A program made the position numbers and the translations under genes. A stretch of DNA of 64,000 bases from Takakia lepidozioides. Taxonomy: Eukaryota > Plantae > Bryophyta. A model generated the notes under the pieces. That model saw nothing but the letters and a program-made list of their open reading frames with translations, did no database searches and was not told the origin of the DNA. The first letter of the stretch is position 1; every line of letters begins with the position of its first letter. Shown here in pieces: positions 1-64,000 of the stretch. The stretch covers positions 35,774,001 through 35,838,000 of the forward strand of contig CM060732.1 of NCBI GenBank assembly GCA_030704615.1, in the 5' to 3' direction.

Positions 1-358
1 GGCCCTCTCCACAGATAGCCAGGCTTCAAGCCTAACCCACAATGGAATACGCAGTCATAGATCGTAGTGTTTCCTGAGTAATGGTCCAATTTGATAGCAT
101 CATCATCCACTGGTTCCTGAAAATTGTTTTGCATGATGAGCAGGGTGCAATGCGAGGATGGTAGCAACAGCAAACCCAAGTAATGCCTCTCTTCTTTCTT
201 CTGATTCCCCTGTCTCTCCAGGGCCCTTGCGCATTGCTTTCTTTCTAGGTGAGAATTAGTTGTTCGCTGACCTCTACTAGACTGAGAAGATGGGGAGGTG
301 AATCCTGTGTTGGAGTGTCAAGGTTATAGCCCTTGCACGGCACTTTGAGAACAGAACG

Positions 359-430
359 GGACGGGTAGCTCAGTGGTAGAGCACCTCACCGGAATGGGGG
401 AGGTCCTAGGTTCAATCCCTAGCCCGACCA
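359..430 (+). other. tRNA-like cloverleaf / Pol III A+B box cassette inside the 5' LTR of the TRIM
   Basis: Acceptor GGACGGG/CCCGACC (6 of 7 pairs), D arm GCTC-AGTGGTA-GAGC, T arm CTAGG-TTCAATC-CCTAG, A box TAGCTCAGTGG, B box GGTTCAATCCC. The anticodon arm is imperfect (no U33), so it is probably not a functional tRNA. Confidence 0.85.
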
Positions 431-578
431 CTCGCCAGTGGTTTTCCAACATGGTATCAGAGCCAAGGTTGGGGCGGTGGTCAGAATGGGTGGGCATTAG
501 CTATAAGGGCTATGCCTTGAGGGGGAGTGTTGGAGTGTCAAGGTTATAGCCCTTGCACGGCACTTTGAGAACAGAACG

Positions 579-650
579 GGACGGGTAGCTCAGTGGTAGA
601 GCACCCCACCGGAATGGGGGAGGTCCTAGGTTCAATCCCTAGCCCGACCA
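579..650 (+). other. tRNA-like cloverleaf / Pol III cassette inside the 3' LTR of the TRIM
   Basis: Second copy of 359-430, with one T>C change at 606. Confidence 0.85.
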
Positions 651-908
651 CACGCCAGTGGTTTTCCAACATCCTGGACCTGTAACGTATATGTGTGCAG
701 AGTTTGCCTATGTGGAGCCGTTGTTAATTGTGCCGGTTGCTGAAAGAGTAGGCTTCAGGTTGCCCTGAGTTGCCATGGCTGTGGAGTGTTACACTCTTCC
801 AAGGAGTGATTTTGCCCTTATGGTCGTTTGCAGGTTCCCTAACAGTCTGACAAATGTAAGCAGGACAGTTTGGATCGTCTCATGGTAGTTTTGGTCAATC
901 CTTTGCAG

Positions 909-3900
909 CTATGCACAAATGTACAGAGATGTGAGGGCAGCAGTGGACCTTTGTCATCGGGACGGCACGCTGAAGCAGGCTGTTGCTCAGGACCCCCAGA
1001 AGTAAGATCACTTCTTCATCACCTAAATGCTACAGCTCTTGGTGGGACATGAAATTGTACCACTGAGCCCCCTTGATTGGATCACCACTTGCCGAGGCTC
1101 CACCCAACCCAATTAGGTGGAAGTAGGGCCTATTGATAGTGATGTCTAGTAGTCAGTAGCTCACAAATCTTCAAGTGAAACAGATCTACCATGTGACAGT
1201 TGTAAATGCACAGTCGAATAATACTCGAGCGATCAAAGAATTGTTCAAGCCCTTTGAATTTAGCCATCCTAACCTTAACTGAACCCAATCTTATGGTCGC
1301 TGAGAAAGAAAGGGAGAAAGGAATGTGATTCTGCCCCCAAGAGAAAGAACAGAAAGCTATGACTGGTGCAAGCTCAATAATTGTCATTGTAGAAAGTGTC
1401 ATAATTGTCAATTTTTCATGAATTCTCTCTTGAATAGCTGTTGGACAGGCATACAAGACAGAGGTATATTTTACTGTGCAGGCAGCATGTTGAATATTAT
1501 ACCTGTTGGGCCTCCTTGTGCTCAGAGTGTTGTGGAGACTGACATCTAAATTTGAGTCTCCCAGCTCCTTTTTGTAATTAGTTTAAAAGTAGAATGCATC
1601 TTGAAAAGGTCTCATGCCATTCCAGTGCTGTAGTAAATGAACAACTAGTTTCTCAAACATTGATTCAAACTTCTGTTGGTGGACTGTCTGGTGTAGGTAC
1701 ATTAATGAGGATTTGCAAATTTTCCCAATGCTGAAAATGCTAAGGCAATCTGGGCGAATGACTTTTCTCGTAACCAACAGGTAGCTCTTCTTCACCATGC
1801 CCTCGGTAGGAAGGGTTTCATTCCAGACTTGTACCTCCAGCTTAGATCTGCTGAGTCCTGATTACCTTGGCAGGTAGGTTTGCACCACCGCGTTCCCAGG
1901 TGAGCATCTGCAACATGCTACTGTTTTCTCTTCCTTTGACCGGTGGATGACCCACCGTGACAAAGAACAAGCCAACAGAGAGACACAGGAGGGGAGTAAC
2001 AGGGTCATGCATAGAGAGAGAAGAGTACAAAACACACAATCTCTGTACAATTTGAGCTTTTGAAGGGCCAGAAGCTTTGTACAGTGTAGAAAGGGCCACA
2101 AGTTGACCAGAAAGATATGAAAAGCTGAAATAAAAAGGGGTTACGAAATGAAGCGTTATTATCTGTGTATCTGATGTGCAGTCTCTGGGACTACACGCAT
2201 GTGGTGATGAACTATTTGTCTGGCAAGTGTGGCACTGATGGTGGCATCCCTCGTGATGATGAATGGCTTTCCTACTTCGACCTTGTCATCACCGGCAGGT
2301 TTCTCTCCATCTGTCCCTCTCTTCCACATCCTTCTGTGTGAGCAAAATCCACACTGGTCTGTTGACGCTGGAAAATTTGGGGACTTTCTCCATCTCACTT
2401 TTCTGTTGGTATGGGCAGTACCAAGCCCACCTTCTTCATGGATGGAAATCGTGCACCCTTGTTTGAAGTGGACATCGGAAGTGGGATGCTTCGAAACACT
2501 GATCAGGGGACCCCTCATGCACAGGTAAAGTCCTTTGCGTGTTAATTATGTCCAGACTGGCCCATGTCCAATTTCCTCACCACCCTGGTCATAGCCCCCA
2601 TATATTTCCACAGCTGTCTAACAAGAGTTTTCACTGGGTGGCAGATAGGAGAAATTGGTCTCAACACACCAGGGTTCCCACAGAAAAATGTGAAGCAAGC
2701 CTGCCGAGTTTTCCAGGCAAGTGGTGAAGAAACTGTGCAAGGCAGTAAAACTGTGGTAGATTATTATGGTGTTTGGTTCAACAACATACATTTTAGACTT
2801 GAATTTCAAGGGAGGCTTACATCGGTGCTGCCTGAAAGGACAACTAACTGTACGTAGCTGGGTTATTTACTGGGAGGAACAAATTTATTTTGCTTCAAGG
2901 GTTCTCACATCCCTCTCATGAAGCACTCCCCCTCCGAGCAACAACTTGGGCTGTTGGATACATTATAAAGTACTTTCTTTCGTCATTTCTTTCTTATCAG
3001 TTCAACTGTTCTTGGGCTGCTTGTGGAGGCCCCTCTCTCTTTCTTGCTTCTTGCTTTCTCTTGTCCCATAAGCTCTTTGAGCTTTCTGCAGACGTCACAA
3101 AGTACCGTTCATTTCATGTTTCTCTGGACGGACATTGTAATTGGGGCCTGACATTTGGCATAAACAATTGTATCAAGTTGACGCTAGAGTAAAGATCGTG
3201 CTAAAGGAAATCTGGAAGGTGAGAACGAACTGTATCATTAGACCTCTGGTGGAGTGAACTTAGTGCCTCTGCCCCTCTCGTTCCTTTCCCTGACCCCCTC
3301 ACCCAAACTGGACGAGGGGGTTGTAACGTTGTAACAAGAAGGATACAACAACCAACATCTACTGAGTAGCTCATCACTCATTCCGTTCATTTCTCTCCTT
3401 GATTGACTTATCTTGTCTTTGCTTGCATGTTACATGGGATCTGCAAGCAGGGAGGGAGTGTTGCACATCTGCACAGACTACTGGCCATTGAGGCAGGCGC
3501 ACAGGTATACAATAAAGATCCCCACATGTTTTCTGAGATTATCTGAGTATATATGTAGTAAAACTAAAGGCTGGATTTTATGGCGAGCTTCCTATTCTTC
3601 AGGGTCGTCACCATAAATGGGATCTCATAGTCACTTTGATGAGTAACTTAGAGTTATGAGAATTTCACCATGAGAGATTGATTTGTAAGCAGTGACAGAT
3701 GATTCTGACCAAATGTGAACTCGCTGATAAGAATGAGGTTTACATTTTGTAGGTCTTGTATGTGGGAGACCACATCTATGGGGACATTCTACGAAGCAAG
3801 AAGCAGCTCGGTGAGTGACTGCATCCATGTAAAGGCTGTGGGATTAATTGCGGCTGTGGATCTTTGATACTTCTTGAAGGTATAGTTGGTACGTTTGTAC

Positions 3901-6125
3901 AAAGGATCTACTTTTGTGGGGGTTCTCAGCAATTTAGAGTTCGTAAAAGGCCCCGTGGGCCCCTCTGCCTCTATGTCTCTCTCTCCCTCCCTTTTGACTT
4001 GTCAGTCTGCATGTATCCTGTGTGCAAATTGCTGATTTCATGGCATGTACATCAAAAGCTTTTCAATGATGAAGCAAAACACAGGGTGGAGAACCATGCT
4101 GGTAGTGCCGGAGCTGGAGACTGAACTAGAAATGCTTAGCCAGACATCTGCCCTTCGCAAGGTACTTCAGACTGAAAGGATTTTTATCGTGGTGCATTCT
4201 GCTGTGTGTTTGAGATCCTTGGACAACTTGCAAACTTGCAAGGCTCTGATATTAGCAATTGCAGGTAAAGTGTCAAATTCCTAATTTTGACAGGGTACTG
4301 TACTTATTTCATTAATGCTTTGCATGTATTCCATACGCAGGAGTTCCAAAGGTTGCGGCGAATACGTGACGTCCTGGAGGACACGCTGCAGCGTCGAGAA
4401 TGGGCTCTCAAGTACGCTGTTTCAGTCCTTGTCAGAGTAGACAGCTGACACGTCCACCCTTCTTCTGAGTGATCCCGTGATGAATTATGTAGCCATAAAA
4501 CGTTCCTCGTTGGGGTTTTGACTCAATTAGAATGTTTTGATCGGCAGTTCCTCCGTAGAGAAGTTACGCATCCCTGCAGGATTATACATCCCTCGGTGGG
4601 GACTGAAACGGATGCTGGTATGAAATTGGATTGTTGCATGTCAAGTATCTAAGGGTGAATTGGCTTACGCAGATTTGATGACCACACAGAAGAGGAGCGA
4701 CAAAGACTAGGTGATGAAATCGACCAGTTACAAGTAGGTCAATATATCTCTTACGCCTCAATCTAATCATTGTGGTACCTTGGAAAATGCAGCACAAGTC
4801 TAAGCCTGTTTTGACTAGAGCTTGAGCACTTTCTTTTGGCTAGCAATAAGTCTCTACTGCAAGTTTCTCCAGAATGCAAGCTAAAGTAGGACGAAGCTTA
4901 GAGTTTTCCAAGAACAAGTGCTAGATTTTCTTGAAGTTGCAGCAGTTACAGCTGCTTTAGACCCTCAGTTCTTCTATTTTATGTCACCATCAGCAAGTTA
5001 TAAGGAATGGGGGGAGGTATGCAAATAGTTCGCATGAATCACACATTATGTGTTCTTAGAGGTGGTCTAACCATTTGTTTATTGCAAGTTAGAGAGGGTA
5101 CTCACAAGGAAGGGGTGGGGGCCTTCTTGCAGAGAGAGAGGGACAAAGTAAGAGAGAAGCATCGCCAGGCACAGAGGGAGTGCCATCAACGGGTATGTAC
5201 AAAACTGGAGCTAGACACGGCATACCCAGGCTCTCTATTCAACTGTGTCTCTCTGGAGCGCTTTGGTCCTCCCACGGACGGAATAAATCTCTTGTGCAGA
5301 TTCTTTCTCACAGCCGGATTTACCACATCTGTTCATATCCAGTGGGATGCGATACATCGGCATTCAATTCCATATAACTGAATGGCTGTTTCGGTTGGGT
5401 GTCATAAACCCAGTGCCCCTACACCTAGCTGTGGAAGTATTCGTATCCCATGGGGAGTACGTCTGTGGGATGGGTGATACCTTATGTTCACTTAAAAAAG
5501 CACACATACATTTTTCCTCTCTGGATTGGCCACCAAAGTTCATAGGCAATTTTGTACATATACACTTGTATATTTCGGAAACCATGAACCCCTTTCATAA
5601 CAGATGCATGGTCTGCACATTCTTAAATGGTGAAACAGGTCTTGCTTTTTGTAGCATGTGTGGTCATCATTTGTTTCACCCCTGGTTGTTTGCAGTTCCA
5701 TAGCACATGGGGCCAGCTGATGAAGACCGGGTATCAGAACTCTCGATTTTCACACCAGGTTTGACATTCTCACTCCTGTTGAGTTAGAATAGCTTTGAAT
5801 ATGTAAAATCATGTAATGCAGGAGGGGATGAATATGAGGAAGAAGTAATGTAAGACACAACACCATATACTTTTTGGGACAGGGGAGAGAAGTAGAAGAA
5901 GAGTTTGTGGTTCAGAAGAGGCAGTAGGTGCAGGATGAAAGGGGGACTCTCTCATGGTGTTTCACTTTTCTGGTGGTGTGTTCTGGGGTGGGTGAACATC
6001 AGGTGGAGAGGTTTGCATGCTTGTACACCAGCCATGTTAGTAACTTGTGCTGCTATTCACCCGACAAGAGTTACCGTACGAGTGAGGACTTCATGCCCCA
6101 TGAGCTAGAGGACACGTCTCTCTGA
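909..6125 (+). CDS. HAD-superfamily IG 5'-nucleotidase (cN-II-like), 3' exons; N-terminal exons not found, presumably upstream of the window
   Basis: Spliced in-frame exons approx. 909-1001 (VRAAVDLCHRDGTLK), 1697-1780 (FLVTNS), 2182-2298 (LWDYT..FDLVITG), 2419-2524 (KPTFF), 2645-2716, 3451-3504, 3753-3810 (VLYVGDHIYGDILRSKK), 4086-4161 (WRTMLVVPELE), 4341-4411, 4673-4733, 5133-5192, 5696-5758 (WGQLMKTG), 6003-6125 (VERFACLYTS..FMPHE, stop). Confidence 0.92.
3005..3095. repeat. Dispersed repeat; related copies in the opposite orientation at ~33030-33115 and ~33555-33635
   Basis: GGGCTGCTTGTGGAGGCCC...TTGTCCCATAAGCTCTTTGAGCTT matches the reverse complement of AAGCTCAAAGAGCTTTATGGGACAA...CCCTCCATAAGCAGCCC and AAGCTCAAAAAGCTTATGGGACAAG. 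Confidence 0.65.
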
Positions 6126-8352
6126 GGCCCACTTATTTGTCGACTTTTCTCTCACTTGGTGGCCCCTTGGCTGGGAATGCTTGGGCACATCTTGGAAAAT
6201 TTTCTGCAAGAATGGTGAAGTTTCTGAATGCACTTTTTTGAGAAGAAGAGACACCACAATGTATGCCTGCTTCGGTAGGAGCCCACCTTTACCTTTGTTT
6301 TTCGGAATGCACTGGAGTAGCAAAAGCCTGGCCTTTCCTTCAACTGAAAATCTCATCGGACCTTTGTCAAGCACTGAACATTCTCAAGTGAGCTACACCG
6401 AGAGAGTCCCACCCAACGATTGATAAACACGAGGGATGGAGAAATAGGGTGGGCCGGATGAGGTACCAGTGTGGTCGTTAGTTTTTGAACCGGTTTACCA
6501 ATCCAATTACATACCACTGGAACCAGCAGTTCAAATAATCTGGTTATTGAGAACCGGCAGTGGACATGAAGATAGGGAATTTTTTTTTTTCTTAATTGGT
6601 GAACTGGATCCGGTGATAGAGATATCCTGATAACCTGGGGGATGGGTAAGGTCCTCACCCCGGTTATAATAGAACTACTTGGTTGGTAAGAAATTCAGTG
6701 TTTCAGTTTCTTTTTGGAGCTGTTTTTGCCTCTGCTTTCTAATTAAAACAACATTTCAGTTGGATTGCTGTCAAAACATTAGATTGCTGTCGATGCACAT
6801 TTGATAGCCATTATACGAAAAATCCTGACCTAATTTTTCCTCCGTTTTGGGAGGTACCTCCCTGTCATCCTCTTTTTGGAGGTACCTTACAAATCTGTAA
6901 GGTCCCCGCCAGATCCCAGCTTCACTTTTTGGTCTCTATCTTTTTAGTTGTGGCCGGACTGTGGGGTCTCCTGTGAGTCTCCTACGATTCGGTTTCCCCA
7001 TATGTTTTTCCGCGTGCATGGCGGCAACGCTACCTTTGGGTGATTCACTACTTTCACATGGGCTGGAGATGAGGCACCAGGACATGCCTCACATAGGGAA
7101 GCCTCTTTGTCATTGCAAGCTGAGTATTTCTGACTTTGGGCTGGTTAGGCTGATGCATAAGCTTATGCCTTACCTGATTCTTAGTGGGAGTGTGTTCTGC
7201 CTTATGGCTTTGAAACTCTCCCCCTGACAAGTGAGCTACACACTACACACCTGCCTTGTTAGTATGTACTTTTTGCAGATCTTAATGTTTTTTAATGCTT
7301 CCAACTGCATTTAAACTGCTGACAACATGGCCCACTTTCTGGGTTCACGTTATTGTTTTATTGCCCTTTGCGGGTTTCGAGGAAGTAGATTTTTTCTCAT
7401 AAGCCATAACGTCTTCACAGGCCCCAAGGCTCATGGGCGACCCAAACTTCAAAGGAAGATATTATAATACCCCACACAAGAAGGTAGCAGGATTCGAACC
7501 CAGTATCACCCGGCCGGCTGGCACCTACTGCTCTATCCAAGTAAGATATTATTCATAGAAACACGCGACTGACAACAACACAGATCCTAGGTTCCTGCTG
7601 CAACGCACTCATGGACAGAGTCATTCATCCTTTACATGTCCCCCCCACAAGCAAACGGATGAGTATGGACCCTACCGATGAATGTCCAGGGGGGACAATC
7701 ATGGCCCATAGCGGGGGACAGTGGAGCATTATGACGGGTATCGTGGCCGGCTTTTCGCCTGGCCCGTCCTTTTCGTCTGTCACTCCCAAAAAGGCCGTGT
7801 TTGTCCTCCTGTCCCACATGGGCTTCTGACATATGGATGACAAACTAAAAGTTCCATCTATATGCAGGCCTACCAGCGATGAGTAATGGAGATACCGATG
7901 AATGATTTCCTGGACATGGATGATTGTCTATGGGGTGTAAAGGCCCCGCAAACTGCGCTCGGCTGGAAAGTAGTCGTTTGGACGCACGCACATAAATGGA
8001 ATAAATGTATGGACCCCCAAATAATTTGCAGAGCCAACAATCCTGGCCTCTGTCGGCCCCTTCCCATTTTAAAATTGCCCTAACCCTATCTAGACACCCT
8101 CAACCCATCATGGAATTTCCTTATAATATCATATTTTATAATATTTTCTGCATAGAATACGCTTTTGCTTATAATATCTTTGTAGAGAGGGGAGCGTCTT
8201 CCAAGTTCCAAAATACCTAATCCGCTGTTCTCTAAATATATAATAATAATAATAATAATAATTGTGGGCTGTCGCTCCCAGGTTTCCTTTAAATAATAAT
8301 AGTAATATTAATAATAATAATCCACAAGAGTAAAGACTAGTCAACCCCTTAA

Positions 8353-9176
8353 CCTTTAAGTTCCCAAGCGACTTGAATGGGGTCACTTTGAATTTGCAGT
8401 TCGACCTAATTTTTGCAGATCTAATCTGATGGGGCCCACTCCTGAAGCTTTAATGACAAGGGATTTGTCTCGAGTACGATGAAAAAACAAAATTAAAAAA
8501 AAACAAAAGCTACGACCTACAAAAAATATCTTAGATCTCTCGTTTAAGTTTTGGGGCCTGAAAAGGGCTTGTTGACCGCTGACATGGCAGGTAAACAATC
8601 CCAAAACAGATTGCACTCCAAAGGCCATTTTTGGCAGAAAATTAGTAATTTTGGAAAAAGCACTTCACCTTGTGGTGTGTGAGCATTACATACACACATC
8701 CACCATTGGCTTTTAAAAAATTTGTAAAAAAAAAAAGTACTTCATTCGGAGGCATATTTTCTCTTGTCAATTTTGAGATTTCAACCCCTATGTAATTGCA
8801 TGCATAGCAACCATAGGTGAAAAAATCAGTTGGACCTACAATTTAGTGGGGTCATAGCCACTCCACTATTTATTTGGAAATGGTGGGTCTTGGGGCAAGC
8901 AAAATTGGATAAAGCTAGGTTTTGATTTGGTCAAACCAATTTCTTTCTCACTTTTTCTTTGGGACCTGATATTTGAGGTCCGGGCCAACGCTATAATCTC
9001 ACAATTTCCACAGTGGACTTGGCTCATTTTTTGGTATGTCATGCATAAATGAGCTGGCCCATTGCTATAAGGCTGGAAATCTCTGGATGATTTTTGGTAG
9101 GTTTCTAGGGGCAATTTACTGCAACTGGGTACCCAAAATTGGTAAAAAGTCAAAAAAGGACTTGGGAACTTAAGGG
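8353..9176. mobile_element. Non-autonomous piggyBac-like MITE (824 bp)
   Basis: TTAA at 8349-8352 and 9177-9180 flanks 16-bp TIRs CCTTTAAGTTCCCAAG / CTTGGGAACTTAAGGG (1 mismatch). No coding capacity seen. Confidence 0.7.
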
Positions 9177-9271
9177 TTAACAACAAAAAAAAAACTCTTT
9201 GCTTATTGGGTGAAGTTAGGTTAGTTGTTGTTGAGACTCATAACAACCTTCTTCTCTAGGTGGTCTGAAAA

Positions 9272-10355
9272 GTGGGGGCATTTGAATCGAATCTGTCATC
9301 AGCCAATTGGGACTCGGTGTGGAAAGATATATGGAAAAAACAAAGGGCTGCCAAAATCTCAGGCTTCTTGTGCAAGCTGGCTCATAGAATCTTGCTTGTC
9401 AATGCCAAGACCTTATTCAACAATGCTACTTGTGGTTTGTGCATGTCACACCCTGAGTCTATCGAGCACTGCCTTGCAGACTGCCCCTTCCCCGCTAGAG
9501 TTTGGAGAGCTGTGTTAGGCTTTTACTCATGTTGGGAGTCTTTTCCATCCCCAGCCCCCTCCTCTCTTCTACTCTTGAATTTCTTGGCTGCTCACGTGCC
9601 ATCTATTTTCCCTGTGTGGGCAAGTCTTAGAGCTTTAACCTTATGGAACCTCTGGAAAGTTAGATGTCTTGTTTTTGAAGGGAGACCCCCTAGGGCCAGG
9701 TCTGTGCTTTTTTGCATTTATCAAGACCTGCTTACTAAGGGGAGGAGGCTTGGGATATTTTGTGTGCAGCTGTTTCCAGATCTTCAGAACAGCGTGGCAG
9801 GCAGCTCATCAATAGCTTTCAGCAATCCTGGGGCAAAAATGACATTCTCGGAACCTGTATTCCCAACATGCGGTACTGCTGGAAAGTCTCCACTCCCAAT
9901 TCATGGGATATCTCCTAGTGATGGGGACGATGTGGACTTCAACTGGAGGCACAAGAAGCCTTGAGTTGCCAAGTCTAGACTCAGCTGCGTTTCTAGCACG
10001 TAAGCTCGAGTTTCTTTTCTCAAACTTCTCCCTGCTCCAGACTTAGGTACTACTTTTGCCACCAGGCAGCTGTTCTACTTGTTATCATCCTCCTTGGCTG
10101 CTTATCAGCCTTGCTCTTTAGGCTCACTTGCTTTATTCTCCTCATGCACTAGCTGCACTCATCTTTTTCCTGCTCCTCCGCTTGATTTGCTCTTAGTATG
10201 CTTGGTCACGGGGAAGTTCCCCCTCAGTGAGCCTCTACGGCCTCCCTGGTGGTTATTTTTTCCACCTTAATGTGAACCTTTGTTTCATTTAATTTGATTA
10301 AAAGGGCCCCTGTCCCCTTCAAAAAACAAAAACAAAAAACTATCAAAAACAAAAA
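9272..10355 (+). mobile_element. 5'-truncated L1-type LINE remnant (zf-RVT region, 3' UTR and A-rich tail)
   Basis: WKDIWK..AKISGFLCKLAHRILLVN..CGLC..ESIEHCLADC..ARVW..LWNLWKVR is the C-terminal ORF2 zinc-binding region. A-rich tail at ~10320-10355. Confidence 0.75.
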
Positions 10356-11914
10356 TTCCCTTACCCCTCAAAAAGTCAAATATTATATTCCCTAATTTTT
10401 CAATTAACCCCCCGGCGGTTATTTTTCCCACCATTTTGTAATCTCCTTTTATTTAATTTGATTAAAAGGCCTTCGTCCCCTTTAGAGATTAGTAAGTTAT
10501 CATTTTAAATAAAAGGCCCTTTAGTAAATAAATAAATTATTTCACTCAGGGCGCTGATCCCTGTTAAACAAAATAAAATAAAATAAGTAAAATAAGTAAA
10601 ATAATAATAAAAATAATTCAACATTTCACTAAATTTTAATTATTGAAACTGAAAAAGCAAATTCCCTTTCTCTTAAATTTTAAAAAACAAACATGAAATA
10701 ATTCGATAAAGTTCCAAGGGCTACCTTCCCTTTATCAAAAACAAAAACAAAACAAAAACCAAAAACAGAAAAGAAAAAGAAAGCAAAGTAGTTATTAGTC
10801 GGTGGTGAGTTGCTAGTGAGACCGGGAGCAGCCGGTGACGCGCAAGGTAACTGGCTGGTAGAAGAAGACGATGGCGGTGCCTAAGATCGACATATGGCGT
10901 TGTGCAAGTGGCTGCGCGTTTATTCTGCAGCAGAGTTGCGAGACACAGAGCGAGAGAGAGAGAGAGAGAGGGAGGGGAGAGGTACGAGGCGTGCAAATAT
11001 GTGGTGCAACGATTGCTGCAAAGGAGGTGATTGTTATGGGGAGGAGGCGATCTGAGGTGAGCTTATGCTGTTGTCTGTCAAGGAGTTGTTGCTATGGCCT
11101 GCAAGGTGATGAGAGCATATCGGGGAGGAATAGAGCGTGAGAGTGTGGTGGACAGAAAATTTGGTGGAAGATGGTGGAGACAGGTATATTAAGACGGTTG
11201 GTGATAGAAAGATGGCTCAGTAGCAGGGTCTTACAGTGTTGTAATCGTATTTCACGTACAGCAGAAAGGGGGAGCTGTTGTTTTTCGGAAGGACGAGGGA
11301 GTGTCGAAGCAGTCAGAGTGTTGAATGAGTGAGGATAGTGAGTGAAGGTTGAGTGAGCAGGTGAGAGAGGGGATTCTGGTGATGATCGTGAGCACTTCGT
11401 TTCGTCAAGTCTTAAAAGGGTCAAAACAAGTGAGAAGTCCGGTGAAAGTAGAGTTCTACTGAAGCTAATTTTAGCAGTTAATTTCTTGTAGAGTGGGGGA
11501 ACAGGCGGCGATGCAGTATGTTTTTTGCACTGTCTCAGGTTCACAGCTGACATCATCCAGACTGTTTTCTGACTAGATTATGTCTTCTGTTGCTTTACAG
11601 AATGTGGAGGAAAGTTTCAGGTGTGACGTGGATGTGATTAGAGAGAGCTCAGGTGCGGCGAGAAAATCCAATTGGAATAATTGTAGAGGCTTCTTTCTCC
11701 CGAGTGCTTGTAAGGATGATAACGTCAGCCTAAATTTCGTTTGTACAGTGAGTACATTGAGATTCTTACAGAGGGGGAGAGGTGCCTGCCAGTTGTACGG
11801 CAAGAGTGGATTTGAAGAGTCTAGGGTACAATGGAAGGAAAGGGTAAGTGAAGGAGAGAGGGGTTTGGGTGAGTGCGTGGGTGGGTGGGTGGGGGGCGTG
11901 GAGAAGGGAAGAGG

Positions 11915-25320: not shown

Positions 25321-26467
25321 GAACCTTCCATCAATTGGTGAAAGCTGGTTAGATTTTGTACGTGTTGTGCCCAACGTGTCCATTTTATGATGGAGTTATT
25401 TGGTTTTGGATATATTTGCGCGGAAGTATGAGGCATGTATATATCCAAACATCACAAGGCAGTGAAACTAAAAATTCAGCCAATTTGTCACTTCATAGCA
25501 TGCAAATTTGCAAATCAGGAGCCCCACAATTAACTTAGTCCAAAAGACCATTTTGAGATGAAAACCTGATTGCAAAGGCAAGCATAGAGTCTAACATCTC
25601 ATATGCCTCTTTCTGAGTGCCGTCCAGGTTATTAGCATTCATCCCCTTTGGATAGAAGTGAGGTAAAGTCTATACTAAAAGGCCATCATGATGTATCAGC
25701 ACCCCATGCACTCTCCAAATTTTTGACATAACAGCTTCACAAAGTACTTCAATTAAGATAACATGGTATCACCTTCACAATGAGCCCACACCTGCACATA
25801 AGGACACCACCCCCAAGTGATTAGCAAAGTACAGAAGGAGACAGACAGTACCCCGTCGTATCAACTCCTCCCTACTTTAATTGTAATTCCAGACAAAATT
25901 GAGTTTACTGTTGACAAATTATCATGGTAGACAGTCAACAATAGTTTTAAGAGAGAATACATCACTGCAGTCAATGCCAACATCAAGAAAGGAAAAGGGG
26001 ATTTTGAAGTTATCATAGTCAATATCCCTGCCAACAGAACCAACTACAAAATGCAGTTTGAACTTGGAGACAGCATCGAATGTATTCATGTTATGGAGAT
26101 GACCTTGCTAAGTCCATAAGCTGCCAAGTCTCAATTTGCTGTACACTCAATCCCTCTCGGTGTTCAGGTGAAAAGTTTTCGTTAACCAGCACATAAGGTC
26201 AATTTCACCCTCTTTGCTCTGCGGAAAACTCCACGACGTGCCTACTGAACCATGCAATCTGCGTACCACTCTGCAAGAAGGTTTTTCCCTCTCTTCAGTG
26301 CTGCTGTCCCATAAACTACTTGAATTGTGCTCATCACCATGGGAAGAATGTCAGTACCATCTGTGACATTTACCAGTTGATTCTTTCAACATCGGTATTT
26401 ACAGATATAAGGACGCATTCTCAATTTCTCTCCACAGGATATTTTTCTTTTGGGTTTACTGCTTGTT

Positions 26468-29400
26468 TCACCAGTAATCCCCACAAGAGCATCCCCCATC
26501 CTCAAAGTGGTGAAAACGGTTGGCATCCCGTACAACAATTGTTCGCCCGACAATTTTTGAGATGAACTTGGTTGCAGTGTGGCAGTCACCACACACCCGA
26601 AGGTTCTTGATGACACGGATAGGCATCCCAGGGGGCATCCTGATAAGCCCAAATGCAATGGCCAGCTTCTCACTATGGAGGCAAAGTGAAAGTTCCTTTA
26701 TCTCCTCCTCCAAATCATGCAACACAAAGCCTGTGTTAGGAACATATCCAACCTCCTTCATCATCCCAGACAATCTCATCAGCTCGGTATGGATATCGTC
26801 AATTTGTGGATGCAATTTATCTTCCACAACAAACGTATGCACCTGCTTGTCAACCTCAATGCAGCTGCGGCCTGGCTCTTTTCTCACACCTCTGCCCTCC
26901 ATCATTCTCCTCACCTTTGCTTTATCATCCCACCTCCCAGCTGCAGCATAGATGTTTGATAGCAGCACGTATGCAGCAGCATGATGTGGATCACTCTGAA
27001 GAACGTTTCTGGCCGCACGTTCAGCTACCTCCACATCACCATGAATTCTGCAGGCACCAAGTAAGGCCCTCCACACCCTTGCATCCGGTTTGATTGGCAT
27101 TTTGTTAATAAAATCTTCTGCCTCATTCAATTGCCCTGCACGGCCAAGAAGGTCCACCATGCAACCAAAATGTTCCACTGCAGGAGTGAGGCCATGAGCT
27201 TCGCTCATGTTACCAAAGAAGTGCCGGCCTTCATCCAATAGGCCCATATGGCTGCATGCAGAGAGAAGAGATATCAATGTGACACCGTTCGGTTTCAAGC
27301 CTTCCCGCTGCATCTGTTCAAATAGTCGCAGGGCCTCCCTACCAAAACCATGCTGACCATATCCTACAATCATTGTACTCCATGAGACCACATCTCGTTC
27401 AGTCATGTTGTCAAATACTTGCCTCGCATCCTTTACGCTCCCACACTTTGCATACATGTTAACAAGGGTATTCTCCAAATTAATATATGAGTCAATTCCA
27501 GATTTGATGATGTTGCCATGGACCTCTTTGCCCTTTTCCAATGCTCCTAGGCTGGCACATGCATCGAGGACGCAAATGAACGTGACCCTGTTAGGTGTCA
27601 TTCCTTCCTGCTGCATGTGCTCATACACGTTGAGGGCCTCCTTACCACAACCCTGCTGAGCGTATCCTGCGATCAATGCACTCCATGAGACCACATTCCG
27701 TTCAGCCATGTTGTCAAACACTTCCCGTGCATCACCCATGCTCCCACATTTGGCATACATGTCAACAAGGGCAGTGTCCAAAATGGTGTCTGGTGTGATT
27801 CCAGCTTTGATGATGTCTATATGGACCTCTTTGCCCTTTTCAAGAGTTCCTAGGCTTGAGCACGCATTGAGAACGCAATTGAATGTGACCTTGTTTGGCG
27901 TCACCCCTTCCCGTTGCATCTGCTCATAGATCATGAAAGCCTCCCTACCAAACCCATGCTGTGCATAACCTGCGATCATTGAACTCCATGATACCACATC
28001 TCGTTCGGCCATATTGTCAAACACTTGACGTGCATCCTTCATGCTCCCACATTTGGCATACATGTTAGCAAGGGCAGTCTCCAGCATGACATCTGGCACA
28101 ATGCCAGCTTCAGTAATGTCAGCATGGACCTCTTTACCCTTTTCGAGGGCACCTACGCTGGCGCATGCATTGAGAATACAATTGAATGTGACCCTATTGG
28201 GGGTTACCCCTCCCTGTCGCATTTGCTCATAGATCATGAAAGCCTCCTCAACACACCCGTGCTTGACATACCCTGCAATCATTGTGGTCCACGTAGACAT
28301 ATCTCGTTCAGGCATTTTATCAAACACTTGGCGTGCATCCACCATGATCCCACACTTGGCATACATGTTCACAAGGGCATTGAGAAGAAAGATGTTTGGC
28401 TTGAGTCCGCTTTGCAGCATGTGGTTGTGCACATGCTTTCCCTCTGCTGCGTTCTTCGCGTTTCCACACTCATGCAAGAGACAGACATAAGTACTCAAAT
28501 CTGCTTGAATACCCTGTTGACTCAAATTGTGCAGCACCTCTTTCAGTCGGCCTACCTTACAGGGCGTCCTCAAATCCCCACAAGTGCCTGAAGAGTTCTT
28601 GATGACTTCCTCTTGTGATCCTGTTTTAAAAGCAGTGGTCATGGTAGAGGTGCCACCAATATCCCAAGTCGCATCCCCAACACACAACTGTGCCTCATTC
28701 CACCCTGCGGTCCTGGATGACTCAAAACTGTTTATAATACAAATTTACACTCCAACTCCTACTGTCTACCTCAAAGCAGGAGATCCCTTCATAACTTATG
28801 ACATGCTGACAAGGTTTAGGGTGATATACTCTCGAGATTAACTTGCAATTCTATCTGCATGAGTTGGAATCATCAAATCATATACCCATTGTATTCTTGG
28901 CCTGGCGCTTCATGGTGTACAGCGACATCGGCAACGTCATCAGCTTGTGCGATGTCACCATCATCAGCTTGTGCTATGTCACCATCATCAGCTTGTGCTC
29001 GATCTCGTATCATGGCCGCTAGCTGTGCTTTCACCCAAGGAGGGTTTGACAAACTCTCAATCCAAATGACCTCCTTTGTCTGTTTATGTCTGAAGTCTGG
29101 TGATCTTGGACCTTTCTGTGAAAAGACAAGGGGGCAGCAAAGCAGCAATAGCTTCTTTACACAACAGCATGTGTAAAGAATGCTGAAAAAGCCAAAGCTC
29201 CTTGAGCACATATTTGAATAACAGGGAGCAGCCTTGAACAACCTTGTTCCTCCCCTACTGACAAGCAAGAACACCTAGTTCACAACAGTAAGACTTCATA
29301 TTGTGGCTTTACTGGACGAAGTAAAATTGTGATTAATCCAAGTAACTGCTACCCCGGCCGGGTGCAGGAAGGGTGAAGGATTCATGAGACAAAAGGAGAC

Positions 29401-29921
29401 AAAAGGTCCAATCCTCTCATCATGCCAGCTTGACTAACAATTTCGCGTCAGACAGCCTCACCTTCTCAAACCTGTTGTCCCACCATTGTGAAGGATCTGA
29501 GAAGAAATCCTTCCAGAGCTCTTCTATGCTTACCACTTGGCCTGCATGCAAAAACGACTAAAAACATGGATAATTAGTCGTTTAATTGCCCCAGCCTACA
29601 ATGCTCGTGTAAGCCTACTAGAGCTTCTTCCTTTACTATCTTCCTCGGTTTCTTCTTTCTCGATGACTAGCCAATTTTGGTTCAAACACAAGAGATACCT
29701 ATCTCGGGGTGTCGTAGAGAAGGGGGAGACGCCACGGCCTCCCCAGCCATTGCTCGAAGGGCTCTTGCATTCAGCACTGCCGAGCTGGTGGATGTCTGTG
29801 TACGCTCCACAACCTTCCCAGCTACTCTGCTGCAGGATGTGAGGACTCCAGCGGAAGAAGACAGAGCCGTGGCTATGGGGTCGCCCTGCACTCTCTGGAG
29901 AGCGACAGCGCACGTTGCCAT
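26468..29921 (-). CDS. Organellar PLS-E1-E2-DYW PPR C-to-U RNA editing factor with transit peptide and N-terminal OSB-type PDF motif (~925 aa)
   Basis: Predicted exons 29921-29699 (Ser/Ala/Arg-rich transit-like), 29541-29462 ([21 protein letters not shown]), 29115-28886 ([26 protein letters not shown]), 28712-26468 (14 PLS motifs, E1/E2, PG box KEPGRS, HSEK, CGDC, terminal DYW). All junctions are GT-AG with matching phases 1/0/2. Confidence 0.9.
28935..29000. repeat. 24-bp tandem repeat (~2.7 copies) encoding the acidic linker AQADDGDI
   Basis: CATCATCAGCTTGTGCTATGTCAC units within exon 3 of the PPR gene. Confidence 0.85.
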
Positions 29922-29931
29922 CCCTGCCCCC

Positions 29932-29935
<4 letters not shown>

Positions 29936-29983
<48 letters not shown>
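29936..29983. repeat. (AG)n microsatellite in the 5' region of the PPR gene
   Basis: Direct observation. Confidence 0.95.
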
Positions 29984-29987
<4 letters not shown>

Positions 29988-30179
29988 GTGACATAGCAAT
30001 GCAAGTCATTCCCTGTTCCTCACTAATTTGAGGCTACAGACCCACCTACATTCATCCATGAAAATGACATAGGGACGAAAGTAGAGGATGACTTCAGTTG
30101 CCTGGAGGTGCGGCATCTTCTAAAATCTACCGGAGTAAAAATGATAAAATTTAAAAGTTAAAATTTTTTTGGCGGAAAA

Positions 30180-30285
30180 CCTTTGTTTATTTCATGAAGA
30201 TAAATCTGAGGTTTTGGATAAGTTCAAGGTGTTCAAATCTCTTGCAGAGAAGCAGATAGGGAAGGTGATCAAGAAGTTATGGTGC
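30180..30285 (+). mobile_element. Short Ty1/copia integrase remnant
   Basis: KSEVLDKFKVFKSLAEKQIGKVIKKL is a typical copia rve segment. Confidence 0.65.
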
Positions 30286-33200
30286 GCGCCAGGTTCGCTG
30301 CTCCCCAAGTGTTCAAACTTCCCACGGTCCAGCAATAACCACCCAGATTCTGAGTTGGCCTCCCGAAAACAGCTGATGAAAGTGGCAACAATACCTTCAG
30401 CTTGCGCAGGCATCCCAGGTTGCACTCACTCCAAGAACCAGAAAGTAGGTACCAAGTCTTTGCCACCTTTCTGCTCCTGCTCAGATTAATTCCAGGTAAC
30501 CCTCCTTACACCCTAAAATTTGTTTGTTACACAGTCAGCTGCAGTTGCAGGGATACATCTGCACTCCCATTGCAGAATCTCTTCATTGGCCATGCCACGT
30601 TATGCGACAGTCAGCCCCCTCACCCGTCCAGATTTGCCTTATGCTCTTGGATAGTCACCAATATGTCCCTTAGTCTATCCTGTACTGTGTTCTTTGACTC
30701 TTTCTTCCTGAATGCTACCATGATACAGCAGCTCGGTTGTCCCTGTTGCCACCTCTCTTGTCTGTACCAGCTATACTTATACCAGCTACATCTCTATTTT
30801 GTCATTGCTGCTACTGATTTGAAGACGGATCGTGTTGCCCTGCATACATCATCTGTGTGCGGACTCATGACCTCGTGCCTGCTGTTTGATACTCTTCAAC
30901 AACAGCCACACACTCCTCACCATGGCAGCTGGGACACCCCCTACGGCACTTACCATACGGGGTTCCTCGACAGGGCCTCCCTCGGCACTCCCACTGACCA
31001 GCAAATCCTACAGGCCACACTCCTATCCCACAGTTACCCCACCAGGAAAGCCTCCCCATGTTTTTTGCTCGGCGTGCACGCCACCAGGCCCTCAATACGG
31101 TCGTGGAGCCTTCCGGCAATTCACCAACCCATCCCGTGCGCAATATCTCCTCTCGAATCGCAAAGAGTTTTTTCCTGTATGCCTGCACATGACTTGTGAA
31201 ATTTGTACTACAATCACTTCCAATACCAGGCATGCAGGCATGGCACTAGGGCCCGCCCCAATGATTCATTGTATTATCTTCCGTACACTGCTTCTACCTT
31301 CGTATTTCCATCAATTATATCCTTGACTCCACTACATGCTGCCTTCTATCCCATCTCCACTAGGCAATGTTTATTGACTTTTATTCGTACTAACCTGACC
31401 CACAAACTAGCTGTAGCTCTTATGGGTGGGTGTCTGGCCAGGAATGGCACTTGGCTGAGGGACACCAGTAGAACTTCCCGGCTGTGGGCACACTACAATG
31501 CTGAGAGATCACAAAATGCAGAACTCCCTTCTGATAGAGTTGACACTCTCACATACCGGAAAAAAAATGTACTCGCCTGTCATGTCCAGCAGAGCTGCTT
31601 TCCTGTTGTGAGCCAAAATGTCATGGCCGCAGTAACCAGCTCGATGGGGGGCCATGAGGACATGGATCTCGCCAGAAAGGCATGACATGGAGGATGCCAT
31701 TCTCAGGTTCACCACAGCCCTGACCATCAGTTGATGAGAATCAACCCTGACAGGTAGTCCAGAGTTCTGTAAGCATGTCATTTCTTTGATGTTGGTGCTG
31801 ATGTTCCTGTGGGAGACGAACTATACATTAACAGCCTTATTCATAAATACCATCAGGACTCGGCTATGTTTTCCAGAATATGCTTTTTCTCTCAACATTC
31901 CCACATCCTGAAGGTTAAGACTTGAAATCGCACACTTAGCCAAAATATTGAGACTTGGTCTAAGAGCCGGTGCTTCACCAACTGTCAGAGGTTGACACAG
32001 GTTCCAGTCCAACTCACTTCGGTAATGTGTTAAGACTTAGCACTGGTTACAAAGCCTTGAGCCTGAAGGAAGTACACATATACAATCTCAGACTGTCGCT
32101 GATGACCTTTAGTGGGAAGTCCAGTGACGAAGCACTTCTGGTTCATTGCCATTGAATGAGACCAAGCCACACTGTGTCTGCTTGAGAACAAACTTTCTTT
32201 GACTCCTCATGCTCCTGGTGAGGCGGACAGGTGATCACAGCAACATATATCAGTCCTTCGGAAATATGGTGGTCCAAACAAAAGCTGTCTAACATTTTCT
32301 CTTCTCTCTGATGAGAGCTCGGCACAAGATAAAGAGTGCTTCTGAAAGCTGAGCACAACATTATGTGAGAAACACACATACCTGTCAAGGATCACCCAAG
32401 TTGCTGGAAGAGCGAGTGCTTCACGCACTATCACATGTTTTGACTCGCGCCCTGCCTCAACTCTGACCTGTAACTTGACCTGAAAACCCCACAACAGTTA
32501 ACCGGTTAGAAATACAGTCAGTGCATTTCATGAAAGAATGTGGCAATTTGTCAAGCCTGACTCAATAACCTTTTGTCAACTGGCGATCTTTTCCTTCGGC
32601 CCACCAACAACTCAGATAAGGACAGAGCAATGAAAAAGTGAGTGAAATATAAGAAGCAACAAACTCTTTCCCATCATTTGCAAGAATGGAGACAAGGGTA
32701 GAGCAGATGTGCATCTATATAACTTGGCAATGTGTGTGTGCCAGTAGAAAAGAATTTATTACATCAAAATAGGGGCCAGAGGAGGACATAGCAGAAAGAA
32801 ACAAATTCTTTCTCCCAATCCTCTGAAAAAAAGTCATACAAGGTGGGAGCGGATGTGTGTCTGTCTCAAGAGAGAGAGGACTCCGGCCCAAGCCGGCGAA
32901 ACTAGAGCCACTTCACCTTTCGGCTCCCCCTGTCGGGCAATATTAATATCATGGTAACAGGAATATCTGTCTTTACATGTGTTTGAGACAAATGAAAGAC
33001 AAAGAAATTAAAGAAGGAAATTTTGTACCATCTGCAGGAAGCTCAAAGAGCTTTATGGGACAAAAGAAAGCAGGATGCAAGAAAGAAAGTGGAGCCCTCC
33101 ATAAGCAGCCCAAAAACTATGATTTAACATCGAGAGATAAACAACAAATGTGATCCTCATAATGGATTGGCTGTCTCTGTGTAGGACGTAGTAGCAGCCC

Positions 33201-34599
33201 CCAGAGACCAAGAAATAAATTTATAACTTTGTACCTTTACATGCAGGGGTGTGAGAAAAGAAAAGAAAAGAAATTAACTGTCCACAAGACCCAAATGGCC
33301 TATGGGAGACAGCATAACAGCAAGAAAGAATTCTAACACCATATCGATACACCCCAAATGTCCCTCCCAAATGCAGTGCCTCTTGAAGGTAAGTTCCGAA
33401 GTACTTTTGAGTCCCATTTGAGAGCCACAAGGACTGTCTCCAAAGACTCCGGTATCCTCCCCTTCTCCACCTTTCTAGTGATCAGTATGAAAGAAAGAGA
33501 CATTCTACCAGAGGCATAAGGGCCATACAACACAGTAGAACACAAATGTGTCTGTGGTAAGCTCAAAAAGCTTATGGGACAAGAAAAAGCATGAAACAAG
33601 AAAGAGAATGGGGCCCTCAACAAGCAGCAAAAAAGAACTATTGCTCCCGGGAATATATAAGGTGTTATGCAGATATGCTGCCAAGCATTTCTGATCCTCG
33701 TAGTGGAACACCTCTGTGAAAGATTGGCTATCTCAGAATAGGAAACAGTTCTCTCTCCCAGATCTCATAGTAGAAAGTACAGTGAAAGAAGAAATGTTCT
33801 CCAGTTTCAATTTCCCTCCTGTCATCTCTGGCGCAAGCAGGGCACAAGTGGTCAGGCCGCTGCAGGTTGTCCCCAGTCTCTATCCCCAGACAGTGGGAGC
33901 CCACTGGAAACCTTCCAAAGTGCTTAGAAGAAGGGAGACAGAGCTGCAGACAGGTGATTGGGCTGTAAATTTCTATCATCAAAGAGGCCATTTGGGTGGT
34001 AGGGCTCGCAACCTTGTCAAGAAGATAGTAAGTTGGAAGATGGCTTCAATTTCAAGAGGTAAGTGTATAAAATCTGTGATTGGTTAGCCTCAAGCATTCC
34101 TTAAAGGAAAGACAATTGGGGTTCCAGATTTTCTCCAACCAGGAAAGAACGAGTTGAAAAGAGAAGGAACTTCATACTGTGCTCACGAAGCTTGAAGAGC
34201 TTGGGACAGAGGAAAATACAAAACAAGATAAGATGAGTGAGCCCCAACATCCAGCCAAAACAACCATACAACTAGGATTGAACTTCGAGAGATTTCCTCA
34301 TGTAAAGACAAATTACCCCTTTCTTGTGACACGCTGCATGCACACTCGGAAGCATGCTCTCAAACTTCTTCCGCTTGCTGTCCAGCTCCTGTTTCAGCAG
34401 CTTGTGATTGACCCCTCGGAAAAAGTCTGGATCTGCTACTGTTGGGTAGCCCACTGCAGACTCCATATTACTGATAAGTACAAAAAGCTAGTCCAAACAA
34501 CAACAGTCCAGCTTCTAAACGGTATCAGGCACAGTAAACTAATACATTCCTTTAAACACCCTTCTGACATCCATATTGCCGTAGCCTTGTGGCCATTGA

Positions 34600-34990
34600 C
34601 CCCGCGCCCAGTTTGAGCGGAACACAAAGGGACAGAACCTTCCTCTGTCAGGGGCTGACGTTGGTAGTAAGACTTACCTTGGTATAAAGCATTGATCCGG
34701 GTTTTCCAGATATCCTCTAGAAATCCCTTCACACAAGCATCAATCTGCTGTGTGTGGTTTGCCCAATAACTAGGCCCCAGAAGGGCCTGGGCTTTTGGCT
34801 CAGCCTCGAGACTTTCAAAGTTGGTAAACAGAGGTACAGGCACAACTCCCTTGATAGATTTGAGGAGAGCGTCTCTCTGGTGAGAGAACCCCGGACAGTG
34901 AATCAGGAAATGAATATTGTCTTCAGGTTGCCCACACAACGGTTGACATCCATATATAGATAACAATACAGAGGAGGGTGGCATCAGAAC
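34600..34990 (-). mobile_element. Non-LTR retrotransposon 3' ORF remnant (CCHC region)
   Basis: PLCGQPEDNIHFLIHCPGFSHQRDALL..ALLG..VKGFLEDIWKTR. Confidence 0.6.
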
Positions 34991-35409
34991 TCACTTGGAG
35001 TTTTGATTTTGTCAATAATGCCAAGTAGGACTATCACATCGCCAAGGTTCGCTATACGATGGAGGGCATGCTGCAGACTGATTGCTGTGAGTTCCATGTT
35101 TGCATCCATGACCACCATGATTCTCTGCATGCCATCGATTCAACAGGTGAATATTGGAGTCAACTACTTCACCACATCAACCAAAAAAGTCTGAGAGGGT
35201 ACAGGACGACATCAAGTAGTCAAGAAGGAGGGGTCATTGATAGTTTCTTTGCAACGAGGGACAATGCCCTTTAAAAACCAAAATCAGCCAAACCTTGATA
35301 TCGGCCAGTTCAGACAAGAAACAAGAAGCTGGAATTTGAGGAATAGTATACAGAGAAGCTACCAGAAAGGCAAACTTGCAACTCTGGTGTATGCAGGGAG
35401 TATTAGACC

Positions 35410-38400
35410 CTACTTATTTACCTCAAAGGATCCCGTACTGACTTCAGAGTGTTGTGGATCCTTCCCTTTGAGACAAAGATTGGATATAGTGCCAATTACA
35501 GCCTGCCTGTAAGCTACCTCAGTCGAAACAAACTCCACACCTTTGATTGAATCCACTGCTTCAAGGGCATTCTTCCAACTCATCGCATCAATACTGTGGT
35601 CTAGGGTAGTCCATTCTTCCCACTTTCGAAACCAGCGGTCCCGATTCCTGGCAGATTTGAAGTCTGTGTAGGAAAGCTTGAAGAAAAGAGGTAGTATCCT
35701 TAGATTGGAGTCTGGTTTTTGTGCGGAGTCAATAAATGCAGCAAGTTCCATCATTGGCCTCTTGCTTTCTGTGAAGAACTCCTCGGACAGCACTACAGCT
35801 GCCACCCGGCACTGCTTTAGCACATCAAACTGTATAAGATTAGTAAATCTCTCACCCTGAGGTGATTTGTCATGGTTGTCAAAGAAGGGGTTGAGGTGGA
35901 TCCTTTCCAAGTCCATGCGCAGCTGCTCTACAAACTTCCTTTGCAGCCCACTGTAGATGAAGAAGATGTCATTGCAAGCAGGTTCCAAGACAGGATTGGC
36001 TTGCTTCAATTGCAGGAGGTTAAGGGCATCCCGAGCACCCCATGCATTGAGCTCTATTGCAATGGCAACGTTATGCACAAGGGAAGACATGACCTCGATC
36101 ACCGCATTCATGTTGGCATCACTAGGAGATTGAGCATCCTGTATGAACTCCATGACTGTATCAACAAGAGTGACATCCGACACACTTTTTGCCACTTCCT
36201 CTCTGATGTGCAGGAGGGCCTTCAATTCACCAATGCTGGGCTTCTTTGTCAAGTATTGACAGGTAACCAAATCAAGAACCTTCAACTTGGACAACCTACT
36301 AAGATCAGGTAGGTGGGTCAATTCTGAACAGTATTCACACAAGAGGTGGAGCAGCTGTAGCAGGTTGTCAACACCTTGTAGCTCAACAAGGGCAACATGT
36401 CTCAGATGGAGTTTTTCTAGACTGGTCAAGTCACCCAGCCCTGTGAGCTTTCTCAGACATGGACAATCCAGCACAAGCAGTTCTTGCAAATTTAGCAAGG
36501 ATCTGAGACCTGACAGCTCTTCGACCTTGGGACACCACTGAACATGGATCTTCCACAGAGCAGTCAGCTGGTTCAATGTGGGAAGTTCTGTGAGATGAGG
36601 GTGATCAATAATCACCAGCTCATGAAGCCTGGTGCACTTGTCAAGCATGGGTGGTTCGGATATTTGAGAATTTCGCAGTTCAAGAATTTCCAGTGCTGTC
36701 AACCACTGCATGTCTGGCCATAACTTCAAGTTCTCGCATCTTGTCAACCTTAGCCATGCAAGTTGCTCGAGACTGTCCATTCCATCAAGTTTTTGCAGCT
36801 CCTTGCAACACCTGATGTCCAAGCTGCGTAAGCAGTGCATTCCTTTTAAATCAAGCTCAATCAATGCGGAAAGGTTTTCAAGCCGGAGCACCACAACGTT
36901 TGAACATAGGTGCAACTTTGCTTTTGATAAACTCTGAAATGTGCCATCAATCAAAGCAAGCCTTTCAACTGGCCAGCAATTTCCCACTGGGGATTTTTGA
37001 AGCTCTCGAGGTACTTGATCTGAGCCAACTTTGTGAAATAAACAGGCCCTTGTCTGGAAATCTCCTTGGTTCACTTCTATCTCCGCGAATTCCCGGTACA
37101 AACTATGCATCCTTATTTTTGGGGTACAATCAGCCTCACTTTCCAAGGAGCCGGCCTCATCATCCAATAGTGTCGCGGTCTTCAAGCCCTTCAACTGCAG
37201 CCAAAAATTGTCAAGCAAATATACTGGAAACAAAAACAGATAGAATTACCAAGGATTCAATGACGCTATAAGCACACCTATAGCAGTAGTTATCACCAAT
37301 AAACTAAGCTCAGTTATGACCCCATTTTCATGACATTGTGCAAGTAAGACAGAAAACATGAAGGGGGGTCACAACTTTAAGGTTACGCCAATTTCAAAAC
37401 TGCTGGAATATTTGTGCTTGTCAGTAGAGAATGAGTGCCTGAGCTTAAACACGTAAGAAGCTTTGGTCCTGCCCAAACTCATGCCCACCCTGCGTTTCAC
37501 AGAATGTAAAAAACTTACATGCTCCTTGATTTCCTCTTGAGAGACTGTGTGTACAAGTGCCAACCATTTACACACATCCCTCTCAGTTTCCAGAGCCTTG
37601 GGCTTATAAAGAGCCACATCCATAAAGATAAGCCGGTCCATATAAGTGGGCAGTGTATCATAAGCAGAGCGAAGAATGGACATAAGGGGGTCGTCCCTGT
37701 CTGGCGAAAGTTTGACATGCAAGTTAGTGAGGCTTTCATCCCACCTCTGTTGATCACTGATTACACTACGCAACTGAGCTCCTAATGCCTTCAATGCCAA
37801 AGGATGAAACTGTCTTATGCTTGCTAGCCTCCTCTCAAAAGATCCGTAAGCAACTGCCTTTTTTATAAATTGCTGCTCGTCACGTGTAAAGGACGAGTAA
37901 AGACGGCCTGGTGCGGCTACTTGGAGGAATAAACCGATGGCATCCCTCTCCTCTAGATCTGGAACGGCTATACAACAGCTGCCATCAATGCCAAGGTGAT
38001 AATGTAGGACCTCTATACTCCGTGAAGTCACCACCACCTTACTCCCGTGACCGAACGATATGGACAGGTAAGCCATTGCTTCTTCACTAGATCCTTGGCT
38101 CTCTTGAACACTGTCTAGCGCCAAAAACACCTTGTACCTGGGCATCCGCTCCTTCAAGAGATATCGTCCCTGGATGCACAAGGAAAATTAACGAATACAA
38201 ACAAGACCTTATAAAATCTTTGTGGTCTTACATTGACGAATGTTCAGCTTACCTCACACGGTATAGAGCAGTTGTGACTCACAGTGTCCAGCGAGCATCG
38301 AGAGTCTTCTTGTTAGGTAAGCAGTACAAGGGAGCTTGACCCAAACCAACCAGAAGAAGCACTGTGTGACCAGCTGACAGAGGGCATTGGCGCATTCCCA

Positions 38401-39598
38401 ATGACAACGTGATCTCAAAGTTTCTCGACTCATTAGTGTATGATTAGGGTTTACACTTCAGAGAATTTGTGATCGGTGCTCAATACTGCATGCGCAAGTG
38501 GTTGTACCTGAGCTGTATCTGTCACCTTTTTCAATACTTCTTCGTCTGCCTCCGTCAGCTCCCTCAACACTTTCTTTTGTAATTCGATGGGGCTCAGAAG
38601 GGCACCAAGCTCCGCATGGCACACTTTGCCGTTGAAACTTGGGAATTGGTAGTTACACAGACTCTTGCACAACGTCGTCTTTCCCATCCCGCCCATGCCA
38701 TACACACCTATTGTACATGCATTTGTCTCCGCACTCCTCTCTGGAACTGGGTCTAATACCGAGAGTACGGCCTGTCCGTCAGCAAATTGCAAGGATCACT
38801 AACATAAAAAGGAAACGATTCTTGCACACTGGCATACACATACTTAGAAAATGAGCCTAGTAAGAGGAAACACAGTGGTCACAATTGTCTTTTGCCAGCA
38901 GGCATTAGTGCTCTGCATTCACAATTTAGAACATACAAGGTCAAACAACGATGTCATTGCATGCACCATACAGCCCTCCGTCCGTAATGAAGTACCTTGC
39001 AAAGCCGATTTCTTCCTTGGACGTGAGAATCATCCCATCGAACATCTGGAGGAACCAGCCTGCAAATAGCTGCAACTACAGCCTTCTTGTAAGCCACCTC
39101 ACCTTCGGAAGCAAACTCCATACCGTTTATTGAATCTAACACTCTAAGGGCATTCTTCCACCTCCCTGTGTCAATCCTGTCGTCGAGCTGCGCCCATTCT
39201 TCCCACCTTCGAAACCATCTCTGTCGATTTACGGCAGATTTGAAATCTTTGCAAGAGATCTTGAAGAACAGAGGCAATATTTTGATGTTGGGATTCGTTG
39301 ACTTTTGTGCCTCAGCAAATATAACCAATTCCAGCATTGGCCATTTAGTTTTTGTGAAGAACTCCTCGGAGAGTACCACAACCGCCACCCAGCACTGCTT
39401 CGCTGCCTCAAAGATCAGGTCTGGGAAATTCTCACCTTTTGGCAAACTGTCAGGGCGCATGTCAAAGAAGGGGTTCAGCTGCACCCTTTCCAAGTTCTCA
39501 CAAAGCTCTTCTACGAAATCCTTCTGAACCCCACTGTGGCTTAAGAAGATTTTATGCTTCGTTAACAAGGCTGGAACTGACCCCCTGCAAATTATCAT
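35410..39598 (-). CDS. TIR-NB-ARC-LRR-TIR NLR immune receptor (start codon uncertain)
   Basis: Exons ~39598-38996 (TIR1 IFLSHSG..VVVLSEEFF..WPMLEL), 38771-38508 (P-loop GVYGMGGMGKT), 38169-37519 (kinase-2 VFLALDSV, RNBS-B GSKVVVTSR, GLPL-like HPLALK), 37194-35410 (MHS, LRRs, TIR2 AVVLSEEFF..RPMMEL). Phase-0 GT-AG junctions; the frame is open throughout. Confidence 0.9.
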
Positions 39599-40623
39599 GA
39601 AAGATTCAATTAGCTAGTGTATGTACTAGACGTTATACGCACACAGAAGTGGGTTCTAGTCGAAATCTATGACTATGTGCTCATAAGTAAGTTTAGTTCA
39701 AATCTTGAGAAATCTGATGAATCTGTGAGGTCTGTCCTTGCATTTTGCTGCTTTTCTGTCGAGTTCTTAAGTAGAGTTCTTAAATTGAGCATCTCGACAT
39801 ACACCACGACTCCATTTACACCAGTTGAGATCGGTGATACTGACGAGGTTTACTAAGAATGCAGGAGAGATGCAGGATATAAAATATTGAACTCACTCTG
39901 CGGTCATAAGAGTCTCATATTCAACTGTGTCAGGAAGATCGCCTGCCTTGGTAGCAATTTCCTGAAATAAACCAATTGGAAGCTTACAAAGATATATCAA
40001 TCGACCAGTTTTGAGATAAATAGGCATGCCATGTACAGCAAACCCTTGAACAGCAGAAGCTACTTCATGTAATGAGCCCACAAATCTAGATAAACGAGGC
40101 AGTGACGATCTGTCATTAAGAGAAGATTCTTTCAAAAAATAACACGCATAAATATAACTTACATTTGGAAACCTCCAACAGCTTTTGATCCAGCCAGAGA
40201 AGAACAATCCATCAACATTGTTGGCGCAATAGCATATCAATCTATCGACACTGAAAAAAGTCTTCCTTGTAGGACAGCTGCGACGGAAATGGGACCCCAC
40301 GAGAGGATTCCGTCCGGGCCCCAGGCCAACCTGCCAACCCATACACCAGATGGTCGTTAGCCTTCTCCCTCAATGCACTTAAATATCAGCATTCTTATAC
40401 TAGGTACAATGAACAAGATTGATATAGATGAACTTAATTAGCTAAATCAGTTGCGGGATCCCCATTGCAGCTCTGCACTGCCAATTTGCATTCATAAAAA
40501 ATACGAACTGGCCGTCGCTTGCTCTCAATAGGAAGATTACAATCAGACGCTTCCGGCATATATTAACCTAATTTTCAAGACGAGCTCAATCTACAGTTGA
40601 AATCCGGGCTCTCTAGAGTCCCC

Positions 40624-40626
<3 letters not shown>

Positions 40627-40689
<63 letters not shown>
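40627..40689. repeat. (CT)n microsatellite
   Basis: Direct observation. Confidence 0.95.
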
Positions 40690-40692
<3 letters not shown>

Positions 40693-43640
40693 GCATAGGC
40701 TACGGCAAACAACGTCTTACGAGTCCATTCTCTCTCTGCAGCATTTGACGCTTTTGAACGTGAAGAATCTAGATCCAATAGAAGACTCCTTTCACAAAAA
40801 GAAGGAAGTGTCCATCCGATACTATGCTGAAGTTGAAGAGGATTAGATGGGGATTAAATAGTCCGTTACCTCTCTGCTTCGAATCTGCTGCCAAAGCGGG
40901 TCCATATATGAACTGTTGTGAATGCTCCTTTTTCCCCCAAGAAACTCACCCTCTAAATCTCTCATATGCTTCCAAACTTCTCTGTGAGACGCAACCTAGT
41001 CAGTTCTTATCGCGTCCTGTATCTTATATACAATGGTTAAGACCATTGTCGAGCCCGAAATCTAACCCATATCTAAGGAGCTTGCTAGAATCAGAAAGAG
41101 CCTTACACAAATTAGAGCAGCCTGGATCACTTCTTGGGCGGACAGATTCTTAGGCCAATACAATGAACTCGTCTTACAGGTCCAATTGTACCAGCGTCGG
41201 CCAGTTTCTCAGCGCAATCATGAACATCAATGTCCCGCAGCAGGTCCGATACAGTACACTGCCTCTCCTTCCTCTACTAGATAGGAGCTCTCTCTCTCTC
41301 TTCTTTCTTCAATTCGTTCTCAATCGAGGATCTACTGTAGTTAGCCCGCAAGCCCGCAGGAGCCGAGAAACGACATAGGCTTGCTTGCAGGAAGCGCTGC
41401 TGCTCGACCGCGTTGACAGAACTGTCCAGTTGACAAACTCCTGGATTACTTAATAACCCAGATTAATTACTGGATTCCTTAACTCTGTAGTGATTAACTT
41501 ACAGAAGTTTCATAGCATTTTGTCGGTAGAATTTCGTGTCTTCTAACTTTTTCTTTTTCTTTTTGGCGACCATGAAAAGTTTCGGATATTTTTATTGTTT
41601 TTCCACAAGGCACACAACACCGTAGCAGCCAATGAAACAAATGCCGATGAAGTTGCCACCTGTGATTATCAGTATACCTATCAGTTCAGCCCCATGCATT
41701 CACACGCCTGAATATCTTTGCTACTCTATGCAGAGTGAATGTAGAAACAAGTGCCTGTAGAGACCTTTACAAAAGTAGAGAACCTATGAATCGATCTTAA
41801 AGAGAAGCACTGATTGACGGAAGTGGAGCGACAATGCTTTGGAGGATTGCTTGACATGTTTCCAATTCACATCCTTGTCAAAATCTGGCCAGGCAGTGGA
41901 CAGTAGCATTGCGGTGACTCCACCTGGGGAGGGTTGCTTATTCCATTGGCAGTGGTGAGTGGAGGAGGTGTGGCATACTAGGATTCCTTGATGGGCGATT
42001 CCTTGATGGGCCCGGGTTGATGTATAGGTCTTTTCTCAGAGCAACCCTCCCTCGTTCCAGACCTAGGAGCGCACTTTCCCGTATGAGCATTCCGTACACG
42101 TATAGGTTTAGGGAGGAGTTACGAGGTACCCACTTAGGATATCCCCCTAATCTTGGATAGGGGAGCTGTCCTGCAGTGCAAGGCCATTTATTCTTTATTT
42201 TTTCTACTGAGGAAGCGAGCCAGACTGTATTAAGAAATATTCCGCAATTTATTTTATTTTATTTTTGCAATTTGCAGAGCAGAAAATTCACAAAGCTGTC
42301 AGTGGAAGCTCATATTTGGCTAATTCAGGCCAATTCTGTCCAAATTCCACAGGAATATGCCTGGCCACCTACTCCAATTTTTTGGAGAATTGGTGTATTC
42401 ATTGCGTGCAGAGGGTGAACCTTTCAAACATGGCTGCCCAAGATTAAGGCAGCGGGCAGCCTAAGGTACAGTAAAAACAGTATAATCTAATTTTATTCAT
42501 CATCTAAAGTATTATTATTGGGATAGCCGGTTAGGCATTTTTATGCTTAATAAATTTTAAAACAAACTGATAGATTAGGCCATTAGACATGATGTTCACC
42601 AAACTATGTCTTCGAATTAGGCAACCTCATAATATAACATGAAAAGAGAAAAAAATTGATCTGTTTTTCAAAGGAAAAGAAAAAGAAAAACACTTGTTTG
42701 TGGTGAAGGAACTCCTGAAATCATGGAGGATGTACAGTCTACCATGGATAAGTGTTACCTCTGGATACCCAAAATGTAACACTTTTAGAGACATTTAGCA
42801 AGCATCAGATAGAGAGAGGAAGATTTCAAAGTACATTCAAGTTCTTTTTCATCTTCACATAGCTTCAACTTGAAAGCTTTCCTATAACCTTTCTATCCGT
42901 GGTCAACATTAGCATAACAGAGCTTGTAGTTATATGATCAACTGGTTGCAGTCCTGTAGTAGGAGTTTGTGTCAGAGGAAAGTGAAGAAGGCCCGTCAGC
43001 TGAGGGAACTAGTCCAGAAGAGGGTGAAGGAAGTTCCCTCCTCCTGCAAAACTTCCACTTAAAGCCCAATAGGATCACTACAATAGGATCACTTCTCTAT
43101 AGCAAACAAATTGTAACATTTATATAGATTAGAGCAATTTTATTCACATGAAATACACTCATATAGTGGAATTGTTTGCAAATAAGAATCTAACATTTAT
43201 TTGTTTATTGTTATTTAGTGTCACCCAATTAGGTGGAATAACTAATGAGCCACCAATAATGGTGGTTATTATATACGCGGCATCTCATTTTACAATATTA
43301 GCGACCTTATGGCGCACGCGCAAGCTAGCCGGTGGCCACGCGGACGGACGCCCGGCTCCAGCCAGCCGTTGCGCACGGTCGCCCGCGCTCCGCCGTGCCC
43401 CCAGTCCACTGTGTCAGTCCCCTCACGTCCACAATGTCAGTCTACCCGCCAAGTCCGCCGCGCCTGAGTCCGCTTCCCTCCAGTCCGTCTGCTGGCCAAT
43501 CCGCTACGCCAGTCCCCCAAATTCCAGTCCGCTGAGGACGCCGGATCCGCACCATCCGTTCCTAAATACCATCTGAGCCCTCCATTTTTAGGGCATGAAT
43601 TCAAACCTTATCCCTGCAACCTGCCACTTGCCAGTAGCCG

Positions 43641-43822
43641 CGAACGTGCGCACTGTTGCGCAGGGCACGTTGTCGATCGTGTCCAAGGTATTGCGGCGCG
43701 TTTCTTGCAGGTTCTGAAGCGTATAATCTGTATTGTACAGGGCATGTTCGTGGAAGCAGAAGGCGATGATATACTGAAAACGAAAAGCCCGCTTATACGG
43801 CCTCTTCGACAATGTTTGCAAA
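43641..43822. repeat. Left copy of a ~180-bp inverted repeat (partner 59492-59672)
   Basis: Manual alignment gives about 22 substitutions plus 1 gap (~87% identity) in inverted orientation. Confidence 0.85.
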
Positions 43823-43856
43823 CACCAAAACCAGGACCCTTCAATGTGAAGGACCT

Positions 43857-44564
43857 TGTCGTGCGCATACATATCGCTACACAACTACATCGCTGTCCAA
43901 AACCACACAACACATGTGCACACCACACACTAGTATACCACTAGTCTACCACTAGTCCAGCCACTAGTCCAACCACTAGGCTACAACTAGTCAGTCACTA
44001 GGCTGCCACTACGCTGCCCACTATGGCAGTCACTAGTCCACACAATGATAAAGAAGAAGAATACAAGCACAAGCTCATGCGAGCTCACAAAGCTGAAGCA
44101 TAAACTCATGCATATATAACCTCATCACTCAAATACAAGTCAAGCCAAGTGCACCCCACGCCATGGGGAATCCACACTACGGCGCCATAGCTAGGCGCGG
44201 TGAGGCTCAACTCGAGAAAGATGAGCCTCCCGCGCTTGCCGTGAAGATAACCACTCCAAGGCCTAAATCTGCCTTGACCCCTGGATTGACACTTGGGCCA
44301 ATCCCAAATGTCAATATGTAAAAGCTAGCTATTTCCTAGCTAGTTTCACACTAGTGGTAAAATAACTTGACAGCTGTCGTGCGCATACATATCGCTACAC
44401 AACTACATCGCTGTCCAAAACCACACAACACATGTGCACACCACACACTAGTATACCACTAGTCTACCACTAGTCCAGCCACTAGTCCAACCACTAGGCT
44501 ACAACTAGTCAGTCACTAGGCTGCCACTACGCTGCCCACTATGGCAGTCACTAGTCCACACAAT
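43857..44564. repeat. 3' terminal repeat block: identical 190-bp direct repeats (43857-44046, 44375-44564) around a 328-bp spacer
   Basis: Both copies start TGTCGTGCGCATAC and appear identical by eye; each contains an array of CCACTAG-like short repeats. 44372-43857 read on the minus strand has TGTC...GACA termini. Confidence 0.9.
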
Positions 44565-44822
44565 CGCCCCCCTAGTTGGTGCTTAGGTCCCTCTAAGTCC
44601 AGGTAGCCACAAGATGTGATAGTGACCATAGCCTCACTAAGTCCTCCACCACTATCCCTACTACACTCAAACTCGATAGATCAAGAGGCCGGGTGCAAGA
44701 GTTGCCCCATCGTTAGTCGTCGTCTTGCAACCTGTGAACTTGAGCTTGGGATCTCATGTATTGACTCCTATGAGCTTGGCCTCCCATGTCTTGTTAGCTG
44801 CCTCCAGTCATGTCCACTGCCA

Positions 44823-47785
44823 CTATCCCAAGCAGTGTGGACACAACCAATCTCCGTCAGGAACCTTCTCAAGAGGTGGTGTCAAGCATCCCATATGCCA
44901 ACCCCTTGAGCACCGATCACACACCAGCATGGTGGCTGCCCCTTTGGCAGACCCACAGAGCATGCACCTCAAACCTGCAGGTACCACTGCCAAGTTTGGG
45001 TCAACTCTGCCATCGACATTGGGAAGGTGACATGGCGCACAATTACGCACATGGTCTTTCCAAGTCATGCCATCCCGACCCTCTAAGATCAGGACCCCTG
45101 AGGGCAACACCTCTCGAACCCTCAGAATAACACGCCCTGCAGTAACATCCAGAGTCGTAGGAGCAGTCTGCTGCAAATAAACATAGTCACCAGGGCTAAA
45201 CCTCCGAACCCCAGGACGATATCCTCCACCACGTATAGTGGCATACCTCAACGTATCACGGTGCTGTGCAATGGCAAGGTTCTCAAAAGCCATGGGCATG
45301 ACTTTCTTGAACAACTCTGCACGCTGATCACATGCACGTACCCACACGTCCGGATCGTCAAGGTTAAGGACTTGAGCAGTGTCCCTACGAATGGCTGCAG
45401 GCAAATCCGGCTCTCGGCCAAAGAGAAGGAAATATGGTGAGAAGGAGGCAAGTGATGCTTGTTTGCTGAACCTGTAGCCCATGGCTAACCAAGGAACCTG
45501 AAGATCCCAATCTCCTAGGTGTCCCTTCTGCAAGCCATACTTGCGCAAACCCTCTTCACCGTCTGAACAACTCTCTCTGCTAAGCCATCGGCCTCAGGAT
45601 GATCCCGAGAAGTGGTGCGGTGGTCTATCAAGGCTTTATCACACAAAGCCTGAAACTCCCCCAAGAACTCTCTCCCTTGGTCCGTGAGTACCTCAGCTGG
45701 AGCACCAAATCGGCTAAGCACACGATCCAAGAATGCATACGCAGCCCCCTCACTAGCCTTGTCAGGCAATGGAACCAACTCAATCCACTTGGAGAAGTGC
45801 TCCACCATCACCAACACATATCTGTGGTGGCGCATAGTCAGTGGCAACGGTCCTGCGAAGTCAAGACTCCACCTGTAGCCCAATCCCATGATAGGTAAAG
45901 GATGCAACTGTGGTGTAGGGGCGTTGAATGAAGCACGCACCCTGTCACACACCATGCACCTAGCCACAAACTGTTGCACCTCTGTATGCATACCACGCCA
46001 CCAATACTGCCCCTGCAGTAAACTGTGAGTGCGTCGCACTCCAAAATGCCCCAACTCCTCATGGGCATGCCGCACTAACCGTGCACGCTGTGTGGGGTGA
46101 GGCACAATCCTCACCCGACCATCCTCCCACACTCGAAGTAGGTGTATCCCCTCCCACTTGAACCTCTTGGCTCGTTGCAGGATCCGATCCCTCTCCCTGG
46201 CAGTCACAATGGCTGCCGTGTCTCCCGTGCGGAGGTAGTCCAACACAGCCGAATCCTCATGTATATCTCTGGCACCACCTAGCTCATCACTAGCCTCAGG
46301 GTCCTCAGACACTCCGTCTACAGTCATCCCTGTTGTAGGTCCAATCTGACCTCCCGATGCCAAGATACACAAAAATGCAGATGCGTGCCATCCCGGCACC
46401 ATCTCCTCGTCCGTCTCACCATGCCACCGAGCTCCAGTGTCATCCTGCTGGCTCATGCATGGATTGCGACTCAATCCATCCGCATCCCGATTGACCAAAC
46501 CCGGTCGATGCACAATCTGAAAGTCATACTCCTGGAGTATAAGTGCCCACCGTGCAAGCTTCCCCGTAAGCTTGTCTGACTCCATCAACCACTTGAGTGG
46601 CTGGTGATCCGTGACAAGGGTGAAAAGATTGCCATATAGATAGCACCTGAAGTGTGCCACGGCCCACACTGCAGCTAAGCACTCTCCCTCATATGAGCTG
46701 TACTTAGCCTCTGCAGCGTTGTTCGAGCGGCTAACGTAAGCCACTACGAACTCTCTTCCCTCATCATCCACCTGTGTGAGCACCACTCCAAGCCCCAGCA
46801 TGCTCCAATCCGTATGCAGCTGAAAGGGACGCCCCCTGATAGGTCGTCTCAAGATAAGCGCCGAGGTCAACCTCGCCTTGAGCTCTTGAAAAGCTCGTTC
46901 CTGCTCATCTTCCCACTGCCACTCCTGGTCCACCTTGGTCAGCTTGGTTAGAGCCTTTGCAATGGTACTAAATCCCTTGACAAACCGTCTATAATAGTTT
47001 GCCAACCCCATGAAAGCTCGAACTCGGCTCACATCCGTGGGGCGTGGAATTTGTGCAATGGCCTCTACCTTAGTCTGCTGTACCCCCAATCCTCCAGGAT
47101 ATATCATGTGACCCAGATACTCAATTTGGTTGTGGAAAAACTTGCACTTCCCCGGATGCAACTTCAATCCGTGCGCTCTCAAGCGCTCCAATACCACCTG
47201 AAGGTGTCTCTCATGCAATCGTCAGACCAAGTCCGATAAGTATGCCATGCCAACACCAGAGGTGATCTTTGATGCCATCGGGCATGCTAAGGCCTTTAGC
47301 ACTTTGGATTTACGATCCGGATATCACCAGTTGCCAATCAAGGAGGCGGACAAGCAGAAGACGGCATTCTGGGGATCAATGAGCCGGCAAGGATTGCTTA
47401 TCAGTGGCGGTTCTTACCATTTGGGCTTAAGAATGCTCCTGCAGAGTTTCAGAGAGTCATGGATAGGATTCTAGCAGGGGTGGACTTTGCTCGGTGCTAC
47501 ATAGATGACATCATCATCTTTAGTGTTACGATGGAGGAGGTAATCACCGCACATACGTCTCTCCGTCCAATTGCCATAGACATCCTTCTTGGCTGGCATC
47601 ACTGTGGCTGAAGCATACTCTCCACCAGAGAGCTCCACCAAACCTGCCTCCCAGAGATCTTGAGTCCTCATCTGAATCAAAGACCTCTCCATGTCACTGT
47701 ATCTATAGGGTCTCCGAAAGATTGGCGTGTCAGTGGCCAACTCAATACGGATCTCTTGACCCTTCAGTGCTCCCAAGTCCTTCAA
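44823..47785 (-). pseudogene. pol: Gypsy pol (RT-RNase H-integrase-PHD), disrupted by frameshift and internal inversion
   Basis: PYRYS..SATVMPAKKD..RMCGDY; YIDD (inverted, on +); RNase H TDWS..YEGECLA..TDHQPL..ADGLSR; integrase HHCC (HEELGH..CMVC), D,D,E core (LDFAG, TDQGREF, LAER); PHD CMLC..CDRC..H..C..WLCPHC. Confidence 0.93.
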
Positions 47786-48229
47786 ACTGAAGGCAAAGCA
47801 ATTCCTGTAAGCCCTCAGGAACCGCCGTATACGTCGTCTCTCTCCTCCGGTGACAATGGGTCCAATGTCAGGCTCCCAATTGTCCTCCGTAACTGCAACC
47901 TTAAGTCCAGTGGGCTTAGAGGTAGAGGACGCGTCCCGTGGTTGCTATGCTGCAACCTCTTGAGCAGTACTCCCTACCTGCTCAGTCAATGACAAGCCTC
48001 ATCCTGCCCCATCATCTCATCCTTGAGGACCTCCTCAACCCGAGAAGAAATCCCCAACCTCATCATCACAGCCGCCTTGGCTGCCAACTCCCTCTGAACC
48101 TCGAGCACCTCCCACGTGTGCCATGGATGCATGCACACCCGTGGTCCTCACATGCTCGCCCCCACTCACTGCCTGTACCGTCTCGGTAGGCAGAGAGACC
48201 ATTGAGGGAAGTGTATTCCGCACTCTGCG

Positions 48230-48856
48230 TTGCTCAGCCAGAGCCAAGCTGATAATCCAGGTCAAGCAATTGAGATCCATTGCTTGCCCCAACACTTGAC
48301 GACGTGATGCCTCAGAAAGAGACGACACCGCCGTGGTACCAGTGGTAAACCCATTGCCCGCTCACGCTCGTCAGCATTAGCTCCACTAACTGCTGCAACT
48401 GAGCATCCCACAGGAGGCCAGGTCCACTATCCCGGAAAGCATGCGATCCTGGGAGCTGAGCAGTGTAGGTAATGCTGCTCGTGGTTGACCCACCTTGTTG
48501 ACCACTGCAAAGGCGAACGGTCATCGTGTCTCACACGTTGAGACTGCCTCCCTGTGTCCAGAATGTTATCCACTGTGAGATGTGCTGGCCGCTGCACCCC
48601 ATCAAATGCACGCTTGAGCAGTGCGGGTAGCATCAGTTAGTCCACCATAGCCGTGGACGATGAGCCCGTGACCCCACTGTAGCTGCATCTAGCAACACTG
48701 CTGACCCAAGCCACGACCGACTTGATGCACACTGGCCATCACCCTGGCCCGAGAATCGCCCATCCAGTGGCACATTCTCCAAGATGTATGATGAGATACA
48801 GCCCTTGACTGAAGCCTGCAAGTGGCGCAAAACCCGCACCATCTCCCAAACAGACC
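48230..48856 (-). pseudogene. C5 cytosine DNA methyltransferase domain (DNMT3-like), C-terminal half, frameshifted
   Basis: Across small frameshifts: GLF-WEMVRVL (cf. DNMT3 GRLFFEFYRLL), motif VI ILENV, motif VIII LDAA..GSRAHRPRLWWTN (cf. AHRARYFWGN), motif IX NADERERAMG, motif X SRRQVLGQAMD. Motifs I-IV would lie in the N gap. Confidence 0.82.
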
Positions 48857-49356
48857 NNNNNNNNNNNNNNNNNNNNNNNNNNNNNNNNNNNNNNNNNNNN
48901 NNNNNNNNNNNNNNNNNNNNNNNNNNNNNNNNNNNNNNNNNNNNNNNNNNNNNNNNNNNNNNNNNNNNNNNNNNNNNNNNNNNNNNNNNNNNNNNNNNNN
49001 NNNNNNNNNNNNNNNNNNNNNNNNNNNNNNNNNNNNNNNNNNNNNNNNNNNNNNNNNNNNNNNNNNNNNNNNNNNNNNNNNNNNNNNNNNNNNNNNNNNN
49101 NNNNNNNNNNNNNNNNNNNNNNNNNNNNNNNNNNNNNNNNNNNNNNNNNNNNNNNNNNNNNNNNNNNNNNNNNNNNNNNNNNNNNNNNNNNNNNNNNNNN
49201 NNNNNNNNNNNNNNNNNNNNNNNNNNNNNNNNNNNNNNNNNNNNNNNNNNNNNNNNNNNNNNNNNNNNNNNNNNNNNNNNNNNNNNNNNNNNNNNNNNNN
49301 NNNNNNNNNNNNNNNNNNNNNNNNNNNNNNNNNNNNNNNNNNNNNNNNNNNNNNNN
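48857..49356. other. Assembly gap (500 N)
   Basis: Run of N; the true length is unknown. Confidence 1.
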
Positions 49357-49559
49357 GGGCATCTCCAAACAGGTATTTCGAAAAAGTAAAACAAGTACAC
49401 TAAACAACAAACGACGCGGCTACTACCACCGCATACATGTACTCTCTACTTCCCAGAACGCCTCTCGTTATTCAAATAACCAAGTCAAGTGCCGCACTCT
49501 TTTCTTCCAGCTCTCGTTGCGCAACTTTTTGAGGATATGATTGGGTGGTAAGTACTGTC

Positions 49560-50420
49560 CGAAAACCATCCAGCTTCACAGACCAAAAAAATCCCTCTAA
49601 TATTTCGGAATATGGGGTGAACCAGCGTTGTCACATGCGATTTCTTCTTCTGTCGATCTGTAAAACATTGGAAACATTGCATTCCTAAACACTGTTTTTT
49701 GAGGATTAATAAGACACTACAGAGGGAATGAAATCTCCTTGATGACTTACTTGTTCACGTCGGGCATAGCTGTAAGAAGCCTAGCGATGTCGTTTCCAGG
49801 ATCCAAACCATTGCCTCCATAGCAACATGCTGTCTTTGTCTTTCGAATGGTGTTTCTGAATGTATCCCATCCATGCCAGCAATCGGTGGTTGCCGTCCCA
49901 GACGTAGAACATGTGGTTGCAGAATTGCTGGGTGTTTCTTTCCCATCATGAGGCCCAGCTCGAACTCCTCATTGGCATCTTTCCAGCACTCATCCCAGTT
50001 ATCACTGATCTCTGGAGACACTAATGTGCTTTCCCATTTTATCCGTCAGTGACACATAAAAACTTGTGCACCCAGTCTATATCCATGCACAAAATCACTC
50101 TCCAATTTTGTTATGTCATGGGAAAGAGGTGGACGCACAACAGGCATTGATATCATCCGGCACAGAGGTATGTCCAGATGCCCTCCAGATACGAGCATGT
50201 CCCTTATAACCTCTTGAGAGTTTATCTTCTGGAATGACATGAGTTCTTTCACCTTGTCAAGGTAGTGCACTTCGGATTCATCTGCTTCATATCTGTATTC
50301 TCTGAGCTTTTTGCGGACTCGTCCCCATCTCCAGATCATTTCCCCTCTGATCCTGTAGGCTTCGACCTCACAGTTTTCTGCACGATGCCATTCAGTTCTG
50401 ACTGAGTGATTTGCAAATAG
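49560..50420 (-). pseudogene. ParB/Srx-like domain ORF (transposon-associated), frameshifted
   Basis: MPVVRPPL..DI.KLESDFVHGYR, then MFYVWDGNHRLLAW (DGNHR at 49883-49897), typical of the ParB N-terminal fold. Lies divergent from the MULE transposase. Confidence 0.6.
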
Positions 50421-51324
50421 TGAATGGCGGTAACGACCATCACTCTGTCTCAAGGAAACTCACCATGAATGGTGTGAAAGAATTCAACACATCTACACAA
50501 GCAAAGCTGAGACTGCCGTATTCAAAACAAAAGCGAGAGCGATAGCGAACGGCGTTAACGACAATCACAAAAGATAACGACCTGCCGGATCGGTGTTGTG
50601 TAATGACATACATGTGCAACTGATTGGTGGCAACGACATTCAGTGTAGTTTAGGGCGGATAGTAAGTGCAGACTCTCTCTTCAAACACGTATGTACATAA
50701 ATCTCATGAGGAGAATCGAATGGCGTTAACGACGCTCGCAATTCAGTAGTTCCTGCTAAAGAAGGGAAGAGGAAGGACTCCTTGAAAGGCAATCAGACAG
50801 ACTGTATGATCTGAACACCAGTGAATGACTGTACCGATAGTCACCAACTCATTGTGCTGTAAACCCTTCGCAGAGGAGTAGAAAGCAAATCACCTTTGTG
50901 ATGGTCGGTAGCGACAATCCCTGTCTGGGACATTCCACTCAATCTCTACGCAACTTTCCAGGTGCGCATGATCATTGGTAGTAGTATATAGATACATTTA
51001 CTTAATCTGCAATCCCATTCTCAGATCCTGTGGCATGCTTCCAGGAAGTCGGCTTTGTTTTTGGGTTTATTGATGAGGTTCTGGTTAACGGTTTTACAGC
51101 TGCCGACACTGCACCTAGGGATACTCTGACCACTGGGCCCACAAGAAAAGTAATTAAAATGGACGGCTGCATATCTGGAAAGAATAACATAATATGCACA
51201 GTCGTTATCTAAGCTTCCTCCGCCATATTCTCTGCTCATTCTTCAACTGTGTTCTGGAGACATCAGTAAACCGATTTACACTAGATCTGCGATAACAAGG
51301 TACAAACGTACGCGAGGAAGGAAG

Positions 51325-54300
51325 ATGGCTTCCTCTGAAGCGGAGTTCTTCTCTGACGACAAACCAATGCCGTTCTCCCAGGAAGTCCTTGACAATGGAT
51401 TTGCAATTGTTCTGGAACATGTCTTGGCTACCCGTTTTCAGCTGCAGAATGGCTCCATCTTTTTGGAGAAAGAGGTGTACGATCTTAAAGGGAAGTTGGT
51501 GAAATATTCTTTCCAAAACCGTGATGAGACGGCTCATATCAGCCAGTGGAGAGTGCATCCTGGTCGATACAGAGTACTTGGAGAGCCTCGGCGAAAGTCC
51601 CTTGGGTCATATGTGACGCCCGAGACTGCTGCTTCGGTCGTTGAAGACAAGAGGGAGGTGGTGGTGAAAAAAGAACAGACGTCCTCCACTCCAATCGTTG
51701 AGCTTTCGGATTCTTCCGATGATGACATAAGTGAAATTCCAAATCCAGTCCTTCCTACTGTGGTTGGAGAAGCTGATGAAGAAGAGATTTGTAGTGTCAT
51801 TCCAAAATTGCGGGCGATGGGAGGAATGGCTAGATTCAAAAGTGAGTTGCGGGGAATTGATTGGGAATCTTTGAAGCAGGTGCCTGTGAAGTTCTTGCCG
51901 GAGACTTTTGATGGCGATATCCTATTCGAGCTGCCTCCTCCTCCTCGAGTTGGAGGTGTAACAATCATGATGCATGGAATGGACAAGAAACACGACGGGC
52001 ACCCGTGGTGCAGAACAAAAACATCCAATATTCAGAATGATGACAAGCTTGTTTTCAGGAGGACAGTTTGTAATGGACACCTTAGGTGTGATAATTTGAA
52101 TTGCAGACACTTTCTTCAGTCTGGGGTTCATAATCAAAGCGAATGGGAGGGTCTGGCGGAAAATCCATTTCAGCCTGGGACTACCCCTCCACCGGCAAAC
52201 ACTTTCATCTGCAAATTCTGCAAACTTGTGCCATCCTGTTTGGCGCTCTGCGGAGCAAGAATGTACTATGTTGTCCACCGTTTGAATACAATGACGAGAG
52301 CTTGTGTGCATTTTGGATTCCATAACCATCCTGTCTCGAAGGGGGATTACAGGGAGAGTGTTGAGACAGTATCGAGGTTGATCAAACAGGAGTTCGGGAG
52401 AAACCCATCCGCAACAACATCTGCAATTGCTCTTGGCGCAAGCAAGTCCTTCTTGGAAAGCCATATTTTGAGTGAATGAGATTCTGTGGGGACTAAACTT
52501 GACGGTGCAGCATTGGACCTGGTCATGGATCATTTATCCACTTTAAGTTCACCTAACATTCGGCATCAGATCAATGCATTGAGAATGGGCTCTGGGATCA
52601 GAGGCTACATAGACAATATTTTGGAATTGAAACGAGTGAGCAAGTACGATTACATCCAGGACAATGTATTCCCAGGTCAAGGTGCCATCAAAGTTTTTCT
52701 TTTCAAAATGTCGACTGTTGGGGAAGGCAGTGGGGTTAGCCTCGTGAAGCGGATGCAGAAGACTAGGGACTTGCAAAACTGTTTTCTTATGTTTGATCAT
52801 GTGAAACGAGTGAAGGATTGGATGACAATGGCTTGTCATGTCTACGATCCAGTGTACCAACGAGTTATGACAATTGCAGTTTGTGACATGCAATCCGAGG
52901 ATACGGAATCCCAGAAGCTCATGTGGAATTCCCTGATACGTGTCATGGGCTGCCATCTCCAAATTTCGCAGGTTTCATGGCGGATAGTGCTCAAGCAAAT
53001 TTCAATGCTGTTCGTATTGTCTTCGGATCGGGCGACCCAAAAGTGCCTATGCCAGGAAGAGAGCGTACATGTCTATTCCATTGGACACAATCTCTGGAAA
53101 AACATACAAAGTCGGACATCAAACCAGAGATGCAGACTCAGCACCGTAAATTGTGCAAAGAGTACAAAGATGCTAGAACAATGAAGGAGGCGGACACTTT
53201 GTTCCAGACAATTCGTGCATGGTGGTTCTCTTCTGGAGCTGCATCACTTGAGAGTATGAGAGCATTGGAAGATTGGCTGGCGTTTTGGCACTTCCGGTAT
53301 AGACAGTGGGGAGCAGCCATGACAATGGTACGAGGCTTCTATTTCATGCTTTATTCATACATTTGCTTTCCATATTTTTGACTCATTGCTTTCTTTATGT
53401 TGTTTCCTGTGCACTGTTCTGAAGTGTGGTTATCCTCTTTGTAGAACATGTCCATTGAGGAAATGGCAGACATGCCATCTTGCAATTTGGCAGAAACTGT
53501 GCATAACGCATGGTTGCAGCAGTCTGGGAAACGAGGTCGGGATTTGTATGTGGCAACAACAGATGATTTGATACGTGCCTTGCAACAACAAACTCGATAT
53601 CGTGATTTCTTACGAGGTGGGGTTGGTGGCAAGGGTCCGGACAAATGGGAGTTGATGTTGCGTGCTGCAAACAGATCTGGGGATCCAATCAAGATAGCAC
53701 GAGCGGTGAGCATGTATGCCTAGGGAACGCCACTTGTTTCTAGAGTTCCACATCTTGAAGGGGAGGAGAGATTCGGCTCCTGTAAGAGGAAATTGAACAC
53801 TCCACCTGGTTCGGATTCAGATTCCCACAGGGCAGACCGTGATAACTTCTCGAAGCCTCGTGTTCCCCTGCATGACAGCTCCATGTCCGGAACCTCCAAC
53901 ACGACGGCAAGCTCCAGCATCAAACAGTGCCACTGAAATGGTGCAGGAGAGAAACAACCCCCTTGATGTGCTTGAGTCCGCATGCCCCGACCACGTTTGG
54001 CACATAGAACGCACAAGTGTAGGGTCTCGTGTGAAATGTACAGCGATCAGGGCAACTAATTTCGAGAAGTGCACTTCATCTATATCCAGAGGTGGTGCCC
54101 GAACTCCTGCTTCGACTTTCACGGGCTTGATGCGTCCATACGGTCAACCAGAAGCCAAGAACCACAAGTTCTGGTTCTGCGCAGATGATTGTGCCAGATG
54201 TGTGCATGGAACTGTGCGTCCTTCCGAGTGATGAAGCCAACTCCTCCAACCGTTTGGCCCGTGAAGGTGGGAACACATCTCAGCTTTCAGGAGATTGAAA

Positions 54301-54806
54301 TGCTGGAGGAGGCAGGTTTTTCCCTTGCGAGACAACCCCAACTCCATGCATGTGCTACTACTTCTGCGTCCTCCCGGGTCCCCCCGGCGAATCCTGACTT
54401 GTGGCCAACCAAACGAGATGGAAAGCTCGTTCGGCGTTTCCCTCCAACCGCTGAACACTTTGGCAAAGTGGAGTCCGCAAGAATGCTCCAAGCTCGTGTT
54501 GGAAGCACCACGGAAGTACCCGATCTAGGATATGGTCGGGTATTCACAATCATCACTTCCACATCTGCTGTTCATGACAGGACCTACGACATCACGGTTT
54601 CCAATTTCCCCACATGTCCTGATTTTGTGAATATGCTATCAACCAGTTTGGGCAAGAGAGGTAAATTCATAGCCTGCAAACATTTGTATTTCATATTTTT
54701 GAGGAGGATGGTTTGCGATCCCAAACGTGACAACTTCATTCACCAGGCCACTATGAGTTTCAACGAGGTCGATACTCTTTTGCAGCGGGATACAACACAT
54801 GGGTAG
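51325..54806 (+). pseudogene. Mutator-like (MULE) transposase with GCM/WRKY-like Zn finger and C-terminal SWIM, disrupted
   Basis: DGHPW..CNGHLRCDNLNC..HFGFHNHP; catalytic-type MFDH, FMADSAQA, CLFHW, CNLAETVH; SWIM-like PTC..ACKHLYFIF. In-frame stops and frameshifts at ~52479, 52950, 53723, 54231. Confidence 0.78.
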
Positions 54807-55254
54807 CATGAACTATGTAATGTGGTATGTGGATGACCATGATTTGAAATGTGTAATTCACATCAATTCGTCGGCTGTGCAATGATATGGCCTCCAACTA
54901 TACGGAGTGAGCTCTGAGTGACAACTTTTAGGTAGTGTACATTTGTCATTGCACCGTTCGAAGTCTATATGTCTTGCTGTCGCTATGCACTACAATCATC
55001 TTTTGAAGATGATCCTAACTCTCATTGTTATTTGAGGAGGGAGGAAGGTCTTCCCGTGGCAGCCTTTATGGCGCACACTTTGTGAGGATATTTTGTCGTC
55101 CTCGTAATTGTAAAAGTGAAACAAGCATTTGTAATTGCACAATGTTGGATGCTGCAATTGTAGGCCTCAATGCTCGTCTTGATTCTATTTAGGCAAGATT
55201 CCCTGCATTAATTCCACGGTCATAGGACCATCCACGGTTATAGACGGCGCATGT

Positions 55255-55450
55255 TAATGGTGACGTGGCAGATGACGAACAGTGCCATGTCATCATTTAC
55301 CGCCACATCAGCATGCTGACATGACGCTCACGCCACGTCAGCGTGTGTGCAGGCTCTCGCCACGTCAGCTGGCGTGAGCGTACGCTCACGCCACGTCACT
55401 CCTGCGTGAGCATATGCTCGCGCGCTCACGCGCAACGCTCACGCCATTGC
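55255..55450. repeat. Cluster of GCCACGTCA / GCTCACGC motifs (probable transposon subterminal repeats); second cluster at 56910-57040
   Basis: Multiple GCCACGTCA and CGTGAGC/GCTCACG copies in both orientations. Confidence 0.65.
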
Positions 55451-56030
55451 GTCGTTGGGAAGCATGCTCCACACATGCCTTACGGGGGAACCAGCCCCTT
55501 CCTTCCTTTCTTGCATTCCCAAACCTGAAAGTACAAGCCTTCAACAGGCTGAAAGCATGCTCCACACATGCATTGCTCTCACATAAGGGAAGTCAGCCCT
55601 TCCCTCTTCCTTGCTTGCCCTCCAAGCTTGAAGATGGAAACTTCAATGAGCTGAATACATGCTCCACACATGCAACCTCTTCACAGAAGAGGTATCAGCC
55701 CCCTATCTTGGCTCCTTAGCTCCTTGATGCTCTCTAAGACAAGACTAAGTACTCCACAGCCCTTGCCAAGCTCCTGAAACCCTAAGGCTTACATTTCCAG
55801 CCACAAGACACTCATCTTGTGGTACAAGAGCTCTTTTTCCAAGCTCTGAAACCCTAGGTGCACATTCCATGGCTTTGTCGCACCTCTTAGCTCCTATTCC
55901 AGCCCTGCTCTTGCCATGACAAGAGCCCTCTCAATGCTGAAGCTTGAGATTGAAACCCAATCTCAACATACTCCACAAAGTGCACTGATTTGCCCCAAGC
56001 CAAATCAGCCCTTTCGCTTGGTCTTGCAAT

Positions 56031-56259
56031 CCTGCAGCATGGTGCTTTCATCTCTGAAGCTAAAGATCAAATGCCAAGGTCTACCACCTCGTAACCCACA
56101 TCGCCTCCGCTTCTAACAACCAAGAGCTCCACGGTGCTCCTTGCCTAACAACCTGCAACATGGTGCTTTCATCTCTGAAGCTGAAGATCGAATGCCAAGG
56201 TCTACCACCTCGTAACCCACATCGCCTCCGCTTCTAACAACCAAGAGCTCCACGGTGCT
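56031..56259. repeat. Tandem duplication, period ~121 bp (56031-56138, 56152-56259)
   Basis: Near-identical ATGGTGCTTTCATCTCTGAAGCT...AAGAGCTCCACGGTGCT units. Confidence 0.9.
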
Positions 56260-56670
56260 TGCCCTAAAAACAGTGTGAGGCACCACACACTGTTTTCAAA
56301 CATCTGTGGTGCATGTTTTCCCTGCAGCTGCCCATCACTTACAAAGTTTTTTAATATATATATATATATATATTTAACTTGCACCATAGCTGCCCTGAAA
56401 ACAATGTGCGACAACCCATCCCACACAAGATTTTTTTTTTTTCTTAAACCTGCACCGTAGATGCCCTAAAAACAGTGTGCGGCACCGCACACCGCACACT
56501 GTTTCTAAGGCGTCTGCGGTGCACGTTTTCTCTGCAGCTGCCCATCCCTTACACCGTTTTTTTTTTTTTTTTTTTTTTTTTCTCGTTCCCACGCACATGC
56601 CCTGAAAACAGTGTGCGACACCGCACACTGTTTTTGGGCATCTGCGGTGCTCTGCAGATGCCCATCCCAC
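56260..56670. repeat. About 4 dispersed palindromic units AAAACAGTGTG..CACACTGTTTT separated by T/AT runs
   Basis: Units start at ~56262, 56392 (partial), 56463 and 56599. Confidence 0.7.
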
Positions 56671-57054
56671 ATGCGCAAATTTTTATTTATTTTTTTGCAT
56701 GTAAGTACTCAGAACACTCTCCCGAAAGGCAAAAAATGACCTGCAGGTGAGGAAGAGGCAAAAGAAAGGGGAAGGGGAAAGGAACCCAAATAGGTCTCTT
56801 TTCATTATCGGTTTGTTTGGAACATGCGGCATAAGTCGGCATACTGTAAATGTTTATTCCCACGGTATTAGGTCCCTTGGGTATATGCACCTTTTCTTTC
56901 GCCAAACATCTGCTGACATGGCAGACGCTCACGCTTACGTGGCGTGAACGCCACGTCATGCAGATGGAGCCTGGGCTCACGCCACGTCAGCTAGCGTGAG
57001 CTCAGCTCCTAGGCTCATGGGGCTGGGCTCATGATCTAGCTGCCCTTTTTTTCG

Positions 57055-58120
57055 AGGAGTGCTCATTTTCCTGTGCCTTTGGCATGTCTGGAGAGCTTGG
57101 GTGAAGCAATCACGTAAGAAAACCAAAGATCATGTCATTGCGGCAAACTTGCTGAAAGATATAGGAGACCTCATGTACTGTAGAGGTGGACCAAACAATC
57201 CCAAAAAAAGACTTGCGTGGGTTGCAACAACAATCCGAGGCATGAGAAAGAAATATCCGTACGGGCATGAATTTCTGGACTACATCAACACCGAATGGGC
57301 TCTTAAAATAACAATGTGGTGTACAGCAACTCCCTATGTTCCACACGTTAGTCAAGACATAAATGCTAGCATTGAGGTATACCATGGAAACTTGAAGGCA
57401 AGACTGAGGATGGGGAAAGGCAAAATGACAGGGCGTAGAGTCGATTGGCTGATATGAGAACTCACTGCCGTGTGCTAACACATTATTGGTACGCAATTCA
57501 CTTGAAGACTCGCGGATTCATAAGGAATGACAAACATGAAACTTACATGTCCAGTTCTGTCTTTGCGGCACGCGACATCCCAGCTTGCAATGTTATTCTT
57601 CCGCTGCATCTTGGACAACCAGCGTATGTTCTAAGCACCAATTAACCAAACACAACTTACGTTGTTTACAACCCCACCTGCGACTGGGTGTCTTGCACTT
57701 GCCCATGGCCAGTGAAGGGTAATATGTGCAAACATCAAATCCGAGTTCTGAAGTTGCTTCATCCACACTTGCAGGAATGACTCATAATACGCGCTTGTGG
57801 CACGGCGCTGGGAACCATTCATGGATGATTGCATAATCTGCTGTGGCATAATGCGAGCGGCGACGACCAACAGGGTTTGGGAAATGCATATGACGGACCT
57901 TCCACATATGACTTTCCCTATGATGTGGAGCATGTCCTCGTACCAGCTTCCATGGACGAAGAATTTGCAGACATACTTCACATTGTTGACGATGACAAAT
58001 ACTTGGAGAAACATGTGTTGTCATGTCTTCAAATCTGTAGGGGGCAGTTTGTTGATATCTTGGCCAAGACTGCTGCAGGAATGTTGCATCATGCGGCAGC
58101 AAAAACTTCCTTAATGTAAA
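57055..58120 (+). pseudogene. Second MULE transposase fragment (C-terminal part with SWIM)
   Basis: LCLWHVWRAW (CxxH), INASIEVYHGNLK (catalytic E region), RRVDWLI, SWIM CTCPW..GNMCKHQI. Disrupted; the N-terminal part is absent. Confidence 0.8.
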
Positions 58121-58499
58121 TGACAACAACAATATGTCGCTGAAAATGAAACATGATTTCGTGGAAGCATGGAAAATGTGACCCAGAGTCTTGTGGAAAA
58201 CAGGCAAGAGGGTTGGTGCCCCAACACCTGCAGCACATATATAATCCACAATCCGTAAGGTTGCAGACCGTATATCTGTTGTAAAGTAGAGTCCAAAATG
58301 CAGGAAATGCTACACTGTCATTCTCCCGATGAAATAAAAAATCTGCAGTATGATTGCATGTGCACAAGACTTTGCTCAATAGACATTTAGTTTGCCCAGC
58401 ACACCAAGTGAACACATTCATAATGCCCATCGTGTGGGCTAAGTCTGTTGGATTTAGTGTACGAGCTGTCAGACTGCTCACCAGTTTGTTATTCAGTGT

Positions 58500-58930
58500 C
58501 ATGAACAGACCAGTATTCCAACTCGTCTACTGAACAGTCTGTCAAACAGTCTTGTACCGAATCTCCGCGGTCTTCTAACCAGTCTGTTGTCTTCGAACTA
58601 GATACATTTGCAGTCTCTGAACTAGTCTGTTGAATGTCTTCTAACCCAAGTATCTGCGGTCTTCTATCCAGTCTGCTGGCAAACTTCTAACCAGACACAT
58701 TGGCGATGTCAAACCAGTCTGCTGACAGTCTTCTAACCAGAGTCTCCGTAGTCTTCTAAGCAGTCTGTTCATAGTCTTCTAACCAATTTGACCTGTTCAT
58801 CACCAGACTCCATGTAGTCTTCAGCCAGGTTCCATTCACATATATTCTTTATTCATGTAGTCGGCCGAGCAGTCAGGTGACCAGTCTGCTGACTAGACTA
58901 CGGTCTGTCTGTTCACTACTACAGTCCCGG
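58500..58930. repeat. Degenerate tandem array of CTTCTAACCAGTCTG-like motifs
   Basis: Repeated TCTTCTAACC / CCAGTCTG motifs. Confidence 0.6.
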
Positions 58931-59289
58931 TCTGCTCGAAATCGTAATGGACTGTACTACATACGGCTGTCGACAAATGGACTGTACAACAAAACAACGC
59001 AGAACCCAGAGCCAACAACAGTATTCATCATGAGTTAATGGATGAGTAAGCGAAGGCATCAACATTCTTTATAGCAATACAAAGACTTCACGGAACATGT
59101 ACAAAGACTTCGCAAGTCTACGTCCTATCTGTCATCCAGCTTTCTCCAAACTTTGCAAACCGTGCATGATATACTTTGCACACTGCAGTCTCTGGCCAAG
59201 TGCAAACTTAAAAGTAAATCAGGTTGACGTAAACGACACTCCCTTCTCTGCCTTTCTACTCTTATCGACCAAGTGGCTTTGGCTTTTAC

Positions 59290-59500
59290 CCATTCATAAA
59301 ACACTTGAATGAATGACATAACGTAAAAGCCACATTCCCAACTGAATGGTTGCTGGGGCACTTCGTGCTGGTGGAGTTGAAAGACACAAACAATCTCCTG
59401 CCACTCTAGTGACGAAACCGAATAGCCCAAACACTCTGCACGCGCAAGCAGCTTCCGAATCCATGGCAGAATAAATGGAGCATCATGCAGATTTGCAAAC
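59290..59500 (-). pseudogene. Ulp1/SENP-like cysteine protease C-terminal fragment (transposon-associated)
   Basis: VPQQPFSWECGFYVMSFI matches the Ulp1 QQ..[DE]CG motif; adjacent to the MULE transposase, as in KAONASHI-type MULEs. Confidence 0.6.
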
Positions 59501-59672
59501 ATTGTCGAACAGGTAGTTTAAGCGGACTTTCCGTTTTCAGTATATCATCGCCTTTTGTTTCCACGTCCATGCCATGTACAGCACAGAGGACACGCTACAG
59601 AACCTGCAAGAAACCCGTCGCAGTACCCTGGACACGATCGACAACGTGCCCCGCGCAACATGCGCACGTTCG
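59492..59672. repeat. Right copy of the ~180-bp inverted repeat (partner 43641-43822)
   Basis: See the left copy. Confidence 0.85.
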
Positions 59673-60183
59673 AGGCAGCTACTTCCTTGTCGCCAAATGG
59701 TCGCCAAAAGAGAAGAACACTTAGTGGGTCGGGATCAACCCTTTCACTTCATACTTGACCAGAGCTGACCAACCCTGGTCGTTCATACCGACCGCGATCC
59801 AAGATATTCAGGAACCGTCCATATATTAAAATGCAACGGTCCGGATTGTTTGTTTAGACACTTAGGGCTGGAAATCCTTGGTGGTTTTCGTTCCGGGCCG
59901 GGCCAATACGAACGCCCGATTGGCGAGGAACCCGGACGGCACCTTGGCTGTCGGCGCCTCTCGTCTCGCAGCGCAAACCCTGAACCCTCTCCACACATCC
60001 CTGTGCGCAGCGCGGGAGGAATTGAAGCTGCTGCCTTCTCCTTCTCGTGCTGAAGAATTCTGTGGGAGGCAGCTGCAGATCAGCTGTGCAGCAGACGTGC
60101 ACAGGAAGCGGGATTCGTGGTAGCAGCTGACGATCGTGGCGTCCAGAAAATGCACAGAGGCGGGCATCCGCAGATTACTGCGG

Positions 60184-63100
60184 ATGCCAGCAATGGCTGC
60201 CGGCCCCGGCAGCCTTGCTCATCCCGTGCCTCTGTCTATTGAACGCACTATACGCAGCCTGGCTGGCAGTGCGAGACAGTGCTCTTCGGCATTGTCGCTG
60301 ATCGCATGTGATGCAGGCCAGCTGGAGGGGAGCGAGCCTCCCCTTCAGGGTCCGATTTCGTTTCCTAGGGATGGATTGGTACCAGGGGAGAGATTGTGGG
60401 CATTTGAGACTGCTCGGGGCCTGCATTCGTCAACAGGGATACACAAGGCAGCAGCAGCAGAGAGCAGTGAAGCGGCCAGTGACTTCCCTCCCCTTCCGGA
60501 GTGGTCGGAGACCGACGGGGCCGCGTTCTCGCCAAGTAGTGACAACAGGGTGTTTGGGTACCCGTCGGAGGACAGGCATCAAGATACTTTCCGTGGAAGG
60601 AATGATAGGGAGGGTAGGGGGGTACACGCGACTAAACCGGCGGCTGCCGTTGATGAATTGGCTATTGCCAGTTTGGGAGTCTCTGAAGAAATTGTTGCTG
60701 CCCTTGCCAAGCGTGGGATTACGCACCTTTTCCCCATTCAGGTGTGTGATTTGCTGTAGAAGGCAATGGAGGCAACTAGAGATTGCAGGTCTTGCTAATC
60801 TCTACCAATATTCTCAATTGGGGTGGTGATAATGGTTAGGACTGCCCCCATGAAAGGGTATCGCTTGGTAGTCTTACCTCAACACGAAACAACAACTTTT
60901 GTTATTTTAGATCGCACAATGAGAAGTATTCATTTGAAAGATCGTCTATGCTGCAAAGCTTGTAGTTGTTGTCCTTACGGTGGTGCTCATGAACTTCTAA
61001 GGTTTTCCTGTATAATCGTAGCATAACTTCAGCATATGAGTATCCTGAGTCTAATGAGGGCACTTCTGAATCGTATGACTTGTGCTCCACGGATTAATGT
61101 CCATGTATGGATTGCATTTTGTGGTTTTTAAGCATAGCATTGGGGGGATGGTTGGACAGAGGGCTGTTTTAGAGCCTGCAATGAAAGGACGTGACCTCAT
61201 TGCCCGCGCCAAGACTGGCACTGGGAAAACTCTTGCCTTTGGCATTCCAATCATCCGGCATATAGTAGAGGAGAATGATCAAAACCGGCTAGTCAGGTGT
61301 GCTCTTCCTGTCATGATGAGATCAGATATTTTGTGCTTCATTTCATATATCTGCAGGTTACTTTTTTGAGAAGTGTAATCTCCGCCTTTTTGCTGGGCCT
61401 CTTTCTACATTTTTGTTTGTCTCATATCTCACTAGCGCACATCCCAGGATCTGTCTTTGTAAATCCTAACTTGAACTGTGGGTGAGAGAAGGCACCGTGT
61501 TGGGAGACCGCCACGTTCACTGGTTCTGGCTCCCACCCGGGAGTTGGCAAAGCAAGTGGAGCGGGAGTTTATGGAGTCTGCACCAATGTTGTCCACAATA
61601 TGTGTATATGGTGGTGTGTCCATCATCTTGCAGCAGAGGCAGCTGCAGCGCGGTGTGGATGTGGCAGTAGGCACACCCGGACGAATCATTGATTTGATTG
61701 ACCGCGGGTCATTGAACCTGCAGGATGTGCGCTTCCTGGTTTTGGATGAGGCTGACCAAATGCTGGCAGTTGGGTTTGAGGAAGATGTGGAGCGCATTCT
61801 AGAGAGGCTGCCCCAGCATCGGCAGGGAATGTTGTTTTCAGCCACAATGCCTGCATGGGTGAAAAAACTTGCACGGAAGTACTTGAGGGACCCCTTGCTC
61901 ATTGACCTGGTATTACCCTGTCTTTTGTTATATGTTGCATGATATACGGAGATGTGGTTGTGTTTCTGAAGGTTTTAGGTCTTATTGTGAGTGATATGTG
62001 TGTTTTGAGTTGAGCTTAATTGGTCTTATTCTGAAATTCTTCTACTTGTTAAGGATAGTAAGGTCAATTGTGGCACGATTCAGAGTTGGTGCCAACTGCA
62101 GACTTCACTGATGGATTGATTATGCAATTGGCAGGTTGGGGATTCAGATGAGAAGTTGGCAGAGGGCATCAAGATCCATGCTATTTCAACAGTGCCTGCT
62201 GCCAAGCGTGCCATTCTGCATGATCTAATAACAGTGAGTACAGGCTTCAACACTCCTGTTGGTTTGACAAGGCACTAAGTTTAAAGAATCACTATTGGCA
62301 AACCTAGTTGGATGCCCCCAAAATTATTCATTTTATCCACAACTAAAATCCTTGGGTCGGCCTGGTTTGGCAGGTGTATGGCAAAGGGGGGAAGTCAATT
62401 GTGTTCACACAAACAAAAAGAGATGCAGATGAAGTTGCATTGGCAATGGGGCGGACAGTGGGCTGTGAGGCCTTGCACGGTGACATCTCCCAGAATCAGC
62501 GGGAGAAGACACTTGATTCTTTTCGTGAAGGCAAGATTTCAGTGCTGGTGGCTACTGATGTGGCCGCGCGGGGACTCGATGTCCCAAATGTGGACCTGGT
62601 TTGCTGCTACCTCCCTAAATCCCTTACCCATAATCTGTCAGTATGAGCCATGTTTGCAAGTGAGTCTGAACACATCTGTTCATTTCAGTTGCGGGTCCGC
62701 TATTTCCTAATGCATTCAGTTTCTGCAAAGTGATCAGTAACAGTTTGCTGTTTTGTTTGTTGGGGCCTCCCTCCTCCCTCATCTTTTATAGGTTGACAGT
62801 CCTCCCTTGGTCAGCTTGTTTGTTTTCAGTAGACTTGGGTATATTAGCCTAGCAGATGTTTGCTGACAAGTATGTCAGGTGCTGATGGAAAGAAGATAGG
62901 TACCAGTGGTGGCAATGTTTTGTCCTACCTGGCTTTTGAAGCTTTTTTTGGAAGTACTTCACGCCATATTAATAGTTCCCCATGGCTGAGTTTCAGGTTA
63001 CAGGCGTATTCGGTCTGACATAGAACTTGGGATGGGGAACTTGCAGGTGATACACTATGAGATACCCAATGATCCTGAGACATTTGTGCATCGCACTGGT

Positions 63101-64000
63101 CGAACAGGTCGTGCAGGGAAAAAAGGGACTGCCATCCTCATGTATTCAGATCATCAAGTGCAGTCAATGCGGTTAATAGAAAAGGATGTAGGGTGTAAAT
63201 TTGAGCAAATTGGAGCTCCTGGCATGAGCGACGTAATGCTTGCCAGCACTGAGCAGGTGACACAGATGGTAAAGCGTGTAAACCCTCAGTTGACCCAGGT
63301 TTTCCTTCCAACTGCGGAGTCCCTTTTGGACGAGCAGGGCCCGAGTGCTTTTGCTGCTGCCCTTGCACATATAAGTGGATTCAGTCAGCTACCTCCGTCC
63401 CGCTCTCTCCTCACTTATGAGGCGGTATGTATGGATCACACTGCTTCTTAATCTGTTAGTGGCCCTTCTCATGGTTTCAGAGATTTCAACTCACAGATAA
63501 ATAGGGGTAAGAGGGAGTTGTGAAAAGGTTGTCAAAAGACAATTAGATACAGGAATAATACCAAGAGTCTTTGGTGTTAGTGTGTGGAAGCCCCAATTTA
63601 GAAAGATGACGAGGAATTATGGGAGCAGGTTTGGTCTGTCAAAATGTGGTGGCTCTCTATAAGGCAAGTGAGACTTAATGCTAGCTAACAGACAAGGCTT
63701 TGAGTAGGGTGCCCCCTTTGCAGAAGGGTGATGCTGTGCCTAAATTACACAGGATGCATATGCGATGTGTGTGTTGCTACTAGATGTACTTGGGCACACT
63801 GATAGTTGCCAGAGCAAAGTAATAAGGACTGTTGTTGGTTTTGGATTTCAGGGATGGACTACATTGCGGCTGGTCCGCACACAGAGTGACTTGGTGCAAC
63901 CCACGTCAGCACGGCTTATTAGTGGGATGTTAGCAAGCATCTACAAACCAGCAGCTGACAAAGTTGGAAAGATTTCCATGATTGATGATGCCAGGGTGAG
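60184..64000 (+). CDS. RH3: Plastid DEAD-box RNA helicase, RH3-like (3' end beyond the window)
   Basis: Exons 60184-60741, 61160-61296 (AKTGTGKT), 61492-61909 ([18 protein letters not shown]), 62135-62233, 62374-62598 (TDVAARGLD), 63047-63424 ([23 protein letters not shown]), 63852-~63995. N-terminus is transit-peptide-like. Confidence 0.9.

Follow-up and report, generated by a model that had tools for sequence, protein, structure and literature searches.

The closest described relative of the element analysed here is KnitGypsy-Dnmt3 of the alga Klebsormidium nitens (de Mendoza et al. 2018, PMC5890265), a Gypsy element with a DNMT3-like domain. In the available text of that account, methylation of the element's own cDNA is already proposed, and the domain failed to methylate DNA in yeast, a result its authors call inconclusive because DNMT3B failed too. 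SymbioDIRS-Dnmt3 (PMC5890265) and the EpiLTRs (10.64898/2026.05.21.726589) are likewise retroelements with a cytosine methyltransferase. According to the accessible parts of these sources, SymbioDIRS-Dnmt3 has A-coding-B-A-B repeats like those found here and proven CG activity, but carries a tyrosine recombinase instead of a DDE integrase, whereas EpiLTRs carry a DNMT4-like enzyme, DAM and a chromodomain. The Chlamydomonas elements REM1 (cited in PMC6673714) and Gypsy-7a_cRei (10.1101/2022.06.16.496473) encode Gypsy polyproteins with a PHD finger that has been proposed to guide where they insert, and an intergenic bias is reported for the second; these differ in LTR layout, and the accessible text mentions no methyltransferase in them. 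An earlier note on this DNA had mentioned methyltransferase-bearing retrotransposons from dinoflagellates and a charophyte alga and suggested self-methylation of cDNA. The 2018 publication describes this kind of element; the self-methylation idea and Gypsy PHD fingers are not new.

The window, a 64,000-nt stretch of the moss Takakia lepidozioides (contig CM060732.1), holds on its minus strand the 3' half of one Ty3/Gypsy copy, comprising the C-terminal half of a DNMT3-type methyltransferase, reverse transcriptase (RT), RNase H, integrase and a PHD finger. The features are the following.

48857..49356, no strand: assembly gap of exactly 500 N; the assembly lacks gag and protease as well as motifs I-IV of the methyltransferase, including the catalytic PC
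48245..48854, minus: DNMT3-type C5 cytosine methyltransferase, C-terminal half, with motifs VI and VIII, target-recognition region, motifs IX and X; at least seven frame changes
47948..48244, minus: variable linker from methyltransferase to stop; weak profile match, E 0.08
47939..47947, minus: TAG CAA CCA, a stop in the RT frame with a CAR-YYA hexamer, predicted leaky from sequence comparison
47100..47944, minus: RT with an internal inverted segment (Pfam RVT_1; translation)
47217..47539, plus: inverted RT segment holding the YIDD motif (RVT_1 match on the plus strand)
46526..46915, minus: RNase H (Pfam RT_RNaseH, E 3e-35)
44970..46096, minus: integrase, interrupted once by a frame change near 45549, with H2C2 finger (Pfam Integrase_H2C2, E 4e-16), rve core (Pfam rve, E 4e-14) and C-terminal part
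44832..44966, minus: PHD finger, terminating the integrase frame (Pfam PHD, E 3.6e-11)
44564..44573, minus: polypurine tract; an identical tract precedes repeat B in relatives
44375..44564, minus: terminal repeat B, first copy (TG...GACA), 100% identical to the second copy over 190 nt
44369..44378, no strand: GACA-GC-TGTC, a perfect palindrome where B meets A; identical junction in L005, L022, L037, L042, L081 and L082
44047..44372, minus: terminal repeat A (TGTC...CA); partner expected at the unassembled 5' end
43857..44046, minus: terminal repeat B, second copy, identified by identity to the first; element end ...GACA
43853..43856, minus: AGGT as read on this strand, expected from relatives to be the 4-bp target-site duplication; 5' partner outside the window

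The element is a Ty3/Gypsy retrotransposon of the KnitGypsy-Dnmt3 kind, present at high copy in a moss. The Gypsy order protease-RT-RNase H-integrase is found, the last three in the window and the protease upstream in relatives. No Chromo domain is among the Pfam matches after the integrase, where the PHD finger stands instead, which rules out chromovirus membership. Summed contig depth over the element far exceeds that of the flank in three of four sequencing runs, a value that is not a copy number. With KnitGypsy-Dnmt3 it shares, in the available text (PMC5890265), the Gypsy domain set, an unpermuted DNMT3-like domain before RT, DIRS-like repeats and purifying selection. K. nitens protein KFL_009030040 is among the matches, and the RNase H-integrase tree (FastTree, outside Gypsy lineages and host DNMT3 left out) places it in one broad group with the element, at support 81.

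The methyltransferase motifs reported in the earlier note were all located on the minus strand upstream of RT, in canonical order: ENV (VI) at 48779-48771, AHRPRLWWTN (VIII) at 48665-48636, ERERAMG (IX) at 48369-48349 and RRQVLGQAMD (X) at 48304-48275. The profile search proposed there gave a divided outcome. Pfam returned no methylase match in four single-frame pieces of the region, since most of the score of that model comes from N-terminal motifs, which are missing from the window piece. A custom profile built from 18 natural relatives, with no window sequence, was scanned against the entire window, cut into 3013 six-frame pieces, and the top eight pieces all lie within 48854-48035. Seven are collinear with the profile (E 3e-22, 5e-21, 2e-12, 1e-5, 2e-5, 0.02 and 0.08) and the eighth (E 1) covers a frame-shifted part of the first; the best match elsewhere in the window has E 0.99. 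Among solved structures, the profile is closest to DNMT3A/B/C (E 4e-19) vs DRM2 (7e-7) and HhaI (3e-5), and the structure predicted for relative P0172 matches the folds of DNMT3A/B. Motifs I-IV precede VI-X in relatives, and DRM2 aligns only with profile positions 34-160, at its C-terminus, which rules out the permuted DRM type, as the note had maintained. Judged by sequence, the window domain is an unpermuted DNMT3-type methyltransferase with predicted methyl-transfer activity. The window copy shows motifs VI-X; the catalytic PC is seen in L041, L042, L062, L081 and Marchantia protein P0062. Naturally unbroken relatives retain GWPCQ, ENV and AHRPR; motif IV varies among relatives (PC, EC, SC), and ENV is often ENT.

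The window copy is indeed frameshifted, as previously noted, but the clustered frameshifts may partly be assembly error at a contig end. The catalytic PC, which had been placed in the gap, is absent from the assembled part, yet beyond 48857-49356 there is no match to any of 120 relatives and no copy of a terminal repeat. Hence, the PC motif, gag and protease are best described as missing from the assembly, with the gap as one candidate location. Contigs of other copies extend beyond 48850. The inverted segment at 47217-47539 is peculiar to the window copy or its assembly; contigs of other copies switch strand there.

The domain is a family trait, as examination of other copies showed. Among the 37 informative loci (those with sufficient upstream DNA and an RT match), 33 carry the methyltransferase over more than 200 aligned residues; the other four also lack a protease match, and three of these are cut inside RT. 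The PHD finger is present in 57 of 59 loci. Gene models of Marchantia, Riccia, Calypogeia and Sphagnum carry the methyltransferase, as do algal proteins at the equivalent place, and among the 120 protein relatives listed, 74 have it in the same ORF. These data refute the idea that a host DNMT3 fragment was captured once, or that the assembly is chimeric here, an explanation suggested by the heavily broken state of the piece and its position beside the gap. The equivalent domain occupies the equivalent place in those loci and in liverwort, moss and algal proteins, unbroken relatives exist, and contigs from four runs span the methyltransferase-RT stretch at similar depth (X7 covering the 3' part only); the probability left to this explanation is negligible.

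In two unsaturated pairs out of six, compared among unbroken relatives and not with the window copy, the methyltransferase presents dN/dS of 0.107 and 0.068; the corresponding values are 0.02-0.04 in RT and RNase H and 0.2-0.6 in the linker, whose identity among these relatives is 20-56%. By these ratios, the domain is under purifying selection in the unbroken relatives. Its position is not uniform: 51 of the 120 relatives listed, chlorophyte ones included, have the order RNase H-methyltransferase-integrase and form one group in both trees (support 97 and 99; FastTree, same exclusions as above), and in 23 of the 120 the methyltransferase is fused to RT with no stop between. A scan of viral contigs yielded no relative of the element, and a scan of genome contigs yielded two loci in a single cyanobacterial bin, interpreted as contaminating eukaryotic DNA.

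The earlier note had proposed testing whether gag to PHD is a single ORF, which does not hold. In all four unbroken relatives of the window's clade (L041, L042, L081 and L062), ORF1 and ORF2 share a frame and are separated by one stop; ORF1 ends with the methyltransferase, and RT-integrase-PHD follow the stop. The methyltransferase and the PHD finger are thus on different products. This also differs from KnitGypsy-Dnmt3, whose protein is continuous in the available text, with methyltransferase and RT in the same Pol ORF; here one chain would form only via read-through. Since the upstream frame of the window copy is broken, frame continuity across the stop rests on the relatives.

The contexts TAG CAG TTA, TAG CAA TCA (twice) and TAG CAA CCA (L061, L062 and the window) keep TAG-CAR-YYA in six divergent elements, with variation confined within CAR-YYA, despite synonymous sites nearby being close to saturation (dS 1.2-1.6 in RT). 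Chance occurrence of this context was computed as 0.006 per 140 nt. Among the variants listed from four runs, none is present at 5% or more in the nine positions 47939..47947. CAR YYA after UAG is the experimentally tested read-through signal of TMV, according to the text accessible of PMC2754532. Given this agreement, the TAG-CAR-YYA stop is probably read through. In 47 rows compared, TAR-CAR-YYN is in frame at the stop site in 37 and strict CAR-YYA in only seven; the commonest family among loci has CAA CCC, which is not YYA (23 TAG and 6 TAA of 47), with an ATG directly behind.

That ATG makes re-initiation possible, and one may hence suppose that the stop is genuine, with RT-RNase H-integrase-PHD made through re-initiation, an internal promoter or splicing. 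Tca2 is a precedent, showing that local signals need not bring about read-through of an in-frame gag-pol stop (PMC2194720, as far as its available text goes). The first codons past the stop contain no ATG in the window, L041, L042, L061, L062 and L081, however, and frame and CAR-YYA are conserved at base level; we consider a genuine stop improbable, and under it the methyltransferase would still come with Gag. In TMV (CAR-YYA), MuLV gag-pol and SIRE1 (PMC2754532, PMC2194720, accessible parts), an in-frame stop also sets the ratio of upstream to downstream protein. Unlike in those systems, the stop here follows protease and methyltransferase, which places an enzyme on the abundant side.

The ends of complete relatives read A-internal-B-(2 nt)-A-B with the GACA-GC-TGTC palindrome, and a short A-internal-B form also exists, for which B-B recombination in already inserted copies is a possible origin. 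The window shows B-A-B, and the full DIRS-like A-coding-B-A-B pattern is present in L010, L022, L026 and L077. Repeat A opens all 15 loci whose 5' end is visible, with B before A in none; two identical full LTRs were not encountered, relatives showing A ... B-A-B or A ... B. Exact 4-bp target duplications flank 8 of 11 relatives (three long form, five short form). Together with the integrase, of DDE type by its rve match, they rule out DIRS/tyrosine-recombinase membership. A two-LTR circle cut at either palindrome is also ruled out, as it predicts A-B-A 5' ends (0 of 15 seen). In four elements inspected by eye, no TGG of a tRNA primer-binding site follows the 5' A. Tentatively, the integrase might make its CA-3' ends by cutting the GACA-GC-TGTC junction with a stagger of 2 nt. 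In foamy virus (PMC1180852, accessible text), a palindrome joining two element ends can similarly be cut by integrase into processed ends, but the moss junction is a constant feature inside the integrated element, has a 2-nt spacer, and its cleavage is a prediction. The available account of KnitGypsy-Dnmt3 (PMC5890265) does not describe target duplications, the palindrome or a short form, and PHD has no mention in that text, the K. nitens model being partial.

The literature searched contains no report of a methyltransferase ending ORF1 at TAG-CAR-YYA, of such repeat ends with palindrome, 4-bp duplications and short form, or of a methyltransferase between RNase H and integrase. Nor was a described land-plant family found there, in agreement with the earlier note, although the family may be catalogued in Repbase, Dfam or REXdb.

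The same note's assignment of a PHD finger to the integrase end was corroborated by the Pfam match. The nearest solved PHDs are those of CHD4, KDM5B/A PHD1, PHF12, ATXR5, DPF and PHF21A. Strict H3K4me0-reading PHDs have an N-terminal acidic residue, which the element's PHD lacks. It might tether the integrase to H3 tails without K4 methylation, away from active promoters, a reading to which we give slightly less than even weight. The PHD travels with the integrase and not with the methyltransferase, which weakens the proposed coupling of writer and reader.

Taken as a whole, a KnitGypsy-Dnmt3-kind element with a leaky stop, abundant methyltransferase and cDNA methylation is the explanation we favour, if modestly. 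The methyltransferase would likely be produced with every Gag-protease chain, and RT, RNase H, integrase and PHD only upon leakage of the stop. Lying upstream of it, the enzyme would be abundant in the particle, where, once packaged and released by the protease, it would likely methylate new cDNA. Whether as camouflage or self-limitation, methylation of cDNA before integration, with new copies arriving pre-marked, is a serious candidate falling just short of an even chance. The 23 stop-less fusions and 51 pre-integrase placements imply that excess enzyme is not required family-wide.

The methyltransferase could instead act, guided by the PHD, on the genome or insertion site as a mobile writer/reader. 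Surplus nuclear enzyme could reach chromatin, and the RNase H-methyltransferase-integrase(-PHD) order could leave writer, integrase and reader joined in a single chain; in the window's clade, however, a stop and three enzymes stand between methyltransferase and PHD, and the K. nitens methylome is ordinary and plant-like in the available text (PMC5890265), so that we regard this as unlikely. CpG observed/expected is equal in element (0.52) and window (0.49) and says nothing for self-methylation. About equally unlikely is retention of the domain mainly for binding or shielding cDNA (or RNA). Variable motif IV, frequent ENT and the inactivity in yeast (PMC5890265, same text) fit such a role, but the catalytic Cys, Glu and Arg motifs persist in very distant relatives, the fold matches DNMT3A/B, and related SymbioDIRS-Dnmt3 domains are active on CG. 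The favoured explanation extends to a broader account that we hold possible but rather doubtful: an ancient green-plant lineage, from chlorophytes to mosses and liverworts, combining DIRS-like replication with a Gypsy integrase that cuts an internal palindromic junction to rebuild the ends, PHD steering, and a bryophyte leaky stop loading particles with active DNMT3 that methylates copies before landing.

Since 2018, the question has been why retrotransposons keep an enzyme that silences them. With a high-copy family in mosses and in liverworts such as Marchantia, this question can be posed in organisms with genetics and methylomes. The stop position predicts dosage, with methyltransferase at Gag level and integrase-PHD rare, and how a DDE integrase can work with split direct repeats may be tested on the junction palindrome and the target duplications. 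Among bryophyte gene models labelled "DNA methylase", many are in fact these elements, and DNMT3 counts can be inflated by them. If the ancient-lineage account is true, a high-copy transposon would supply land plants with de novo methylation.

The methyltransferase of the window's Ty3/Gypsy element is real and is a family trait, and the element represents, in a land plant, a variant of a kind already in print. Four methyltransferase motifs lie in canonical order on the minus strand (48779 to 48275), as the earlier note had claimed. When a profile of 18 natural relatives was searched against 3013 six-frame pieces of the window, the eight top-ranked pieces all came from 48854-48035, seven of the eight in profile order. 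The proposed Pfam check, applied to four single-frame pieces of this region, gave no methylase match. The solved structures closest to the profile are DNMT3A/B/C, followed by DRM2 and bacterial enzymes, which bears out the claimed likeness to DNMT3 over DRM; DNMT3A/B are also the first structural matches (Foldseek E 7e-16) of a model of the related protein P0172 (pLDDT 76.5). Pfam confirms RT, RNase H, integrase and, as claimed, a PHD at the integrase end.

With the RNase H-integrase as query, 82 related loci were obtained, 37 of which had an RT match plus enough upstream DNA. The methyltransferase is present in 33 of these 37, being thus a fixed family trait rather than a one-off capture, and the four loci lacking it also lack a protease match. 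The PHD is present in 57 of 59 loci. The loci mostly belong to one family and hence do not represent independent origins. Of six pairs compared, the two that are not saturated give methyltransferase dN/dS values of 0.107 and 0.068. Eight loci (L008, L026, L029, L032, L035, L051, L079, L080) contain internal duplications or additional 0.8-0.9-kb pieces inside or close to the methyltransferase and RT; collapsed repeats in the assembly may have created some of them.

Among the best 120 of 678 longer protein relatives of the RNase H-integrase frame, domain mapping places a methyltransferase in 74 (in 23 it precedes RT, in 51 it sits between RNase H and integrase) and a PHD in 104. The other 46 have no methyltransferase within the ORF; the closest of them, P0001-P0004, start shortly upstream of RT. 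Methyltransferase matches are weak (E 1e-7 to 1e-17) in Tetrabaena, Haematococcus, Pseudoscourfieldia and a long-branch Tetraselmis group, and strong in Chlamydomonas eustigma (4e-64). The best 120 of 386 matches to the Marchantia domain include Marchantia polymorpha, M. paleacea, Riccia, Calypogeia and two Sphagnum species, with no vascular plant named among them. In FastTree trees, the window's element clusters with L062, Marchantia, P0001 and Coleochaete (support 98), adjoining L041, L042 and L081. Elements with the domain after RNase H form one group both in the RNase H-integrase tree (97, including three rows without the domain) and in the methyltransferase tree (99; 82 rows with at least 250 residues). 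The Tetraselmis-containing group (P0095, P0099, P0104, P0108, P0111, P0113, P0114, P0117) has a very divergent, long-branched methyltransferase before RT, possibly a replacement from another source.

Some database entries for these relatives call for care. The Marchantia gene models P0241 (Mp_7g09570), P0062 (MARPO_0091s0058) and P0208 are fragments of this element, one of them fusing methyltransferase remnants with the integrase end and PHD, and such models can be mistaken for host DNMT3 or PHD genes. L081 (1-9285, CADCWO010000201.1) and L082 (CADCWO010000148.1) are eukaryotic family members in a bin labelled Synechococcales cyanobacterium, and protein P0204 is labelled Obscuribacterales; these labels are likely contamination, producing false bacterial methyltransferases. 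The ends of L081 overlap by 127 nt, so its assembly is circular, comprising one B-A unit (A and B being terminal repeats) and the internal part.

The contig ends at 48856, running into a 500-N gap, and the sequence past the gap within the window has no match to the element. The earlier note described this copy as frameshifted. The breaks are present and concentrate in the 900 nt closest to the gap, while farther away a frame of 568 codons stays intact and the two copies of B do not differ; an error at the contig end is therefore no less likely a cause than decay. In public runs, contigs from other copies disagree with the window at most frame breaks and at an RT inversion, among the variants listed. 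In three of the four runs, the element has a far higher summed contig depth, which is not copy number, than its flank does.

The suggestion that gag to PHD forms a single ORF did not hold. In four relatives whose frames are unbroken across this region, the ORF that holds the methyltransferase and the one that holds RT-RNase H-integrase share a frame, divided by one stop: TAG CAG TTA in L041, TAG CAA TCA in L042 and L081, and TAG CAA CCA in L062, the last also found in L061 and the window (47947-47939). Synonymous sites are close to saturation among L041, L042 and L081. At the stop position, 37 of 47 rows have TAR-CAR-YYN and seven the strict CAR-YYA; 29 rows of the commonest family have CAA CCC then ATG, and in the ten remaining rows the first stop lies at a different place, one codon farther on in three. 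Across the nine stop-context positions in four runs, no variant at 5% or above appears among those listed. The window clade shares CAR-YYA after UAG with the TMV read-through signal (PMC2754532, in part), leakiness here being predicted. The methyltransferase would then be produced at Gag level, and the integrase-PHD rarely. According to the available text of PMC2194720, MuLV and SIRE1 employ in-frame stops, and Tca2 warns that such stops need not leak.

At its 3' end the window's element has a polypurine tract (PPT), then B (190 nt), 328 further nt and a second identical B, and in complete relatives the order is A-internal-PPT-B-(2 nt)-A-B. The B/A junction palindrome GACA-GC-TGTC occurs in the window and two other families; the alternative spacers AC, AT and GT are transitions of GC. 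Foamy virus integrase, which cleaves such palindromes, offers a precedent (PMC1180852, in part), and DIRS-like repeats with Gypsy domains were already described by de Mendoza et al. (PMC5890265, text). In the commonest family, the long 3' end is found at 13 loci and a short form, A-internal-B, is scored at 26, counts that include duplicates of single insertions; L079 and L080, among the 26, are eroded fusions. The short form is equally well explained by recombination of one B copy with the other. The 5' end begins with A at 15 of 15 loci, and target duplications of exactly 4 bp were found in 8 of 11.

The solved PHDs nearest to the window finger are those of CHD4, KDM5B/A PHD1, PHF12, ATXR5, DPF and PHF21A, which recognise H3 tails that carry no methyl group at K4 or R2. 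In the window PHD, neither the cage Trp typical of K4me3 readers nor the N-terminal acidic residue of strict K4me0 readers is present. Retrotransposon PHDs have been termed widespread (PMC6673714, in part), and Chlamydomonas Gypsy-7a is noted, in the text available, to carry one.

Other features of the window are as follows.

11873-13204, plus strand: RING-H2 ligase gene
26471-28744, minus strand: PPR-E-DYW editing factor gene
35413-39613, minus strand: resistance-like gene encoding TIR, NB-ARC and LRR domains plus a further, C-terminal TIR
43637-43822 and 59492-59676: 186-nt repeat in two oppositely oriented copies that are 87% alike
49755-50459, minus strand: broken ORF
within 49755-54806, past the gap, plus strand: broken transposase-like stretch with Cys/His motifs (Pfam only Transposase_24, E 0.16)
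60124-63451, plus strand: plastid RH3-like DEAD-box helicase

The TIR-NB-ARC-LRR and PPR-DYW genes are consistent with a land plant; the former has two TIR stretches that are 72% alike. The helicase exon has 68-74% identity to Sphagnum, Physcomitrium and Ceratodon proteins; among the matches listed, liverworts follow at 62-63% and most vascular plants at 56-62%, its best E-value match being a long Buddleja model at 57% identity. We take this pattern to point to a moss only distantly related to these three moss genera. We take the Cys/His motifs to be MULE/SWIM-like. The retroelement insertion adjoins the first copy of the 186-nt repeat.

The published kind is defined by KnitGypsy-Dnmt3 of Klebsormidium nitens; the text of that paper (PMC5890265), on which our comparison is based, suggests methylation of the cDNA and records no activity of the K. 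nitens methyltransferase domain, and a PHD or target duplications may appear in its figures. Later papers, in their available text, mention streptophyte Gypsy-DNMT3 elements with land plants unnamed there. No bryophyte description was found in the literature, bioRxiv supplements and repeat libraries being outside the search, or by term searches in the accessible text of PMC6317226, PMC6453930, PMC7466625 and 10.1101/2021.11.30.470311; nor did the literature, in the text available, yield split repeats or a read-through signal in such elements. What is new here, as read from sequence, comprises the layout around a predicted leaky stop, a second order of the domains among chlorophyte relatives and the anatomy of the ends, and these make the function of the methyltransferase testable.
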